This document shows, piece by piece, positions 1 to 64,000 of a stretch of DNA of 64,000 bases (positions within the stretch are counted from its first letter, which is position 1; each line of letters begins with the position of its first letter). The notes below the pieces were generated by a model that did no database searches, was not told where the DNA came from, and worked only from the letters and a program-made list of their open reading frames with translations. The translations under genes were made by a program, and so were the position numbers. The stretch comes from Candidatus Kapaibacterium sp. (GTDB lineage Bacteria; Bacteroidota; Ignavibacteria; Kapaibacteriales; UBA2268), in assembly GCA_963664875.1 (NCBI GenBank), contig OY761611.1, positions 3,360,001-3,424,000 of the forward strand. Reading direction: 5' to 3'.

Positions 1-4
1 ATAA

Positions 5-772
5 ATGAGACTAAAAGGTAAAACAGTAATCGTAACAGGGGCATCTGCCGGAATTGGTGAAGCATGTGCAATTGCTTTTGCAAAAGAAGGTGCAAGGTTA
101 ATCCTCACAGGAAGAAGAGAAGAAAGAATAAATGAATTGGCAGCAAAGCTAAAACAAGACTTCGGTACGGAAACATTAGCAATTGCGTTTGATGTCAGAA
201 ATATCGATGAAGTCAAAAAAGCAATGGCACTGCCAGAAGAATGGAACGATATAGATATCCTAATCAATAATGCAGGTCTAGCTCGCGGCACTGAAAAGAT
301 ACAGGAAGGAGTGATGCAGAATTGGGAAGAAATGATAGACACAAATGTGAAAGGCTTGCTTTACATGACACGTGAGATACTGCCGCGTATGGTAGCTCGT
401 GAATCAGGTATGATTATCAATATCGCCTCTATTGCCGGCAGACAGGTCTATCCGGGAGGCAACGTTTATTGTGCTTCTAAAGCAGCTGTAAAAGCTATTT
501 CACAAGGTATCGCTATAGATACTAATGGTACGAACGTTAGGGTGTGCAATATAGATCCGGGTCTGGTAGAAACAGAGTTCTCTGAAGTTAGGTTCCATGG
601 CGATAAAGAAAAAGCAGAGAATGTATATAAAGGCTTCGAACCGCTAAGAGGAGAAGACATCGCCGACATAGCACTATTTGCAGCTACCCGTCCGGCACAT
701 GTGATGATTCAGGATGTTCTAATCACGCCTACGGCACAGGCAAACGCAACCACAGTACACAAACAAATATAG
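5..772 (+). CDS. Short-chain dehydrogenase/reductase, YdfG-like NADP-dependent
   Basis: TGASAGIG Rossmann motif, NNAG, catalytic YCASK (YxxxK), and PGLVETEFS typical of the YdfG subfamily. Confidence 0.9.
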   Translation: MRLKGKTVIVTGASAGIGEACAIAFAKEGARLILTGRREERINELAAKLKQDFGTETLAIAFDVRNIDEVKKAMALPEEWNDIDILINNAGLARGTEKIQEGVMQNWEEMIDTNVKGLLYMTREILPRMVARESGMIINIASIAGRQVYPGGNVYCASKAAVKAISQGIAIDTNGTNVRVCNIDPGLVETEFSEVRFHGDKEKAENVYKGFEPLRGEDIADIALFAATRPAHVMIQDVLITPTAQANATTVHKQI

Positions 773-896
773 AAATCTTAACTTATTTCCCTTAGTGCAA
801 AAAAATCACAGAAAATTATCAATTTTAGAAAAAAAGTATTTGTAATATCGGGAAATAATCTTATTTTTGTGTCTCACAATTGAGATAGATTGTGCT

Positions 897-988
<92 letters not shown>

Positions 989-1002
989 GACAGGATAATA
1001 TG

Positions 1003-1040
1003 AACCCCATGCGATAAAAATAAATTGCATGGGGTTTTTT
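1003..1040 (+). terminator. Intrinsic terminator after the tRNA
   Basis: AACCCCATGCGAT...ATTGCATGGGGTT hairpin followed by a T-run. Confidence 0.7.
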
Positions 1041-1148
1041 AGTAGGTTTGGGATGTGTTGAAAAATTCTTTTTATCAGTTTTAGAATTTTGTTTATTTTT
1101 TTTATATATTTTGATTGAAAGCTTTTGATTTTAATACATACAATTTTT

Positions 1149-1580
1149 ATGGATAGACATACAAAAGAGCAACGATCGAAAAACATGAAAGCTGTAAAAA
1201 ATAAGGGCTCAAAGATTGAAACTATTTTATCCACAGAACTTTGGTCTAAAGGATACAGATATAGAAAGAATAATAAAAAAGTCTATGGCAAGCCTGATTT
1301 AACATTTGCAAAGTATAAAGTTGCAGTTTTTGTTGATGGTGAATTTTGGCATGGGAAAGATTGGGACTTAAAACGGAAAGAAATTAAATCAAATATAGCA
1401 TTTTGGCAAAAGAAAATAGAGAGCAATATTGAGCGAGATAAAGAAGTGAACCAATATTTGACAGAACATGGTTGGACTGTTCTCAGATTTTGGGGCAAAG
1501 ACATTCTAAAAAGCTTAGACAATTGCGTCAAAATAATTGAGGATGCAATAAATGCAAATAAAAGAAAAAATATCGATTGA
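1149..1580 (+). CDS. vsr: Very-short-patch repair endonuclease Vsr
   Basis: MDRHTKEQRSKNM start, GKPD, FVDGEFWHG, GWTVLRFW motifs. ATG at 1149 is preferred over the ORF-track TTG at 1125. Confidence 0.93.
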   Translation: MDRHTKEQRSKNMKAVKNKGSKIETILSTELWSKGYRYRKNNKKVYGKPDLTFAKYKVAVFVDGEFWHGKDWDLKRKEIKSNIAFWQKKIESNIERDKEVNQYLTEHGWTVLRFWGKDILKSLDNCVKIIEDAINANKRKNID

Positions 1581-2829
1581 AGAATTTGGCGATAAAAAGT
1601 TTAAAGTTCGTGTTTTCGAACCTGAAAACAATGGAGAGGCTGCATTAACCCATTATCTTCACAATCCAAATAATGGAGTTACAGAGAAGTTTAGACCAAG
1701 TGCTTTAAGATATGTCAAGAGTTTGTTAGAATATAAAAACTCTGACGAAAACATTGATATAAAAGCTGCTGAAGAAGCTTTGCAGTATTTACTGTTTGAA
1801 AGTGTTTCTACTTTTCCGTTTCCATCACCTGATGTACCTAAATTCAAGTTTATTGATTTGTTTGCAGGTATCGGTGGTTTTAGGATAGCTTTACAAAATT
1901 TGGGTGGTAAATGTGTTTTCTCCAGTGAGTGGGATGAAAAAGCTAAGATAACTTATAGGGCAAACTTTGGAGAAACTCCTTTTGGTGATATAACAAAAGC
2001 AGAAACCAAAAAATTCATACCTGATAATTTCGATGTATTGTGTGCAGGATTTCCATGCCAGGCTTTTTCTATTGCAGGACGCAGAGGAGGATTTGAAGAT
2101 ACAAGGGGAACCCTTTTCTTTGATGTAGCACAGATAATCAAAGATAAGCGCCCTAAAGCCTTTTTCTTGGAAAATGTAAAAGGGCTTGTTAATCATGACC
2201 GTGGTAAGACTCTAAATACGATATTAAATGTTCTACGAAACGATTTAGGTTACTTTGTACCTGCACCGAAGATTCAGAATGCAAAAGACTTTGGTGTTCC
2301 TCAGAACAGAGAAAGAATATTTATCGTAGGTTTTCGAAAAGATTTGGGAATAAATAACTTTTCTTATCCCGAGGCAACCGGTAAAGAAATATCATTTATG
2401 GATATTCGCGAAGAAGAACCTGTTTCGGTTAAATACTATCTTTCAGATACGTATCTTAGAACTTTAAGAAAACACAAAGAGAGACACGAAAGCAAGGGGA
2501 ATGGTTTTGGCTTTGAAATAATATCAAACGAAAGTATTGCAAATGCTGTCGTTTGTGGGGGTATGGGCAGAGAAAGAAACTTAGTATATGATGATAGACT
2601 AGAAGACTTCAAACCCGTTACTCACATTAAAGGTTGTGTTAACAGAGAATATATCAGAAAGATGACACCTAGAGAATGGGCTCGCTTACAAGGATTCCCC
2701 GATGAATTTATTATTCCTGTTTCAGATGCTTCAGCTTATAAACAATTTGGGAATTCTGTTGCAGTACCTGCAATTCAGGCTACTGCAGAGCAGATAATTA
2801 TGCGATTGAAATTTAATGAGGATATGTGA
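1552..2829 (+). CDS. hpaIIM: DNA (cytosine-5)-methyltransferase, M.HpaII-like (predicted CCGG)
   Basis: FIDLFAGIGG, GFPCQ, ENV, QNRERIF and YKQFGNSV motifs. The variable region (KHKERHESKGNGFG, GGMGRERNLV) closely matches M.HpaII as recalled. Confidence 0.92.
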   Translation: MQIKEKISIEEFGDKKFKVRVFEPENNGEAALTHYLHNPNNGVTEKFRPSALRYVKSLLEYKNSDENIDIKAAEEALQYLLFESVSTFPFPSPDVPKFKFIDLFAGIGGFRIALQNLGGKCVFSSEWDEKAKITYRANFGETPFGDITKAETKKFIPDNFDVLCAGFPCQAFSIAGRRGGFEDTRGTLFFDVAQIIKDKRPKAFFLENVKGLVNHDRGKTLNTILNVLRNDLGYFVPAPKIQNAKDFGVPQNRERIFIVGFRKDLGINNFSYPEATGKEISFMDIREEEPVSVKYYLSDTYLRTLRKHKERHESKGNGFGFEIISNESIANAVVCGGMGRERNLVYDDRLEDFKPVTHIKGCVNREYIRKMTPREWARLQGFPDEFIIPVSDASAYKQFGNSVAVPAIQATAEQIIMRLKFNEDM

Positions 2830-3911
2830 TGTTAGGAGGTAATATTGGTGAGTGGAGTGAAATATATGTACTATTTAAACTCTTGTCGGATAAGCAGCTT
2901 CAACTTGGAGATAAAGACTTAAATGCAATTCCCTCCATGTTATTCCCAATTTTGAAAATAATAAAAGATCAAGCTGATAAGAAACTAGAATTTTCTCTTT
3001 CAGATGATACAAATATTGTTTTACACTACAGTGGCAATAATATTTCTATTCCAATTGAAGCATTCAATGAGAATGCTTCATATTTACTCGAGCAACTAAT
3101 GACTACCGAGGATTATAGGAAAGGACTTCCTAAAATCCAAGAATTTTTAGATTTACTTAATATTACATCACTAAAGGCAAAATCTTCTCAAAAAACTGAT
3201 ATTATTATTCAACTTCATGATCGATTTACAGGTACGCAACCGGTATTAGGTTTTAGTATCAAATCACAGCTTGGTGGACGCTCAACTCTTCTTAATGCTA
3301 GCCAAGCTACAAATTTTGTGTTCCGATTTGCTTCTCATAACTTTAATAGTAGTAATATAGAACTGGTTAATAACATTGTTGGTGCCGGGAAGATCAGAAA
3401 ACGTCTTGCCACAGCTTTAGAATCAAATTCTGAGATTGAATTTGTAAGAGTTGATAATTCAACCTTTCAAAACAATCTAATACTTATAGACTGTTGCCTT
3501 CATGAGATTTTGGCTGAAATGTTACTTCTTTACTATAAAGATGGAATTTCAAAAGTTACTGATAACCTCGATAAACTTACTAAAATAAACCCTCTCAAAT
3601 TGGATTTGACTGAGAAACATCCTTTCTATGAATACAAAATCAAGCGATTTTTGACTGAAGTTGCTCTTGGCATGACTCCTACTCATATTTGGGAAGGTAC
3701 TCTGGATGCAACCGGTGGATACATTATAGTCAAAGAAGATGGTGAAATAGTCAGTTATCATGTTTACAAAAGAAATGAGTTTGAAGACTATTTGTTACAA
3801 AATACATCATTTGAAACAGCTTCATCGTCAAGAAATCAATTTGGTAAACTTTATTTAGAAGGTGCTGAAGCCGGAATTAAACTGAATCTACAGATTAGAT
3901 TTAACAAGTAG
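2829..3911 (+). CDS. hpaIIR: HpaII-family type II restriction endonuclease
   Basis: GNIGEWSEIY, LGFSIKSQLG, TLLNASQATNF, ALGMTP, DATGGYIIVKEDGEI and KLNLQIRF are hallmarks of the HpaII family. The start overlaps the MTase stop (TGATG). Confidence 0.88.
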   Translation: MLGGNIGEWSEIYVLFKLLSDKQLQLGDKDLNAIPSMLFPILKIIKDQADKKLEFSLSDDTNIVLHYSGNNISIPIEAFNENASYLLEQLMTTEDYRKGLPKIQEFLDLLNITSLKAKSSQKTDIIIQLHDRFTGTQPVLGFSIKSQLGGRSTLLNASQATNFVFRFASHNFNSSNIELVNNIVGAGKIRKRLATALESNSEIEFVRVDNSTFQNNLILIDCCLHEILAEMLLLYYKDGISKVTDNLDKLTKINPLKLDLTEKHPFYEYKIKRFLTEVALGMTPTHIWEGTLDATGGYIIVKEDGEIVSYHVYKRNEFEDYLLQNTSFETASSSRNQFGKLYLEGAEAGIKLNLQIRFNK

Positions 3912-4059
3912 TTACATATTCCTAAAACTCCGTCCCCAAAAAAAATTGACAGAAAAGGATGTAACGTTCTAAAATAAGTTGACAGATTCAATTATCAAAC
4001 TTTGCTCTGATAAACGAAAATACGTATTTAGTATTATTTATCAAAGGGGCATTATGCCC

Positions 4060-5379
4060 CTACTCCTCAAACCGCTCAGGCCACATCAGTTTCATTCTTT
4101 CCAAAAAGACTTTTTCTTTGCCGAATTCGCCCGGCACGTAATATTGTTTATACTTGATGCTGTCTGGGAAGTAATGCTCATGCACGAAGTGGAACGGGAA
4201 ATCATGCGGATATTGATAGCCTTTGCCGTAGCCTTCGTTTTTCATAAATTTTGTGGGGGCGTTGCGTAAGTGCATTGGCACAGTTACGTCTGCTCCTTTT
4301 TTGATGTCTGCCATTGCCTGATTGATGCCCATATAAGCAGCATTCGATTTCGGGCAAGCTGCTAAGTAGGTAACAGCCTGTGCAAGATTTATCCTGCATT
4401 CCGGCATACCTATAACTTCTACTGCTTTGAATGTGGAAACTGCAAGTGTTATCGCATAAGTGTCGGCATTCCCTATATCCTCGGATGCAAAAATTATAAG
4501 TCGGCGAGCGATAAACTTCGGATCTTCGCCTGCTTCCAACATTTTGGCTAACCAGAAAATTGCTGCGTCAGGGTCGGAACCACGCATCGACTTAATAAAA
4601 GCAGAAATTGTGTCGTAATGCTCTTCGCCTTTTTTATCATATATAGTAGTCTTCTGCTGCAATGCTTTTAAGAAAAGCGCCTTTGTCAGAAGAGTTTTAC
4701 CGTCTTTCTTTTCGGCTAGTTTGAAAGCCAGCTCGATTGCATTTAGCACCGTGCGGGCATCGCCACCTGAAATATCCACCAAAAAGTCTTTGTCTTCAAC
4801 TTCTGTGTTTGCTTCTTTTAGTATTTCGTCTTTTTCGAGAGCGTGGTCTATTAAGGCACTAACCTGCTCATCTGTCAAACTTTGCAGGCGATAAACCTGA
4901 CAGCGACTAAGCAAAGCCGAATTTACCTCAAATGACGGATTTTCGGTAGTAGCGCCAATTAATATAATAATACCGTTTTCAACAGCATGAAGCAAAGCGT
5001 CCTGCTGCGATTTATTAAAGCGGTGAATCTCATCTATAAAAAGTAGTGTTCGCTTGCCGGATCTAAGTCTCTGGCTCGCTTTCTGGATTACCTCACGCAC
5101 ATCTTTTACTCCGGCTTCCACAGCGGAAAGTCGCACAAAATCAGTATCGGCATACTCTGCTATAAGCAAAGCCAAAGTTGTTTTGCCGGTGCCGGGAGGG
5201 CCCCAAAAGATAATAGAGTGGAACTGCTTACGTTTCACAAAAACACGAAGCGGAGCGCCATCGCCCACAAGATGCTCCTGCCCGAAGATTTCATCTATAG
5301 TTCTCGGTCTGATTCTTTCAGCGAGCGGCTGAAAAGCCTTATTACGCGTTTGCTCTGATGTAGGGAATAGCTCATTCAT
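4060..5379 (-). CDS. rarA: Replication-associated recombination protein A (RarA/MgsA AAA+ ATPase)
   Basis: PLAERIRP, GPPGTGKTT, FIDEIHRFNKSQQD, GATTENPSF, SAFIKSMRGSDPDAA. Confidence 0.96.
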   Translation of the reverse strand: MNELFPTSEQTRNKAFQPLAERIRPRTIDEIFGQEHLVGDGAPLRVFVKRKQFHSIIFWGPPGTGKTTLALLIAEYADTDFVRLSAVEAGVKDVREVIQKASQRLRSGKRTLLFIDEIHRFNKSQQDALLHAVENGIIILIGATTENPSFEVNSALLSRCQVYRLQSLTDEQVSALIDHALEKDEILKEANTEVEDKDFLVDISGGDARTVLNAIELAFKLAEKKDGKTLLTKALFLKALQQKTTIYDKKGEEHYDTISAFIKSMRGSDPDAAIFWLAKMLEAGEDPKFIARRLIIFASEDIGNADTYAITLAVSTFKAVEVIGMPECRINLAQAVTYLAACPKSNAAYMGINQAMADIKKGADVTVPMHLRNAPTKFMKNEGYGKGYQYPHDFPFHFVHEHYFPDSIKYKQYYVPGEFGKEKVFLERMKLMWPERFEE

Positions 5380-5468
5380 GTTACACCTATAGAAATATTC
5401 TTTTTCTTTAGGTATATAAAAAACTGTGCCATAAAAGGGAGGTTGTTGTTTGCTGTATATATGCTCCG

Positions 5469-6152
5469 TTAGTCCGGTTGATTTAAAAACTCTTCGTTTA
5501 TTTTATTAGTTAATATTTTCAGATGTTCAAGTGGAAATGGGGAGTTAAAAACTGTATCAACAGAATAAAACATTTCCACGTTCCTACTAGGACTTCCAGT
5601 GAAACCCAAAAAACCATAATCTTGAATATAGAAAGCAAATGAACCCCATATTATCCAATCTTTTCTTTTACTATCTTCGCTATACTTAAGGTTCTCATTA
5701 AAAACATAAACTGAAACGGTATACTTTTTTGTTGCAATATTGAAATCCAAATCTTTGTAGAATCTTATTGTAAAGGGTAAGTATGGTTCGTTGATTTGTA
5801 TCATAGTCAAATATTTTTCTATATCAGCATTGGTATATGAGAAATCGGAAGTATAAATTACTGTGTCTAGTAATTTAGATTTATTGAGATTAAACACAGG
5901 TAAAGAATCATATTTTTTTAGATTAGTAATACCCTGATTTATTATGTATCTGAAATTATCTCCATATATTGACCTATCATCTCCATGATGTCTATAATTC
6001 ATACCATATAAATCAGAATCAATTCTTTCAATGTAAATGAAAGCATCAGTATTAAACTCTTCATTATATCTAAAAGTAGTACCAAGATCACGTTCTACAT
6101 TAGAGCAACCAGCCAAAATAAGAATCACGACATACTTATAAACTATTTTCAT
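5469..6152 (-). CDS. Hypothetical lipoprotein, paralog of 6403..7074, possible orphan immunity protein
   Basis: Lipobox LAGC. Shares YDSxPVxNLNK..LDTV, YxPFT, YxVSVYxFN and YIxDYG with the neighbouring gene. Confidence 0.7.
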   Translation of the reverse strand: MKIVYKYVVILILAGCSNVERDLGTTFRYNEEFNTDAFIYIERIDSDLYGMNYRHHGDDRSIYGDNFRYIINQGITNLKKYDSLPVFNLNKSKLLDTVIYTSDFSYTNADIEKYLTMIQINEPYLPFTIRFYKDLDFNIATKKYTVSVYVFNENLKYSEDSKRKDWIIWGSFAFYIQDYGFLGFTGSPSRNVEMFYSVDTVFNSPFPLEHLKILTNKINEEFLNQPD

Positions 6153-6173
6153 AAAAAAACTGATTCCCGATTA

Positions 6174-6311
6174 TTATCTATTCTTTTTAACAGCTTGTTT
6201 TATAGCTCGTGATTCTTTAGCTCTTTCACTTCGATCTATATTGTAGTATTTCTTGTCTGGATCTAGATCTCTGTCTTTTTTAACATTCAAGTTTGTCACC
6301 AAATCTATCAT
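6174..6311 (-). pseudogene. 45-codon ORF, possible toxin C-terminal remnant
   Basis: Manual translation MIDLVTNLNVKKDRDLDPDKKYYNIDRSERAKESRAIKQAVKKNR; ends 21 nt before the lipoprotein start. Confidence 0.3.
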
Positions 6312-6402
6312 AGTTTACACTACCTGACGTTCGTCTGACTCGATTAGAAAATAACTGTGCCATAAAAGAAAATATTAATGACAAATAAAACTATAAATCG
6401 CA

Positions 6403-7074
6403 TTAGTTTATAGAATCCTCTTCGATTAACTTCTCTCTCAATGTATTCAAATCTTCTAATGAAATTGAGGAATGTTCCACTTTGTAAATTGGTGAAGACA
6501 AGTCTACTGAAATAATACCATAGTCTTCTATATAGTAAGCACGTGAGGGTAATAGACCATCTCCGGCAAAATATCTAAATTTTACATTAGTGTTAAAATC
6601 GTACACTGACACACAGTATTTATGACCATTTATTACAATATTCAAATCTCTCAAATACTTCACAGTAAAAGGAACATAAGGATAAAAATATTGAACAGTT
6701 TTCAAGAAAAAATCGTATGTGCTATCTTTGATTGAAGATTCTATTTCTAAATAGTTCACTGTATCAAGTTGTTTTTTTTTATTAAGGTTCAATACCGGAA
6801 TTGAGTCATATACCGAAAGATTGTTACTTTTTTGATTTATGAAAAGTTTCCACTCTGCAGGTCTATATGGTTCTGATTGAGAATATCCCATTTTGTGATT
6901 ATAAATCACTAGTTTATAAACTCCTTCTTCCAAAAATTCCATAGTTGACGAAAAATCTACTGTTTTCCCATTTAAATAATCAATCTTCAAAATTTTTCTA
7001 TGAGGTTTGGCACACCCATATGTTGATATTAAAATCAGTACTATGCTAAACAAAAGAGATCTTATTTTGCTCAC
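6403..7074 (-). CDS. Hypothetical lipoprotein, paralog of 5469..6152
   Basis: Signal peptide with TYGC lipobox; motifs shared with 5469..6152. Confidence 0.7.
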   Translation of the reverse strand: MSKIRSLLFSIVLILISTYGCAKPHRKILKIDYLNGKTVDFSSTMEFLEEGVYKLVIYNHKMGYSQSEPYRPAEWKLFINQKSNNLSVYDSIPVLNLNKKKQLDTVNYLEIESSIKDSTYDFFLKTVQYFYPYVPFTVKYLRDLNIVINGHKYCVSVYDFNTNVKFRYFAGDGLLPSRAYYIEDYGIISVDLSSPIYKVEHSSISLEDLNTLREKLIEEDSIN

Positions 7075-7268
7075 TTAGAATTCCTATTTATAACTGATCT
7101 AATACTATTATTTTTTAATCTATCATATTGTTTCCCAATTTTAGCACTTTCACCATTCGGATCTTCAGACTTATAAATCTTATCCCATCGTCTCCCAGGA
7201 ACAGGGTACAAATAATCGACATGTGCTGAACCAAGTATTCCGACCATAAAAACATCTTTTTTATCCAT
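7071..7268 (-). pseudogene. 65-codon ORF overlapping the next start, possible toxin C-terminal remnant
   Basis: Its stop overlaps the GTG start of the 6403..7074 lipoprotein, as in toxin-immunity pairs. Confidence 0.35.
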
Positions 7269-7283
7269 ATCTAGTTCTAAATC

Positions 7284-7727
7284 CTAAAACACATATCGAT
7301 ACTTTTGTTTAGGAGCAAAGAGTTTATACAAAAATATTTGATTTGGTTTCTTTGAATCCGAAAATTTAACCTGCAAAGGTTTTTCTTTAGCATACATCAA
7401 ATCATCTGTAAAGTTGGGGTCGTAAAATAATCTTTCTATATTTGCATTTTCAGTCACTACGTAGTCATAATTATCTAAATCCATATTTTTCAGAATATTA
7501 GACATTATTGTCTTTTCGTATCCATGTTTATCACTTATAATTTCAAATTGCTCTTTATCGTAAACAATCCAATATGCTTTTACATCTTTAGCGTGAACTG
7601 AAGCAGAATCTTCAAGCTTGTATGATTTGATTAAATCAAATTCTACTTCATTGATTTCTTGCCTGCAAGCGCTAACTAATACAATACAAACAGATAGCAA
7701 TACTATCTGTAGAGAGTTTAGAGACAT
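7284..7727 (-). CDS. Hypothetical lipoprotein
   Basis: Hydrophobic N-terminus with VSAC lipobox; 147 aa. Confidence 0.7.
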   Translation of the reverse strand: MSLNSLQIVLLSVCIVLVSACRQEINEVEFDLIKSYKLEDSASVHAKDVKAYWIVYDKEQFEIISDKHGYEKTIMSNILKNMDLDNYDYVVTENANIERLFYDPNFTDDLMYAKEKPLQVKFSDSKKPNQIFLYKLFAPKQKYRYVF

Positions 7728-7858
7728 GGTATTTCCAAATTTTTGACAGCCAACCTAATATACAAATATTTTCTGCCATAAAACAAAGCAAATGAAAAAA
7801 CTATTTTGTAAATTATAATAAAGCAGATAATTATTCTAATTATCAATGGGAATTTTGG

Positions 7859-8305
7859 ATGATTCGATACACATACTTAATACTGCTTCTGCTGATGGCG
7901 GGTTGTCTTGCTAAACCAAAACAACCTGAGTTAGTAAAAGAAGAGCTTGAGTTGTTCGAATATATAAAAAAAGAATCGGGATCAACTTGGGTAAGGCGAG
8001 AACTATATCCCATTTGTGCAGACGAGGATAATAAGTTGTTTAAAGATCCAGAGTATAGTTTATACATACACCTTTCCTGTGATAAGTTAAAAGATGAAGA
8101 TAAATTGGCAAATTTTACTAAACAAATAGCCCCAAAAATAGAATTCCTTATTTTTTCTCCTGATTTTAAATATAATTACAGACAGCAATGGAATTTTATG
8201 AGTGTTACATATTTTTGTTATCCTACAATCGGTTTAACAAAGGCAGTGTCTTTTGAAATAAAGAACGGGAAAGTTTATCGAGGCGATATTCTTGTAAAGG
8301 ACTGA
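7859..8305 (+). CDS. Tandem lipoprotein, copy 1
   Basis: MAGC lipobox; near-identical to the three following ORFs. Confidence 0.8.
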   Translation: MIRYTYLILLLLMAGCLAKPKQPELVKEELELFEYIKKESGSTWVRRELYPICADEDNKLFKDPEYSLYIHLSCDKLKDEDKLANFTKQIAPKIEFLIFSPDFKYNYRQQWNFMSVTYFCYPTIGLTKAVSFEIKNGKVYRGDILVKD

Positions 8306-8309
8306 GCAA

Positions 8310-8762
8310 ATGAAGATGATTCGATACACATACTTAATACTGCTTATGCTGATGGTGGGTTGTCTTGCTAAACCAAAACAACCTGAGTTAGTAAAAGAAG
8401 AGCTTGAGTTGTTTGAATATATAAAAAAAGAATCGGGATCAACTTGGGTAGAGCGTGAACTTTACCCCATTTGTGCCGACGAGGATAATGAGCTATTTAA
8501 AAATCCTATGTATAGTTTAGATATACACCTTTCCTGTGATAAGTTAAAAGATGAAGATAAATTGGCAAATTTTACTAAACAAATAGCCCCAAAAATAGAA
8601 TTCCTTATCTTTTCTCCTGATTTTAAATATAATTACAGACAGCAATGGGATTTAGTTATTGTTTCATATTGGTGTTATCCTACAATCGGTTTAACAAAGG
8701 CAGTGTCTTTTGAAATAAAGAACAGGAAAGTTTATCGTGGCGATATTCTGGTAAAGGACTAA
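8310..8762 (+). CDS. Tandem lipoprotein, copy 2 (patch-divergent)
   Basis: MVGC lipobox; divergent blocks ERELY..NELFKNPMYSLD and WDLVIVSYW. Confidence 0.8.
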   Translation: MKMIRYTYLILLMLMVGCLAKPKQPELVKEELELFEYIKKESGSTWVERELYPICADEDNELFKNPMYSLDIHLSCDKLKDEDKLANFTKQIAPKIEFLIFSPDFKYNYRQQWDLVIVSYWCYPTIGLTKAVSFEIKNRKVYRGDILVKD

Positions 8763-8766
8763 GCAA

Positions 8767-9219
8767 ATGAAGATGATTCGATACACATACTTAATATTGC
8801 TTATGCTTATGGTGGGTTGTCTTGCTAAACCAAAACAACCTGAGTTAGTAAAAGAAGAGCTTGAGTTGTTTGAATATATAAAAAAAGAATCGGGATCAAC
8901 TTGGGTAAGGCGAGAACTATATCCCATTTGTGCAGACGAGGATAATAAGTTGTTTAAAGATCCAGAGTATAGTTTATACATACACCTTTCCTGTGATAAG
9001 TTAAAAGATGAAGATAAATTGGCAAATTTTACTAAACAAATAGCCCCAAAAATAGAATTCCTTATTTTTTCTCCTGATTTTAAATATAATTACAGACAGC
9101 AATGGAATTTTATTAGTGTTACATATTTTTGTTATCCTACAATCGGTTTAACAAAGTCAGTGTCTTTTGAAATAAAGAACGGGAAAGTTTATCGAGGCGA
9201 TATTCTTGTAAAGGACTGA
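8767..9219 (+). CDS. Tandem lipoprotein, copy 3
   Basis: Near-identical to copies 1 and 4. Confidence 0.8.
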   Translation: MKMIRYTYLILLMLMVGCLAKPKQPELVKEELELFEYIKKESGSTWVRRELYPICADEDNKLFKDPEYSLYIHLSCDKLKDEDKLANFTKQIAPKIEFLIFSPDFKYNYRQQWNFISVTYFCYPTIGLTKSVSFEIKNGKVYRGDILVKD

Positions 9220-9224
9220 AGCAA

Positions 9225-9677
9225 ATGAAAATGATTCGATACACATACTTAGTACTGCTTCTGCTGATGGTGGGTTGTCTTGCAAAGCCACAACAACCTG
9301 AGTTAGTAAAAGAAGAGCTTGAGTTGTTTGAATATATCAAAAAAGAATCGGGATCAACTTGGGTAAGGCGAGAACTATATCCCATTTGTGCAGACGAGGA
9401 TAATAAGTTGTTTAAAGATCCAGAGTATAGTTTATACATACACCTTTCCTGTGATAAGTTAAAAGATGAAGATAAATTGGCAAATTTCACTAAACAAATA
9501 GCCCCAAAAATCGAATTGCTTATTTTTTCTCCTGATTTTAAATATAATTACAGACAGCAATGGAATTTTATTAGTGTTACATATTTTTGTTATCCTACAA
9601 TCGGTTTAACAAAGTCAGTGTCTTTTGAAATAAAGAACGGGAAAGTTTATCGAGGCGATATTCTTGTAAAGGACTGA
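9225..9677 (+). CDS. Tandem lipoprotein, copy 4
   Basis: Near-identical to copies 1 and 3. Confidence 0.8.
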   Translation: MKMIRYTYLVLLLLMVGCLAKPQQPELVKEELELFEYIKKESGSTWVRRELYPICADEDNKLFKDPEYSLYIHLSCDKLKDEDKLANFTKQIAPKIELLIFSPDFKYNYRQQWNFISVTYFCYPTIGLTKSVSFEIKNGKVYRGDILVKD

Positions 9678-9711
9678 AGCCCCTTTTTCAGTGAGTCTGT
9701 CTCTTGAACAA

Positions 9712-9908
9712 GGGGCTGTCTCAGAAGTCTGAGTTTTGTCATACTCTTTAGTAAAAGTAGAAGAAAAACAAACGCTATATTTTCTTCGACCGCAAGCTAA
9801 AGCATGCGGTTGCAATGAGTTACACTAGTGCAACCGACTGCTTCAGCTGTCGGTAAAACTTACAAACATCAAGAATATGTTGCAAATTTTGACTTCTGAG
9901 ACAGCCTC
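9712..9908. mobile_element. MITE-like element (TIR GAGGCTGTCTCAGAAGTC) with internal REP hairpins
   Basis: Ends GGGGCTGTCTCAGAAGTC and GACTTCTGAGACAGCCTC; near-identical copy at 60376..60572. Confidence 0.8.
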
Positions 9909-9974
9909 CAATAAAGAAGATATAAACTTTAGTAGATTTTAAAATGACTATTTTGAGGTTTATGATAGAATAAC

Positions 9975-10892
9975 CTACCCACAACACCCGCTCTGCTTAC
10001 ACTCACTATCCTCAGCTTCGGGTTCTAAGGTGGCGTGGGCTATTTTGTGATGAGCAAGCTCGTGCTTGATTTCATCACGGATTGTGTCCCAGTTGTCCAT
10101 ATTGCAGTCTTCTAATATGATGTGGGCTGTAAGTGCATTTTCGGTGGAGGAAAGTGCCCAGATATGAATATGGTGCGCATCTTTCACTCCTGCGACAGAA
10201 AGTATTTCTTCTTTTATTTCATGCGAATCTATATCTTTCGGGATAGCGTCTAACACAAGGCGGAGACTCTCTTTCAGTAGCCCCCAGGTCGAAATCAGTA
10301 TCACTGCTGCAATTGCAAGACTTATAATTGGGTCAATGATAAACCAGTCGGTGTAGTAAATCACAAGCCCGGAAATAACCACTCCAACCGACACAAGAGC
10401 ATCAACAAGCAAATGCAAAAACGCACCTTTTATGTTTATGTCCTGCTTTTGACCTTTGTAAAAGAGGAAGGCTGAAATAGTATTGATAAATACACCTATC
10501 CCGGCAACTATCACAATCGCCATACCTCCAAGCTCAGTAGGGGCAAGCAGCCTTTCGATAGACTCTTTGATAATGCCAACAACAACTACTATCAGCAATA
10601 TTGCATTGACTAATGAAGCAAAAAGTGATGCTTTTTTATATCCATAAGTAAAAGTTTTGCGGGCAACTGCACCTGCCAGCTTCATACCTATAAGAGATAT
10701 AAAAAGACTTGCCACGTCGCTCAGATTATGGCTCGCATCAGACAGCAAAGCAAGCGAACCGTAAACATAGCCCATAATATATTCTAAAATAGTAAAGCTC
10801 AGATTGAGAGCTATACCAATATAAAATGCTCTGTTTAGATTTTCAGGGCTAACTGCGTGATGCTCGTGCCCGTGATGTGAGTGATCGTGCAT
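9975..10892 (-). CDS. czcD: Cation diffusion facilitator (CzcD/ZitB-like) transporter
   Basis: His-rich N-terminus, SLALLSDASHNLSD, TYGYKK, GAFLHLLVDAL, HHIHIWAL. Confidence 0.92.
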   Translation of the reverse strand: MHDHSHHGHEHHAVSPENLNRAFYIGIALNLSFTILEYIMGYVYGSLALLSDASHNLSDVASLFISLIGMKLAGAVARKTFTYGYKKASLFASLVNAILLIVVVVGIIKESIERLLAPTELGGMAIVIVAGIGVFINTISAFLFYKGQKQDINIKGAFLHLLVDALVSVGVVISGLVIYYTDWFIIDPIISLAIAAVILISTWGLLKESLRLVLDAIPKDIDSHEIKEEILSVAGVKDAHHIHIWALSSTENALTAHIILEDCNMDNWDTIRDEIKHELAHHKIAHATLEPEAEDSECKQSGCCG

Positions 10893-10912
10893 AGTGCTGT
10901 CTGGTTTAGTTT

Positions 10913-11389
10913 TTATTTGGTGTTTTGCAATTCCTGCAATTTTTCAATAACGCTATCTACATGACCTTTGACTTTTACTTTGTCAAAAACATAAGCTATT
11001 TCACCTTCGGGGTTGATGATATATGTTGTCCTTGTTACTCCCAAAAATGTTTTTCCATATAGCTTTTTTTCGCCATATATGTTATATAGCTCACATATAT
11101 GTTTATCTGAATCTGCAATAAGAGTAAAGTTCAAATTTTTATTTTCTACAAATTTGTCATGCGATTTGACAGAATCAGGGCTCACTCCAAAAACGCTTAC
11201 ACCGAGGGAGGTGATTCGTTCCATATTGTCTCTAAAGTCGCAGGCTTCAGTGGTGCAACCGGGCGTATTGTCTTTTGGGTAAAAATAGAGCACAATCCAT
11301 TTGCCGAGTTGCTCATTCAAATCAAAATGCTTACCGCCGTTGGTTTCTGCTTGGAAACTAGGTGCTTTTATTCCGGTACTTAATGCCAT
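10913..11389 (-). CDS. bcp: Thioredoxin-dependent peroxiredoxin Bcp
   Basis: VLYFYPKDNTPGCTTEACDFRD. Confidence 0.95.
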   Translation of the reverse strand: MALSTGIKAPSFQAETNGGKHFDLNEQLGKWIVLYFYPKDNTPGCTTEACDFRDNMERITSLGVSVFGVSPDSVKSHDKFVENKNLNFTLIADSDKHICELYNIYGEKKLYGKTFLGVTRTTYIINPEGEIAYVFDKVKVKGHVDSVIEKLQELQNTK

Positions 11390-11470
11390 ATTTTATCCTC
11401 AACTAAATTATTAACCACAATATGCAGAAAACACGAAAATCTGCACCGCTTATTGGCAATTGGTAGTAGT

Positions 11471-13792
11471 CTATTTGAAATTCGTCAGATTGAGCACTAC
11501 ATACTCGCTGCCAATGCTAATGTAGAGAAAATACAGACCATCTGAGTACTGCGTCATATCAATTTCAGCACTTATTTCACAAAAACTGAAATCACCGCTT
11601 TTATTGATTATTATATTATCAGGTTCTACTTCAAAGAGTTTACGTCCGAGAGTGTTGTAAACAGAAAGCAAAACAGATTCGTCTTTCTCGGATATATACT
11701 CTAAATATGTAGTAATTTTCCCTTTGTTTTGAGAAAGATGCGAATGTGTAATTCGTGGATATTTCATTTTGACATTAGTAACTTTCACAGGAACTTCGCA
11801 CTTGGTATTTGCATCGAAACTATAAAAAAGCCTTTCGATAGCAACTTCTATTGAGTCATAGTCGCATCGGTCTCTTAGTATAAGTTTGTCTTTCAACTCT
11901 CCGTAGTCAGCGCAGTAAAAATTAACAGTCAACTCAGCAGTGCTGTTTGCAGCAATAACGAGTGGGAATTGAGATTTAGGAATAGAGAAGCAAGTATTAG
12001 TTTCCATAAATGCCTCTTCTAAAACAAATTCCTGATCTGAAGTGTTATTGACTTCAATAGTAAATGAAAGAGGCGAAAGCACTTCCATTTCCCCCAAATC
12101 AATGTTATTTGAGCCTTCCAACGGTATAATAGAAACTTGGTTCTCGATATATTCGTAACTAATAGCAATCGTATCAGAAACACTGCTGCAGCCAAGACTA
12201 TTTTCAGCAACGATATAGTACTCCTCACCGTTCTGAACTTCTAAAGTGGGGGAGTTGCTGATTAATCTCTTTTTGCGATTGTACCAATTGTAGGTCGTTG
12301 CATTTTCAATTTCTGCTTCCAGAATTACGGGTTCATTGCGGCAGGCATTTGACTTGTAGTCTTTAAATTTGACTTCAGGAAGCGGAATAAATTTATATGA
12401 AAAGTTAAACTCCTGCAAGCATCCACTTGTATCTTCAACAACTAAAGTTAAGTCAGTATCAGTGAAAATTTTTCGGGAGACTTCGGCAAAATTATCAGAC
12501 CAAGAGTAAGAAACGACATTAGTTAAATCAGGATTTAGTAAAATTGTATCTCCCACGCACTTAGCCTCAGACAAATCTGAAATATTGAGCTTGGCGGGAG
12601 TTTTCAGATTCAAAGTAATAGTATCAGATATGATAGTGTCGCACTCCATGTTGTAAACACTTAAGATATATGTTCCGGATTGTTTCACCTCTTTTTGCTT
12701 AAACCCCGGAAATCCGTTCCAATCATAGTATTCATAGTCACCTTCGGCTTCTAAAATAAGAGGAGTATTGTCACATAAAGTAGAATCAATTACTTTAATT
12801 TTTGCTTTGTGTTTTTTAGGTAGCTGATACTTATAGATTCCAAGCCCCACTACAAAACCTGTAGTGTCATCAATAAAGTAGATGTCGTCCATGTCGTCTT
12901 CCACCTTTAGTCCACAGTTATAAGACTCCCATGTAAAGCCTGCATCTTTAGTTTGAACAACAGTGTTGTTTCGTCCGCAAACCCAGCCTACACTATCTGA
13001 AATAACAAAAGAACCAAACATCGAAGCCTCTAAATAGGTATCCCTAAAAGTGAACCCACCGTCTAAACTGAAGCGAACTCCACCTTTACCGTTACCTCCA
13101 TGGCAGCCTGTCGAGTAAGGTAATATGAAAGTATTTCCTTTGAAAGATAGCTCTTCGTGCCAATCATTATTACCGGTCGAGTTACGAACAGACCAATTTT
13201 TGCCACCATCGTAGCTTATCCAAATATTACCACTACTAACAGCTAAACCAAGCCCTGTAGTGCTTGTAAGATAAAGATCTGTCATTCCTGTGTTGCTTTC
13301 GTTGTAAATTTGGTTAGTCCAAGTAACACCACCATCAGTGGTCAGATAAAAAATTTGCTGACTGTCCGAGCAGCCACCACCCGTAGCAACTCCATATACT
13401 TCATTGACAAAATAACACCCCCAGACGTACTCATCTAAGCATAATTTCCATGTTGCTCCGCCGTCTGTTGATTTATATAGACCGCTTGGCCCTGAGACAT
13501 AGCCGACATAAGGATTAAGAAAAATAATTGATTCAAAAAAACCGGCTTCGCCATGCTTGTTATAATCTATTTTGGACTCTATCCATGTCTGCCCGCGGTC
13601 AGTAGTTCTGAGAACTCTTGCATCTTTACCACAAATCCATCCATAGTCAGGATTAGCAGGCAGAAAGTAAATGTCTAAAAGAATTCGGCTTGAGTTGTTT
13701 TCTTTAAATATCTTGACCCATTGCGAGAATGATGTTTCGGGAGCAGCAAAGAGAATCAGAGCTACTAAAACGAAATATATTGATTTGAACAT
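11471..13792 (-). CDS. Secreted YCF48/BNR-repeat protein with Ig-like domains and a probable T9SS C-terminal domain
   Basis: Signal peptide; repeated T/SxDGGxTW Asp-boxes; C-terminal SVYNTLGRKL...DGLYFL. Confidence 0.75.
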   Translation of the reverse strand: MFKSIYFVLVALILFAAPETSFSQWVKIFKENNSSRILLDIYFLPANPDYGWICGKDARVLRTTDRGQTWIESKIDYNKHGEAGFFESIIFLNPYVGYVSGPSGLYKSTDGGATWKLCLDEYVWGCYFVNEVYGVATGGGCSDSQQIFYLTTDGGVTWTNQIYNESNTGMTDLYLTSTTGLGLAVSSGNIWISYDGGKNWSVRNSTGNNDWHEELSFKGNTFILPYSTGCHGGNGKGGVRFSLDGGFTFRDTYLEASMFGSFVISDSVGWVCGRNNTVVQTKDAGFTWESYNCGLKVEDDMDDIYFIDDTTGFVVGLGIYKYQLPKKHKAKIKVIDSTLCDNTPLILEAEGDYEYYDWNGFPGFKQKEVKQSGTYILSVYNMECDTIISDTITLNLKTPAKLNISDLSEAKCVGDTILLNPDLTNVVSYSWSDNFAEVSRKIFTDTDLTLVVEDTSGCLQEFNFSYKFIPLPEVKFKDYKSNACRNEPVILEAEIENATTYNWYNRKKRLISNSPTLEVQNGEEYYIVAENSLGCSSVSDTIAISYEYIENQVSIIPLEGSNNIDLGEMEVLSPLSFTIEVNNTSDQEFVLEEAFMETNTCFSIPKSQFPLVIAANSTAELTVNFYCADYGELKDKLILRDRCDYDSIEVAIERLFYSFDANTKCEVPVKVTNVKMKYPRITHSHLSQNKGKITTYLEYISEKDESVLLSVYNTLGRKLFEVEPDNIIINKSGDFSFCEISAEIDMTQYSDGLYFLYISIGSEYVVLNLTNFK

Positions 13793-13893
13793 TTTGTTAT
13801 TCCTATGGAATCATTTTTCTATAATGTAGCAAAAAAATATCTTTTTTTATAAGAATTATTTCATTAATATCCATCATTTTTTACAGACTACAA

Positions 13894-16815
13894 ATGAGTA
13901 TGTTTCTTTCTGCTTTTTTCGAAAATAAATCCATAAAAATGCGGTATCTATTGCTAATGCACATGATATTGGCATTTGTTTTCTTGTTTTTTGCCGGGCT
14001 TGAGGTAATAGTTGAGTATTCCGAATGGGAAGAAAAATTCGAAAAGCAAAATAATTTTTTAGCGAATCTTGTAGTAGAAAATAATGAGAACTATCTGTTT
14101 TTACATGATTCTAATCAAGCAAACCAATCTTTACGAATCTTTTCTGAGTATCCGGCTATAGGTGCAATATACATTTTTGACAAAAGCTCATTTTTGTTTG
14201 CAAAGCATTCTAAAATTGAAAATTTGTCTTCACCGGTTGCCTCTGTAGCAGATTTGATGGCTTTTGACCTGAGAAATTATACAATAATAGAGAAAAAAAT
14301 ATATTATAAAACTGAATTGCTTGGCAAAATGTATATGCTTGTGAGCAATGAAACTTATAATGAAGAACTTTATTCAAATATTTTCAGAGAGATTGGGATT
14401 TTTATTTTGTTTCTGTCTATGAGCTTTGTGCTTGCTATTCTGACCTCCAATTATTTATTGCAGCCAATAGAATTGCTTATAGATGCAAGCTTTAAAGCAT
14501 TGAAAGAGAAAGATTACTCGCCAAGGATTAATATCAAAATAGATGAAGACATAGGTATATTATACAACTACTTCAATGAGTTACTTGCAGAATTTGAGCT
14601 ACAGGCTCTTGATTATGAAAAGAACAAAGATGTTTTAAAAGAGTCTATAGAAAATTATAAAGCAATATTCGAAAATGCCGCAAACCCTATTGTCATATAT
14701 GACTATGAGGGCACAATTCTCTTAGTTAACAGGCAATTTGAAAAACTTTCGGGATATACCAAAAACGAACTGGAAAGCTCATGGTCTTGCTTTAATTTCT
14801 TTCTGGGAGAAAGCCGCGAAAAATTTACTCAAGATCACTACGATATGCTTGCCGGTAATCCGTTCTCGGGTGTTCATCACCTGACTCTTAGTACTATAAA
14901 TGCAGAGGAGAGAAAACTCTTTGTTTCTGTCAATCATTTGCCGTCGAGCAACCGTGTTATTGCGTCAATGATTGATTTTACAGATTATAGCATCGCAAGG
15001 AAAGAGTTGCGTGAGAGCCGCGAAAAGTTTGAAGTAATCATGAATACTATCAGTGAGCTGATTTTTACCCTGACCGAAGACGGAGTCATTACATTCTGTT
15101 CTCCTTCGTGGGAAAGTGTTCTTGGCTATTCGCCTGAGGATATGCTCGGGACATATTTGATTGATCTGATACATGAAAATGACAGAGTAACCTTTAAAAA
15201 ACAGCTTGAACAACTTATAATAGCAGGCGAACACACCGGGCTTTATGAATACAGAATCGCTACATCTTCCGGCAGATGGATATGGATGAGTACCGGTTTG
15301 GGTATAACTGCTGACAATCATGGCAATATCCTTACTATCACAGGTACTTCTCAAGATATTACAAAAAGAAAAGCCGCAGAGTTCGAATTGCAAAAAGCAA
15401 AATTTGAAGCGGAATCTGCCAATCGATACAAATCTGAATTCATAGCTAATATGAGCCATGAAATACGTACTCCTTTGAATGCAATATTGGGATTTGCAGA
15501 GTTGATGCTTGATAAAAGCAATGACGCTAATTCAAGGCATAAACTCGAATCTATCATCGCAGGTGGAAATACTTTGCTGGCAATGATTAACGATATTCTT
15601 GATCTATCGAAAATTGAGGCGGGGAAGGTAGAGCTTAAACTTGAAGTAATGAGTATGAGTTACTTACTCAATGATATCAAGCGACTTTTTGAGCCGCAGT
15701 TGAAAAACAAAGGTGTGGAGTTTGTTCTTTCTATTTCGGATGAAATACCTAAGTATATCAAAACCGACGAAGTAAAATTGAAACAAATCCTAATGAATCT
15801 TGTAAGCAATGCCGTAAAATTTACAGATGCAGGAAGAATCAAAATTGACGCAGACATTGTATCTCAGGCAAATTCAAAAACTCTGATAATCAAAGTTAGC
15901 GATACAGGTTTTGGTATTGAAAAGAAAAATCATGAAAAGATATTCCAGGCTTTCCAACAAATTAAAAATGACAGACAAATTCCCGGAACCGGTCTTGGCT
16001 TAGCAATCAGCAAAAGACTTCTTGATATCCTCGGCGGTAGAATCTCTTTCGATAGCGAATCAGGAAAGGGGACTACTTTTGAGATTATTTTGCCAAATAT
16101 TGAAGAAGTTGATTATGTTAAACCAAAGACAGAAACAGTTCAGCAGATGTATGTTTTCGAAAAGGCAGATGTTTTGATAGTCGATGATGTAAAGGAAAAC
16201 AGAGAGGTAATGAAAGAATATCTCGAATCTTTGGGACTTACTGTTTTCGATGCAGAAAGCAAAAATCAAGTATTTAAAGTCTTAGAAAAACGAGATATTA
16301 GATTAATACTAATGGATATCAGAATGCCTGAGATTAGTGGATATGATCTGGCAAATCTCATCAAAGAAGATTCAAAATATAAACATATTAAGATAATTGC
16401 CTTCACGGCTTCTGTCAATTTTGATGAATTTTATATAGCAGCTACTCCTTTTGATGGTGTCTTAGAAAAACCTGTCAATAAACAAGCAATTTACAAAATG
16501 CTTTCCCGAAATTTGGATTACTCAGGAAATACTTCTCAAAAAGAGCATCAGGTTGTAAACCAAGATATTACATTGCTTAACTATAGTGCTCTGATTCCGT
16601 TTAAAGAAACTTTAATTTCTTTTTTATCTAAAGCAGAAGATTCTAATTTCATTGATGATTTTGATATGCTTGGAAAAAAAATACGGGAAATTGCAGATGA
16701 CAATGATAACCATGATTTAAAAAATATAGCCGAAGAAATAAAAATAATTGTCGATAACTTTGATGTGGAAAGCATTCCTAGGGTGCTTACTTTGATAAAA
16801 ATTGCTTATACGTGA
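13894..16815 (+). CDS. Hybrid sensor histidine kinase/response regulator (HAMP, 2x PAS, HisKA, HATPase, REC)
   Basis: FIANMSHEIRTPLNAI H-box, NLVSNAVKFT, DTGFGI, GTGLGLAI; receiver motifs LIVDD and LMDIRMP. Confidence 0.93.
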   Translation: MSMFLSAFFENKSIKMRYLLLMHMILAFVFLFFAGLEVIVEYSEWEEKFEKQNNFLANLVVENNENYLFLHDSNQANQSLRIFSEYPAIGAIYIFDKSSFLFAKHSKIENLSSPVASVADLMAFDLRNYTIIEKKIYYKTELLGKMYMLVSNETYNEELYSNIFREIGIFILFLSMSFVLAILTSNYLLQPIELLIDASFKALKEKDYSPRINIKIDEDIGILYNYFNELLAEFELQALDYEKNKDVLKESIENYKAIFENAANPIVIYDYEGTILLVNRQFEKLSGYTKNELESSWSCFNFFLGESREKFTQDHYDMLAGNPFSGVHHLTLSTINAEERKLFVSVNHLPSSNRVIASMIDFTDYSIARKELRESREKFEVIMNTISELIFTLTEDGVITFCSPSWESVLGYSPEDMLGTYLIDLIHENDRVTFKKQLEQLIIAGEHTGLYEYRIATSSGRWIWMSTGLGITADNHGNILTITGTSQDITKRKAAEFELQKAKFEAESANRYKSEFIANMSHEIRTPLNAILGFAELMLDKSNDANSRHKLESIIAGGNTLLAMINDILDLSKIEAGKVELKLEVMSMSYLLNDIKRLFEPQLKNKGVEFVLSISDEIPKYIKTDEVKLKQILMNLVSNAVKFTDAGRIKIDADIVSQANSKTLIIKVSDTGFGIEKKNHEKIFQAFQQIKNDRQIPGTGLGLAISKRLLDILGGRISFDSESGKGTTFEIILPNIEEVDYVKPKTETVQQMYVFEKADVLIVDDVKENREVMKEYLESLGLTVFDAESKNQVFKVLEKRDIRLILMDIRMPEISGYDLANLIKEDSKYKHIKIIAFTASVNFDEFYIAATPFDGVLEKPVNKQAIYKMLSRNLDYSGNTSQKEHQVVNQDITLLNYSALIPFKETLISFLSKAEDSNFIDDFDMLGKKIREIADDNDNHDLKNIAEEIKIIVDNFDVESIPRVLTLIKIAYT

Positions 16816-16926
16816 TGCGTCATTGTCTTGTAAGTTCTATAATATAAAAGAGATAGTGTTGCTTTGAAACATGGCATAAATATTGATTCATCTCTACATA
16901 ATTGTAGAAATTAGGGAGACGATGAT

Positions 16927-17568
16927 ATGTTAAGAATGCTTGCTTATTTTTCTTTATTTGCATTTCTGGCAATAAATACTTATTTTTTAGTAGTAGCTTC
17001 GGACGATATAAATAAAGAGAATGTTTCAAATAGACTTTCATCTTTAGAAAAATCTTACGACGATTGCCTTTACGAATGTTTTTTTGCATTGGACGAATTG
17101 CGACCTTTTGCAATAATTCAGTCAGATAAACTTATACAAATGTATAACAATTCGTGGACTGAACCCAATAAGTTGGCTGAAGTGCTGAGCAGCAACGAAA
17201 AAAGATTATTATTGGCTAAAGTTGCTGAGTTTATCGACGAAAAAGAGGAAATCTCTCAGTCCTTACTCATGAATAAAATAACTAACTGGTGCAGAGTAAG
17301 CAAGTTATTTGAAGTGATAAATACTGACTACGGATATTCACAGTCCGAAATAGTCAGGGTAACTTCCGAGATGGAAGCTACAAGCTATATCTTGCCTAAT
17401 GTAACCCGTCATGTGGCTCAGGCAGATATCAGTAATGAAGCTCTATCCGATATCGAAGAAAACGAAATATACTATAAGACTATCAATCATATAGCGGGAT
17501 TAAAGATAAACACTCAGTTTGAACTTTATTCCGGATTATTTAAAAATTTAGCGAAACAGAGCGAGTAA
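16927..17568 (+). CDS. Hypothetical secreted or membrane-anchored protein
   Basis: 213-aa ORF with AGGGAG RBS, hydrophobic N-terminus and a downstream terminator. Confidence 0.7.
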   Translation: MLRMLAYFSLFAFLAINTYFLVVASDDINKENVSNRLSSLEKSYDDCLYECFFALDELRPFAIIQSDKLIQMYNNSWTEPNKLAEVLSSNEKRLLLAKVAEFIDEKEEISQSLLMNKITNWCRVSKLFEVINTDYGYSQSEIVRVTSEMEATSYILPNVTRHVAQADISNEALSDIEENEIYYKTINHIAGLKINTQFELYSGLFKNLAKQSE

Positions 17569-17591
17569 AAAGAAATTCATTTCTTTTTCCG

Positions 17592-17627
17592 GAGCGGGCT
17601 TATAGCGAGAGCTCGCTCTTTTTTTTT
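17592..17627 (+). terminator. Intrinsic terminator
   Basis: GAGCGGGCT...AGCTCGCTC hairpin followed by a T-run. Confidence 0.75.
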
Positions 17628-17843
17628 GCCTTTACCGTACAAGACCTAAATTATTCTCCACTTTTCATTCCCAAAATCCACTATTCTTCCTGTTACTTAT
17701 GATAATTCTGATATAAAAAAAAGCATAGAAAATTTCCTATTTGATTTTTTTAATACTAAAATATTTCAATGGTTTATACTACTAAGGGCTGTAAATTTGT
17801 ATCAATTAGATATAGTATGTGAAACAAAAACAATAGTGTTATC

Positions 17844-19037
17844 ATGATTTTTAAAATTACCGACAAGGTTTCCTGGATTGGCAAGATAGACTGGCAGCTT
17901 AGAAAATTTCACGGCGATCAGCTTACGACAAGGCTTGGCTCTTCATACAATGCATACCTTATCAAAGACGAAAAAAACGTAGTTATCGACTCTGTTTACA
18001 AACCTTTTGCTACTGAGTGGATTGACGAACTCAAAAAAGAAATTGATTTAGACAAAATCGATTACATTATTGCAAATCATGGCGAACCCGACCACAGTGG
18101 CGGCTTGCCGGCTCTATTGGAAATTATTCCGAATGTACCTGTGATTTGTACTGCAAATGGTGCTAAAACTCTAAAGGGGCACTACCATAAAGACTGGAAT
18201 TTTCAGGTAGTAAAATCAGGGGACACTCTTAATATTGGCTCTTCGACTCTTACATTCATCGAAGCTCCTATGTTGCACTGGCCGGATACCATGATGACAT
18301 ATATGGATGGCGACGATATTCTGTTTTCTAACGACATATTCGGACAGCATATAGCTTCTGAAAAAATGTGGGCGGACGCTATAGATACTAAAGATTTGTA
18401 CGATGAAGCTATGATCTACTATGCAAATATTGTGGCTCCTTTTTCAAACAAATGCCTCAAAAAAGTGCAGGAATTTAAGGCAATGAATTTGCCTGTGAAA
18501 TATATTTGCCCTGCTCATGGTGTAATGTGGCGCGACAATCCTTCCCAAATCGTAGATACTTACGAAAAATGGGCGGATTCGTATCAGGAAAATCAGATTA
18601 CTTTGATATACGACTCTATGTATGGAAACACTCGTCGCATGGCTGAGTACATCGCCGAAGGCGTGAGAGCTGCAGACAGCGAAGTTTCCATTAAGCTATT
18701 CAATACCTCATCGACTCCATCGAGCGATATTATTACAGAGGTATTCCGTTCTAAAGGCATATTGATTGGTTCTTCTACTGTCAATAATGGTATTTTGAAC
18801 AGCGTTGCCGGAGTTGTCGAAGAAATAAAAGGCATGAAGTTTTCCGGTAAGAAAGGTGCTGCTTTTGGCTCTTACGGCTGGGCACCGGGCTCTGTAAAAA
18901 TAATAACTCAGATGCTTGAAGAAGGCGGTATAGAGATTATAGGCAAGGGATTGAAAGTGCAGTGGAACCCTGACGAAGACGCAAGAAAGCAGTGCTTCGA
19001 GATGGGCAAAGAGTTCGCAGAAGCCTTTACTGCATAA
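17844..19037 (+). CDS. fprA: Flavodiiron protein FprA (A-type flavoprotein)
   Basis: HGEPDH metallo-beta-lactamase motif, MLHWPD, PAHG; flavodoxin motifs YDSMYGNT and FGSYGW. Confidence 0.94.
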   Translation: MIFKITDKVSWIGKIDWQLRKFHGDQLTTRLGSSYNAYLIKDEKNVVIDSVYKPFATEWIDELKKEIDLDKIDYIIANHGEPDHSGGLPALLEIIPNVPVICTANGAKTLKGHYHKDWNFQVVKSGDTLNIGSSTLTFIEAPMLHWPDTMMTYMDGDDILFSNDIFGQHIASEKMWADAIDTKDLYDEAMIYYANIVAPFSNKCLKKVQEFKAMNLPVKYICPAHGVMWRDNPSQIVDTYEKWADSYQENQITLIYDSMYGNTRRMAEYIAEGVRAADSEVSIKLFNTSSTPSSDIITEVFRSKGILIGSSTVNNGILNSVAGVVEEIKGMKFSGKKGAAFGSYGWAPGSVKIITQMLEEGGIEIIGKGLKVQWNPDEDARKQCFEMGKEFAEAFTA

Positions 19038-19079
19038 GCCCGGATAAATAAATACAATACTCTAAAGTAGTCATAAATT

Positions 19080-19129
19080 AGGCTGCCAGATAAGTAAAAT
19101 ATCGTACTTATTTGGCAGCCTTTTTTTTT
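19080..19129 (+). terminator. Intrinsic terminator
   Basis: AGGCTGCCAGATAAGTA...TACTTATTTGGCAGCCT followed by a T-run. Confidence 0.8.
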
Positions 19130-19240
19130 ATTTACAAAAATTCGATATTTTTGATTAGAAAATGTAAAGAGAAGGAATATAAAGAACTATTTTCCTTTAA
19201 CTCCAAATATGTAAGTTATTATTAAGTATGAGACTGATAG

Positions 19241-19414
19241 CTGGAAGCCTCGCATAAAAGTTCTTTCAAAAAATGACTACTACCCGTTTGGCATGATGAT
19301 ACCTGAAAATTACTATCAGGATAGCACTACTAAAACTCGTTTCAAGGTCACTGAGCGTAGTCGAAGTGTAATGGTATGGAACGCGATGATGAAATAGCAG
19401 GATTGGGGAATAGC
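19241..19414 (+). repeat. RHS-core remnant repeat, copy 1 (REP inserted at 19346..19368)
   Basis: Translates WKPRIKVLSKNDYYPFGMMIPE...TRF then NGMERDDEIAG; repeated at 20816 and 22704. Confidence 0.85.
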
Positions 19415-20317
19415 TTAAACTTTGGTGCAAGGCAGTATGATAGTCGGATTGCGAGGTGGTTTAGCCAAGATCCGATGAAGTTTAAATTTGCAAGTCTAAC
19501 TTCTTATCAAGCTCTTGGAAATAATCCAATTTTGTATGTAGATCCAACAGGGATGGAGCATTATGTAAATAATTTAGGCGAAATATTGGATGATAGGGAA
19601 GTAAATGATGCTGATGATCCATCTGTCTTTATGGTTGAAGGGGTAGGTGATAAAGAGACTGTGACTAAGTTAGGTGAAGTCGGTGCTACTATAGAAGTAT
19701 CAAAAATATTGACTAATCTTATGACCATAAATGCTGAAACTGCAAGAGAAAAAGTAGATGGAAATTACTGGACATTTTTCAATCTTGTAAGAACAGGTGC
19801 TCCATGGGATTATAAAAATAGAGATGATACGGTATTTGGATTTGGATATGATTCAGATGCAGAAAAGCTAACGGATACACGTTTTAGTTTTAGTCTTATT
19901 TTTGAAGAGAAAGATTTTGTTGAAAATGACTTAACTGCAGCAGATATTGGTAATTTTCACGCTGGCTTTGTAGGTAATCAAGCTGGTTTTAGTGATATAG
20001 ATTTATTTATAGGAGCTGGGCTGGCAGAGAGTTATAAAGATGCTAAAAAATTCGAACTTAAGTTTGCACAAGTGTACCAACTAATATTAGATGAAGCTCC
20101 TTATGGAGACGAGCAAAGGGATTATGAATTCAATCGAGACGGCATTTCAGATAGTCGTCATTGGTCGAAGCAAAATGGAATAAATATTCGAGAACAAACT
20201 TCTTGGGTAAAGATTATATGGGATGCTGGGAAGATACAAACAACTTCAATTGGTATTTTGCCCCCACATGTTGTATTTCAGATGTCATATTTTTATAACA
20301 CACTACTTGGGGATTAA
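19376..20317 (+). CDS. Orphan RHS C-terminal toxin, Ntox44-like
   Basis: RHS core end GARQYDSRIARWFSQDP...NNPILYVDPTG; toxin motifs VRTGAPWDYK, DIGNFHAGFVG, GAG and PYGDEQRD. Confidence 0.8.
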   Translation: MERDDEIAGLGNSLNFGARQYDSRIARWFSQDPMKFKFASLTSYQALGNNPILYVDPTGMEHYVNNLGEILDDREVNDADDPSVFMVEGVGDKETVTKLGEVGATIEVSKILTNLMTINAETAREKVDGNYWTFFNLVRTGAPWDYKNRDDTVFGFGYDSDAEKLTDTRFSFSLIFEEKDFVENDLTAADIGNFHAGFVGNQAGFSDIDLFIGAGLAESYKDAKKFELKFAQVYQLILDEAPYGDEQRDYEFNRDGISDSRHWSKQNGINIREQTSWVKIIWDAGKIQTTSIGILPPHVVFQMSYFYNTLLGD

Positions 20318-20342
20318 TATTTTATTATATGGAATCCTAATT

Positions 20343-20771
20343 ATGAATAAGTCAATAATGCTGCTTTCTTTTATAATGTTGCTTGTGACTTGTATCGCGT
20401 GTGACGAAAGTCCGGGAGAGAAAGATATACTAATCAAAAAAATCAATCTTGAAGATAAAGATTTCAATATAGAATTTTATTTAGATAGATCCGGTGGGGT
20501 TTATGCAAGTGAATATTATCAAATCTTTAAAGCACACAATGATGGTACTTATGATTTAATATATAGTAAGAAATATAGGGATAGAGAAGTTCAAGTTGAA
20601 AGATATAGTGATAATGAGATTGTGGTATATGAGAAATTTAAAAAGATAGATTTTCGAAAAATTATCGATACACTAGCAAATGGTAAAATACTCTCTACTA
20701 GTGAATCAAAACTTATTGGTATCGAATATGATACTATATATATAGATTTAGATAGCTTTTGGGATTGGTAG
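20343..20771 (+). CDS. Putative immunity lipoprotein
   Basis: Immediately follows the toxin; MNKSIMLL...CIAC lipobox (ATG at 20343). Confidence 0.65.
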   Translation: MNKSIMLLSFIMLLVTCIACDESPGEKDILIKKINLEDKDFNIEFYLDRSGGVYASEYYQIFKAHNDGTYDLIYSKKYRDREVQVERYSDNEIVVYEKFKKIDFRKIIDTLANGKILSTSESKLIGIEYDTIYIDLDSFWDW

Positions 20772-20783
20772 AGTATTTCAGTT

Positions 20784-20986
20784 AAACTTTAATTAAATAA
20801 GCATAAAAGAGACGGCTGGAAGCCTCGTATAAAAGTTCTTTCTAAAAATGACTACTACCCGTTTGGTATGATGATACCAGAAAATTACTATCAGGATAGC
20901 ACTACTAAAACTCGCTTCAAGGTCACTGAGCGTAGTCGAAGTGTAACGGAATGGAGCGAGATGATGAAATAGCAGGTTTTGGGAAT
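20784..20986 (+). repeat. RHS-core remnant repeat, copy 2 (REP inserted at 20921..20943)
   Basis: Near-identical to copy 1, including GGTCACTGAGCGTAGTCGAAGTG. Confidence 0.85.
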
Positions 20987-21985
20987 GTATATAGCACTGC
21001 AAACAGGACTTATGATTCAAGAATTGCAAGGTGGTTTAGTGTAGATCCTGCAAGAAAGAAATATTTAAGTAAAAGTCCTTTTAATGCACTTGGAAATAAT
21101 CCAATAATGTATAAAGATCCTGGTGGAGATGATATTTATGTTTTTAATGAGACTTATGAAGTTCAGAAAGCCAGTAAAGAGGTTTATAAAGTTATCAATG
21201 GCGATTTGACCTTTGATTTACCAATTCCATACAAAATTATAAAAGCAGAGGGAGATCATCGCTATATTTGGGAAAATGGTTTTGATACAGGTAAAGATTT
21301 GAGAATACATTCTCCATACACGATTCATGGTGGAGATGGGAATGAGAATTATATGAAAGAAAATAAAATATCGTCAAATATAAGAAAACTGACTTCTCTA
21401 AATGGATTTATTAGAGATGAATTAGATGATATAATAGAACAGCAGAGTCATTGTTCAGTAGGTACTAAACTTCCAACTATACATAATTATACTATAGCTA
21501 TACTTAATTTTGCATCTGAATCTAGGGGAGGTCATGAATTAGATTTTAAAGAAAAGATTCCCGCTATGTCTCCCAAAAAAACAACAGATGGGATGGGGAC
21601 TTTATATGAAATTGGTGGTACATATTATAATAAAAACGAGGCAGGGAATTTTCTATTTGGTTATGCCGCAGCAAAGTTAGGTTTTGGCTTAGGCTTTGTA
21701 AAAATTGGTGGTGAATTATATGTAGATTTAGAGAGAATAAAGAATGGAACCGGAATGGAATTCGATGAACCTTGGGAAGTAGCTGCTGTTGTTAAAGGAT
21801 ATGCTTTTTACAAGTTAAAAATGTTAGGAGAGAAAAATATGAACAATAGCGCTTATCAAGAATATCTAGAACTTTATAATAATGCTAGTAATCGCATAGA
21901 TTATTATGAAGGAAATTTGGAGACGAGTGATGTAGAAATAGTCGACACAGATGAAAATAGGGGAGAAACGGATGGAGAAAATTAG
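20951..21985 (+). CDS. Orphan RHS C-terminal toxin, Ntox44-like
   Basis: RTYDSRIARWFSVDP...NNPIMYKDPGG; LDFK, EAGNFLFGYAA and FDEPWE motifs. Confidence 0.75.
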   Translation: MERDDEIAGFGNVYSTANRTYDSRIARWFSVDPARKKYLSKSPFNALGNNPIMYKDPGGDDIYVFNETYEVQKASKEVYKVINGDLTFDLPIPYKIIKAEGDHRYIWENGFDTGKDLRIHSPYTIHGGDGNENYMKENKISSNIRKLTSLNGFIRDELDDIIEQQSHCSVGTKLPTIHNYTIAILNFASESRGGHELDFKEKIPAMSPKKTTDGMGTLYEIGGTYYNKNEAGNFLFGYAAAKLGFGLGFVKIGGELYVDLERIKNGTGMEFDEPWEVAAVVKGYAFYKLKMLGEKNMNNSAYQEYLELYNNASNRIDYYEGNLETSDVEIVDTDENRGETDGEN

Positions 21986-22592
21986 AAAAACTGTAGTAAT
22001 TACTAGTGTAATTGTTTTATTGTGTTTACAATCTTGTGACTATAGAGTTAATAGCTTGGAAAATGATCTTCGAAGTATAAGATCTTTACAAAACTATTTA
22101 AAACAAATTGTTGATGACAATGATATTATGAGTGTTTATTGTTATTACGACAACTTAGACAATACTATTCAATTTAGCATGTTCGATACTGTTATTTATC
22201 ATGATATTGAATTTACAAACATAGAATACATTGATAAATACAATATGCATATTCATAATAAATATATTAAGATTGATTCTTTGTACAGTCTCGTAAGAAT
22301 TTGCAATATGCTATATAGTAAATATAGAATCAATAAATTTCAATATATCGATTATTATCATGAATTTAATAATGATAGTTTTCATTATAGACAAAAACAG
22401 TATCCATCGGTAAATAGAGAGTTGACTCCGGATGAAATGTTTAATATATCATCATTTGTTGAATTAAAAACTGATGTTTATAAGTTTATGTCTGCGTATA
22501 AATTTGTTGATACACATAAGGAAGATTTAGGAAATATTGGTGTGTCTGAAGTTGGAGAGGAAATCTTTCTATATTATGAAAGATATCAGTAA
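21972..22592 (+). CDS. Putative immunity lipoprotein
   Basis: Overlaps the toxin stop; LQSC lipobox. Confidence 0.65.
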   Translation: MEKIRKTVVITSVIVLLCLQSCDYRVNSLENDLRSIRSLQNYLKQIVDDNDIMSVYCYYDNLDNTIQFSMFDTVIYHDIEFTNIEYIDKYNMHIHNKYIKIDSLYSLVRICNMLYSKYRINKFQYIDYYHEFNNDSFHYRQKQYPSVNRELTPDEMFNISSFVELKTDVYKFMSAYKFVDTHKEDLGNIGVSEVGEEIFLYYERYQ

Positions 22593-22670
22593 TGGAAGAA
22601 TTGAAATAATATGTTTTCTGGAATTAAAACAACTAATCCTTAGCTTTTGGTATTGGTTTTGTATTTTAAT

Positions 22671-22872
22671 AAACCTTTAATTATTTAAGCATAAAAGAGA
22701 CGGCTTGAAGCCGCGTCTAAAAGTTCTTTCAAGAAATAACTACTATTTATTTGGTATGATGAGACCTGAAAATTACTATCAGGATAACACGACTAAAACC
22801 CGCTTCGGATTCAATGGTATGGAAAGGGAAGATGAAATTGCGGGGCTGGGGAATAGCTATCATGCCAAGTAG
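22671..22872 (+). pseudogene. RHS-core remnant repeat, copy 3 (no REP, truncated, no toxin)
   Basis: Reads ...TTKTRFGFNGMEREDEIAGLGNSYHAK then stop. Confidence 0.75.
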
Positions 22873-22923
22873 TAGTCTCACAATTAGTGAATATATGAAT
22901 TATTTTATTTAAAGGAATACGTT

Positions 22924-23832
22924 TTGAAAAAACTACTTTTACTAATTAGCATAAGCATCCTTGCCTTCGGGTGCAGGTCAAAACTGTTAGAAGGCGAGAT
23001 TTTGGAAGCCTATAAGCTAGATTTAAATGATAATACAGCTATCTCCCCTCACCCATTAAAGATGGAAATGGGGCTTGAGCTATGGGATTTAAGACTTGAC
23101 TTATACAGAAAGGAATATACCAGAAAGAAACCGGGAGATGACACTCCTTTAGATCTAAGACCGACAGATCGTATGACTAACATGGCTATAGGTCTTCATC
23201 TGGGTAACGGACTTTTTGTAGATTGTAATGAAGTCGTGGGAGTAGATATACTTGATTTCTACGATGTAGATGCAGAAAAGACAGACATTGTAATTCAGTT
23301 CCCAACTGCAGAAGAAAAGATTCAGAGAAGAATAGTTAAAGAGGATGATTTTATCGTTGGCTATTATTCCAATGAAGAAGAAGCTGAACGCACATACAAA
23401 TTTTACAAAGATAGTGTCAGATCTTACTATAGTGACAGAGGATCATTTGTTACCTATGTAATGACAGACCAGTCTTATAGATTAAACACAAGCATGGGTT
23501 ATGCACTAGTGAAAAAGGGAGAGCATAAGTACGAGAAAGAAGCAGGCATGTTTTTCAAGAACAGAGATTTTGAGAGGCTAGCACCCGATACCTTGCAGTT
23601 TGAAGAAACAATGGTAATCCGCACAGATAAAGAAATTCAAATATTGGAAGATGATCCGAGAGAATTAGACGACGGCAGCTACGTTGTAGATAAGCACCTA
23701 ATTATCAAAAAAGACGGTTTCGTATGCTACGACTACAAAGGAGAATGCTTTAGATCCAACAGAGTAGCAGATACGATATTTGTACATAGAAATCACGAAC
23801 TTACAATGAAGATGCAGCTGGTGAAGAGGTAA
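22924..23832 (+). CDS. Hypothetical lipoprotein
   Basis: AAGGA RBS with TTG start; AFGC lipobox; 302 aa. Confidence 0.75.
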   Translation: MKKLLLLISISILAFGCRSKLLEGEILEAYKLDLNDNTAISPHPLKMEMGLELWDLRLDLYRKEYTRKKPGDDTPLDLRPTDRMTNMAIGLHLGNGLFVDCNEVVGVDILDFYDVDAEKTDIVIQFPTAEEKIQRRIVKEDDFIVGYYSNEEEAERTYKFYKDSVRSYYSDRGSFVTYVMTDQSYRLNTSMGYALVKKGEHKYEKEAGMFFKNRDFERLAPDTLQFEETMVIRTDKEIQILEDDPRELDDGSYVVDKHLIIKKDGFVCYDYKGECFRSNRVADTIFVHRNHELTMKMQLVKR

Positions 23833-23916
23833 ATTCCTCCCACATTTCCTTTCAATATCTACACATCATTTAACCTTTATTCTTATATTGCAGTATCAAA
23901 TTAAGGAGAACTCGTT

Positions 23917-24501
23917 ATGAAATATTTGATACTGCTGTTTTGCTTGGTCAGCTTTGCTGCGGACTCTGTTATCATCGACAGCAAGCTAAGCAAAGACGAA
24001 GCTCTGATGGGGACAAAGGCACCTCAGAAGGTGATAGATCATATCCGACTTATTGAAGTGGAATACTACTCTATGGACGGCAAGTTGCACAAAGGACAGC
24101 TTCAGGTGCATAAAGATGTGGTAAGCGATGTGCAGTCTGTCTTTAGTCTGATGCGTCAAATCAAGTTCCCTGTAAACAAAGTTATTCCTATGGTAAAATA
24201 CGGCTGGTCGGATGATAAATCAATGGATGATAATAACACTTCATCTTTCAATTTCCGATATATTGCCGGCACTACCCGAATGTCAAAGCATGCAGAAGGG
24301 CTTGCGATTGATATTAATCCGTTTTTAAACCCGGTGATTTATGCAGACGGTAAAATTTCTCCAAGCGGAGCCAAGCGCGATGTAAATATTGCAGGCACTT
24401 TCCACTCCGAACATCCCGTAGTCAAAAAGTTTAAAGAACTTGGCTGGAAATGGGGTGGCGACTTCAATTCATTCAAAGATTATCATCATTTTGCTAAATA
24501 G
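23917..24501 (+). CDS. M15-family metallopeptidase (D,D-carboxypeptidase or L-Ala-D-Glu peptidase-like)
   Basis: NNTSSFNFR, SKHAEGLAIDINP, WKWGGDF..KDYHHF. Confidence 0.88.
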   Translation: MKYLILLFCLVSFAADSVIIDSKLSKDEALMGTKAPQKVIDHIRLIEVEYYSMDGKLHKGQLQVHKDVVSDVQSVFSLMRQIKFPVNKVIPMVKYGWSDDKSMDDNNTSSFNFRYIAGTTRMSKHAEGLAIDINPFLNPVIYADGKISPSGAKRDVNIAGTFHSEHPVVKKFKELGWKWGGDFNSFKDYHHFAK

Positions 24502-24503
24502 AT

Positions 24504-25097
24504 ATGAAAAAACTTAGATTAGGATTTTTAGCTTCACATGGCGGAAGCAATATGCAGGCTATCGTAAATGCAATCAAAGCCGGGAAATTAGATGCCGAAG
24601 CTGCAGTTGTTATATCAAACAATTCGCACTCCGGAGCTTTAGAAAAAGCCAACAGCGAGGGGATACCGCACTTTCACATCAGCGGCAAAACTCACGGTGA
24701 GAAAGAAGCTGAAACAATATGCAATATTCTGAAAGAGCATAAAGTTGACCTTGTAATACTCGCAGGCTATATGAAAAAAATCGGAGAGGAAGTGCTTTCT
24801 GAATATAAGGGAAGAATTTTAAATATTCACCCGGCACTCCTGCCAAAACATGGTGGGGCAGGAATGTACGGCATGAATGTGCATACTGCGGTTATAGCAG
24901 CAAAAGAAACAGAAAGCGGCCTAACAGTCCATCTGATTGATGAACATTACGACCGGGGGCGAATTCTTGCCCAAACAAAAGTTCCTGTATTACCTGAGGA
25001 CACACCCGAAACGCTTGCGGAAAGAGTCCTTAGAGCCGAGCATATAATTTATGCGGAAACTATACAAAAAATTGCTACCGGTGAGATTGAGCTTTAG
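24504..25097 (+). CDS. purN: Phosphoribosylglycinamide formyltransferase
   Basis: ASHGGSNMQAI, LAGYMK, LNIHPALLP, YDRGRIL. Confidence 0.96.
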   Translation: MKKLRLGFLASHGGSNMQAIVNAIKAGKLDAEAAVVISNNSHSGALEKANSEGIPHFHISGKTHGEKEAETICNILKEHKVDLVILAGYMKKIGEEVLSEYKGRILNIHPALLPKHGGAGMYGMNVHTAVIAAKETESGLTVHLIDEHYDRGRILAQTKVPVLPEDTPETLAERVLRAEHIIYAETIQKIATGEIEL

Positions 25098-25132
25098 GTA
25101 TTGATAGATATATCGTTATCATAAATATATAC

Positions 25133-25161
25133 AGCCGCAGGGTTAATCCTACGGCTTTTTT
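25133..25161 (+). terminator. Intrinsic terminator
   Basis: AGCCGCAGGG...TCCTACGGCT followed by a T-run. Confidence 0.7.
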
Positions 25162-25263
25162 ATATGTATTTGTATAGGAAATATGTCTATATAGTAGAAT
25201 TATCGCAGTATTTACAATATACAATACTGATATATAAAGTGATTATTTTACACAACTAACTCG

Positions 25264-25309
25264 ACTTTTAGGGAGTATAATCCCCAAAAGTCTAAACTTT
25301 TGGGGATTA
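25264..25309. repeat. 46-bp palindromic repeat downstream of the DUF4143 gene
   Basis: ACTTTTAGGGAGTATAATCCCCAAAAGT-CTAA-ACTTTTGGGGATTA; direct copy at 26583..26628. Confidence 0.9.
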
Positions 25310-25340
25310 CAATCACATATAGTAAAGTAAATTAGGGGAT

Positions 25341-26492
25341 TTATTCTCCACTCTCTTCGAAATAATCTATTTCAGTAAGGAAGCGAAGGTAATTTCCTTT
25401 ATTGATAATAGCTACTTTTGCATCCGGGTAAGCGTCTATAAATGCAGACGTAACTCTGCCTTGATTTTCTCTATATTTGAACTCAAATGCATAAAGCATT
25501 CCATCACGTTCTTCAATATAATCTACCTCGCTGCCGCTTTTAGTTCTCCAAAAATAAGCAGAATAGTGGATGTTTGAGTTGTTGAGTAGTTTCATCCTTT
25601 CGACAATGAGATAGTTTTCCCACAAAGCACCCCGGTCATTTCTCATAGGTATAATTTTGAAATCATTGATAATTGCATTTCGTATTCCATTGTCGTAGAA
25701 ATATATTTTATTGCTTTTCCTAAGTTCACTTCGAGCATTGTTAGAGTATGAAGGCAACTCAAAAATCACGAATGCCTGCCGTAGCAAATCAATATACCTG
25801 ACAACTGTTTTTTTGTCAATACCTATCAAATTTGCAAGCTCGTTGTAAGAAACCAAATTGCCAAGCTGAAAAGCAATTGCTTTGACTAATCTATCTAGGA
25901 ATTCAGGTTTACGTAAGTCATTTAGCATAAAAATATCTTTGAAAAGATATGAAGAAGCAATCTCTAAAAGTATTTCAACCTCATCTCCCGGACTAATGAC
26001 TACTTCCGGGTATGAGCCATAGACTAATCTATGCTCTCTTCGCCTTATCTCTTCAAATGTAGAATGGTGCTCAGACAATTCGGCAAATGACATAGGTAGC
26101 ATGAAAAACTCAAACTTCCTGCCGGTCATTGATTCTTTGATTTTGTCATTAATCTCCAAAGAAGAAGATCCTGTAATCAAAATGGCTTTTTCCGGAAAGT
26201 TGTCAACGAGTAATTTAACTGTTACGCCTATGTTTTCAATCCTTTGAGCCTCATCAATAGCAATTAAATCATGATTAGCAATGATAGACTGCAGAGTAGA
26301 AGAGTTTGCATTTTGTAGCATCACCCTTACATCAGGCTCGTCGCAGTTCAAATATAAAGCACTATCGTACCTGTTGCGAGCGATCTGTCTAACTAATGTC
26401 GTTTTTCCGACCTGCCTGGCACCAAGTATAATTATTGCTCTTCTCGAATTCAATTTGCGAACTATGATATTTTCCATATTACGGTTAATCAT
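25341..26492 (-). CDS. AAA_14 ATPase with DUF4143 domain (HTH plus PD-(D/E)XK-like C-terminus)
   Basis: Walker A GARQVGKTT, Walker B IDEAQ, TGSSSL, ESMTGR, YGSYP, KIYFYDNG, GALWEN, YFWRTKSGSEVDYI, AFEFK. Confidence 0.92.
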   Translation of the reverse strand: MINRNMENIIVRKLNSRRAIIILGARQVGKTTLVRQIARNRYDSALYLNCDEPDVRVMLQNANSSTLQSIIANHDLIAIDEAQRIENIGVTVKLLVDNFPEKAILITGSSSLEINDKIKESMTGRKFEFFMLPMSFAELSEHHSTFEEIRRREHRLVYGSYPEVVISPGDEVEILLEIASSYLFKDIFMLNDLRKPEFLDRLVKAIAFQLGNLVSYNELANLIGIDKKTVVRYIDLLRQAFVIFELPSYSNNARSELRKSNKIYFYDNGIRNAIINDFKIIPMRNDRGALWENYLIVERMKLLNNSNIHYSAYFWRTKSGSEVDYIEERDGMLYAFEFKYRENQGRVTSAFIDAYPDAKVAIINKGNYLRFLTEIDYFEESGE

Positions 26493-26562
26493 AAACAGCT
26501 CCGATGTTAATTTTCCAAGACTATTATACCAATAATTTTACTAAGAAGCAAATATAAAAGAC

Positions 26563-26628
26563 TATACTCCCTAAAAGTCTAAACTTTTAGGGAGTATAAT
26601 CCCCAAAAGTTTAGACTTTTGGGGATTA
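26563..26628. repeat. Double-palindrome repeat upstream of the DUF4143 gene
   Basis: TATACTCCCTAAAAGT-CTAA-ACTTTTAGGGAGTATA overlapping TAATCCCCAAAAGT-TTAG-ACTTTTGGGGATTA. Confidence 0.9.
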
Positions 26629-26688
26629 TGTCCTAAAATTAAGTGAATTGAAGTCAATATATGAAGTTATTTAATATTGGAACTGTTT

Positions 26689-28500
26689 CTATGGCACTTG
26701 AGGGAGTATAGCTATTGGGAGTTTGATTGTAAAAGTACTACCTTCATTTGGTTTACTTTGTACGGAAATTTCTCCACCACATTTCTCGACAAGCTCTTTG
26801 CAAAGAATTAAACCTAAACCTGAGCTTGACTCGCCATTTGTTCCTAATCTTGAGGTTGATTCTGACACAGAAAATAGTTTACCAATTAGTTCTTCGCTCA
26901 TACCTATACCCGAATCTTTTATGGAAAGAGCAACAAACTTGCCTTGTATAGAAGAAGAGATTTCAATATTGCCTCCATTAGGAGTAAATTTCACTGCATT
27001 CGAAAGGATATTCCTGACAATACCGTTGCACATGTTGTTGTCTGATTCTATAAAAGTATTTTCCGGCACTAAATTAGTTACATTGATACTTTTGGAATCA
27101 ATTTTCGGTTCCAATAGAGCTATGTTATAAGATATCAGTTCACTAAGAATAATTGTATCAGGAGTGAAAGGAACGATGTCTCGTTGCATACGTGACCATT
27201 CTAAAAGATTTTCAAGCAAATCATATACTTTAGTAGCACTTTGTTTGAGAAGACTTGAAATTTCAATAATTTCATCATTTTCAGTAGCAACTGATTCGTT
27301 GACCAAAATTTCGGAGAGCCCTAAAAAGCCTGAGAATGGGCTTCTAAGGTCATGAGCTATAATAGAAAAGAACTTATCCTTTTCTTTTATTGATACTTCC
27401 AATTTGTTATTGGTCTCAATAAGGTGATTGCTTGTTTGAATAAGTTTTTTATTAAGTTCATCTGTTTTTATCTTTGAAGCTATAAACATTCCTATAAAAA
27501 ACAACAAAATAGCAGCTACTATCATGCTTACGATTAGAAATGCGTTGTTGTTATAAATTAATTGACTCAATGTCTCATCTCTCGAATAAGAAATGATGTA
27601 GGCTACAGGTATATTTTCTACATTTTTGATGTTTACAAAAGAAACTATGTAAGTGTCTTCTCCTATTTTGGCATATTTTGAAAAATCTTTGTTTGCATTT
27701 ACTAATGTTCCGATTTCATCTTTGATTTTTTCGTTGATAAGCGATATCACCTCAAGAGATTCTTCTCCTATATGATTGTATTTGTTTTCTAAGAGAAAAT
27801 CTTCTGAAATTGGGCAAGCAATATAATTTGAAAGTTCATCATCAAATACTTTTGATTCGACTATATCTTTTTTGATCATCATACATGAATATTTGATGCC
27901 CAGTTGATTCAGGTTTTTGCCTATACCTTCGAAGGAAAAGCTTGTCTCCACGCTACCTAAATGGTCCCCATTATACAACAATGGGAATACATAGCGAAAG
28001 CCGTTAAAAATTCTGCCCTCTTCAAACCCGATTGTTTCTTTTTTAGTTTCGTTGGTTTTCTTTACTGTATATCTTACGTTTGTCAAATTATCACCAAACT
28101 TTTCTGGTCTGTGGAATCTTAGAAAACTTGTATTATCCGGAAGATGGAAGTGTAGCTGTTTGATGTCAATCTTTCTTAAATTTTGATATGTTCTTTCAAG
28201 TAATAGCAGTAGGCTATCTCTTACATTTTGTTGTACAGTGCTATCTTTCGAAGAAGCTTTTTGATATAATGATAGTATTTTATCATTGTTTACTATTTCT
28301 GTAAAAATTGAATAGCTCACCAGATTAAATGAATTTATCGTGGAAGATATTTTGACTTGCAATTCTTTAGCTTTTGTATCCAAGTAGCCATTATAAGTTC
28401 TTTGATTCGAGTCATTAACAGCTAAATAAAGAAGCAATTCAGTTGCTAAAATTGAAAAAAAGAGTATTATTAGGAATTTTATTTTTTGTGACGAATTCAT
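26689..28500 (-). CDS. Cache-domain sensor histidine kinase
   Basis: dCache-type FLRFHRPEKFGDNL..VR, H-box IIAHDLRSPF, NILSNAVKFT, GLGL. Start set at ATG 28500 after a GAGG RBS. Confidence 0.9.
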   Translation of the reverse strand: MNSSQKIKFLIILFFSILATELLLYLAVNDSNQRTYNGYLDTKAKELQVKISSTINSFNLVSYSIFTEIVNNDKILSLYQKASSKDSTVQQNVRDSLLLLLERTYQNLRKIDIKQLHFHLPDNTSFLRFHRPEKFGDNLTNVRYTVKKTNETKKETIGFEEGRIFNGFRYVFPLLYNGDHLGSVETSFSFEGIGKNLNQLGIKYSCMMIKKDIVESKVFDDELSNYIACPISEDFLLENKYNHIGEESLEVISLINEKIKDEIGTLVNANKDFSKYAKIGEDTYIVSFVNIKNVENIPVAYIISYSRDETLSQLIYNNNAFLIVSMIVAAILLFFIGMFIASKIKTDELNKKLIQTSNHLIETNNKLEVSIKEKDKFFSIIAHDLRSPFSGFLGLSEILVNESVATENDEIIEISSLLKQSATKVYDLLENLLEWSRMQRDIVPFTPDTIILSELISYNIALLEPKIDSKSINVTNLVPENTFIESDNNMCNGIVRNILSNAVKFTPNGGNIEISSSIQGKFVALSIKDSGIGMSEELIGKLFSVSESTSRLGTNGESSSGLGLILCKELVEKCGGEISVQSKPNEGSTFTIKLPIAILPQVP

Positions 28501-28803
28501 ATAACCTCTCGCAAGCATTATGTGTGTCGAGCAGTATTTATATAGTAAAAAGAATAATTGAGAACTTAAAATACATTCAATATAAAGGCATAACATATAG
28601 TGTTTTGTGCAAACACAATTCATTTCACAGGTACAGCATTATGGCAATGTAGTGCTTGAAAATTAAATGCTTGACTAACATTCCAAACTATATCTGTAAT
28701 CAAATATGTTCAGTTTTTTTAACTTCCTAAAATCAAAAATAATTCGAGATTTTAGATACAGCAATATAAAATATATACCGGATGTAATATCTTCTATGGA
28801 AAT

Positions 28804-29988
28804 TTACTCCTTCGCCGGTATTGAGACCTCTACTTCTTCGTTTTTACGAACTATTTTTATCTTGTTGTGATCGAATACCGAGCTATCATTATTGATGATT
28901 TCATTTCCGTCGTAAAGCAAGGCAAATCCTTTATCCAAAGGTCGCATTGGGTGCAAAGAGCTACCGTGTGCTTCTAATCTTGTTAGCTTTTCTTTTAGAC
29001 TGCTGATGTGCGAGCTTATTTTGCGATTCATTCGCATTTCATAACTATCAAGACTTTGTTGATATATTTTGAGACGGTCGAGCATTCTGTTTGTAAAACG
29101 GGTGCCTGTAAGATCTTCAATTTGTTCGCTGAAAGTATTGATTTTTCTTCTGATTGAACGTTCTGATAACTCCTCTGCTTTATCAAGGAAACTGAATAAC
29201 TTATCTATTGTAATTGGAGTAGCCATCTCTGCAGCGGCAGTTGGGGTAGCAGCTCTGTGATCTGCCACAAAATCTGAAATTGTAAAGTCAGTTTCGTGAC
29301 CGACTCCGCTGATAATTGGCTTTTTAGAATTGTAAATTGCGTTGGCTACAATTTCTGTGTTGTAGCACCACAAATCTTCGAGCGAGCCGCCTCCGCGACC
29401 TATAATCAATACATCAGCGTCAGAGGCATTAAGTTCTTCTATTGCTTTTGCTATATCTTCTGCAGCACCATCACCCTGCACAAGGGTCGGTCTAAAAATA
29501 ATCTCTGCTGCAGGAAATCTTCTCTGAGTAGTGGATAGTATATCTCTTACTGCTGCACCTGTTGGCGAAGTAGAAACACCAATTTTCATAGGGAGTGCCG
29601 GTATTGCTTTTTTGTGTGCAATGTCGAAGTATCCTTGCGAACTTAATTTATCTTTCAGTGCTTCAAAAGCTAAGTATAAGTCCCCTTGTCCCAAGGGCTG
29701 CATGGAGCTGACATCCATCTGATAGCTTCCTCTTGGAGGATAAACAGTAACGCTACCGGAAACAATTACTTTCATGCCGTCTTTTGGAATAAAATTTAAG
29801 TTTCTTGATTTCCACATAGTGCAGGCTATTTGGGCGTTGCTGTCCTTTATGGAAAAATACCGGTGACCGGAGCTGTGTTCCTTGAAGTTTGATATTTCGC
29901 CTTCTACTCGGATAGAAGCAAATCCCTTTTCTAAGGTGTATTTTATTTGGTTAGTAAGCTGGCTTACTGTGATTATATTTATTTGCAT
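28804..29988 (-). CDS. xseA: Exodeoxyribonuclease VII large subunit
   Basis: VEGEISNF, SGHRYFSIKD, TSPTGAAVRD, GRGGGSLEDLW, SGVGHETDFT. Confidence 0.97.
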   Translation of the reverse strand: MQINIITVSQLTNQIKYTLEKGFASIRVEGEISNFKEHSSGHRYFSIKDSNAQIACTMWKSRNLNFIPKDGMKVIVSGSVTVYPPRGSYQMDVSSMQPLGQGDLYLAFEALKDKLSSQGYFDIAHKKAIPALPMKIGVSTSPTGAAVRDILSTTQRRFPAAEIIFRPTLVQGDGAAEDIAKAIEELNASDADVLIIGRGGGSLEDLWCYNTEIVANAIYNSKKPIISGVGHETDFTISDFVADHRAATPTAAAEMATPITIDKLFSFLDKAEELSERSIRRKINTFSEQIEDLTGTRFTNRMLDRLKIYQQSLDSYEMRMNRKISSHISSLKEKLTRLEAHGSSLHPMRPLDKGFALLYDGNEIINNDSSVFDHNKIKIVRKNEEVEVSIPAKE

Positions 29989-30227
29989 GATTTTGTCTTG
30001 TAGTTGGGAAATTATGAGGCAGCGTCCTTTACAAGTCTTTTAAAATGGACTTTATAATAGTTTTTAGACGACTTCAAGGCTAAAATAAACAATTTCTGCT
30101 CAAAGGCAAAGTTAGAAAATTTATGCTTAACAAAAATAGTGAGAAGGAGGAAGTGATGAAAAAATCGGTCTAAATAAACCTACCTAGCCCGTAATCTACT
30201 TTACGGACGACGTGGCTGCTCAGGGTT

Positions 30228-30360
30228 GCAGATAACGGACAGTATAAGAATAGTAGCCGACTGCGGGCTTTTTTTTGTCAAGATACACGAAAGCTGAGGC
30301 GGGCTACAACCGTTGAATTAACTACTATCACGGCTATTTGCTTTATACATTATTACCTGC
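30228..30360 (-). mobile_element. Integron attC-like recombination site
   Basis: On the minus strand: R'' GCAGGTAAT, inner arm GTATAAAGCAAATAGCCG, complementary arm CGGCTACTATTCTTATAC, R' GTTATCTGC. Begins 10 nt after the kinase stop. Confidence 0.7.
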
Positions 30361-30370
30361 TGGGCTTTTT

Positions 30371-31384
30371 TCAATTTAGTGTTGTTTCTTTAATTGTTTT
30401 AAAAAATACTTCATCCACCTTATCATCGGGTAAATTTGAATAACAATACTCTGTTTTTCTAATTCCATTCTTTTTAAAATCAATTACCCAGCCTGTTCTT
30501 TTTCGGAATTTATTAATTGAATAATTATCCTTATTACTTAGACCTTTCCAATTATCATTGTCAACATAGAACCAATCAATGGCGAAGTTGAGTTTTTCAA
30601 TAGATTGTCGAAATTCAACACAGTTCTGAAACCTGTTTATCTTATTTTTATGGATAGACTTATTCAGTACCTTAATTACTTTCTCAGGAATATGCGGAAG
30701 AAATTGCCGAGGAGGAAATAAATCTTTTTTTACAGCCTTTCTCCATTCATCTTTATTCGAAAAAGTAAATGGTAAATTATTCGTGTTATTCAATAAGCGA
30801 TAAAAAGTAATACCCATAGCATAAATATCACTTAATTTATCCATTGGGTTGCCTTCGATAACTTCTAATGGTTGATGAGGCTTGTATCCCATAACATCGC
30901 TCGGTTCTGAATGATAATTTATAGCTAAACCAAAATCAGATAATTTAGCTTCACCATTATCCCCGAACATGATATTTCCAGGTTTTATGTCTCGGTGTAA
31001 AACATTGTTATTATGAGCATATTCAAGTCCTAGTAAGCTTTGTTGAATAATTTTGCATGATTCTTTAGCGGAAATGAACCTTTTTTCAATATGTTTCTGT
31101 ATCGAACCTTTTTCAAGAAATTCCATTACAATTAAAACAACTGGCTCTGTATTGAAAATTATTGCTCTGACATCTTTTACATCAACTATATGTTTGTGTC
31201 TGCACAAATCAAGTGTTCGACCTTCTCTTACTGCATTTACAAATTTATCGGGGTCTGGCACTTTAATTACTTTTACTGCAATTTCTTTTTGAAGAAATGG
31301 GTCAAAGCATAAATAAACATGTCCAAAGAAACCATTTCCTAAATGGCGAATAATTTGGAATTTATCGAGTTTAGTCCCTTTCAT
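30371..31384 (-). CDS. Hanks-type Ser/Thr protein kinase, cytoplasmic, with a short extra C-terminal domain
   Basis: GNGFFG, IAVK, HRDIKPGN, DFG, PLE and DIYAMG; no transmembrane segment. Confidence 0.92.
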   Translation of the reverse strand: MKGTKLDKFQIIRHLGNGFFGHVYLCFDPFLQKEIAVKVIKVPDPDKFVNAVREGRTLDLCRHKHIVDVKDVRAIIFNTEPVVLIVMEFLEKGSIQKHIEKRFISAKESCKIIQQSLLGLEYAHNNNVLHRDIKPGNIMFGDNGEAKLSDFGLAINYHSEPSDVMGYKPHQPLEVIEGNPMDKLSDIYAMGITFYRLLNNTNNLPFTFSNKDEWRKAVKKDLFPPRQFLPHIPEKVIKVLNKSIHKNKINRFQNCVEFRQSIEKLNFAIDWFYVDNDNWKGLSNKDNYSINKFRKRTGWVIDFKKNGIRKTEYCYSNLPDDKVDEVFFKTIKETTLN

Positions 31385-31839
31385 TACATTAAATTAAACC
31401 ATGCTACCAAAACAGCTTCTTTTGTCGGCTTATCCCAATAAGGAGGATGAGTGCCAATTATTCCATCAATATATGCGTAAACATCAGTCTTCTTAGTTTG
31501 TCCGAATTTGGTAGCATTTATCGCTTGTGGAGAATATGAGTTTATTTGAATATTTCTCTTTTTAGCAAGTAAATTTAAAATCGCCTGTGGATAACACGAA
31601 TTCCTAACTTGGTCAAGTGTTGATATTGTCAATGAAATTTTGTGACTTAACAAATCTGGACTATGCTTATCAATAATCAAGGAAAGTTGAGTTTCAAACC
31701 ATTCCATTAAATCAGCGGTATCCATGTTATTTGGATAAACGATTTTGTTTTTTTCGATAATGGTCGGTGGTTTGGTTTGGTTTCCTAAAACACAGTATCG
31801 AAAATCATTCTTTGTAAAATTAAATCCTATTGCTATCAT
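31384..31839 (-). CDS. RuvC/RNase-H-fold protein with degenerate catalytic residues
   Basis: Aligns by eye with RuvC (IAIGFNF vs ILGIDPG, IIDKHSPD vs IITQFQPD, YSPQAI vs YAARQV, KEAVLVA vs ADALAIA). Its stop overlaps the kinase start (TAATG). Confidence 0.6.
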   Translation of the reverse strand: MIAIGFNFTKNDFRYCVLGNQTKPPTIIEKNKIVYPNNMDTADLMEWFETQLSLIIDKHSPDLLSHKISLTISTLDQVRNSCYPQAILNLLAKKRNIQINSYSPQAINATKFGQTKKTDVYAYIDGIIGTHPPYWDKPTKEAVLVAWFNLM

Positions 31840-32003
31840 AGTTTCTCTGTCTTTTTAGCCTGACCGCAAACTCATTTATCTACATACTCTCAATAAATGA
31901 TAAGCTAAAATAAGAAATTCTTGAAATAAAAAAAAATAATCATTGGATACATTCTTATAAACAACAATAAAATAGAGAATTGTGTATGAACCACGAACAA
32001 CTA

Positions 32004-32043
32004 CTGCTATTTCATCATCTCGCACCATGCCATTACACTTCGA
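32004..32043 (-). repeat. Dispersed fourth copy of the REP/RHS-core junction
   Basis: Minus strand TCGAAGTGTAATGGCATGGTGCGAGATGATGAAATAGCAG is 37/40 identical to copy 2 and 36/40 to copy 1. Confidence 0.8.
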
Positions 32044-32471
32044 TACTTTACCTCGACAAAGCTCGGCATAAACTAAGCTCAGCACATCGCTCGCTTTGCT
32101 CGCGGTCATCGTGCAAATAAAATGAGTCGAGATGCAGTGCCCTATTGCGTCTCACTCTTGTCGCCCTTACAGGGTTAAGGGATCAGAAGAATATTATATC
32201 CATGACGATGCCATGGACTACGTTTTTGGGGCTTTCAGCCTTCTTGTTTCTGTAATATTTTGCACAATATCTGCATGAAACTTATTTATGAGGTTGTCAC
32301 ATAAGTACTATTTAGATATTATTAGACAAACTTAGTGAAAAACATTAGTGTAAAAGGAGGCTGAAAGCCTCAGATATATTAGCCCGGGGCAGCGCCCCGG
32401 GAAAGATAAGACATTGAAATATAGAGCCCTGTAAGGGCGACCAGTTTGAGACGCAATCATTGCGTCTCTAC
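32036..32471. repeat. Cluster of REP-like palindromes, including a ~115-bp imperfect inverted pair (32127..32243 and 32356..32471)
   Basis: GGCTGAAAGCC, CCCGGGGCAGCGCCCCGGG, GCCCTGTAAGGGC and GAGACGCAATCATTGCGTCTC units, with a degenerate reverse copy. Confidence 0.75.
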
Positions 32472-32540
32472 ATTAGATTGTCTAGTGTATTGAGTAATCT
32501 TCAAGTTAATATAGATTATTTTGACTTATGCGTCAGTCTC
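32290..32540. mobile_element. Degenerate MITE shell of the 9712/60376 family with different REP cargo
   Basis: Ends GAGGTTGTCACATAAGT and TTTTGACTTATGCGTCAGTCTC. Confidence 0.5.
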
Positions 32541-32621
32541 TATGTTTTGAAAATAGACTTCTGAGACGTAAAGTAATGAGACTCATCAAAGCTACTATTT
32601 CCTTTAAATAGAGGAGTACTT

Positions 32622-33608
32622 CTACTTCTTCTTTAGTTTTTGTACAGCACGTTTTTTTATCATTCCGCCCTTTGTATCTCTTATACTGTTCATAATTACG
32701 AAAGCATGCGGGTCAATTTTATCTAACTCTGTTTGCAGTTTGGCAATCTCGAGCCTTGTTACCACAGTGTAAAGTATATCCTGTTTTGCAGTTCTTTCTC
32801 CTTCAGGAGTAAAGCCTCGAGAGCCATGGTAAATTGTAACTCCATGACCAAGAGTATTTGTCAGCATTTTCCTTACTTCTTCTGTTTGATGCGAGATAAT
32901 GCTGATTCCCGTGTATTCTTCGATACCTTCTATTACAAAATCTACAGTTTTGGAGGCTGCCATGTAAGTCAAAATAGCGTATAATGCTATTTCAATAGAT
33001 AGTATGTAAGCTCCGACAGAAAATATCATAATATTGAATATCAAAATAATATCGCCAACGGTCAGCCTAAGCCGCTTACTTAAAAATATTGCGAGTATCT
33101 CAGTGCCGTCGAGCACCGCACCTCCTCTGATGGCAAGGCCTATGCCGGCTCCAAGGAAAAAACCTCCAAATGCGGCTACTAAAAGTTTGTCATTAGTAAT
33201 TGGAGGATAAGGTACAAAATGTACCGCGAGAGCTAAACCGATAATAGCCAACAGCGATTTAATAACGAAGCTTTGACCAATCTGAGAGTAACCCATAATC
33301 AAAAATGGCAGATTGATAACAATTAAAAGTACAGATAGACCAACACCGGATACTTCCGACGTTAGTAGGGATATACCTGTTACGCCGCCATCAATAAAGC
33401 CGTTGGGAAGTAAAAAACTACTTAAGCCAAATCCGGCAGAGGCTACTCCGAGCATTATAAATAAATATTCTTTTATTTTATGGATATACTCTATTACTGT
33501 ATCTCTGAATATATCATCAAAACTATAGTCCGATTGAGCACTATAGCCCCGCTCTTTGATTATTTGTTTTACTTTTTTCGAAATAATAAATTGAAAAAAT
33601 GGGTTCAT
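32622..33608 (-). CDS. YitT family membrane protein (DUF2179)
   Basis: FLLPNGFIDGGVTGIS, INLPF, GGAVLDGTEILA, IDPHAF. Confidence 0.92.
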   Translation of the reverse strand: MNPFFQFIISKKVKQIIKERGYSAQSDYSFDDIFRDTVIEYIHKIKEYLFIMLGVASAGFGLSSFLLPNGFIDGGVTGISLLTSEVSGVGLSVLLIVINLPFLIMGYSQIGQSFVIKSLLAIIGLALAVHFVPYPPITNDKLLVAAFGGFFLGAGIGLAIRGGAVLDGTEILAIFLSKRLRLTVGDIILIFNIMIFSVGAYILSIEIALYAILTYMAASKTVDFVIEGIEEYTGISIISHQTEEVRKMLTNTLGHGVTIYHGSRGFTPEGERTAKQDILYTVVTRLEIAKLQTELDKIDPHAFVIMNSIRDTKGGMIKKRAVQKLKKK

Positions 33609-33725
33609 TGCTGGCTCGTCTATATAATATGATAATAATAAATATAACGATTTTTGTTATATTTTCCTTTCTATACAGACTGATTTATTTTACGCTAGTC
33701 TCAGGCAGACTTAATTGGAGAAAAA

Positions 33726-34772
33726 ATGATATACAGACCGAATGTAATCAGAGAAAAACTAAATTTGAAGCGTTCTGTTTATCCGCTTTTTGTGTTATTG
33801 GCTGTTGTTATTGGTGGCACTTATGGGTATATGCTTTTGGGGGCTGACCAAAACACTACTTTTATTGACGGATTATACATGACTTGGATTACAATAGCGA
33901 CAATCGGATATTCTGAAGTTATAGAGTTAGATGCAAGCGGACGTGTTTTTACCATGATAGTTGGAGCACTTGGCATCGGCAGCTTATTTTATATTTTAGG
34001 CGTTTTTATGGAAAATCTTGTCGCAGTACAGTTGTTGAACCTAAGAGGAAATAAAAAGGTGAAAAAAAAGATTGACGAAATGAATAATCACATTATAGTA
34101 GTCGGATTGGGAAGAGTGGGTAATCTGACTGCTTCGGAATTGAAATCAAAGGGAATAGATTGCGTTGTTGTCAGCAATAAATTCGAAGAAAAAGAGAAAT
34201 CTATACTTAATGAGCATGTGTTAGCAATAGAGGGTGATGCCACAGAAGATGAGATATTACAAGCTGCCGGAATCAAAAGAGCGAAAGGTATTATAATTAC
34301 TACAGCCAATGCAGCGACTACTCTATTTGTGGTATTGAGTGCAAAAGAATTAAATCCAAATATTTTTGTTGTAGCTCGAGCCGACGAAGACAGTACAATA
34401 AATAAATTGAAACGTGCAGGTGCAGACCGAGTAGTCAATCCATACTCCACCGGTGGCCAGCGACTTGCCAATTTTGTAATCAAGCCACATGTTGTAGATT
34501 TTTTCGAATCGAGCTTTGGCTATGGGGAGTATGATTTGACTTTAGAATCTATCGACTTGCCCGATCATTGCAAGTGGTTCAATAAGTCCCTTAAAGAGTT
34601 AAATCTTAGAGTAGTAGCCGGAGCAAGTGTTTTAGCAGTCATTCGTGAAGGAAAGCCAATACTTAATCCGGGTGCAAATTTTGTTTTCCTCAAAAATGAT
34701 AAATTACTTGCATTTGGGACTCAATCTCAGTTGAAAAAATTAGAAGACTATATGACAATTGAGGAATATTAG
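33726..34772 (+). CDS. Potassium channel protein (Ion_trans_2, TrkA-N, TrkA-C)
   Basis: Pore motif TIATIGYSE, GLGRVG Rossmann motif, GDAT, AGADRVVNP. Confidence 0.9.
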   Translation: MIYRPNVIREKLNLKRSVYPLFVLLAVVIGGTYGYMLLGADQNTTFIDGLYMTWITIATIGYSEVIELDASGRVFTMIVGALGIGSLFYILGVFMENLVAVQLLNLRGNKKVKKKIDEMNNHIIVVGLGRVGNLTASELKSKGIDCVVVSNKFEEKEKSILNEHVLAIEGDATEDEILQAAGIKRAKGIIITTANAATTLFVVLSAKELNPNIFVVARADEDSTINKLKRAGADRVVNPYSTGGQRLANFVIKPHVVDFFESSFGYGEYDLTLESIDLPDHCKWFNKSLKELNLRVVAGASVLAVIREGKPILNPGANFVFLKNDKLLAFGTQSQLKKLEDYMTIEEY

Positions 34773-35299
34773 AATGCTATATATCATAAAAATTACATTG
34801 CTCTAAGCGAATGTGAATTTCTAAATGAATAATATGGCTTACAAAATATACAAAATTATAATAATCAGGAAACAATATAGTCTTGGCTAATATTTTCTAG
34901 TGAATCAAACCATCAATTCATATATATATCTTTATGTGTAAGTTGTTGTAAATTAGGAGCATACAAATATATATCCGATGTTAACCACTTACAATTGGCA
35001 ATATTAGCTTTCGTTTGTAGCATCTACCACAAGAAGAGCATTAAAAGATTAAATAGTCTTATTATATTCTGAAAAAATACAATTCTGTAACAATAATGTT
35101 GCACAATTTCTTCAAACGAATTCTTAATAATTCTTTCCTATTTGTTTGCCATTTTAAAATGGCAATCCCAAGACGCGGAAGAAAATACCTCCATAACACC
35201 TAATGTCAATAAAAATCAGATGCTTAGAAATACTTCCTGAGAGTTGAAGCATAGATATTTTTTTGCTGGAATTTCAAAGATATTATTTATATCGAGATT

Positions 35300-35614
35300 T
35301 GTCATTAGAACTCAAAAAATACTTAAATACGGAATCATTGAAGAGGTCGTCTCCTAATCAATTTAAGATATTTATAATTCAACAACTACACTTCGGCAAG
35401 CTCAGCACAACGCTTCCCAAGAAGTGGAATTGAAAGCGGCATAAGTTCTTATAACTGCTTTTATATGAAAGAATTAAAAATTCCCCTCTTGAGGGGTGGC
35501 ATGCGAAGCATGACGGTGTGGAAAAATGAATCTACATTTATACAATGCACATTTTGGCTTCTGAGACAGCCTCCCAATAAGCAAGATACTGACTTGAATA
35601 GGTTTCTAATGATA
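35300..35614. mobile_element. MITE of the same family with outer IR and a third REP cargo
   Basis: Left end TGTCATTAGAA..ATTGAAGAGGTCGTCTC, right end CTTCTGAGACAGCCTCCCAATA..TTCTAATGATA; internal CTTCGGCAAGCTCAG and CCCCTCTTGAGGGG. Confidence 0.6.
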
Positions 35615-36003
35615 TTTCGGGCTAAAGAAATTTACTACCTTAATATATAATATCACGACCTAACATATTGGAATCTCATGCCGGCTCTCTTAGGAAAAGC
35701 TGATTGTAAAAATTAGCATTGCCTAAGTCTTCAAAAAATCTTTACTCTTGATATTAATATTTAGTAATTGCAGATTGCTGCTATTGTACAATAAAATCAC
35801 TCTCGCTATTTTCCGGACGTGTTCTAAAATTAACTGTTTCCCATATTTGTTTGTTTTAGAGCTTGTGTGTGAAATCCGGAATATTTATTTCAAGTGCGGG
35901 AGTTATTCCCATAGTAATTCCCGCACTGATATTCCAAAAAGGTATTTCCAAAATAGAAATTGAAAATTATTTGAATAGATTTTTGCTATCTGAGGAGAAT
36001 GTT

Positions 36004-36549
36004 ATGTCAGAAGTCCAAAAATGTTGCAACTGTCAGCACGAACAAACCGAAGAAGAATTATTAGTGATTCTTGAGGATGTTCTAAATGACTATAAAGACA
36101 AACCGGGAGCGTTAATCCCTGTTTTGCAAATAGCTCAAAATATGTTCGGCTACTTGCCGGAAGCAGCTCTTAAAAAAATTGCTTTAAAAATGGAAAAACC
36201 ATACAGCGAGGTTGCAGGTGTGGTAAGTTTCTATTCTTTCTTTTCTACAGTGCCTCGCGGTAAATATGTGATTCGCATTTGTCTTGGTACAGCTTGCTAC
36301 GTACGTGGCGGAAAAGATGTCTTAGATGCATTTAAAACCAAATTGAAAATTGATGTAGGCGGAACTACCGATGACCGCTTGTTTTCTCTCGATGTCGGAA
36401 GATGCTTTGGTGCATGCGGTTTAGCACCGGTTATAATGGTTAACGACGAAACATTCGAAAGAGTAAAACCGGACAGAATAGAACAAATAATCGGCATATT
36501 CCAGAAGAAAGAGCAGGAAGAAAACATCGAGGAGAACGTAAATGGCTAA
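36004..36549 (+). CDS. hydC: [FeFe]-hydrogenase subunit HydC (NuoE-like [2Fe-2S])
   Basis: LIPVLQIAQ, CLGTACYVRG, CFGACGLAP; GAGGAG RBS before ATG 36004. Confidence 0.9.
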   Translation: MSEVQKCCNCQHEQTEEELLVILEDVLNDYKDKPGALIPVLQIAQNMFGYLPEAALKKIALKMEKPYSEVAGVVSFYSFFSTVPRGKYVIRICLGTACYVRGGKDVLDAFKTKLKIDVGGTTDDRLFSLDVGRCFGACGLAPVIMVNDETFERVKPDRIEQIIGIFQKKEQEENIEENVNG

Positions 36550-39500
36550 TATAAATTTCAAATCAGCTCAGGATTTGCTCAAATATAGAGAGCATCTCAA
36601 ACAAGAAACTGAAAACTCTAAAATACAGAGAAGAATCTTAGTATGTACAGGCGGTGGTTGCCTTGCATCAGGTTCACAAAAAGTAAAAGATAAATTTGAA
36701 GCCATTCTTGGCGAAAAAGGCTATGATACTGTCCAGGTAAAAGGCACAGGCTGCCTTGGTCCTTGTGTCAAAGGCCCTATCGTAGTGATGGAACATGACA
36801 ACACTTTCTACCAAGATGTCAGACCTGATGATGTTGCCGAATTGATTAGTTCGCATGTAGAAAACGGCGAAATTGTAGAAAGACTGAATTGGAAAAAAGA
36901 TGCAGATATGGCTGCAATTCCAAAAATGGACGATATCGAATTTTTCAAATCACAGACTAAAATAGTTTTACGCAACTGTGGAAAAATAGATCCTGTCAGT
37001 ATAAATGACTATATCGAAATAGGTGGATATGCTGCTGTTGCAAAATCTCTTACTGAACTCACACCCGACCAGGTATTGGAAGAAATGAAAAAATCAGGTC
37101 TTCGTGGTCGTGGTGGAGCAGGTTTTCCTACTTGGATGAAATGGGGATTTGCCAAACGCAATGAGTCTGACCAAAAATATATGCTCTGTAATGCTGATGA
37201 AGGCGATCCGGGTGCATTTATGGACAGATCTGTGCTCGAAGGCGACCCTCACAGCTTAATCGAAGGTATGGTAATCGGTGCTTATTGCATCGGTGCTTCC
37301 CAAGGTTATGTATATGTACGAGCTGAGTATCCTTTAGCAGTAGAACGTTTGCAAATAGCCATCGATTCAGCTCGAGATATGGGCTTGCTTGGCAATAACA
37401 TACTTGGCTCTGATTTTTGCTTTGACTTGGAAATTAGAATGGGTTCCGGTGCATTTGTTTGCGGTGAAGAAACTGCTCTGATTGCTTCTATCGAAGGTAA
37501 AAGAGGCGAGCCTCGTCCACGTCCGCCATTTCCGGCAGATAAAGGTCTTTGGGGCAAACCAACAGTACTCAATAACGTTGAAACTTATGCCAATATTGCT
37601 GAAATCATATTAAAAGGCGGAGAGTATTTCGCTTCTTTCGGTACTGAGAAGAGTAAAGGTACAAAAGTATTTGCTCTTTCAGGGGCAATCAATAATTCAG
37701 GCCTTGTAGAAGTACCGGTAGGGACTACACTCGGCGAATTAGTGTTCGACATAGGAAATGGCATTCCTAATGGTAAAAATTACAAAGCTGCTCAGGTTGG
37801 TGGTCCTTCCGGTGGATGTGTTCCAAAAGAACATCTCAACGTGAAACTTGACTACGAATCTTTGCAGGAACTTGGTGCTATCATGGGTTCAGGTGGTCTG
37901 GTTGTAATGGACGAAGATACTTGTATGGTTGACGTTGCACGTTTCTTCCTCGAATTTTCTCAAGAGGAGTCTTGTGGTAAATGCGTGCCTTGCCGAGTTG
38001 GTACTAAACGTATGTTAGAAATATTAGAAAGAATTTGCGATGGCAAAGGCGAACCTGATGATATAGAAAAACTAATAACACTAGGTGAGCAAATCAAAGA
38101 AACTGCACTTTGCGGTCTCGGCCAAACTGCTCCAAATCCGGTGCTTTCTACAATAAGACATTTCAGACATGAGTACGAACAGCACATCCATCAGAAACAT
38201 TGCGAAGCAGGTGTTTGTCGCGGTCTTGTACGTGCCCCATGCCAATCAGCATGTCCTGCTCACGTAGATGTTCCGGGATTTGTATCGCTTGTCGGCGAGA
38301 AACGCTATGCAGAAGCATTGAGATTGCACAGAGAACGCAATCCGTTTGCAGCAGTATGCGCAAGAGTTTGTTTCCATACCTGCGAAGATAAATGCCGTAG
38401 AGCAACTTTAGATGATCCTGTTTCTATCAGAGCATTAAAACGATTTATGGTTGATCAGGAAATTACTATTCAACTTCCTGAAGTCAGAGAAAATGAAAAC
38501 AACGCAAAACGCAAAATAGCCATTATTGGTGCAGGACCAGCAGGTCTTACATGTGGCTACTTCTTGGCAAGATTGGGATACAAACCGACTGTATTTGAAG
38601 CAGAACACAGACCGGGTGGTATGTTAGTACAAACTATCCCTTCTTATAGATTGCCGAGAGAGATTCTCGCTCGTGAAATCCGTATGATTGAAAATCTTGG
38701 TGTGGATATCCAATGTGATAAAAAGCTGGGTAGAGACTTCTGGATTGAAGATTTGAGAAAAGAAGGCTACGAAGCAGTATTTATTGCAATCGGTACTCCA
38801 AAAGGTGTATGTTTGGATCTGCCGGGAGGCAATCACTCAGACGTTCACAACGCGATGGACTTCCTTAAAACATATAATCTAAGAGGCTCCGCTCCAATTA
38901 AAAACAAGATTATCATCGTTGGTGGTGGTAATGCTGCCATGGATTCAGCAAGGTCTGCTATCCGACTTGGTGCCGAAAGTGTAACAGTAGTTTACAGAAG
39001 AAGCCAAGAACAAATGCCTGCATATACCGAAGAAATCGAAGAAGCATTGCAGGAAGGCGTTAAAGTTATGGCTTTGACCAACCCTAAAGAAATAATTATC
39101 AAAGATGATAAGATTGTGGGTGTTAAATGTCAAAGCATGACGCTTGGCGATTTCGACAGCTCAGGAAGAAGAAGAGCTATCAGAAGCGAAGACGAATTCG
39201 TACTTGAGGCAGATCAGGTAATTATGGCTTGCGGTCAGGACTTTGATGATAGTTTGATACCGCAGGGAACAAGATTAGATATGATTGGCGATAAGAGTAT
39301 TGTCGTTAATCCTGTAACACAGCAAACATCAGTGCCTTGGGTATTCTCAGGTGGCGATGCAGCGGGTAATTTTGAAAGAACAGTAATCGAAGCTATTGCA
39401 GCGGGCGAAAGAGCAGCTGTTGGTATCGATGAGTTCTTGACCGGTGATAAACACGCATTCTGGAGAGAAGATTGGAAAATCGATACATACTTCGATCCTG

Positions 39501-39652
39501 ATGCCGAACCGGTACCGTACAAACGTGCAAAATTGCCTCTACTATCAGTGGACAGACGTAAAAACAACTTCCAGGAAGTTGAGCAAAACTGGAGTGAAGC
39601 TGAAACTATCCGTCAGGCTGAAAGATGCTTGCGCTGTGACTATTCTTGTTAA
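36542..39652 (+). CDS. hydB: [FeFe]-hydrogenase diaphorase subunit HydB (NuoF-like) fused to a GltD/NfnB-like FAD oxidoreductase
   Basis: SGLRGRGGAGFP, CNADEGDPG, CGEETAL, ESCGKCVPCR, followed by PCQSACP, IGAGPAG, GGGNAAMD and ERCLRC. Confidence 0.88.
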   Translation: MANINFKSAQDLLKYREHLKQETENSKIQRRILVCTGGGCLASGSQKVKDKFEAILGEKGYDTVQVKGTGCLGPCVKGPIVVMEHDNTFYQDVRPDDVAELISSHVENGEIVERLNWKKDADMAAIPKMDDIEFFKSQTKIVLRNCGKIDPVSINDYIEIGGYAAVAKSLTELTPDQVLEEMKKSGLRGRGGAGFPTWMKWGFAKRNESDQKYMLCNADEGDPGAFMDRSVLEGDPHSLIEGMVIGAYCIGASQGYVYVRAEYPLAVERLQIAIDSARDMGLLGNNILGSDFCFDLEIRMGSGAFVCGEETALIASIEGKRGEPRPRPPFPADKGLWGKPTVLNNVETYANIAEIILKGGEYFASFGTEKSKGTKVFALSGAINNSGLVEVPVGTTLGELVFDIGNGIPNGKNYKAAQVGGPSGGCVPKEHLNVKLDYESLQELGAIMGSGGLVVMDEDTCMVDVARFFLEFSQEESCGKCVPCRVGTKRMLEILERICDGKGEPDDIEKLITLGEQIKETALCGLGQTAPNPVLSTIRHFRHEYEQHIHQKHCEAGVCRGLVRAPCQSACPAHVDVPGFVSLVGEKRYAEALRLHRERNPFAAVCARVCFHTCEDKCRRATLDDPVSIRALKRFMVDQEITIQLPEVRENENNAKRKIAIIGAGPAGLTCGYFLARLGYKPTVFEAEHRPGGMLVQTIPSYRLPREILAREIRMIENLGVDIQCDKKLGRDFWIEDLRKEGYEAVFIAIGTPKGVCLDLPGGNHSDVHNAMDFLKTYNLRGSAPIKNKIIIVGGGNAAMDSARSAIRLGAESVTVVYRRSQEQMPAYTEEIEEALQEGVKVMALTNPKEIIIKDDKIVGVKCQSMTLGDFDSSGRRRAIRSEDEFVLEADQVIMACGQDFDDSLIPQGTRLDMIGDKSIVVNPVTQQTSVPWVFSGGDAAGNFERTVIEAIAAGERAAVGIDEFLTGDKHAFWREDWKIDTYFDPDAEPVPYKRAKLPLLSVDRRKNNFQEVEQNWSEAETIRQAERCLRCDYSC

Positions 39653-39676
39653 TCAGAAAATCGGAGTTTAAATATA

Positions 39677-41446
39677 ATGGTAAAAGTATATATAAATAAT
39701 CAAGAAGTACAGGTGCCTGAGGGCACCCTTGTACTCGACGCAGCCAAAAAAGCAGGAGTTAAAATTCCTACTTTGTGTCACATGCCGGGTATGGAACCCA
39801 AAGGAGCATGTCGCGTATGTCTGGTAGAAGTAGAAGGTGCACGTTCGCTTGCTGCTTCATGCTCAATGCCTGTTTTTGAAGGCATGAAAGTCTTTACTAA
39901 TAACAAACACGTTAGAGAAGCAAGAAGGACTGTAGTAGAACTCTTACTGTCTGAACATGACGGCGAATGTACAACTTGCGACAGAAATGACGACTGCGAA
40001 TTGCAAACTATCGCCAGAGAAATGGGCATAAAAGAGATTAGATACCAAGGTCAAAAATCTTCAAAACAGATGGACACTACTACACCTGCTCTAACAAGAG
40101 ACAATGGTAAATGTATCAAATGCAGAAGATGCGTCGATGTTTGTAACCAAATCCAATCCGTGGGTGCATTATTCCCTCAGGGTAGAGGTTTCGATACAGT
40201 TGTTGGTCCTGCTTTTGCAACTAACTTAGAAGACGTAGCTTGCGTTCAGTGCGGTCAATGTGCGGCTGTTTGCCCTGTTGGAGCAATTACTGAAACAAGT
40301 CATATAAATGAAGTATGGAATGTACTTGATGATCCTAATAAAACTGTTATAGTTCAAACTGCACCTGCTATCAGAGCTGCTCTTGGCGAGTGTTTCGGTT
40401 ACGAACCGGGCACATTAGTAACAGGTAAAATGGTTGCTGCACTTCGCCAGTTAGGCTTTGACAAAGTGTTTGACACTAACTTTACAGCAGATTTGACAAT
40501 TATGGAAGAAGGTACAGAGCTTCTGACTCGTTTGAAAAAGCAATTAGTAGATGGCGAAAATGCACATCTTCCTATGTTTACAAGCTGCTCTCCGGGTTGG
40601 ATTAAGTTCGCTGAGTACTACTATCCTGATTATTTGAATAATCTTTCTACTTGTAAATCACCTCAGCAGATGTTTGGTGCTTTAGCTAAAACATACTTTA
40701 GAGAAAGCATAGCAAAAGATTTGGAAGAAGTGGTAGTTGTTTCTGTTATGCCTTGTACTGCTAAGAAATTTGAGTCTCAACGACCTGAAATGGACGATAG
40801 CGGTATTCGCGATGTAGATTATGTATTGACAACACGCGAATTAGCAAAAATGATAGAAATGGCAGGTATCAATTTCAAAGAATTACCTGAAGAAAGAATG
40901 GACAGCCCATTCCCTGAATCATCCGGTGCAGCAGATATTTTTGCAAATTCCGGTGGTGTTATGGAAGCGGCTCTTCGTACTGCTTACGAATTAGTAACCG
41001 GCAGAGAAGTACCATTTGACAATTTGCACGTTACTCCTGTAATGGGATTAGAAGGCGTGAAACGTGCTTCTTTGAAAGTAGAAAATGTTAAGCCTGAATG
41101 GTCATTCCTTGAAGGCGTAGAATTGAAAATAGCCGTAGCGAACGGTCTTGCTAATACTCGAAAAGTCTTTGATTTATTGAAAAGCGGAGAAGAAATCCAT
41201 TTTGTAGAAATCATGACTTGTCCTGGCGGATGTATCGGTGGTGGCGGACAGCCACGTTACACAGATGATTCAGTAAGATTGAAACGCATAGAAGCAATCT
41301 ACAAAGAAGATGAAGGCAAAGAGCTAAGAAAATCACACGAGAATCCATTTATCGAAAAGATTTATGCTGAATTCTTAGAACAGCCTTTATCTCATAAATC
41401 ACACGAATTATTACACACTCACTATTGCAAACGTGAGATAGTATAG
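39677..41446 (+). CDS. hydA: [FeFe]-hydrogenase catalytic subunit (group A)
   Basis: H-cluster motifs TSCSPGW, MPCTAKKFE and EIMTCPGGCIGGGGQ; N-terminal 2Fe-2S and 2x 4Fe-4S motifs. Confidence 0.95.
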   Translation: MVKVYINNQEVQVPEGTLVLDAAKKAGVKIPTLCHMPGMEPKGACRVCLVEVEGARSLAASCSMPVFEGMKVFTNNKHVREARRTVVELLLSEHDGECTTCDRNDDCELQTIAREMGIKEIRYQGQKSSKQMDTTTPALTRDNGKCIKCRRCVDVCNQIQSVGALFPQGRGFDTVVGPAFATNLEDVACVQCGQCAAVCPVGAITETSHINEVWNVLDDPNKTVIVQTAPAIRAALGECFGYEPGTLVTGKMVAALRQLGFDKVFDTNFTADLTIMEEGTELLTRLKKQLVDGENAHLPMFTSCSPGWIKFAEYYYPDYLNNLSTCKSPQQMFGALAKTYFRESIAKDLEEVVVVSVMPCTAKKFESQRPEMDDSGIRDVDYVLTTRELAKMIEMAGINFKELPEERMDSPFPESSGAADIFANSGGVMEAALRTAYELVTGREVPFDNLHVTPVMGLEGVKRASLKVENVKPEWSFLEGVELKIAVANGLANTRKVFDLLKSGEEIHFVEIMTCPGGCIGGGGQPRYTDDSVRLKRIEAIYKEDEGKELRKSHENPFIEKIYAEFLEQPLSHKSHELLHTHYCKREIV

Positions 41447-41476
41447 AAAATTCCCTTATATAGTTCACATTGCACC

Positions 41477-41514
41477 AATCCGGTGTGGGTATTTCGCCTG
41501 CATCGGATTTTTTT
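41477..41514 (+). terminator. Intrinsic terminator of the hyd operon
   Basis: AATCCGGTGTGGG...CCTGCATCGGATT followed by a T-run. Confidence 0.75.
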
Positions 41515-41577
41515 GTGTAACCTTTTTATGATGTGAGTGTCTATGAATATATATGTATAACTAATCTAATAAAACTT

Positions 41578-43056
41578 ATGAAAATCAAATACTTATTATT
41601 GTCAATCTTAATGATAGGATTCATTGTGAGTTGCAATGAGGATTCTGTTTCAGTAGATGTACCAATCACGCCTACCGATACTACAAAAGTGGAAATAGAT
41701 TATTCAAGATACGATAGTCTTTACTTCTGTAGAAACGAGCCTATGACAATTTACGGTACAGGTTTTGGACAAGATACAGGCAACTTGGCAGTATATTTTA
41801 ACGATATGCAATTACCGATTCTGTATGTTTCAGACAGTACTTTAACAATTATAACTCCTGATACAGAAAAAGCAGGTGAGCTTAGCATTGTAAAGAATCA
41901 GATTAAAACTACGTTCCCTGAGAAAATTCAGATAGTCTCATATTACTGCTTCGAATTGTATAGTAAATCTTTCGAGATAAACGATAATTCCGCTATTGTA
42001 GAATTGGGAGCAAATGACTTCCTAAAATATTTGGAAGTACTTTCGATAAAAGTAGGAAATCAAGTTTTAGATTTCAATGTTGTTTCGGATAAAATATTGA
42101 GTTTATCACTGCCGAGTTTAGAAGCAGGTACTTATTCAATCGATTTGATGCTCTATAATCACAAATGGATAAGTATTCCACTTAATATCATAAAAAACAA
42201 CGACTTTAAGATAAATGGCTTTGCTCCAGCGAAAGTAAAGAATGGTGAGACAGTAGTTATATCCGGTAGTGGATTTGGTACTGATATTTCTCATTTAACC
42301 GTAGAATGTGAATTGATAAGTTCTGCTGATACATGGCTTAAATTTAAGCCTGTAGTTATTTCAGATTGCACAGATACAACGATTAGTTTTGTAGTGCCTG
42401 ACTGGTCAAAGTACGAAACGTTTATTAAAGTGACAAAAGGTGAAAAGTCAAAAGTAGCAGATACCAAGCTAATTATTGATAAAGGTTCGTTGGATTATAG
42501 TATGCTTAATATCCAACTAAGCGATTTTAGGTTTGAAGTTACAAAGAAAGGAATAGATAATCTTGAACCTGTTGACAGTATTTACATCGATAAGTATGAA
42601 CTTGATGCGGAAGATCTTAATATTATGAATTGCTTCAATGGAAGTAAGTTTCATTTTTACAAATCTACTTCTACTAGTGGCCAATATCCGGAGATAGATG
42701 AATATTCTTTAGCTATCGATTTCGAGATTGATACTATTCAGAAACTGTTGAAAAACTTTAAATTTACAAAACGAGGAAAAAGCATATATAGAACAAATCA
42801 TCAACAGTACACATATACTAATGAAAAAGAAGTTGAATTTGAAATAACGGAAATGCCTTATGCAATAGTTAATGGAAATTTGCAAATATTGTTAGAATCT
42901 ACAGATTTATCCAACTTACAATGCAAAATGAACTATGACCTATACTATAAGTATGATGTTTATAGTGTTGGAGCTGTGACTGAGTACAATATTGAAAGCA
43001 CAGGCAAGATAGTTTATAATAATGAGACTAAATTGCAAATTAGTATGGAAAGATAA
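41578..43056 (+). CDS. IPT/TIG-domain lipoprotein
   Basis: IVSC lipobox; TIYGTGFG and VISGSGFG IPT repeats. Confidence 0.8.
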   Translation: MKIKYLLLSILMIGFIVSCNEDSVSVDVPITPTDTTKVEIDYSRYDSLYFCRNEPMTIYGTGFGQDTGNLAVYFNDMQLPILYVSDSTLTIITPDTEKAGELSIVKNQIKTTFPEKIQIVSYYCFELYSKSFEINDNSAIVELGANDFLKYLEVLSIKVGNQVLDFNVVSDKILSLSLPSLEAGTYSIDLMLYNHKWISIPLNIIKNNDFKINGFAPAKVKNGETVVISGSGFGTDISHLTVECELISSADTWLKFKPVVISDCTDTTISFVVPDWSKYETFIKVTKGEKSKVADTKLIIDKGSLDYSMLNIQLSDFRFEVTKKGIDNLEPVDSIYIDKYELDAEDLNIMNCFNGSKFHFYKSTSTSGQYPEIDEYSLAIDFEIDTIQKLLKNFKFTKRGKSIYRTNHQQYTYTNEKEVEFEITEMPYAIVNGNLQILLESTDLSNLQCKMNYDLYYKYDVYSVGAVTEYNIESTGKIVYNNETKLQISMER

Positions 43057-43065
43057 TGGATAAAT

Positions 43066-43098
43066 GAACTTGAGGCAGGTTTAGCCTGCTTCAAGTTC
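43066..43098. terminator. Hairpin between convergent genes (bidirectional terminator)
   Basis: GAACTTGAGGCAGG-TTTAG-CCTGCTTCAAGTTC. Confidence 0.65.
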
Positions 43099-43472
43099 TA
43101 TTTTACATCTCTATATGCAGCTTCTTCGTTCCAGTCCCCGTCAGGATTGTTGTATTTATTTATGCAAAAGAAACTTACTTTTTCATCGAATATATAAGAG
43201 GCTATTGGGCTCGGCTGCCAGATTTGTACATTTCTTTGCCATGCTTCTCCAATTAGGTATTGCTCGACACAAAGAGCCGGATTGGAAGACATACCCCAGT
43301 CAATGTCTTCTGAATATTCTATTTTATTTATGGCTTTGCTCATTCCTTTTGCAGCATTCACTGCAAGCTGTTTTACTTCCTCATTCAAATTAGGGTCGTT
43401 TGTGCTCCATTTGAATTCAGTTTCGTTTGCTAAAATTGATTTTATTTTGCCAAATAGTTTATTTTTGTTCAT
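43098..43472 (-). CDS. Hypothetical protein
   Basis: 124-aa ORF with ATG start converging on the hairpin; no recognised motif. Confidence 0.55.
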   Translation of the reverse strand: MNKNKLFGKIKSILANETEFKWSTNDPNLNEEVKQLAVNAAKGMSKAINKIEYSEDIDWGMSSNPALCVEQYLIGEAWQRNVQIWQPSPIASYIFDEKVSFFCINKYNNPDGDWNEEAAYRDVK

Positions 43473-43618
43473 TGGTGTCTTCTATAATACTGATTGTTTC
43501 GTGTTTTACAAATTGCTGTGGAAAAAAAATCCTTAAAAAAGGATAATAATATCTTGTCAGATTCGACTTTATATATGAGTTTCATATTATCCCTGAATGT
43601 TGTGGTCGCAATCTATCT

Positions 43619-44869
43619 TTATGAAGATTGCGGCTCTTTTTTTATTAGGAATGACGAATCTCCGTAGCTTAGGAAATTGAAGTCGTTTTCCAAAGCGTAA
43701 TTATACATCTTCCGCCAAAGTTCTTTTCCTGTAAACGCTGCAACAAGTAGAATCAAAGTACTTTGCGGCATGTGAAAGTTTGTTATGATACCACTAATCA
43801 TATTCAACTTATACCCCGGCATAATAAACAGTTGAGTTTTGCCGGAAATAATTTCGATTTGACTTTCATCCATCAACTCAAGAATTGCATTCATTGCTTC
43901 ATAAGGAGATGGCAATTTTTCGATTCCTTTTCTTATTCTGTAAGGATCCCATTGATGAACATAGATATTTGCTTCGGCAGTTTCTTTTAAGAGCAGTTTA
44001 ACACCATACCAATAAAGAGATTCCAATGTTCTCAAAGAAGTTGTTCCTGTAGCGATTACGTTGTTTTTGCCTGAGCGAAAATACTCTGTTATAGAGCTAA
44101 TAAAAGACTTTTCAATAAAAATCTGTTCTCTGTGCATATCGTGAGTGCTTACATCGCCATCGCTTATCGGTTTGAAGGTACCGGGACCGACATGGAGTAA
44201 AACCTCACCTTGCTCTACACCTTTGGTTTTTAACTTTGACAATATTTCATCTGTAAAGTGCAATCCTGCAGTAGGAGCTGCCACAGAGCCTTCGGTTTTT
44301 GCATAAACAGTCTGGTATCTGTCTTTATCCGATTCTTCTGTGTCCCGTTTAATGTAGGGAGGGAGTGGTATTTTTCCGGTTTTTTCAATCATTTCTGCAA
44401 ATGAGATATTTTCTTCCCATCGGAATTCAACTTTTGCTTTATTTCCTTCTTTCTCTAATACTTCGCAGATAAGATTGTCATTTTGAATTGGACTAAGTAT
44501 TGCTCCAGTGCTTATAGCTCTGCCTCCGATGATGCACTCCCAAACACATTTGTTATGCGTTGCCATAGTAACCTGTGGGTCATTTGACGGAGATATGGGT
44601 TCCACGACCAGTATCTCAGCTTTTCCTCCGGTTTCCTTTTTGCAAAGAAGTCTTGCAGCTATAACTTTAGTCGAATTCATCACCAAAAAAGCATCGGAAG
44701 GCATTAGATCAACAATGTCTGCAAACTTTTTAGTCTCTATATTATTTGCATTTACATCGCAGTAAAGCATTTTGCTTTGACTTCTGTCTTTTGCAGGGTA
44801 GCGTGGAATTCTGTCTTCCGGCAATAAATAATCAAATTCTTTTAAATCTATATGGGGTATAAAATCCAT
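43619..44869 (-). CDS. queA: S-adenosylmethionine:tRNA ribosyltransferase-isomerase
   Basis: FDYLLP, PLPPYIKR, YQTVYA, GSVAAPTAGLHFT, HVGPGTFKP, TNFHMPQSTL, SYGDS. Confidence 0.96.
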   Translation of the reverse strand: MDFIPHIDLKEFDYLLPEDRIPRYPAKDRSQSKMLYCDVNANNIETKKFADIVDLMPSDAFLVMNSTKVIAARLLCKKETGGKAEILVVEPISPSNDPQVTMATHNKCVWECIIGGRAISTGAILSPIQNDNLICEVLEKEGNKAKVEFRWEENISFAEMIEKTGKIPLPPYIKRDTEESDKDRYQTVYAKTEGSVAAPTAGLHFTDEILSKLKTKGVEQGEVLLHVGPGTFKPISDGDVSTHDMHREQIFIEKSFISSITEYFRSGKNNVIATGTTSLRTLESLYWYGVKLLLKETAEANIYVHQWDPYRIRKGIEKLPSPYEAMNAILELMDESQIEIISGKTQLFIMPGYKLNMISGIITNFHMPQSTLILLVAAFTGKELWRKMYNYALENDFNFLSYGDSSFLIKKEPQSS

Positions 44870-44896
44870 TTTTATGCCTATTGAATTGTCAGGTGT

Positions 44897-45550
44897 TTAT
44901 GCTAATTTTGGCGTATTGGCTTCTTCTTCGCTATTTGGCAAAGTTTCTTTTTTTGCTTTCTCTTCCTTAGGCTTCCAAATAGTCTCTGAGTTGATTGCGG
45001 ACATTGATCTGCCGATATTATTGTTTTTCATGATATATTCTAAAGCGTCGCAAGCCTTATTAATCATGCTTTTCAAGTCTTCGCTTTCCGATTCTTTAAA
45101 TTCGGACAAAACGTAGTCAACCATGCCACCGGGGCCAAATTCTTTACCTATACCACAACGTAAACGCAAAAAATTGGAAGCATTCATCTCTTCAATGATC
45201 GAGGCTATCCCATTATGTCCGCCATCGCTTCCGTCTTTTTTTAGATGGATTTTTCCCACATTGAAGTTGTATTCGTCCACTATAACAATTATATTAGTTA
45301 CCGGAACCGAATATTTATTTGCGAGCTTGCGGACTGCCTCACCCGAAGCGTTCATATAAGTTGTGGGTTTGACAATTCCTGCAAGTTTTCCTGCATATTT
45401 GAATTCAGCGAAATTATAAATAGAGGACACAGGTGCAATCTCGATATTTCTTCGTTTTGCAAACTCATCAGCAACGAGCCAGCCTATGTTATGTCTTGTG
45501 TTGCTATATCTTTCACCGGGATTACCTAATCCTACGATCAACCAATTCAT
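44897..45550 (-). CDS. pth: Peptidyl-tRNA hydrolase
   Basis: LIVGLGNPG..YSNTRHNIG, KPTTYMNASG, GGHNGIASI; start set at ATG 45550. Confidence 0.95.
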   Translation of the reverse strand: MNWLIVGLGNPGERYSNTRHNIGWLVADEFAKRRNIEIAPVSSIYNFAEFKYAGKLAGIVKPTTYMNASGEAVRKLANKYSVPVTNIIVIVDEYNFNVGKIHLKKDGSDGGHNGIASIIEEMNASNFLRLRCGIGKEFGPGGMVDYVLSEFKESESEDLKSMINKACDALEYIMKNNNIGRSMSAINSETIWKPKEEKAKKETLPNSEEEANTPKLA

Positions 45551-45703
45551 ATTTTTTAGATTTGTTTTTGATACATCGCTACAAAAATAAGCATTTCGTT
45601 CTAAGCAGAAATAATAAATTTCAGTATAAACCAACCCGGCGAATCTCAGAGACATCGTTTAAGTATTTTTTTTATGCGTATCTTATACAGATGAGTATAA
45701 AAG

Positions 45704-46069
45704 CTAAAGACTTTTCTGTAAATCTTTCTTTGTAAACTCATTAATTGTATCACCGGTATTCAAAGTAGAAGCAGGCTCAAAAAGCATAATTGCAACTTCC
45801 TCATCAGCAACAGGTTTATGCTCAACTCCTTTTGGAATAATCGTAAATTCATTTGGTGAAAGCGTTAAAGTTTTATCCCTCAATTCTATTTTTAACTTGC
45901 CCTCAATTACAAAAAACATCTCGTCTTCTTGATCATGTTTATGCCAAACAAATTCTCCAAATAGCTTCGCCAACTTCACATATTGACCATTCAGTTCACC
46001 AACAATAACGGGCGACCAGTATTCCTTAATCTCTGCTAACTTTTGTTCTATATTTATTATGTTAATCAT
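45704..46069 (-). CDS. Cupin domain protein
   Basis: GEFVWHKHDQEDEMF, IPKGVEHKP. Confidence 0.9.
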   Translation of the reverse strand: MINIINIEQKLAEIKEYWSPVIVGELNGQYVKLAKLFGEFVWHKHDQEDEMFFVIEGKLKIELRDKTLTLSPNEFTIIPKGVEHKPVADEEVAIMLFEPASTLNTGDTINEFTKKDLQKSL

Positions 46070-46075
46070 TCCTAA

Positions 46076-49000
46076 CTACCTCACTACCATTACTTTGCGC
46101 CTCTCGACATAAGTAGGTGTTTTGAATTGCAATATATAATGACCCGAGCCTATTTCGGAAATGTCTTGGATTATTTGTCTATCCTGAAAATCTGAAATAT
46201 CTTCTGCGAAAAATGTGGCAACGGTTTTCCCAAGCATATTTACTAAAGTGATTTCTGTATAACCTACTTCAATGACAGAGAAGTCAATCTGTATGCGGTT
46301 CTCAGCCGGGTTAGGGGAGAGGTTAAATATAGCAACTTTCTCCTCTGTATTCGAGGTTGGTTTAAGTTTTTTGAAAAGACCACTTGTGAATTCTGTGTCA
46401 TAAGTAAACTCATTTCCTTCTTTGTCGAACCATATTAAATATTCGAAGTCAATAGAAGTACTTTCTACTAAACCAGGTTCAACTTTAAAAGGAATTGTCG
46501 TAAGAATATTACCCTCATTGTTAATCTCACCTTTAAATTTTACGTATGCGGAATCAGCTTTTGTTTCTACTAAATCTTCTTCGTTAATAACACTCAATAG
46601 GCTACTCTCAACACGCACTAATCCTTCAAAAGAGCCTATCATTTCTGAGAATTTCTCAATCCCATTATTTTCAATTTTAATATCAATACCAACAACCCCG
46701 CCTACTAATGCAGAATCAGTCGAAGCTGATACTTCCGCACCGATACCGGCACCGTAAAGCTGAGCTATTGCCGGAGAGCCAGCACCATTAAAGTGGAACG
46801 CAACCTGACCGCTTGTTCTTCCAATATATTTTGGATTAAAGCTAATATTTAGACTATAGGCTTTGTTCCCAGCTAATGTGAAAGGTTGAATCTGTGTCGA
46901 ATCTCTAAATATAAACTGCTCATTATCAGGACCAAGCATTTCGATCTTGGTAATATCGATTGGTTCAGGTGTCACATTTTCAATAAGAACAATGGATGAA
47001 TCAGCATTGTTATACATTTCACCAATACCAAAATCAATGATCTCTGAATAAGCTACAATCTGCTCTGCGACTCCATGTCCGTAAATATTTTGCGTCAGAG
47101 TATCCGCTTGAGTAACAACTACCACCTGAGCTGAATAATCCCTCACTTCAGTAGGAGTAAACTTAAACTCGCACATCTGTTTCTCACCAACTGCAACTGA
47201 ATAAACCGGATTCGGGCCATTCAATCCAAAATAATCCGCATCAGCTCCTTCAAAATAAATAGTATCAATCCTGCAATCCCATTGCCCGATATTATCGAAA
47301 AACTCAGTTATAACAGAATCTTTACTTGAGTTTACAACAACATCACCCATATTTATGTCTTGGCTTGAGACTTCGGGGGCAACTATGGAGAAAACAGCAT
47401 CAGAGGTATCGGATTGAATGCCGTTTGTAATACTCTCTATTTTCGCAACCCAAATGTCGCTTGTAGATTTACTTCCATCATGGTTTTTGGGGACATCAAA
47501 GTCGTTTGAGCTAGATTGAGAAGTAAAAACTATTTCAGAATAGTTGTTTATAAGGAAATCACCCAAGAATTCGTTTGAAGAACCACCTAATAACTTTTGC
47601 CACAAAAGATTTCCATCTTGGTCTAAATAGCTAATCCATGTGTCATATTCTCCATGATTTTCTGAAAATAGACCATCTTTTGAGCGACTATTGCCAGCTA
47701 AAACAAGATTCCCATTTTGACTCGCCTTGATTGATAACCCTGCATCTTCATAAATCCCACCTAAACATTTTTGCCAATCTATTTCACCGTTACTATCGAT
47801 TTTTACTAACCATGCATCATAGTATCCCTTATTACCGCTGACGTCATAATCAAATGAGTAGGTCTGCCCTGTAAATATATAATTTTTGTCCTGAGTTTCA
47901 ATAATGCTGCGAGCATTGTCTAAATTACTTCCGCCATAGTTGTTTTTCCAGATTACATTGCCCATCGGATTCATTTTAATAACCAGCACATCATCCATTC
48001 CATAATTTCCGTTTGTAGTCAGATTATTGGATTTAGTGACACCGGCAATGACAATGTTATTGTCAAATGTTTCCAACACAGAATAAGCTGATTCTGTGCC
48101 GTAACCTCCAATAACTTGCTGCCATTTAATATCTCCATTTTGTGAAATCTTCACAGTCCAAGTATCGTAATCGCCAAAATTCTCAATTATGTCTCCATCT
48201 ATTGAATTTGTTTGTCCTACAAAAATATACCCACCATCTTTAGATTGAATAATGTCATTGGCTTTGTCGTCTAACGAACCACCGTAACACTTCTTCCACT
48301 CTATGTTACCTTCTGAGTTGAGTTTGAGTATCCATGCGTCGCTGTTTCCATGGTTACCTAATACATCTTTATCATTAGATGTTGTTGAGCCTGCCAAAAT
48401 ATATCCGCCGTCTAAGGTATTGATAATTTTGCTTGCGATATCAATTTTGCTACCTCCGAATGTCTTGTCCCATTCAATTTGACCTTTTGAATTGATTTTT
48501 AGCAAGACTATGTCTTTATCACCGTTGTTTTTACTTATGTCCCAATTGTTGGAGTTTGAATACCCAGCTATTAAGTATCCACCGTCTTTGCATTGAATAA
48601 TAGAATTTGGACTGTCATTTAAACTACCTCCAAAACTATTAGTCCATTCCATCGATAGAGAGTTTTCTTTTGACTTTGTGTGTATTCTGACCAAACAATT
48701 ATCTGAAACTTTGAACGGGATATGTACCCACTTTGATTTTAAATTATCTGCATTGTTTAGCAATTCCTGCCAAGAAATACCATTATCAATGCTATATTCA
48801 ATAGACACTGTATCAGATGGAAGTACTCCTGACCAAGAAATGAGCGTATCAGTTCCAACTAAAAATTGTTCATTTCCATTTGGAGCAAGCAATGTGAGTT
48901 TTCTGTTATATCCGCCATTATTTTTAAATTTGTTTCCCGAGCAAAAAAGATAAGAGCTACAAAATTGAGTCTTAAACTCAAGCTCTGAAATTACATAGGC

Positions 49001-50104
49001 ACTGTTTTCAGGGGTGAAACTAACAGTTAAAGATAAACTTTCATTCTTTTTAAGTGAGAACTGCTTTGGTTGAATGTCAAATCTATTATCGGAACTACTT
49101 ATATTCGATACATCAATATCGTTTCCTATTGCAGTTACAACAATTGTGGTGTCATTACTTTGATTTAGTTTAGGTGATTGGAAAAATAAATTACTTGGTT
49201 CAATTAGTAATTTTGCTATGCCGCTTAGAGGTTGCGGATATGAAACTTTTCCTGTCAAATTTAAACTAAAATTTTCCACATCCAATCGAATTATATCTGA
49301 TTTGCATCTGTATTTCGAACTCCATTCAATAGTACAGGCAGAATTACCTTGCGTTGAGTGTAAAATCTTATTATAAGTTTCTTTTGCTTCTTCTATCGAA
49401 GTAATATTTTCAAACCACATTCCACCTGTTTCTTCGGCAATATTTTTGAGCATGATTGGACAATTAAACCCTAAAGTAACACAATAAAAGGTGGCATCCA
49501 TGCTTAGCGCTTTTGATAATATTTTATCTTCATTGCCTGCTGCGTACCCATCGGTTATTAGTACCATCACTTTTTTATGCTTCGCCTTCTCCAAAACAAT
49601 TAAACCACCAGCAATTGGATTAATAAAGGCTGCATTAAAATCAGTATCTCCGTAATTAGAGAGTGTTTGTAGTTTTTGTAAAAGCTTATTGCGATTGGTT
49701 GTAAAATCTTGTATATATTGATTTTCAGATGTAAAGGAAGTTATTGCACATTCTGACTTTCCAAGAGGCAGCGCGTTAACCCAGCTTTTTGCCGCTTCTT
49801 TAGCCATCTCTATGGAGTTCCCGGTCATTGAGCCGGAAACATCTATTGTAAGTACACTTGAAATTGCGGTAGGAGACTGAGGCGTAGGGCAGGAGATATT
49901 CAATACTTCTCTCTGTTCATCATTTTCGGTTACTTCGAAATCTGAAGCTTGTAGCCCTAATATCTGCTTTCCATCAGAGTCAAAAGCATAAAACTTTGCT
50001 CGCATAATCGGGAAGTCGGTTGTGTCAATATCGAAAACAGAGAGAGATTGGCTACCTGCTTGGTATATCAAAATCAGGAATAAGAACAATATGATTTTTT
50101 GCAT
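46076..50104 (-). CDS. Secreted vWA, ASH/Ig and beta-propeller repeat protein with T9SS C-terminal domain
   Basis: Signal peptide, MIDAS DVSGSM, repeated GxIxWxKxxGGS..D units, C-terminal SPNPA...VNMLGK...SGHYIL. Confidence 0.85.
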   Translation of the reverse strand: MQKIILFLFLILIYQAGSQSLSVFDIDTTDFPIMRAKFYAFDSDGKQILGLQASDFEVTENDEQREVLNISCPTPQSPTAISSVLTIDVSGSMTGNSIEMAKEAAKSWVNALPLGKSECAITSFTSENQYIQDFTTNRNKLLQKLQTLSNYGDTDFNAAFINPIAGGLIVLEKAKHKKVMVLITDGYAAGNEDKILSKALSMDATFYCVTLGFNCPIMLKNIAEETGGMWFENITSIEEAKETYNKILHSTQGNSACTIEWSSKYRCKSDIIRLDVENFSLNLTGKVSYPQPLSGIAKLLIEPSNLFFQSPKLNQSNDTTIVVTAIGNDIDVSNISSSDNRFDIQPKQFSLKKNESLSLTVSFTPENSAYVISELEFKTQFCSSYLFCSGNKFKNNGGYNRKLTLLAPNGNEQFLVGTDTLISWSGVLPSDTVSIEYSIDNGISWQELLNNADNLKSKWVHIPFKVSDNCLVRIHTKSKENSLSMEWTNSFGGSLNDSPNSIIQCKDGGYLIAGYSNSNNWDISKNNGDKDIVLLKINSKGQIEWDKTFGGSKIDIASKIINTLDGGYILAGSTTSNDKDVLGNHGNSDAWILKLNSEGNIEWKKCYGGSLDDKANDIIQSKDGGYIFVGQTNSIDGDIIENFGDYDTWTVKISQNGDIKWQQVIGGYGTESAYSVLETFDNNIVIAGVTKSNNLTTNGNYGMDDVLVIKMNPMGNVIWKNNYGGSNLDNARSIIETQDKNYIFTGQTYSFDYDVSGNKGYYDAWLVKIDSNGEIDWQKCLGGIYEDAGLSIKASQNGNLVLAGNSRSKDGLFSENHGEYDTWISYLDQDGNLLWQKLLGGSSNEFLGDFLINNYSEIVFTSQSSSNDFDVPKNHDGSKSTSDIWVAKIESITNGIQSDTSDAVFSIVAPEVSSQDINMGDVVVNSSKDSVITEFFDNIGQWDCRIDTIYFEGADADYFGLNGPNPVYSVAVGEKQMCEFKFTPTEVRDYSAQVVVVTQADTLTQNIYGHGVAEQIVAYSEIIDFGIGEMYNNADSSIVLIENVTPEPIDITKIEMLGPDNEQFIFRDSTQIQPFTLAGNKAYSLNISFNPKYIGRTSGQVAFHFNGAGSPAIAQLYGAGIGAEVSASTDSALVGGVVGIDIKIENNGIEKFSEMIGSFEGLVRVESSLLSVINEEDLVETKADSAYVKFKGEINNEGNILTTIPFKVEPGLVESTSIDFEYLIWFDKEGNEFTYDTEFTSGLFKKLKPTSNTEEKVAIFNLSPNPAENRIQIDFSVIEVGYTEITLVNMLGKTVATFFAEDISDFQDRQIIQDISEIGSGHYILQFKTPTYVERRKVMVVR

Positions 50105-50191
50105 TGTATTGTGATTTATAGTGATAAAAACATCACAATATACAGATTTGATTTGTAATAATTTGAGGATTAATTTTTAAATTTTCTGATT

Positions 50192-50220
50192 AAAAAACAG
50201 GCACCCTAAGAGAGTGCCTG
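50192..50220 (-). terminator. Intrinsic terminator
   Basis: Minus strand CAGGCACT..GGTGCCTG followed by T6. Confidence 0.75.
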
Positions 50221-50237
50221 CGTAAAATCATTCCTAA

Positions 50238-53200
50238 CTACCTCACCACCATTACTTTGCGTCTCTCGACATAAGTAGGTGTTTTGAATTGCAATATATA
50301 CTGACCTGAGCCTATTTCGGAGATGTCTTGGATTATTTGTCTATCCTGAAAATCTGAAATATCTTCAGCAAAAAATGTAGCAACGGTTTTCCCAAGCATA
50401 TTTACTAATGTTATTTCTGTATAACCTGCTTCGATGACAGAGAAGTCAATTTGTATGCGATTTTCAGCCGGGTTAGGGGAAAGGTTGGAGATGCCGACTA
50501 TTCCATCAGGATTGAAGAAGCGTTTACCACCCTCTTCGCAAAGATCTATTAGCTTTAGACTGCCAGGTTTTGTATTGATAAGAAGCATTTTGTCTTTAGC
50601 AGTTATTTCTGAAAAAAGAATTGGGCTGACTTCTTTATCACCTAACATAATAGAGAAAGGCATCATTGCAAGAGTGTCGCCAATATTTTTGTTAACGTCG
50701 AACTCGTTAAAAGTAATATGTCCCTGATTCAAATGAATTTCTGCCAGCTCGTTAGTTGGCAGCATCACATAGCTGTTAAATTCAATTTTAGCTGCCATCC
50801 CATCGGAAACAAGTTTGTGCAAATTGAGTGTATCAACTAAAATTATTGGTAGATTTATAGTTTCGCCAGCACGCGCTTCTAAGTCAGGTATAGAAATAGA
50901 TATTGTCGGAGTTTGTGCTTCAATTGCTTCACCAAACACGTTGACAATAGCAGGATTAGCAGATAAGTGATGCAAAATTTCAATATATGAATCTTTAGTG
51001 CCTACTGTTTGCGGATAGAAATCTAAATCTACAAACAATGTGTCCCCTTCTGCTAAGGTAGTGCTTACAAATCCCATTCCTGTTTCAAAGTCTATCACAT
51101 CAGTTCCCTGTATTGTCACTTGAGATAGTATCAAATCTTCTGTTCCGGTATTAACAAGTATTGGAATATTTGTGCTGTCAACTCTTTGCCCGAGCTCGAT
51201 AGTTCCGTAATCTATGTTGTCTGTTATGATTTCCATGCCTTCACTTGTGCTTCTGCCTATTACATTTCTAATAATTGTATCAGACTGGCAGACCATATAG
51301 AGATTAGTCTGTTTGTTACCTGTGCTTGTAGGTTTAAACGTTATATCTAAATCAAGTTGCTCATCTTTAGAAAGATAGAAAGGAACTGAAAGATTTTTTA
51401 TTTCAAACTGATCAAAATCACCTTTTGCCAAAAAGACATTTTCAACTTTGTTTTCGTACAAGCCGGAATTATGGAAATACTCTGATACAGTTGAATCGTT
51501 TGCCGTTCCAACCGGCTGGTCAGCAAATACTATATCTTCTATGTCAACAGTATTTCTTGCATAGCCTTCAGCATGTAAAGCTACCTGATGTGGCGAACCC
51601 GAAGCATCATGATAGAATAGCAGAAGTCCGGAAGTTCTACCAATGGAATTTGCCGTATATGCTAAATCCATACGACATGTATCCCCAGGATTAAGAGTGA
51701 AAGGTCCTGCACCTTTGATGGTGGTAAAATCTGTTGCATTCGGAAAAGCGTGTTCTGTTTTTGAAATATTTACAGGGAAGTTACCCACATTGGTTATTGT
51801 AACAGCGTCTAATGTGTCGCGAGTATCTCCTATATACACCCGACCAAAATCTATATCTTCATTCACTACTAGAACTTTGGGTTCTACACCTTCGCCACGG
51901 ATGTTCTGAAATATAGTGTCTGCTTGAGATACAATGACAATTCTTGCTTTATACTCTCTAACTTCTGTAGGTGCAAACTTAAATTCTGCCCATTGATCTT
52001 CGTCTTGGAGTACTGTATATTTTGGTAAAGGGCCATTGAGTGCAAAATATTGATCATCAGAACCTGTAAAATATATTGAATCAATTCGACATTGCCACTT
52101 TCCATTGTTCGCAATAAATTTATTTACAACAGAATCTTTACGTGTATTGATTACTACTTTGCCCATATCTATATCTTGGCTTTCTATTTTTGGAATTACG
52201 ATAGAGAAGAGAGAATCTGATGTGTCAAATTGATCAAAAGTGCCTCCATCATCCAAAAGCCATATTCTTGCTTTTGATTTGCTGTTACCGTATGCGATTC
52301 TGCTTCCATCAGGACTCCATTCAACAGAGTAAATATAGCCTTCATTATTTTCAATTGAATATAGAACTTTACCTGTTGCTGTATTAAATATTGTAATGGG
52401 TCCGGTAAAACTAGATGTAGCAATCATATTACCATCCGGATTCCAACTAAGATAATTTATTGGGAAATCAAGATCATTAAGAATATTCAGAATAGTTCCT
52501 AAATTAGCATCCCAAAGAATGACATATTTGTCACTGCTTGCTGTTGCAACTTTACTATCGTCAGGACTCCACCCTAGGTGATTAACAGATCCCAAATGTG
52601 ATTTTAACTCTAACAGATTGATCCCGGTATTGGCATCCCAAATAACAGCAGTTTTATCAGAACTTGCAGTTGCAATTTTAGAACCGTCATGACTCCATGC
52701 GAGATGATTGACTACATCTGTATGTTTTGTAAGTAGATACAAGAGACTTCCGGAATTAACATCCCAAATAGCTGCTGTTTTATCGTCACTAGCAGTTGCG
52801 ACCCTCGAGCCATCGGGACTCCAAGAAACAATATTAACGTCTCGTTTGTGTACATTCAAGGTATGAAGAAGAGTACCAGTGGAAACATCCCAAATAGTAG
52901 CAGTATGATCATCACTCACTGTGGCAACACGAGACCCATCAGGACTCCAGCATATTTGACTTACTTTGCTCGATATGTGCTTTAAAGTTTTGAGCTGTTC
53001 TCCTGTTTCTGCATTCCAAATCCTTCCTGTACTGTCATAACTAGCCGTTGCTACTTTGGATCCACCAGGACTCCAACTTATATATGAAATTATTCCTTTA
53101 TGCCCTTCTAATATTGTCCGAATCGATCCTATATTAGCATCCCATATTAAGCTTCTGAAGTTTAAACCTGTAGTTGCTATCATGTTCCCGTCTGGACTCC

Positions 53201-55721
53201 AACTTGTTATGTCTCCATTTGGTCCTTCCAATGAATAAATAAGTTGACCTGATTGTGCATCCCAAATTATAGCTCTATGGTCACTGCCTGCAGTTGCAAG
53301 TCTATACCCGTCCGGACTCCAACGTATTTTGTTGATATTCGATTCATGTTTGTCTAATGCAAGAAGTAGTTGGCCAGAATCGGCATCCCAAATAGCCGCA
53401 GTTTTATCATAACTAGCCGTTGCGACCCTCGAGCCATCGGGACTCCAACTTATGTGACTGACAGCATATGAATGATATTTAAGTGATTGCAATAGTTTAC
53501 CAGAATTAGCATCCCAAATAGCCGCAGTATTGTCTCGACTTGCTGTAGCTAATTTTTGGCCATCTGGGCTCCACTTTGTATAGTAAATCAGCCCATCGTG
53601 TCCATTTAGTGTATATAAAAGATTTCCATTACTTGTATCCCAAATTTTGCTTGTACTGTCATTATCGGAAGCGGCTAACTTCGAACCATCCGGGCTCCAG
53701 CTGCAAGTAAAGCCATAACTATTTACACCCTCTTTCTGTCCTTGTAAAGTAAGGAGAAGATTCCCAGTATTTACTTCCCAAATTTTAGTAGAGCAGTTAC
53801 TACTCATTGTTGCCAATTTTAAGTCGTCCGGACTCCAGCTAAGATGAGCCAAAAAACCGTTTTGATCTTCCAATGATAAAATTAGAAGACCAGATTCTGC
53901 ATCCCAAATTTTACATGTTTTATCACTACTGCAAGTTGCAAATTTAGTCCCGCTGTTATTGAAACACACATAGTTGATATCAGCATAATGTCCGTTTAAA
54001 GTGAAGAGCAATTGACCTGAAGCAATATCCCACATTTTTGTAGATTCATTACTGTTTGTGACTATTTTGGTACCATCCGGACTCCAAGAAACATGGCGGA
54101 CTGAACTTAAATAACCACTAAGAACAAGCAAACGTTTTCCTGTAAAAGTATTCCAAATAGCAACAGTTCTGTCTGTACTGGCAGTTGCAATTTTGGTACC
54201 ATCCGGACTCCAGTTCATATCATTGATAGAGCCATCATGCCCAGCTAAAAGATGTTGGAGTCTCATAGTATCTTTTTGTGGTACATTATTATTTATTTTA
54301 CTTACTTTTACTCTACATTCGGAACTTTCAGGAGTTGGAATGTTTTGCCAGTTATATGATAATCCATTTGCATTCTTAGTTATCACGTTCCAAGATGCAC
54401 CGTCGTTATATGTATACGATAATTCAACTGTATCGGACGGTAAAATACCTTCCCAGGTGATTAGTGTATCACTTCCTGCCAAAAATATTTCACCTCCATT
54501 TGGATGGATTAGTCTCAAAGTTGGGGATGAATTTTTATAGTCTATATATCCGGCAGTTGAATAAAATCTAAAGTTACAGAAGTCAGTTTCAATATCGAAA
54601 GGTGCATAAGAAAAGTTACTATCAACCGGAGTAAAACTCAGAGTTAAATCTTTACTTTCTCCCTCTGCAAGTGTAAATGATTTTGGAGTTATACTAAAAA
54701 GAGGATTTTTGCAAATAAAATCTGTCACTGTGAAGTCTCCAAGTTCTGCTGTAACTGTTATTGTAGTATCTGCTTGTACTCCAATAGTTTTATTCTTAAA
54801 AAAGATAGCACTTGGAGAAATAGTAATTCTTCTAATCGATTTGTCTGGAGTATTATAGTAACAAATATCCTGAAGGTTTAGCGATTGTATATCTATAGTA
54901 ACTTTTATGTTTTGAGAAAAACACTGGTAATTACTCTCCCATTCTAAAGTACATGCATAATTTCCTTGTTCAATCTGCAAAATATTGTTATATACTTCTT
55001 TTGCTTCTTGAATGGTAGTTACATTTTCAAACCACTTGCCACCTGTCTGTTCCGATATGTTTTTTAATATGTCTGGACAATTGAATCCCAAAGTAACACA
55101 GTATATCGTTGCCCCTAAGCTTTGCGCCTTTGTTATTATTTTGTTCTCATTTCCAATAGCCATACCATCCGTAATAAGAACCAATATTTTTTTATATTTT
55201 GCTTTTTCTAAAGCGAGTAAACCACCAGCAAGAGGGTTAATAAAAGCAGCATCGAAATCTGTTCCTCCATCCGCACCTAAATTATCTAACTTATTTAAAA
55301 GTAGAACTTTGTCAGAAGTAAAATCTTGAAGGTACTGATTTTTTGTATTAAATGAAGTAACAGCGCATTCGGATTTACCTTCAGGAAGGGCTTTTATCCA
55401 AGCACTTGCTGCTTCTTTTGCTATTTCAATTTTATTTCCTTGCATAGAACCGCTTACATCTATGCTTAAAACACTTGAAATAGGTTTTATTTCAGAATGG
55501 TCTGGGCAGCTTACATTTATAACATTCCTTACTTCACCATTTTCTATAATCTGAAAATCTGATTTACTAAGATTGGTAATTTGATTCCAATTCTCATCTG
55601 TTGCATAAAACTTTGCTCGCATAATCGGGAAGTCTGTGGTGTCAACATCGAAAACAGAGAGAGATTGGCTACCTGCTTGGTATATCAAAATCAGGAATAA
55701 GAACAATATGATTTTTTGCAT
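50238..55721 (-). CDS. Secreted vWA, WD40-repeat and ASH (choice-of-anchor D-like) protein with T9SS C-terminal domain
   Basis: True start MQKIILF at 55721, same as its paralog; DVSGSM; many WSPDG..ATAS.D.T..IWD repeats; C-terminal domain shared with 46076..50104. Confidence 0.88.
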   Translation of the reverse strand: MQKIILFLFLILIYQAGSQSLSVFDVDTTDFPIMRAKFYATDENWNQITNLSKSDFQIIENGEVRNVINVSCPDHSEIKPISSVLSIDVSGSMQGNKIEIAKEAASAWIKALPEGKSECAVTSFNTKNQYLQDFTSDKVLLLNKLDNLGADGGTDFDAAFINPLAGGLLALEKAKYKKILVLITDGMAIGNENKIITKAQSLGATIYCVTLGFNCPDILKNISEQTGGKWFENVTTIQEAKEVYNNILQIEQGNYACTLEWESNYQCFSQNIKVTIDIQSLNLQDICYYNTPDKSIRRITISPSAIFFKNKTIGVQADTTITVTAELGDFTVTDFICKNPLFSITPKSFTLAEGESKDLTLSFTPVDSNFSYAPFDIETDFCNFRFYSTAGYIDYKNSSPTLRLIHPNGGEIFLAGSDTLITWEGILPSDTVELSYTYNDGASWNVITKNANGLSYNWQNIPTPESSECRVKVSKINNNVPQKDTMRLQHLLAGHDGSINDMNWSPDGTKIATASTDRTVAIWNTFTGKRLLVLSGYLSSVRHVSWSPDGTKIVTNSNESTKMWDIASGQLLFTLNGHYADINYVCFNNSGTKFATCSSDKTCKIWDAESGLLILSLEDQNGFLAHLSWSPDDLKLATMSSNCSTKIWEVNTGNLLLTLQGQKEGVNSYGFTCSWSPDGSKLAASDNDSTSKIWDTSNGNLLYTLNGHDGLIYYTKWSPDGQKLATASRDNTAAIWDANSGKLLQSLKYHSYAVSHISWSPDGSRVATASYDKTAAIWDADSGQLLLALDKHESNINKIRWSPDGYRLATAGSDHRAIIWDAQSGQLIYSLEGPNGDITSWSPDGNMIATTGLNFRSLIWDANIGSIRTILEGHKGIISYISWSPGGSKVATASYDSTGRIWNAETGEQLKTLKHISSKVSQICWSPDGSRVATVSDDHTATIWDVSTGTLLHTLNVHKRDVNIVSWSPDGSRVATASDDKTAAIWDVNSGSLLYLLTKHTDVVNHLAWSHDGSKIATASSDKTAVIWDANTGINLLELKSHLGSVNHLGWSPDDSKVATASSDKYVILWDANLGTILNILNDLDFPINYLSWNPDGNMIATSSFTGPITIFNTATGKVLYSIENNEGYIYSVEWSPDGSRIAYGNSKSKARIWLLDDGGTFDQFDTSDSLFSIVIPKIESQDIDMGKVVINTRKDSVVNKFIANNGKWQCRIDSIYFTGSDDQYFALNGPLPKYTVLQDEDQWAEFKFAPTEVREYKARIVIVSQADTIFQNIRGEGVEPKVLVVNEDIDFGRVYIGDTRDTLDAVTITNVGNFPVNISKTEHAFPNATDFTTIKGAGPFTLNPGDTCRMDLAYTANSIGRTSGLLLFYHDASGSPHQVALHAEGYARNTVDIEDIVFADQPVGTANDSTVSEYFHNSGLYENKVENVFLAKGDFDQFEIKNLSVPFYLSKDEQLDLDITFKPTSTGNKQTNLYMVCQSDTIIRNVIGRSTSEGMEIITDNIDYGTIELGQRVDSTNIPILVNTGTEDLILSQVTIQGTDVIDFETGMGFVSTTLAEGDTLFVDLDFYPQTVGTKDSYIEILHHLSANPAIVNVFGEAIEAQTPTISISIPDLEARAGETINLPIILVDTLNLHKLVSDGMAAKIEFNSYVMLPTNELAEIHLNQGHITFNEFDVNKNIGDTLAMMPFSIMLGDKEVSPILFSEITAKDKMLLINTKPGSLKLIDLCEEGGKRFFNPDGIVGISNLSPNPAENRIQIDFSVIEAGYTEITLVNMLGKTVATFFAEDISDFQDRQIIQDISEIGSGQYILQFKTPTYVERRKVMVVR

Positions 55722-55827
55722 AATTATACTATATACGGTGATAAAAACATCACAATATACAGATTTGATTTGTAATAATATGAGGATTAATTGAAAAAAT
55801 GCAAAAATATATGTTCTATTATCATAC

Positions 55828-55860
55828 AAAAAAGCAGGATAAACTAACATTTTATCCTGC
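55828..55860 (-). terminator. Intrinsic terminator
   Basis: Minus strand GCAGGATAAA...TTTATCCTGC followed by T6. Confidence 0.75.
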
Positions 55861-55891
55861 CAAAACTTAATATTGCGATATTTCTTGTAGT

Positions 55892-57550
55892 TTAGAGTAA
55901 GATTAGGACAAGTATTTGCGCCATCAGTACTCTTAGGAACATTACCAGCGGATATACAGTAGCGTAAGCTGTAGATTGTGCCTGGATTGGAGCCAGCGAA
56001 TTTGCAAACTCTAAGGCAGGTGGGTCGGTCATGGAACCTGCTAATAGCCCACTGATTGTTAAATAATTCATTTTGCGCATTCTTGCTATTGTGCCTACAA
56101 TAATGAGGGGTATAAATGTGATAGCTGCACCATAGATCATCCACATATAACCACCGTTGACAAGAGTATCGACGAAATACTTACCTGATGATAATCCGAC
56201 GCAAGCCAAAAACAAAATTATTCCCAATTCTCTAATAAACAAATTCGAGCTTGGAGTCATGTAAAAATCCAATTTCCCGATTTTTCCTTTGTGTCCGAGC
56301 AGCAAAGCAACAAGCAAAGGGCCGCCTGCCAATCCTAACTTTGCCGGAGCAGGGAGTCCGGGGAGGGCTATAGGAATCGAGCCTATGACTATACCAAGGA
56401 ATATACCAATTAGTATAGGGATAATGTTCGGATGAGATAAATCCCTCATAGAATTACCCAACTCGTTGGCTACATCGGTAAGAGCCTCTCTCTGACCGAC
56501 AATTCGAACTGTATCGCCAAATTCTACTGTATCTTCACGAGAGGCGAGATGTTCTATACCTGATCTGAAAATTCTTGTGATATTCACCGGATATCTTTTG
56601 TAAATGCCGATTTCTTCGATAGTTTTACCGGCAATTTTTTTGTTGGTAACCAGTACATGTTTCATGCCCATTGGGCCGGTCATTTCTATTTTATCACGTT
56701 TTGTAACGCTTCCTACCTGTAGTTCCAGATTCGTAGTGTGATCCAAATCGCAGGCACCATAAAGCTCATCGCCATCTTTTATCATCAGATCATCTGTAGG
56801 AGCAATAAATTCATCTCCACGTTTGATTCTCGAAACGGCAAGCTCTTTATCAACTATATTATTTATAAAAGCTAAGGGTTTATTGAATAAGTTCTGATTT
56901 GTTACACGTACGATAACAGCCTGAATTTTCCCGGCAGACTGCATTACTTCGTCTCGATATTTTTGCATTTCATCATCGACGGAGATGCGAAAGATCAGTC
57001 TGATAAGCACAATTGTAATTATTATACCAAAAATGCCAAACGGATAAGCTACAGCGTAACCCATACCTATCATCCCGGCATCAGTGCTCATTGGCATTTG
57101 TTCGGCAATCACCTGCTGAGCAGCACCAAGACTGGGTGTGTTGGTAACAGCACCGCACATGACACCAACTATCACGGGGATAGGCACTCCGAATGCAAAG
57201 TGGATAATAAAAGCAATAGCTACGCCAAGAAGTACGATAGAAGCTGCAAGGGTATTGGCAAGTACTCCATTATTCCTTAGAGAACTTAGGAAACGGGGAC
57301 CAACTTCGAGACCGATTGAATAAACAAATAAAATCAATCCGAACTCTTTCACAAAATGAAGAAGATGAGGATCAATCTCTGCTCCAAGATGACCAACTAA
57401 CAAACCGGAAAAAAGCACTCCGGCGATGCCAAGTTTGATATTAAAAATTTTGATTTTGCCCAAAAGCACACCGAATATTCCGGCAAAACTTAGGTACAAT
57501 AGGGCAGAGGCTGTACCGGTCTTGGTAAATAAATCTAAAATCTCAGACAT
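55892..57550 (-). CDS. AspT/YidE/YbjL-family transporter with two TrkA-C domains (CbtD-like)
   Basis: FGLILFVYSIGLEVGP, GAVTNTPSLGAAQ, GYAVAYPFG, LGLAGGPL, GSMTDPPAL, YATVYP. Confidence 0.9.
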   Translation of the reverse strand: MSEILDLFTKTGTASALLYLSFAGIFGVLLGKIKIFNIKLGIAGVLFSGLLVGHLGAEIDPHLLHFVKEFGLILFVYSIGLEVGPRFLSSLRNNGVLANTLAASIVLLGVAIAFIIHFAFGVPIPVIVGVMCGAVTNTPSLGAAQQVIAEQMPMSTDAGMIGMGYAVAYPFGIFGIIITIVLIRLIFRISVDDEMQKYRDEVMQSAGKIQAVIVRVTNQNLFNKPLAFINNIVDKELAVSRIKRGDEFIAPTDDLMIKDGDELYGACDLDHTTNLELQVGSVTKRDKIEMTGPMGMKHVLVTNKKIAGKTIEEIGIYKRYPVNITRIFRSGIEHLASREDTVEFGDTVRIVGQREALTDVANELGNSMRDLSHPNIIPILIGIFLGIVIGSIPIALPGLPAPAKLGLAGGPLLVALLLGHKGKIGKLDFYMTPSSNLFIRELGIILFLACVGLSSGKYFVDTLVNGGYMWMIYGAAITFIPLIIVGTIARMRKMNYLTISGLLAGSMTDPPALEFANSLAPIQAQSTAYATVYPLVMFLRVLMAQILVLILL

Positions 57551-57750
57551 TTGATTTGAAAGTGTATTAGTGTATAATTAGTGATTATATGCTACTGTTT
57601 TCGATGTAACCTGTCACTTATATTCTTTAAGTATATACAATAAATAGAATTAGGGAAGTATAAAGAAAGAAAAACAAAACAATACATAAGTATATTGAAT
57701 TCATAATTAGATCCTTGGAACGCGAAAGCCTAATTCAAATTATTAAATAT

Positions 57751-57916
57751 AAAAGAGACAGGTCTCCCGGCTTTTCCTCTGCTTTTGCCGCCTTCCCATT
57801 TCAATGCTTGAAACAGTGACATAATGGCAAACAGTTTGTATATGGAATTTACGGTTGCGCGTCAGCCCGTGATTTACACACGGTTCCCTATTAAATTCAC
57901 AGGAATATCTCTTTTT
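57751..57916 (-). ncRNA. Cobalamin riboswitch
   Basis: Minus strand TAATAGGGAA-CCGTGTGTAAATCACGG-GCTGACGCGCAACCGTAA...GTCACTG...GGGAAGGC...AAGCCGGGAGACCTG (B12 box), closed by AAAAGAGA/TCTCTTTT. Confidence 0.9.
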
Positions 57917-58236
57917 AGAATACTGCACTTTGGTGCGAACTCAAATATAGTACATCGTACCAAATATTAAAAAATATAATAATTAATTATCGAACTTCTG
58001 CCAATTACAGATTTTGCAGAGGAATTATCTCTGATTTTAACCGAATATTGATTTGTGTTTTACTGACATATAAGCTCCCTCTAAGAAAGTACAATCAAAA
58101 ATTTGTAGCTTAAAATCGCAATGTCTCTGAGCAGAATATCTCCTAATCGTACGCTGTTAAAGAAATTATGTATTTATTTGAAGTAATTTGCGTAATATTG
58201 CAGTAATTTTTTTGTATTACCTTTGGGCTTCCCGAT

Positions 58237-59367
58237 TTGAAGGCATTTTTGTTTGTAGCTGTTTTGTTTTTAGTTTTATCTTGTGGCGAGACTGAAAGTC
58301 CCGAGCAGTTGAGACAAAAAGCACACACAGCTGATAGTTTGAAGGCAATTCGTAGTGATTCAATCGCAAGATTTGAATTCATAAATAAACTGGAAAACCG
58401 TTTTGATACTGTTAGGTATCTTACTACTGTAATCCAAGACAAAGAACATCTTCAAAAAATCAAATCAGACTGGCAGTGGCTCAAAGAAGATCCATTACCC
58501 AATAAGATTTTTATCACTCTCAACCGAAAAGAGATGCACTTTCTGAGAGTGGGAGATACTATTGTAGTGCCTGATACAGTAATAAATGACATTAGGGCAT
58601 ATTCAGTATTTCCGCAAGTATATTATGCTGCAAAAGATATTCCGAAAATAATAATGGTTTCTAATAAATACCAAGCTTATGCCTGCTACGAAAATGGAGA
58701 GCTTGTCAGATTTGCAGCCTGCAACACAGGAAAAGAAAGGACTCCTACCTTCCCCGGGCGATACGCTTTGACATGGAAGGAAAGGGAAAGGCGTTCATCT
58801 TTAGATAGCAACTGGGTAATGCCTTATACTTGGAATTTTCATCCTTATGCGGGAAATGCTTTTCATCAGTTCGCTATGCCGGGCAGACCGGTTTCGCATT
58901 CGTGTGTAAGGCAATTTTTGAGTGATGCAAAATGGCTTTACACTTGGGGTGAACCACAAAAAAGAGATACAGCACGCAAGCCGATTCCATTTTCCGGTAC
59001 TCCAGTTATTATAATAGATATTTTTGATTATTCGAGAAAGAGGTTTGGTCCTTGGCTGGACTTAGAAAGCAATTTTGAACTCATAGATTCCTTACCACAC
59101 AACCCTATGGAAGTAGAGGAAGCTCTGATACCTTTCTGCCAAATACCTCACAGTAGCCGCTGGCACTACGCAGGGAAAAAGAAGTTTGTATATGCAGAAG
59201 ATACTCTAAGAGCAAGAGGAATCATAAGAGAAGGAGTAAAACTCATAGAATCGGTTAATTTCAACGAAAAACGAAGAAAAGAAAAAGCTCGCAAAGAGAA
59301 ACTCAAAAAATTGGAAGAAGAAAAGAAAAAGGCTGAATCGAATCATCAAGATACAATACAATCATAA
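58237..59367 (+). CDS. L,D-transpeptidase (YkuD) lipoprotein
   Basis: VLSC lipobox; CNTGK..TPT; catalytic HQFAMPGRPVSHSCVR. Confidence 0.85.
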   Translation: MKAFLFVAVLFLVLSCGETESPEQLRQKAHTADSLKAIRSDSIARFEFINKLENRFDTVRYLTTVIQDKEHLQKIKSDWQWLKEDPLPNKIFITLNRKEMHFLRVGDTIVVPDTVINDIRAYSVFPQVYYAAKDIPKIIMVSNKYQAYACYENGELVRFAACNTGKERTPTFPGRYALTWKERERRSSLDSNWVMPYTWNFHPYAGNAFHQFAMPGRPVSHSCVRQFLSDAKWLYTWGEPQKRDTARKPIPFSGTPVIIIDIFDYSRKRFGPWLDLESNFELIDSLPHNPMEVEEALIPFCQIPHSSRWHYAGKKKFVYAEDTLRARGIIREGVKLIESVNFNEKRRKEKARKEKLKKLEEEKKKAESNHQDTIQS

Positions 59368-59375
59368 GGAAAAAA

Positions 59376-60263
59376 ATGAAAGCATGGAAAGCTGAGCTGC
59401 TTCTTGTTGTAATGACGCTAATATGGGGAGCTACATTTACTTTCACAAAACAAGGTTTGGACGACACAACGCCATTCTTGTATATAATACTAAGATTTAC
59501 ATTAGCCTTGCTGTTATCCGGCATAGCTTTTAGAAAATACATAGGCTTGATAGATGCCAAAATGGCTAAACAAGGGATCATTCTTGGTCTTTTTTTTGGT
59601 GGGGGCTTTCTTCTCCAGACTTTAGGTCTTAGTCTGACAGAGGCTTCAAAGTCGGGCTTCATAACGGGTATAACTGTAGTCATTACTCCATTTGTGTTTT
59701 CACTTATCGAGAAGAAAAGTGTACGTTTTTGGAGTAAGGTAGGAGTAGTGATAGCTGCACCCGGACTTTGGCTATTCAGTGATCCTGACATCAATAATAT
59801 AAATTTTGGGGATGTCCTTACTCTCATTTCTACTTTCTTTTGGGCATTTTATATAGTATATATGGACATATTTACAAAAGACAGAAACAGGAAAGGAGAA
59901 AGCGGTGCGATGGTAATTTTGCAGTATGTAGGTGCGTTACCACTGACTATCGTTGCATTTTTAATTTTTGAGCTGCCCTCAGGAGTGCATTTGAATCCTA
60001 CATTAAATTTACTTACCTCAGTTCTTTTTAATGGAATTATGGCGTCCTTTATCGTTACAATCATCCACACCAGCGTACAAAAATACTCGTCACCTGTAAA
60101 AGCTGCCCTTATATTCGCATTAGAGCCTGTATTTGCAGCCATCTTTGCATTTGCAATATTGGGAGAGATAATGACAGGAAGAGAGTATTTCGGTGCAGTA
60201 ATACTATTAGGTGGCGTGATTATCTCTGAAGTTGGAGGCTTTTTTTCAGATAAATCGAAATAA
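59376..60263 (+). CDS. DMT/EamA family transporter
   Basis: IWGATF, LRF, LQTLGL, GDVLTL, LEPVFA; about ten hydrophobic segments. Confidence 0.92.
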   Translation: MKAWKAELLLVVMTLIWGATFTFTKQGLDDTTPFLYIILRFTLALLLSGIAFRKYIGLIDAKMAKQGIILGLFFGGGFLLQTLGLSLTEASKSGFITGITVVITPFVFSLIEKKSVRFWSKVGVVIAAPGLWLFSDPDINNINFGDVLTLISTFFWAFYIVYMDIFTKDRNRKGESGAMVILQYVGALPLTIVAFLIFELPSGVHLNPTLNLLTSVLFNGIMASFIVTIIHTSVQKYSSPVKAALIFALEPVFAAIFAFAILGEIMTGREYFGAVILLGGVIISEVGGFFSDKSK

Positions 60264-60279
60264 TACTCTATTCCTGATT

Positions 60280-60614
60280 TGTCATTAGAAACCTAACTTA
60301 CTTGTTACTATACTTATTGTCTATTAAGAATACAATTTGTAGTTGTATATAATACTTACGTGTTGCGTTATTGAAGAGGCTGTCTCAGAAGTCTGAGTTT
60401 TGTCATACTCTGTTGTAAAAGTAGAGGAAAAACAAATGTTATATTTTCTTCTACCGCAAGCTAAAGCATGCGGTTGCAATGAGTTACGCAAGTGCAACCG
60501 ACTGCTTTAGCTGTCGGTAAAACTTACAAACAGCGAGAATATGATGCAAATTTTGACTTATGAGACTGCCTCCCAATACACAAGATAAAAACTTAATTAG
60601 GTTATGAAATGACA
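60280..60614. mobile_element. MITE (inner element 60376..60572 within outer IR TGTCATTAGAAACCTA)
   Basis: Inner TIRs GAGGCTGTCTCAGAAGTC and GACTTATGAGACTGCCTC; near-identical to 9712..9908. Confidence 0.8.
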
Positions 60615-60772
60615 TTTTTGAATCTATTCGACAATTTTGTGATACCTAATCGACAGTATTGTATAGATTTTACAATTCTTATTTTCTCTTCGCAATTCAC
60701 AAACTCGCTCTGAATGGGAGTCTCGAGAGTTTGTTTTTATTGGCATAAATTTTGAATTTTCTTAAATAGGAG

Positions 60773-61060
60773 ATGTTTATGCTAAAATATTTTTATACTG
60801 CTCTTTTGCTTATATTCTGTTTGATTTGCACCTCAGACGCTTATCAAAACAGAAATCAAAACAAAACAAAAGCGAATAAGCAGAGCGATACTACCAAGCT
60901 AGTAAGCTCTGCTGATACATTGAAGTGTTGCAAAGATACAACACAGAGATGCGATACATTCATAGACAAAGACGGCGATGGTATAAATGATAACCGATGC
61001 CGAGGCTTTGGAGTTTGCAAACACAAGAATCAACACAAAGAAAAAAAACGCTCAAAATAG
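60773..61060 (+). CDS. Small secreted protein with a DxDGDGxxD motif
   Basis: AGGAG RBS, signal peptide, FIDKDGDGINDNR, basic C-terminus. Confidence 0.7.
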   Translation: MFMLKYFYTALLLIFCLICTSDAYQNRNQNKTKANKQSDTTKLVSSADTLKCCKDTTQRCDTFIDKDGDGINDNRCRGFGVCKHKNQHKEKKRSK

Positions 61061-61121
61061 TTTCACATAATGCAATAGATTAATCCTTATTCGTTTTTTA
61101 CTAAAATGCAAGGATTGATTT

Positions 61122-63605
61122 ATGGCATTCTTAGATCGCTTCAAACTACGCACCAAGCTTTTTATCAGCTTTTCTTTTGCTATACTCATAACTTTTGGTA
61201 TCGGTACTGTGCTTCTTTTTTCGGTATTTTATTATTCTGTAAAAGATAGCTCTGAAGAAAATCTGGACAATACGACAAAGCTAATCTCTGATATGCTGCA
61301 AATGACAGAAAGCTCCTCATTGGAAAATTACCTACAGGCAGCCGTAGAAACAAACTTCCAGAAAATAAAAGAATTGCACAGGCAGACCAAAGAGTCTAAT
61401 CTATCACTTGCAGAAGCTCAAAGACTTGCAAAAGAATACTTATTACCCCAAAAAGTTGGCGAAAAAGGCTACTTTTTTATAATGGATAGTTCAAGCCTGA
61501 TTATCTCTCATCCCAATCCGCATTTTTTAGACTTGAGAGTCAATGAAATTGAATCTATCGTCAAATCAAAAAGAGAATATGGAAATTATGTGGAATATCA
61601 ACTTGAAAGCAATGGAATTCCTCAGAAAAAAGCCATGTATCTTGTCTTTTTCAAAGAATGGAATTGGTACATAGCTGCCACTGCAGAACGCACAGAAAGC
61701 AGAAGACTTATCAATCTCAAACATATTCAGAATCAGCTTAAAGAGATATCTCTTGGAAAAGAAGGATATGTATTTATCTTAGATACATTAGGTGGAGTGA
61801 TTTTTCATCCGTTTTTTGATAATCTGAATAATAGGTTTATCGATGAAATAGATAAAAAACTGATCGAGACTATAGTAAAGGAAAAGGACGGTACTTTGAC
61901 TTATAAGTGGAATAATCCCGGAGATGATAAAGAGAGAAGTAAAATAGTCAAGTTTGTGCATTTAGATAATTTAAACTGGATTATTGCAGCATCAATGTAC
62001 TATGATGATATATATGCTCCTTTGGACAAGGTTTTGAATATCATACTTATTACTCTAATTATTGGAATTGTTATACTGCTGTTTATATCGTCAAAGTATA
62101 GCTCGTACATTTTAGATCCTATACGAATGTTGAACAGTAAGTTCAAGTTAGCGGCTCAAAACGATTTGTCAGTGAGGATGGAATATGCCAGAGATGATGA
62201 ATTGGGCGAGCTGAGCGACCATTTTAATATTTTTATGGAGCAACTCAATCATTATTATTCTAATTTGACAAAGCAAATCAAAGAAAGAATGGAAGTTGAA
62301 GAAACTCTAAAAGAATATCAGGAAGATTTGGAACAAAAAGTATTGATGCGAACCAAAGAGCTTGTCAATTTGAATGAAAAAATGAAGATGGAAATCGAAT
62401 TCAGAAAAGAAATAACAGAGAATCTAAAGGAATCTGAAGAGCAATACAAGGCTCTTTTCGAAAATACAGAAAATATTATATTTTTAATTCATAAAGGTAA
62501 AATAGAATTAGCCAATAGTTCCTTTGTCGAAAAACTTGTACCAAATGATTGCGAAGATATTAGGCAGATCAATTTTTTAGAGTTGTTTGAGTCGGCAACA
62601 AGAGAAAAATTTTCCGAAGCATTTTCGGTGATGCATGAGTCTCATACCAAATCTCATTCATTCGAATTTAGAAATAAAGATAATACAGGTCTGGAAAAAC
62701 ACTTCGAGGCTCATATCAGTTCTATTCACTACAAGGCGTCGCTTGCTTTTCAGGTGATTATTTCCGATATAACCGGCAAAAAGTTTATGGAGGGAAGAGT
62801 GATGCAGGCACAAAAGATGGAATCGATTGGCCAGCTTGCTGCAGGGATTGCTCACGAAATAAACACTCCGATGCAGTTTATCGGTGATAACAATACTTTT
62901 TTAATATCTGTTTTCGACGACATATTCGAATATATCGAAACACTGAAAAAAATGATACGGGAGACTAACCCTCACCAAAACGACGAAATCGAAACATTAG
63001 AAGAAGAATACGATATTCCTTTCCTCAAACAGGAAACACCAGAAGCTCTATTTAGAACTCAAAGTGGAGTGAAAAGAATAAGCAAAATTATTAGTGCAAT
63101 GAAAAACTTTGCACATCCTTCGGGAAAAGAAAAGAAACTCGCAGATATAAACCAAGGCATTGATGTTACTCTGACCATATCTAAAAATGAGTGGAAGTAT
63201 TTTGCTGATGTTGAAACAGATTTTGATCCTAATCTACCGCTGATTGCGTGTTCCTTAGATGAAATCAATCAGGTTTTCCTTAATATGGTAGTAAATGCTG
63301 CACACGCAATCGAAGAAAAACAGAAATCCACAGATGATAAATCAAAAGGACTTATTAAAATATCTACTTATTTAGAAGATAATTTTGTAAAAATTGCTAT
63401 ATCGGATACCGGAGTGGGCATATCCGAAGAGACTATGTTCAAACTGTTCGATCCGTTTTTTACAACAAAAGAGGTTGGTAAGGGAACCGGACAGGGGCTA
63501 TCTATAGCTTATGATATTATTGTAAATAAGCATTTTGGTAATATTGATGTAAAATCAAAACCGGGAGAGGGGGCAACTTTTATTATTACACTTCCAATGA
63601 AGTAA
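61122..63605 (+). CDS. Cache/HAMP/PAS sensor histidine kinase (NtrB-like)
   Basis: KMESIGQLAAGIAHEINTP, NQVFLNMVVNA, DTGVGI, FFTTKEVGKGTGQGL. Confidence 0.93.
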   Translation: MAFLDRFKLRTKLFISFSFAILITFGIGTVLLFSVFYYSVKDSSEENLDNTTKLISDMLQMTESSSLENYLQAAVETNFQKIKELHRQTKESNLSLAEAQRLAKEYLLPQKVGEKGYFFIMDSSSLIISHPNPHFLDLRVNEIESIVKSKREYGNYVEYQLESNGIPQKKAMYLVFFKEWNWYIAATAERTESRRLINLKHIQNQLKEISLGKEGYVFILDTLGGVIFHPFFDNLNNRFIDEIDKKLIETIVKEKDGTLTYKWNNPGDDKERSKIVKFVHLDNLNWIIAASMYYDDIYAPLDKVLNIILITLIIGIVILLFISSKYSSYILDPIRMLNSKFKLAAQNDLSVRMEYARDDELGELSDHFNIFMEQLNHYYSNLTKQIKERMEVEETLKEYQEDLEQKVLMRTKELVNLNEKMKMEIEFRKEITENLKESEEQYKALFENTENIIFLIHKGKIELANSSFVEKLVPNDCEDIRQINFLELFESATREKFSEAFSVMHESHTKSHSFEFRNKDNTGLEKHFEAHISSIHYKASLAFQVIISDITGKKFMEGRVMQAQKMESIGQLAAGIAHEINTPMQFIGDNNTFLISVFDDIFEYIETLKKMIRETNPHQNDEIETLEEEYDIPFLKQETPEALFRTQSGVKRISKIISAMKNFAHPSGKEKKLADINQGIDVTLTISKNEWKYFADVETDFDPNLPLIACSLDEINQVFLNMVVNAAHAIEEKQKSTDDKSKGLIKISTYLEDNFVKIAISDTGVGISEETMFKLFDPFFTTKEVGKGTGQGLSIAYDIIVNKHFGNIDVKSKPGEGATFIITLPMK

Positions 63606-63612
63606 ATCGAAA

Positions 63613-64000
63613 TCAGCTAATAAAAATATCTATTATTTGTCTGATGTTGTGAGCATATTTCATTCCGAATAGAGTGCCCAAATAAATCAAAACTATATAC
63701 ATAATAAGCAGATAGCTGTTTAATATATCTTTGGCTCCACGGTCAGTCGGAGGTATATCTGAATATACTAAACATCCGATTTCTTCAGGGTGGTCGGAAA
63801 CTTTTATATTGCCGGGCAGACCTGTAAGTAGCTTGAGAACTAAATAGTCACTTGCGGCAGATATAGTAAAGATTACTCCCCAAAGCAGAAACAAAAAACT
63901 ACCTGAAAATAGCGCATATAATGCCGGAATCAGACCAACTATCAATCCCGGAAGTACTACAGAAATTCGGTATGATCTGAGACTAATTGGTGTTTTCAGA
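63613..64000 (-). CDS. DUF3267-like membrane metalloprotease, 5' end outside the window
   Basis: Frame is open to the window edge (..YRISVVLPGLIVGLIP..AASDYL..VSDHPEEIGC). Confidence 0.6.
   Translation of the reverse strand, partial: LKTPISLRSYRISVVLPGLIVGLIPALYALFSGSFLFLLWGVIFTISAASDYLVLKLLTGLPGNIKVSDHPEEIGCLVYSDIPPTDRGAKDILNSYLLIMYIVLIYLGTLFGMKYAHNIRQIIDIFIS

What the first reader, a model, noticed from the sequence alone, without database searches (positions are those of the whole stretch)
25264..26628. AAA_14/DUF4143 ATPase-nuclease gene bracketed by 46-bp palindromic direct repeats with a flipped 4-nt core
Seen in sequence: both flanks carry ACTTTTAGGGAGTATAATCCCCAAAAGT-N4-ACTTTTGGGGATTA (25264..25309 and 26583..26628). 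The copies are identical except the 4-nt spacer, which is CTAA in one and its reverse complement TTAG in the other. The upstream side has one extra half-site, giving two abutting palindromes with 16-bp and 14-bp arms. The arrays therefore consist of 3 and 4 alternating half-sites of consensus ACTTTTRGGGAKTA. I saw the motif nowhere else in the window. Established: this family has an ATPase, an HTH and a PD-(D/E)XK-like C-terminus, with unknown function. Inference: inverted arms around an asymmetric core resemble recombinase or iteron sites. An autoregulatory operator would not be needed downstream of the gene, so the gene plus repeats may be a self-contained mobile or selfish unit whose protein binds its own ends.
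Basis: partly seen in the sequence, partly recalled or inferred. Interest (0 to 1): 0.75.

Follow-up and report, generated by a model that had tools for sequence, protein, structure and literature searches.

The report
Defence-candidate gene's duplicated operator palindromes
The repeats are copies of the palindromic control site that this very common, untested anti-phage-candidate gene family carries in front of its genes; unusually, one extra copy lies behind this gene and another lies elsewhere in the genome.

Summary
Two arrays of 14-nt half-sites, with 3 and 4 half-sites, bracket a 383-aa AAA_14/DUF4143 gene (PADLOC PDC-S01). They are identical over 46 nt except for a flipped 4-nt spacer.

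The upstream array is this subfamily's own operator. A 32-bp-periodic palindrome array lies in front of 31 of 74 genome homologues (one of the 31 is an N-run artefact) and 14 of 26 metagenome homologues. None was found in gene bodies, downstream or far upstream. The array abuts or overlaps a TAnnTTTG promoter box. Its core bases co-vary with two residues at the start of the predicted recognition helix (K227, K228).

The downstream array is the exception. It was seen in about 3 of about 105 loci. A third, solo array lies 727 kb away, and four other genomes checked had no solo array. In all three copies the 28 arm bases of one palindrome are identical while the spacers differ (CTAA, TTAG, ATTG). 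This suggests the extra copies are kept as binding sites or hairpins.

The cassette (operator plus gene) is clearly transferred horizontally. Relatives are often flanked by long direct repeats (7 of 69 against 0 of 117 controls). I found no excision product, no fixed ends and no recombinase.

This scan has already noted the family's palindromic control site and its flanking duplications on other DNA.

The parts
25133..25165 (+). Hairpin plus T-run that ends purN. It marks the edge of the housekeeping context on the 3' side of the cassette.
   Evidence: Sequence AGCCGCAGGGTTAATCCTACGGCT followed by TTTTTTAT. purN matches Formyl_trans_N at 1.4e-46.
25264..25309 (.). Site A, the downstream array, 31 nt after the stop codon. 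It has 3 half-sites: a+ 25264-25277, b- 25278-25291, spacer CTAA 25292-25295, b+ 25296-25309. It is a direct copy of the promoter-distal 46 nt of site B with the spacer flipped.
   Evidence: There is no homology to site B's surroundings beyond the 46 nt. It folds as a 14-16-bp hairpin on either strand.
25341..26492 (-). Gene for a 383-aa AAA_14 + DUF4143 protein (PADLOC candidate PDC-S01). Layout: AAA+/STAND-like NTPase, winged HTH, then a PD-(D/E)XK-like C-terminal domain.
   Evidence: Pfam. PADLOC PDLC04789 at 1e-150. AlphaFold2 model with pLDDT 93.1 and pTM 0.92. Nearest folds are the archaeal Walker ATPases 2qen and 2fna, then CED-4/Apaf-1 and Orc1/Cdc6.
26400..26423 (-). Walker A motif GARQVGKT (residues 24-31).
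   Evidence: Translation check. G24, R26, G29 and K30 are invariant in 71 sequences.
26244..26258 (-). Walker B motif IDEAQ (residues 79-83).
25776..25817 (-). DKKTVVRYIDLLRQ (residues 226-239): the start and body of the predicted recognition helix of the winged HTH. K227 and K228 are the positions that co-vary with the operator core.
   Evidence: Helix 227-239 in the model. Covariation table and test. Translation.
25476..25529 (-). EVDYIEERDGMLYAFEFK (residues 322-339): the PD-(D/E)XK-type motif, D324 ... E337-x-K339.
   Evidence: E322, D324, E337 and K339 are at least 90% conserved in 71 sequences. They lie on strands 322-329 and 332-338 of the model. DUF4143 is listed as a PD-(D/E)XK family in PMC3424549 (table passage seen).
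26549..26556 (-). TATATTTG on the gene strand, 64 nt before the ATG and directly after the array. It is a candidate -7 promoter box of the TAnnTTTG type.
   Evidence: One search places it at -64 in this locus. TAnnTTTG occurs on the gene strand within 120 nt upstream in 63 of 103 homologous loci, against 12 on the opposite strand, 8 downstream and 1 in the gene body. That TAnnTTTG is the Bacteroidota -7 consensus is recalled, not taken from a call.
26565..26628 (.). Site B, the upstream operator array. It has 4 half-sites: a- 26565-26578, CTAA, a+ 26583-26596, b- 26597-26610, TTAG, b+ 26615-26628. The whole forms a 66-bp imperfect palindrome. It begins 60 nt after the stop of the upstream histidine-kinase gene.
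   Evidence: I2: 33-nt arms, 88%. It is flagged as a hairpin plus T-rich tail on the gene strand. Folding gives -42.5 kcal/mol, z -9.0.

Best explanation
Site B is the gene's own operator. The DUF4143 protein is an AAA+/STAND-like ATPase with a winged HTH and a nuclease-like tail. Its HTH reads 14-nt half-sites arranged as palindromes every 32 bp (about three helical turns, so all on one face of the DNA). These sit on and just upstream of its promoter. Bound protein would hold a potentially toxic gene tightly repressed, and the array's hairpin could also stop read-through from the kinase gene upstream.

This operator-plus-gene unit is a compact cassette that moves between genomes. Site A (behind the gene) and site C (solo, 727 kb away) are extra copies of the same array. 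They most likely arose by local duplication or recombination of the kind that often leaves direct repeats around these cassettes. The flipped spacer is a loop inversion within a perfect palindrome.

The extra copies are still constrained, so they probably still bind the protein as auxiliary operators or roadblocks, or serve as 3' hairpins. They are not transposon ends.

Shown: the array anatomy, its conservation across the family, the promoter overlap, the HTH-operator covariation, the patchy distribution of the gene, and the excess of flanking direct repeats. Inferred: binding itself, repression, how A and C arose, and what A and C do.
For: (1) Periodicity. A 24-nt window with at least 19 matches at lag 32 occurs in the 170 nt upstream of 31 of 74 genome homologues, plus 5 at lag 33. 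One locus in each count, L121, is an artefact of masked N. The same test gives 0 of 74 downstream, 0 of 76 in gene bodies and 0 of 70 far upstream. It was replicated on metagenome loci: 14 of 26 upstream, 0 of 24 downstream, 0 of 29 in genes.

(2) Half-site density in 46 loci is 21.5 per kb upstream against 0.29 per kb in genes and about 0.2 per kb in far flanks.

(3) The arrays end at or overlap TAnnTTTG on the gene strand: 63 of 103 loci, against 12, 8 and 1 in the controls (sequences).

(4) Covariation. The dipeptide in D-x-x-T at the start of helix 227-239 tracks the operator core. KN goes with GGTGA (6 of 8), KK or KA with GGGGA (3 of 3), NQ with TGCGA (3 of 3), KSET with TCCGATA (4 of 4), and VK or TK with ATGGA (3 of 3). 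Same-motif pairs score 6.24 in operator similarity against 2.19 for different-motif pairs, and 0 of 2000 label shuffles reach that gap. The gap holds among pairs only 30-50% identical outside the HTH (5.35 against 2.09) (helix).

(5) Another DUF4143 subfamily, including this genome's second copy, has its own palindrome, TTTACTTATAAGTAAA, three times at a 39-40-bp period.

(6) The operator travels with the gene. DNA homology between 84%-identical genes in different bacterial families covers about 40-86 nt upstream plus the ORF and stops at the stop codon.

(7) Specificity. The exact b palindrome occurs 3 times in this genome and in 0 of 100 other genomes of the family.

(8) Constraint on A and C. 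The three b palindromes have 28 of 28 identical arm bases but three different spacers.

(9) Contigs of roughly 93%-similar wastewater relatives bridge purN into the gene's 3' end across site A, and the gene's 5' end into the kinase across site B. Contigs of the site C type also occur in relatives.
Against: No binding, repression or footprint was measured. The covariation is among related sequences, and stratifying by identity removes only part of that dependence. In one search, 4 of 41 rows (L078, L094, L099, L072) carry seeds that do not fit the pattern; these may not be operators. About half of the homologues do not pass the lag-32 threshold.

An operator needs no copy downstream, so A and C stay unexplained in function. 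Their constraint rests on 32 positions in 3 copies, and I could not see the per-base differences of sites A, B and C in the relatives because the table was cut. All three loci with downstream arrays have a convergent housekeeping neighbour, but three cases are too few to say why.
Confidence: 0.7

Rival explanations
1. Self-mobilising one-gene element. The protein binds the arrays at both ends of its gene and cuts or recombines there. The cassette is then excised or integrated, and site C is a used or empty site.
For: The arrays are direct repeats on both sides here and, independently, around a 48%-identical homologue in another genus; the asymmetric operator variant GTGATCATAATCAC comes first in both of that homologue's arrays. 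A solo array with sharp edges exists. The protein carries a nuclease-like domain. Cassettes of this subfamily are flanked by direct repeats scoring at least 20 in 7 of 69 loci, against 0 of 117 shifted controls and 0 of 150 cross-locus pairs, and in 1 of 25 loci of a second set. The downstream repeat often starts 0-3 nt after the stop codon. The gene is patchy across relatives and occurs on plasmids (552 records).
Against: Downstream arrays occur in only 2 of 40 strictly scored loci, plus L084. In most repeat-flanked relatives the repeat is host sequence lying outside the operator. Its length varies from 18 to about 130 nt, and no shared end motif is visible. That pattern fits ordinary recombination or illegitimate joining better than an element with its own ends. 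The gene is present in one copy and no recombinase or transposase domain was found. No joined form appeared in 4 runs, though contigs cannot show rare forms. The arrangement is stable in relatives about 93% similar. No solo array was found in 4 other genomes. Site C contains the promoter-proximal half-site that a simple A-by-B deletion product would lack.
Confidence: 0.1
2. Sites A and C are neutral scars: leftovers of a lost tandem cassette or of a recombination event. They have no present function and look intact only because they are young or are homogenised by gene conversion.
For: Tandem cassettes exist in a relative, each with the same upstream block (L192). Site A is truncated, lacking the promoter-proximal half-site and the promoter, and its homology ends abruptly. 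The a-type half-sites of site C are degenerate. Earlier notes of this scan read similar repeats as duplication scars (e1-911802 and e1-1329603; AI notes, unchecked).
Against: The arm bases of the b palindrome are 28 of 28 identical in all three copies while the 4-nt spacers all differ. Gene conversion would also homogenise the spacers, and neutral decay would not spare the arms. All 3 A-against-C differences fall in 4 of 32 positions; my own arithmetic, not a tool result, puts the chance at about 0.001. Contigs of relatives about 93% similar run across the place of site A, and site-C-type contigs occur in relatives, so the copies are not very young.
Confidence: 0.15
3. The arrays are a small family of REP-like extragenic hairpins (3'-end stabilisers or terminators) unrelated to the protein, and the gene merely sits between two of them.
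For: All three arrays lie 21-60 nt after the stop codon of a gene that reads into them, in the same orientation. They fold into very stable hairpins (z -5.8 to -9.0). The terminator scan flags site B.
Against: There are only 3 copies in 3.83 Mb and none in 100 related genomes. Homologous genes in many phyla carry related arrays at the same upstream place with the same 32-bp period. The array core tracks the protein's HTH.
Confidence: 0.05

Closest known systems
PDC-S01 (PADLOC phage-defence candidate; COG1373; Pfam AAA_14 + DUF4143)
   Same: The protein is a full-length member: PDLC04789 at 1e-150 over residues 1-372, with both Pfam domains above their cut-offs.
   Different: The papers I saw treat the family as an abundant, unvalidated candidate. 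I found no mention of operators or flanking repeats. The new points here are the periodic operator array, its HTH code and the extra copies.
Controller (C) proteins of restriction-modification systems and their C-box operators (recalled from my own knowledge, no call)
   Same: It works alike: a small set of palindromic operators in front of a mobile, potentially toxic nuclease gene, read by an HTH encoded in the same unit, giving tight and cooperative autoregulation after transfer to a new host.
   Different: Here the HTH is part of the ATPase-nuclease itself, not a separate small regulator. There are 2 to 3.5 palindromes at a strict 32-bp period. No methylase partner is present. No sequence relation was tested.
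Archaeal Orc1/Cdc6 with origin recognition boxes
   Same: An AAA+ module followed by a winged helix that reads repeated, inverted boxes lying next to its own gene. Orc1/Cdc6-DNA complexes are among the fold matches: 2qby_B at E 3.2e-6 and 2v1u_A at 2.4e-5.
   Different: The TM-scores are only 0.28-0.30. Better matches are the archaeal Walker ATPases 2qen and 2fna (TM 0.47-0.49) and STAND proteins such as CED-4. There is no evidence of an origin or an unwinding element. The protein has an extra nuclease-like domain.
REP/BIME extragenic palindromes
   Same: Short, stable, imperfect palindromes in intergenic DNA just after genes, in tandem and alternating orientation.
   Different: There are three copies, not hundreds, and none in 100 related genomes. 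They are tied to one gene family and co-vary with its HTH.
Integrase-less cassettes flanked by duplicated host sequence
   Same: Relatives of this gene show long direct repeats at the cassette edges far more often than controls do.
   Different: In this window the repeat is the cassette's own operator, not host sequence.

Membership tests
PDC-S01 / DUF4143 ATPase-nuclease | AAA_14 and DUF4143 domains in one protein of about 370-450 aa | tested here: met
   PF13173 scores 110.9 bits (cut-off 27) and PF13635 scores 136.9 bits (cut-off 28.1). The PADLOC PDC-S01 model matches at 1e-150.
PDC-S01 / DUF4143 ATPase-nuclease | Intact Walker A/B and a PD-(D/E)XK-type motif | tested here: met
   GARQVGKT, IDEAQ and D324...E337-x-K339 are conserved in 71 sequences.
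PDC-S01 / DUF4143 ATPase-nuclease | Protection against phage | not testable with these tools
   The family itself is described as awaiting validation (PMC12988326, passage seen).
Autoregulatory operator array | Dyad-symmetric repeated sites at a fixed place in front of the gene, conserved across homologues | tested here: met
   The lag-32 signal is found upstream in 31 of 74 loci (one an N-run artefact) and 14 of 26 loci, and nowhere else tested.
Autoregulatory operator array | Overlap with the promoter | tested here: inconclusive
   A TAnnTTTG box follows or overlaps the last half-site. No transcription start was mapped, and the meaning of the box is recalled.
Autoregulatory operator array | The site sequence co-varies with the DNA-reading residues of the encoded protein | tested here: met
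   with the helix position. The caveat is that the loci are related to each other.
Autoregulatory operator array | The protein binds the site and represses its own promoter | not testable with these tools
   This needs EMSA or footprinting and reporter assays.
Transposon / insertion sequence with terminal repeats | The same terminal repeats at both ends in members of the family | tested here: not met
   Arrays lie on both sides in 2 of 40 loci scored strictly, plus L084 by eye. No shared end motif is visible.
Transposon / insertion sequence with terminal repeats | A short target duplication of fixed length next to the ends | tested here: not met
   There is no repeat outside the arrays here. 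In relatives the flanking repeats range from 18 to about 130 nt.
Transposon / insertion sequence with terminal repeats | A transposase or recombinase, and several copies per genome | tested here: not met
   Pfam finds only AAA-type and DUF4143 domains. There is one copy of this gene and one distant paralogue.
Site-specific recombination site (dif/att-like) | Inverted arms around a conserved 6-8-bp core, a cognate recombinase, and empty or joined forms | tested here: not met
   The spacer is 4 nt and differs in all three copies. Pfam finds no recombinase domain in the six genes scanned around the cassette, one of which (22924-23832) matches no family. No joints were seen in 4 runs, which hold contigs only.
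REP/BIME | Many copies spread over the genome and shared by relatives | tested here: not met
   There are 3 sites in 3.83 Mb and 0 in 100 related genomes.

The most novel reading that the evidence does not exclude
The PDC-S01 protein is the engine of its own spread as well as its own repressor. An AAA+ assembly forms on the 32-bp-periodic array, and its nuclease domain nicks at or near the bound palindromes. This starts copying or recombination that moves the one-gene cassette, leaving direct repeats and occasional solo arrays such as site C. It would be a recombinase-less, single-gene mobile element. It would also explain why the family is so often found 'embedded' in other loci, which is the property that earned it its defence-candidate label.
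Probability: 0.1. Interest if true: 0.85.

Novelty: new variant of a known kind. Interest (0 to 1): 0.55.

Why it matters
One paper I saw calls PDC-S01 the fourth most common defence candidate across prokaryotes, yet it has no tested function (PMC12988326, passage).

The analysis gives this family a concrete, testable DNA target. It predicts a periodic palindrome array at the gene's own promoter and a simple two-residue code for its specificity. That points to tight self-repression of a nuclease-bearing ATPase, and it supplies reagents for binding, structural and de-repression experiments.

The excess of flanking direct repeats, and this locus with an operator copy behind the gene and a solo copy elsewhere, keep open the question of how such single genes move without a recombinase. 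If insertion-proneness rather than defence explains their 'embedding', the defence label itself needs checking. That last point is my inference.

Tried and rejected
Empty-site search. The four same-genus genomes lack the gene; their best matches are 23-30% identical. They are also not syntenic: purN, the kinase and xseA lie far apart there. The three parts of the site C locus also lie apart. No empty site could therefore be defined.

Metagenome searches. An exact scan for the b palindrome found 0 matches. A protein scan found only relatives at 51% identity or less. No near-identical allele was available as sequence.

Laid runs. No joints were seen, but all four runs are contigs, which cannot show rare forms, and the table of differences was cut. 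I could not count substitutions in sites A, B and C of the relatives.

Relatives of the G007 cassette. None was found in 129 genomes of that family, so conservation of its downstream array could not be tested.

Solo arrays elsewhere. None was found in G007 (the one extra hit lies inside a signal-peptide coding stretch). None was found in G118-G120.

Rfam on the site C locus gave no family.

Composition gives no sign of foreign origin: the gene is 36.5% GC against 36.1% for the window.

The sigma-70 promoter scan found 10 promoter-like sites against 6.8 expected, so it carries no weight.

A sequence search of solved structures gave no hit.

The automatic palindrome-centre finder mixed the two possible centres of these doubly symmetric arrays. 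I did not use it for the covariation test and used seed-based consensus instead.

The homodimer prediction was never queued: the queue was full. There is no result of any kind.

One search was a faulty script with no result.
Full report
1. THE OBSERVATION

The sequence is as described. Site A (25264-25309) has three 14-nt half-sites. Site B (26565-26628) has four. They alternate in orientation and fit ACTTTTRGGGAKTA. The 46-nt direct repeat differs only in its 4-nt spacer, CTAA against TTAG.

All 7 exact matches in the window lie at these two sites. With up to 2 mismatches there are 10 matches against 2.33 expected, and 0 of 100 shuffles reach 10. Between the sites lies a 383-aa ORF on the minus strand with AAA_14 and DUF4143 domains. 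purN and its terminator hairpin lie on one side, and the 3' end of a histidine-kinase gene lies on the other.

In the whole 3.83-Mb genome the motif occurs at one more place, site C (G000:C1:2658050-2658110). Site C has four half-sites, two of them degenerate, and sharp edges. It lies 21 nt after the stop of nadB, with no DUF4143 gene nearby. The genome has only one other, distant DUF4143 gene.

2. THE GENE

The protein is a full-length match to the PADLOC candidate PDC-S01 (1e-150). A model built on 71 homologues is confident (pLDDT 93.1, pTM 0.92). It shows:
- an AAA+-type NTPase, up to about residue 165;
- a helical lid;
- a winged HTH, with helices at 196-208, 216-223 and 227-239, followed by a beta wing;
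- an alpha/beta domain carrying the conserved D324...E337-x-K339 motif.

The nearest solved folds are the archaeal Walker ATPases 2qen and 2fna (TM 0.47-0.49). STAND proteins (CED-4, Apaf-1, NLRs) and Orc1/Cdc6-DNA complexes follow. Sequence alone finds no solved relative.

The papers I saw list DUF4143 as a PD-(D/E)XK family of unknown function (PMC3424549, table passage). They describe PDC-S01 as very abundant and not yet validated (PMC12988326, passages).

3. THE UPSTREAM ARRAY IS THE FAMILY'S OPERATOR

I collected 79 loci of relatives (38-51% identity, many phyla) from reference genomes. The scan confirmed 579 relatives but delivered only the best 80. Gene models were found in 75 of the 79, and I added this locus.

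A plain autocorrelation test asks for a 24-nt window with at least 19 matches at a given lag.
- In the 170 nt upstream it shows a single sharp peak at lag 32: 31 of 74 loci, plus 5 at lag 33.
- One locus, L121, is masked N. It scores at every lag and should be subtracted from both counts.
- There were 0 of 74 downstream, 0 of 76 in gene bodies and 0 of 70 far upstream.
- An independent set of metagenome loci (gene models in 29 of 35) gave 14 of 26 upstream, 0 of 24 downstream and 0 of 29 in genes.

Read by eye, the unit is a 28-bp palindrome, for example ACTTTTCGGGATTA|TAATCCCGAAAAGT, repeated 2 to 3.5 times with about 4-nt spacers.

The last unit abuts or overlaps a TAnnTTTG box on the gene strand. 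The box is present in 63 of 103 loci, against 12 on the other strand, 8 downstream and 1 in genes. Its median position is -28. In this window it is TATATTTG at -64, right after the array. That this box is the Bacteroidota -7 element is my recollection, not a tool result.

A different DUF4143 subfamily has its own palindrome, TTTACTTATAAGTAAA, three times at a 39-40-bp period. This subfamily includes the genome's second copy and its orthologues in the genus.

4. THE PROTEIN PROBABLY READS THE ARRAY ITSELF

I used 41 loci whose repeated upstream 10-mer occurs in both orientations, out of 53 with at least 3 copies. In these, the operator core tracks the two residues in D-x-x-T that open the predicted recognition helix:
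- KN goes with GGTGA (6 of 8; L078 and L094 do not fit);
- KK or KA goes with GGGGA (this locus, L103, L120);
- NQ goes with TGCGA (3 of 3);
- KE goes with TCGG (2 of 3);
- KSET goes with TCCGATA (4 of 4);
- VK or TK goes with ATGGA (3 of 3).

Operator similarity is 6.24 for same-motif pairs against 2.19 for the others. These figures cover 780 pairs of 40 loci; L134 was dropped for a gap. None of 2000 label shuffles reaches that gap, and it persists among pairs only 30-50% identical outside the HTH (5.35 against 2.09). The loci are related to each other, so this is supportive, not proof.

The operator also travels with the gene. Between 84%-identical genes in different bacterial families (L083 and L095), DNA homology covers about 40-86 nt upstream plus the ORF and ends at the stop codon. 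Two other pairs behave alike.

The exact palindrome of this locus is absent from 100 other genomes of the same family.

5. THE DOWNSTREAM AND SOLO COPIES ARE UNUSUAL

Clear downstream arrays occur here, in L026 (a 48%-identical gene in another genus, with 3 units downstream and 2 upstream, in direct orientation) and in L084. By a strict count this is 2 of 40 loci. All three have a convergent housekeeping neighbour.

Solo arrays were not found in the four other genomes I could scan.

Here, homology between A and B stops exactly at the 46 nt. Site A lacks the promoter-proximal half-site and the promoter.

The three copies of the b palindrome have identical arms (28 of 28) but three different spacers: CTAA, TTAG and ATTG. 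Neutral decay would not spare the arms, and gene conversion would not spare the spacers. The extra copies therefore look constrained, either as protein sites or as hairpins.

The 'flip' between A and B is what one template switch inside a perfect palindrome would produce. With a third spacer at C, I read the spacer as free to vary, not as a recombination core (inference).

Contigs of another sample of the same organism show the same arrangement. In relatives about 93% similar, contigs from wastewater metagenomes bridge the purN-to-gene and gene-to-kinase junctions across the places of A and B. Contigs of the site C type also occur in relatives. No joined form was seen, but contigs cannot show rare forms, and I could not see the per-base differences.

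6. IS THE CASSETTE MOBILE?

The gene is patchy. Same-genus genomes have only 23-30% identical matches, while 39-51% relatives sit in other genera. It occurs on plasmids (552 records) and in a few phage-labelled contigs. COG1373 appears in a published list of genes shared across gut genera (PMC10782964, table passage).

Around relatives, direct repeats between the 300 nt on each side are far too frequent:
- a score of at least 20 in 7 of 69 loci (105 nt in L095, about 130 nt in L068, 76 nt in L128, this locus, L084, L075, L133);
- 0 of 117 window pairs shifted by 2 kb, and 0 of 150 cross-locus pairs (maximum score 15);
- in the second set, 1 of 25 (a perfect 31-nt copy of the next gene's start in L185), or 3 of 25 at a score of at least 17.

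In L095, L068, L114, L185, L192 and L084 the downstream repeat begins 0-3 nt after the stop codon. One locus has two cassettes in tandem, each followed by the same repeat.

In those cases the repeat is host sequence of variable length, and I see no common end motif. This fits recombination, illegitimate joining or accretion in a variable slot better than an element with defined ends (inference). Earlier notes of this scan on other genomes reported the same two things: a conserved palindromic control site and flanking duplications. One of those notes was later marked 'part of it fell'. They are AI notes, and I re-tested both claims on my own loci.

7. VERDICT

The best reading (about 0.7) is this. 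Site B is the autoregulatory operator array of a horizontally mobile, single-gene PDC-S01 cassette. Sites A and C are extra, still-constrained copies made by duplication or recombination.

The reading that the protein mobilises its own gene through these arrays is not excluded (about 0.1), but no tested feature of transposons or att sites is met.

Relative to the papers I could search, three things are not described: the periodic operator, its two-residue specificity code and the repeat footprint.

Noticed in passing
L068 (U -160..-118, D +62..+90), L119, L100, L086 (D +3..+135), L099, L081: Tracts of tandem 7-nt repeats (for example GTTCTAA, CTACTCA and TGAGTTT units, up to 19 copies) lie beside, and in three loci on both sides of, homologous DUF4143 cassettes. 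In L068 they are part of a roughly 130-bp element with inverted ends (AAATCTGAGAAA...TTTCTCAGATTT) that is duplicated on both sides of the cassette.
   Followed up: partly
L001:1077-1422 (G000:C1:2657653-2657998), next to site C: A roughly 345-nt non-coding stretch is 84-88% identical in all four same-genus genomes, while the neighbouring genes are only 71-78% identical. It ends in a hairpin plus T-run on the + strand and matches no Rfam family at gathering score. It may be an unnamed small RNA. In the relatives it sits at a different place from nadB and the DUF2179 gene.
   Followed up: partly
L023 (G000:C1:3661385-3664831) and L034, L036, L038, L039: The genome's second, distant DUF4143 gene and its orthologues in the genus carry three copies of a different palindrome (TTTACTTATAAGTAAA) at 39-40-bp spacing. 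The last copy touches the ATG, and a TATATTT box lies between the second and third copies.
   Followed up: partly
L192:647-3104: Two DUF4143 cassettes lie in tandem. They share about 70 nt of upstream sequence, and each is followed by the same 18-nt repeat, which is the ribosome-binding region of the next gene. This looks like stacking of cassettes at one junction.
   Followed up: partly
L185:206-236 and 1524-1554: A cassette sits 31 nt into a downstream membrane-protein ORF. A perfect 31-nt copy of that ORF's start (ATGGGCATAG...) lies on both sides, so the ORF stays intact behind the cassette.
   Followed up: no
G119:C5:16030-16049: A perfect 20-nt palindrome, TTTCCGATTATAATCGGAAA, of the KSET-type operator class occurs elsewhere in a Pedobacter genome. 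It is probably the operator of another DUF4143 paralogue.
   Followed up: no
window 26695-26711: A half-site-like stretch (CTTGAGGGAGTATAG, one base short of the a-type half-site) lies inside the last codons of the kinase gene, 70 nt from site B. It may be chance.
   Followed up: no

Follow-up and report, generated by a model that had tools for sequence, protein, structure and literature searches.

Cytoplasmic kinases such as Stk2 of staphylococci, a single-gene defence based on a cytoplasmic Hanks-type kinase, mediate abortive infection; a few single-gene cases of this kind are known, in which the sensing of infection is still poorly understood. Short prokaryotic Argonaute systems couple an effector to a PIWI sensor of RNase H-like fold that has lost catalysis. 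Integron cassettes frequently carry defence genes, and both solitary cassettes and attC clusters without an integrase exist. Stk2 is cited in PMC9519451.

The locus considered here lies in a window of 64,000 nucleotides, the whole stretch of DNA that was analysed, and comprises a small gene encoding a RuvC-like protein followed by a kinase gene. Its likely effector is, as in Stk2 and PD-T4-6, a cytoplasmic Hanks-type Ser/Thr kinase, but these two are described as single genes, whereas the present kinase has an obligatory upstream partner with a RuvC fold (42 of 43 loci) and a private C-terminal domain. The PADLOC models of PD-T4-6 matched the kinase (best E 1.9e-45, residues 6-266) over the generic kinase domain only, with other kinase families scoring alike, and the similarity to MAD6 of the MADS system (PADLOC mad6, E 1.2e-53) was again that of a generic kinase domain. 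Assignment of the kinase to MAD6 (NF047741), PknB/Stk1 (NF033483) or PglW was rejected, its scores lying far below the NCBIfam cut-offs (128.2 vs. 460, 153.4 vs. 450, and 27 vs. 990, respectively). PknB/Stk1 possesses PASTA repeats and a membrane part, both missing from the pair's kinase according to Pfam and hydropathy, and no partner genes of the MADS, BREX PglW or PknB/Stk1 systems were seen in the window. HipBA-type modules are two-gene operons with the smaller gene first and the kinase second, as here, but they join a HipA-like kinase to a helix-turn-helix partner instead of a Hanks kinase to a RuvC fold; no HipA family was found among the Pfam matches of the kinase at E <= 1, which comprised Pkinase and related families only. 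With short Argonaute systems the pair may share a logic, namely a nuclease fold of RNase H type that has lost catalysis and a separate toxic effector, by analogy only: their fold is PIWI and not RuvC, and no guide nucleic acid is implied here, where the effector would be a kinase.

The original prediction did not recognise the pair as a named system, and none of the libraries and papers searched names it. We found no paper describing it; the main texts of two integron-defence preprints (10.1101/2024.07.02.601686 and 10.1101/2024.07.02.601719) contain neither a kinase system nor RuvC, while their supplements could list the pair.

A RuvC fold with altered catalytic positions, coupled to a kinase

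The features of the locus, with the evidence that defines them, are as follows.

29989..32621, no strand assigned: insertion of about 2.6 kb, made of the cassette and repeat-rich flanks (no counterpart between xseA and yitT in two same-genus genomes)
30228..31871, minus strand: whole putative solitary cassette within the limits originally proposed, running from the 5' GTT box through the leader and both genes to the eroded attC-like site (sequence; related cassettes; metagenome contigs)
31862..31871, minus strand: 5' boundary box GTTTGCGGTC (sequence and comparison with related units)
31840..31861, minus strand: leader of 22 nt, AGGCTAAAAAGACAGAGAAACT (metagenome contig comparison)
31384..31839, minus strand: gene of the 151-aa RuvC-fold protein (ORF, structure model, profiles, alignment)
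30371..31384, minus strand: gene of the 337-aa Hanks-type Ser/Thr kinase (ORF, Pfam, structure model, alignment)
30228..30360, minus strand: attC-like site, eroded and about 133 nt long, with GCAGGTAAT at 30360-30352 as its first box and GTTATCTGC at 30236-30228 as its last (sequence, L012 comparison, metagenome contigs)
30356..31861, minus strand: 1506-bp core, matched by public contigs at about 98.5% identity (metagenome comparison)

Both genes lie on the minus strand, and the stop of the small gene overlaps the start of the kinase gene within TAATG, so that the coupling read from the sequence at the outset was confirmed by the ORF coordinates. The string GTTTGCGGTCAGGCTAAAAAGACAGAGAAACTATG forms the 5' end of the cassette, from 31871 to 31837, and the first attC box begins 10 nt past the kinase stop. 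The leader of the window's copy is short, which makes its expression uncertain; the sole sign of expression comes from a single contig of an RNA library that may itself contain DNA.

It had been proposed that the small protein follows the RuvC pattern over its whole length, with Asn in place of the first catalytic Asp and Lys in place of the Glu, and both parts of this proposal were upheld. The protein was modelled by AlphaFold2 (pLDDT 91.7), and Foldseek retrieved an RNase H-like fold with RuvC topology, ranks 1-12 being RuvC throughout (top match 7xhj_A, E 8.4e-11, TMq 0.82, the highest value obtained). The profile of the small-protein family matched the RuvC of D. radiodurans over its full length (E 1.5e-9). 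The protein thus shares the fold of RuvC (PF02075) but differs from it in scoring below the Pfam gathering cut-off (12 vs. 22.2 bits, E 0.19), in being followed by a kinase and in its catalytic residues. The catalytic set of RuvC is Asp, Glu, Asp/His and Asp; alignment to it placed N7 at the first Asp and K67 at the Glu, while D136 and E141 were retained. Across the 42 kinase-linked members, position 7 was Asn in 31, His in five, Ala in three and Thr in three, an acid never being seen, and position 67 was Lys in 36 and Arg in six; D136 was nearly invariant, and position 141 was Asp or Glu in 36 of the 42. An Asn at the first catalytic position is also present in RuvCDef, an E. coli RuvC engineered with D7N and E66D, which, according to PMC5222578, bound Holliday junctions and did not cut them. 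Judging from these substitutions, the upstream RuvC-shaped protein is predicted to be unable to cut DNA. It is not the housekeeping RuvC, since a normal RuvC (158 bits) is present elsewhere in the same genome. No family matched the small protein in PADLOC 2.0.0, Pfam, NCBIfam 20.0 or PHROGs, and no fused, longer form was found, which weighs little; with a median pI of 8.9, the small proteins are basic.

The kinase was described beforehand as having intact catalytic motifs, no transmembrane segment and an extra C-terminal domain of about 70 aa, in agreement with what we observed on all three points. Pkinase (PF00069) covered residues 9-253 of the 337-aa protein (E 3.6e-44; 151.6 bits vs. a cut-off of 31.7), PknB was the top fold match, and K38, E54, H130, D132, K134, N137, D150, F151 and G152 were invariant in 42 kinase sequences. 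Because the hydropathy maximum (19-aa mean of 1.57) falls inside the kinase core, no membrane segment was seen. The additional domain (residues 266-337) was modelled with a pLDDT of 96-98 as a family-specific beta-sheet-plus-helix arrangement, for which no Pfam family at E <= 10 and no Atlas match were found.

Conservation, transfer and cassette packaging of the pair

Conserved co-occurrence of the two genes, one of the checks proposed for the pair, was clearly observed. Among 43 genome loci, which span about ten phyla, 42 had a kinase gene directly behind the small gene, the exception (L039) having the small gene without a kinase; the same arrangement was seen in three more loci (L065, L070 and L071), in the last two of which the small protein was only 22% identical. 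In the 41 complete loci, the kinase homologue started -20 to +66 nt after the small gene, mostly -4 to +9. These two genes alone were recurrent, the next cluster, tyrosine recombinases, occurring in seven loci, and the flanks of the pair were unrelated between loci. The trees of both proteins recovered the same well-supported groups with phyla mixed, Flavobacteriaceae grouping with Balneolaceae, Accumulibacter with Desulfobacteraceae, and Chloroherpeton falling inside Bacteroidota; in line with cassette comparison, they indicate that the pair crosses phyla nearly unchanged. Sampling recovered the pair in two of 401 genomes of the window's phylum and three of 401 of another phylum (about 0.5%), and the small protein found no match, and thus no copy, in phage and plasmid collections. 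On the comparative sequence data, the two genes form one unit, and the pair is horizontally mobile, rare and patchy, with co-transfer of both genes.

The packaging of this unit was revealed by the ends of its relatives. As in integron cassettes, the family's unit opens with a GTT box complementary to an AAC-ending box just behind the genes, and a hairpin site that spans about 60-135 nt and closes with GTT comes next. This GTT…AAC inverted repeat, the boxes of which covary, was perfect (9/9) in 12 of 42 loci and 8/9 in two, a 9/9 repeat being found in two of 840 shuffles. Folding of the relatives' attC sites gave z -2.2 for L009, -4.6 for L012 and -2.4 for L025; a recombinase neighbouring the pair in L025 was considered as an integron integrase and rejected (81.6 bits vs. 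265). Shewanella gelidii (L027), whose genome has an IntI (454 bits), carries the pair as one cassette within an array of 13 attC sites; since the two genes alone fill that cassette, they are sufficient as a unit. These features show that the family moves as an integron-type cassette, and the view of integron cassettes as defence carriers gains in the pair a clear example with two genes.

The window's copy differs from its relatives. In the same scan as for the family, its 5' box was only 3/9 complementary to its 3' box, its first attC box lacked AAC, and its attC-like palindrome folded as single-stranded DNA no better than shuffles (z 0.19 and -0.04). The proposed GTT-type start with an attC-like palindrome of about 130 bp therefore stood in part: the fold was at chance level and the boxes were not complementary, but the 3' end CCGTTATCTGC was identical at 10 of 11 bases to the attC of the related cassette L012, and the piece 30232-30265 recurred in many unrelated metagenome contigs that diverge right after GTTA. 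Both likenesses suggest that the attC-like site is real though eroded. The 5' box GTTTGCGGTC resembles GTTGGCGGT(C), the unit start in L001, L002, L003, L008 and L009. A covariance model built from 10 Shewanella attC sites (R1) matched neither the window nor the majority of the loci, which is weak evidence because the model is narrow, and a strict core-site scan, empty in the window, was discarded as too strict because it recovered just one site in the positive control L027. The integrase reported as lacking from the window was found neither there nor in the whole 3.83-Mb genome (best TIGR02249 score 84.8 bits vs. a cut-off of 265, outside the window).

Comparison with other genomes and contigs further delimited the insertion. 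About 2.6 kb including the cassette had no counterpart between xseA and yitT in two same-genus genomes (G002 and G003), where the site is empty, and the flanks of the cassette within this insertion were largely short dispersed repeats with copies elsewhere in the window's own genome. At the insertion ends, a search for terminal inverted repeats and target duplications returned chance-level 10-mers only, and Rfam over 28000-34000 gave just a sub-threshold Acido-Lenti-1 (32357-32401) within a dispersed repeat. The 1506-bp core differed by 21-23 letters from three public contigs (X10, X6 and X8), which were unlike the window past both ends; such contigs, about 98.5% identical to the core, came from four public runs from different habitats, one of them an RNA library. 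Contigs of the four runs matched from 31861 downwards and were unlike beyond, the leader being the first shared part. The integron-type cassette originally proposed is thus well founded for the family, and the window's copy does stand alone, but its ends are eroded: it is probably a solitary, fossilising cassette with intact genes and lost mobility, in other words a cassette stranded and decaying in an integron-free genome.

Defence context, proposed function and competing readings

The company kept by the relatives of the pair is consistent with a role in conflict. PADLOC matches (E <= 1e-10; 150 of the 151 flanking ORFs with 125 aa or more used) lay at most three ORFs from the pair in 21 of 43 loci, a raw count and not an enrichment over a background, and at least two of these 21 are probably not defence (an IstB scored as DrmD, and a HEAT repeat); in the other 22 loci, no PADLOC match was found within three ORFs. 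The pair lies between Hachiman and PD-T7-1 in one locus (L023: pAgo and HamA/HamB, the pair, PD-T7-1) and between a type I restriction-modification system and IetA in another (L043). Other PADLOC neighbours were PD-T7-4, BilC/D, bSEFIR, PDC-S21, PDC-S31, PDC-S37 and restriction-modification genes; Pfam domains further identified AbiC, AbiH, PLD and Schlafen, and toxin-antitoxin genes (RES-Xre, SymE and Gp49/HigB-like) were also among the neighbours. The window's own neighbours (xseA, yitT and trkA) are by contrast housekeeping genes, and the xseA site is not a defence hotspot, since metabolic genes adjoin xseA in two further genomes (G001 and G004). A defence-island context was thus frequent among relatives and lacking around the window's copy, and because this copy lies among housekeeping genes with decayed cassette ends, the defence reading rests on the relatives. 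With this reservation, the candidate anti-phage system originally proposed retains the support of fold, dead site, kinase, coupling, linkage, cassette packaging and frequent defence neighbours.

Taken together, the mobile pair of a dead RuvC and a kinase probably represents a module, not described so far, for phage defence or of toxin-antitoxin type. We infer that the pair serves defence, that its kinase is the effector and that the two proteins touch, and the proposed trigger is likewise inferred. More specifically, we lean, with modest confidence, toward a mobile two-gene conflict module, often packaged in a cassette, in which the kinase would be the effector, the RuvC-shaped protein its regulator or sensor, and abortion of infection the outcome. 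From a mechanistic point of view, the RuvC-shaped protein would act as both regulator and sensor and keep the kinase off, probably via the private C-terminal domain of the latter. Upon an infection cue, which could be phage DNA in branched or four-way form or else a phage protein targeting RuvC-like folds, it would release or activate the kinase, which, once on, would phosphorylate host or phage proteins, stop growth and so abort infection. A more tentative and rather doubtful version casts the pair as a naturally occurring trap for Holliday junctions that serves immune sensing, in which the dead RuvC would detect branched intermediates of recombination or replication, generated by phages in large amounts, and turn the kinase on via its C-terminal domain. 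If true, infection would be detected by DNA shape, and not by sequence or protein, by a device compact enough for one integron cassette to carry it from phylum to phylum. Compact and strictly conserved, the pair is a two-part system whose likely sensor has the recognisable fold of a junction binder without its cutting residues, so that what the kinase senses becomes directly testable.

Several other readings share part of this evidence. A plain toxin-antitoxin addiction module, with the kinase as toxin and the RuvC-shaped protein as antitoxin, stabilising cassette arrays or islands with no specific anti-phage role, is a rather unlikely explanation, although it would account for a putative antitoxin encoded upstream of and tightly coupled to its toxin, for the presence of the pair inside a chromosomal cassette array, for the several toxin-antitoxin neighbours and for a patchy, mobile distribution. 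The small protein nevertheless retains a complete and strongly conserved RuvC fold, in which nothing is recognisable as a DNA-binding repressor domain, and named defence systems are often direct neighbours. Addiction and anti-phage roles are not mutually exclusive.

An ordinary signalling or DNA-repair accessory pair, in which the kinase would regulate recombination or repair through a junction-binding adaptor, appears quite improbable. The RuvC fold and the basic pI may suggest DNA binding, and the window's pair adjoins xseA, which encodes exonuclease VII; this adjacency, however, is due to an insertion lacking in two congeners, and the rarity of the pair among the sampled genomes, its unrelated flanks and its near-unchanged passage across phyla do not fit such a role. 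It is more improbable still that the pair helps its carrier element to move or to persist, for instance by processing cassette hairpins or junctions. A binder of junction-shaped DNA would be at home in a cassette that recombines via folded hairpins and an atypical Holliday junction, and tyrosine recombinases do lie near the pair in the seven loci mentioned above, but most loci have no recombinase in the fetched flanks, the window's genome has no integron integrase and kinases are not known to take part in cassette recombination. Finally, that the small protein is still a nuclease through other catalytic residues, the pair being a nuclease-plus-kinase system, is scarcely credible: D136 and the acid at position 141 speak for it, but the linked members never have an acid at position 7 and without exception have Lys or Arg at position 67, and altering both positions in E. 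coli RuvC abolishes cleavage, according to PMC5222578.

The gene pair, its linkage and its spread

Two minus-strand genes lie within the unit at 30228..31871:

31384..31839, minus strand: small gene, ORF of 151 aa
30371..31384, minus strand: kinase gene, ORF of 337 aa

The stop of the small gene overlaps the kinase start (TAATG), and both the ORF coordinates and the sequence agree with the coupling of the two genes put forward in the original prediction. The boundary strings quoted there were all found in place, namely GTTTGCGGTC...ATG from 31871 onward on the minus strand, GCAGGTAAT starting 10 nt past the kinase stop, and GTTATCTGC at 30236-30228.

The small gene and the kinase gene are one unit. 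A survey admitting one genome per species yielded 43 loci from about ten phyla, and a kinase homologue directly followed the small gene in 42 of them. At the 41 complete loci, the intergenic gap ranges from -20 to +66 nt, most values lying between -4 and +9. Whole-genome searches added three more loci, all with the two genes linked, including two whose small proteins are only 22% identical to that of the window; the proposed check for conserved co-occurrence was thus answered positively. The only other recurrent neighbours across loci were tyrosine recombinases (seven loci). The trees of the small protein and of the kinase recovered the same supported groups, and in both, pairs that are nearly identical come from different orders and phyla; the two genes have been transferred together. 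The pair is rare (2 of 401 genomes sampled in the window's phylum, 3 of 401 in another), and no copy was found in plasmid or phage collections. In L039, the sole exception to the linkage, the RuvC-fold small gene stands without a kinase and is followed by an Xre-type antitoxin and a RES toxin (6001-7579); a short ORF that begins like a truncated gene lies directly past the stop.

A RuvC fold without catalytic residues and an intact kinase

The small protein clearly has a RuvC fold, despite a sub-threshold Pfam RuvC score (12 bits for a cut-off of 22.2) and no match in PADLOC, NCBIfam or PHROGs. Indeed, its AlphaFold2 model (pLDDT 91.7, 21 relatives in the alignment) retrieved RuvC in all 12 best Foldseek matches against the PDB, led by 7xhj_A (E 8.4e-11, TMq 0.82), and a profile built on 71 diverse members of the family matched Deinococcus radiodurans RuvC over its full length (E 1.5e-9), in line with the RuvC pattern that had been proposed along the whole protein. 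The predicted replacements of the catalytic Asp by Asn and of the Glu by Lys were found by alignment at N7 and K67. Of the 42 kinase-adjacent members, 31 have Asn at position 7, 5 His, 3 Ala and 3 Thr; at position 67, 36 have Lys and 6 Arg, and 36 have Asp or Glu at position 141. In the wider family (n = 71), only 6 members have an acidic residue at position 7, and 63 carry Lys or Arg at position 67. Because these Asp and Glu residues are replaced, and because an ordinary RuvC (158 bits, 23% identical to the small protein) is encoded elsewhere in the genome, the small protein is, to judge by its sequence, an additional, catalytically disabled RuvC-fold protein. PMC5222578 describes an engineered Escherichia coli RuvC (D7N, E66D) that binds Holliday junctions and leaves them uncut, which makes junction binding by the natural Asn-7 form plausible by analogy.

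The kinase matched Pkinase over residues 9-253 (E 3.6e-44), and K38, E54, H130, D132, K134, N137, D150, F151 and G152 are invariant across 42 aligned kinases, so that its catalytic motifs are intact, as anticipated. Its model (pLDDT 90) contains a PknB-like kinase domain and, at residues 266-337, a domain predicted with confidence (pLDDT 96-98) to comprise five strands and one helix, which corresponds to the C-terminal extension of about 70 aa noticed earlier. This domain matched no Pfam family at E <= 10 and is restricted to this kinase family (36 of 36 matches of that kind). No membrane segment was seen in the kinase, again as predicted. The kinase domain matched the PADLOC models mad6 and PD-T4-6; its scores for MAD6, PknB and PglW are far under the NCBIfam cut-offs.

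Cassette architecture and insertion site

The original reading of the unit as an integron-type cassette appears right in kind, since comparison across the family reversed initial tests that had spoken against it. In the window, the 137-nt attC-like stretch folded no better than shuffles, its first box lacks AAC, and an attC model built from Shewanella sites did not detect it; the absence of an integron integrase, noted for the window, extends to the complete genome. In Shewanella gelidii (L027), however, the pair makes up precisely one cassette of an array in which the model detected 13 sites. The ten full-length repeats from which that model was built have invariant ends (TAACAAG...GGCGTTA), and the L027 genome encodes an integron integrase, IntI (454 bits). 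Near-identical units in unrelated genomes have DNA in common only between the GTT box and the AAC-ending box; in a gammaproteobacterial clade this extends up to GGGCGTTA, 63 nt past the stop. When 41 loci and the window were scanned (n = 42), a perfect 9-nt inverted repeat, laid out as GTTnnnnnn 5' of the small gene and nnnnnnAAC 3' of the kinase, was found in 12, with an 8/9 match in 2 more, versus 9/9 repeats in 2 of 840 shuffled controls; the boxes vary by locus yet remain complementary. At L009 and L012, the hairpin sites are well formed and about 135 nt long (z -2.2 and -4.6), and the window's 3' end, CCGTTATCTGC, shares 10 of 11 bases with that of L012. Contigs of four public runs were about 98.5% identical to the window only over 30356-31861, their flanks pairing up as GTTGCCTGC...GCAGGCAAC, and the 30232-30265 piece recurs on many other contigs with divergence directly after GTTA, as is usual at cassette boundaries. 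The features of integron cassettes are thus present in the pair's relatives, whereas in the window's copy the 5' box is mismatched and the attC apparently eroded. At L002, L009 and L012, the DNA 3' of the kinase belongs to a family of attC sites about 135 nt long, common to Cytophagales, Dyadobacter and Chitinophaga loci, in which the inner arms are conserved (GGTTTTGC..., ...CGCAAAGCC) and the outer boxes vary but remain complementary.

In two genomes of the same genus, xseA directly adjoins yitT (about 55 bp apart), while the window has about 2.6 kb extra between them (29989-32621), with no terminal repeats or target duplication found. The DNA around the cassette within this insertion consists largely of short repeats dispersed in the window's genome: 32110-32480 has 66 matches there, and further repeat families lie in both flanks. 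The 32110-32480 element is highly structured and palindromic (RNA fold z -8.7), contains a sub-threshold Rfam Acido-Lenti-1 match (32357-32401), and belongs to a family whose copies near 3.4518-3.4530 Mb include a series spaced by about 264 bp. Just past the cassette 3' end, 30064-30137 and 30175-30223 have 2 and about 11 further genome copies, respectively, clustered at 3.21, 3.44-3.45 and 3.52 Mb. A 40-bp repeat spans two ORF starts at 19361-19400 and 20936-20975, one of these ORFs (19376-20317) carrying an Ntox44 toxin domain; its third copy (32004-32043) lies inversely oriented upstream of the cassette, within a 77-aa ORF (31876-32109).

Neighbourhoods and proposed function

The ORFs flanking the pair, at most three per side, were compared with Pfam (219 ORFs in total), and 150 of the 151 flanking ORFs of at least 125 aa with PADLOC (E <= 1e-10). 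The suggested search for defence-island context gave PADLOC matches near the pair at 21 of 43 loci, a raw count in which at least two matches are probably not defence (IstB scored as DrmD; a HEAT repeat).

Loci with clear defence neighbours of the pair
L023: pAgo, HamA, HamB, then the pair, then PD-T7-1
L043: type I methylase and specificity subunit, then the pair, then IetA with a subtilase
L037: PD-T7-4
L038: BilC/D
L018: bSEFIR
L010, L013, L024: PDC candidate systems
L006, L007, L012, L040: RM genes

Some of the remaining loci lie in conjugative transposons and some adjoin IS elements. At L008, the pair is preceded, at a distance of about 1.2 kb, by a tyrosine recombinase (3685-4752) that scored above NF040815, site-specific tyrosine recombinase/integron integrase (229 versus 220 bits), and under the TIGR02249 cut-off (211 versus 265).

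On balance, we favour a mobile conflict module in which the kinase would be the effector and the dead RuvC its regulator and sensor, acting possibly via the private C-terminal domain of the kinase. We infer a role in defence or toxicity, contact between the small protein and the kinase, and a trigger for the module. A plain addiction module is possible but rather unlikely, a repair or signalling accessory is improbable, and a mobility helper is more improbable still. That the small protein is still an active nuclease is likewise very improbable.

The conflict module would share its likely effector type with Stk2 and PD-T4-6, single-gene kinase defences which lack a partner gene, in contrast to the RuvC-fold partner present here; RuvC itself has the fold of the small protein and the defining residues that the latter lacks. 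Short Argonaute systems, which combine a dead RNase H-like sensor with an effector, may resemble the pair by analogy only. Like the original prediction, we recognised no named system: Pfam, PADLOC 2.0.0 (2023), NCBIfam 20.0 (2026) and PHROGs contain no family for the small protein, a literature search found no description of the pair, and it is absent from the main texts of two preprints on integron defence.

Elsewhere in the window, four plus-strand ORFs, each 148-150 aa long, are arranged in tandem, head to tail, at 7859-9677, with no Pfam match at 1e-4. Two very large minus-strand ORFs occupy 46076-56144, the larger (1968 aa) being WD40-rich and the second (1342 aa) combining VWA and Ig-like domains with a type IX secretion sorting tail.
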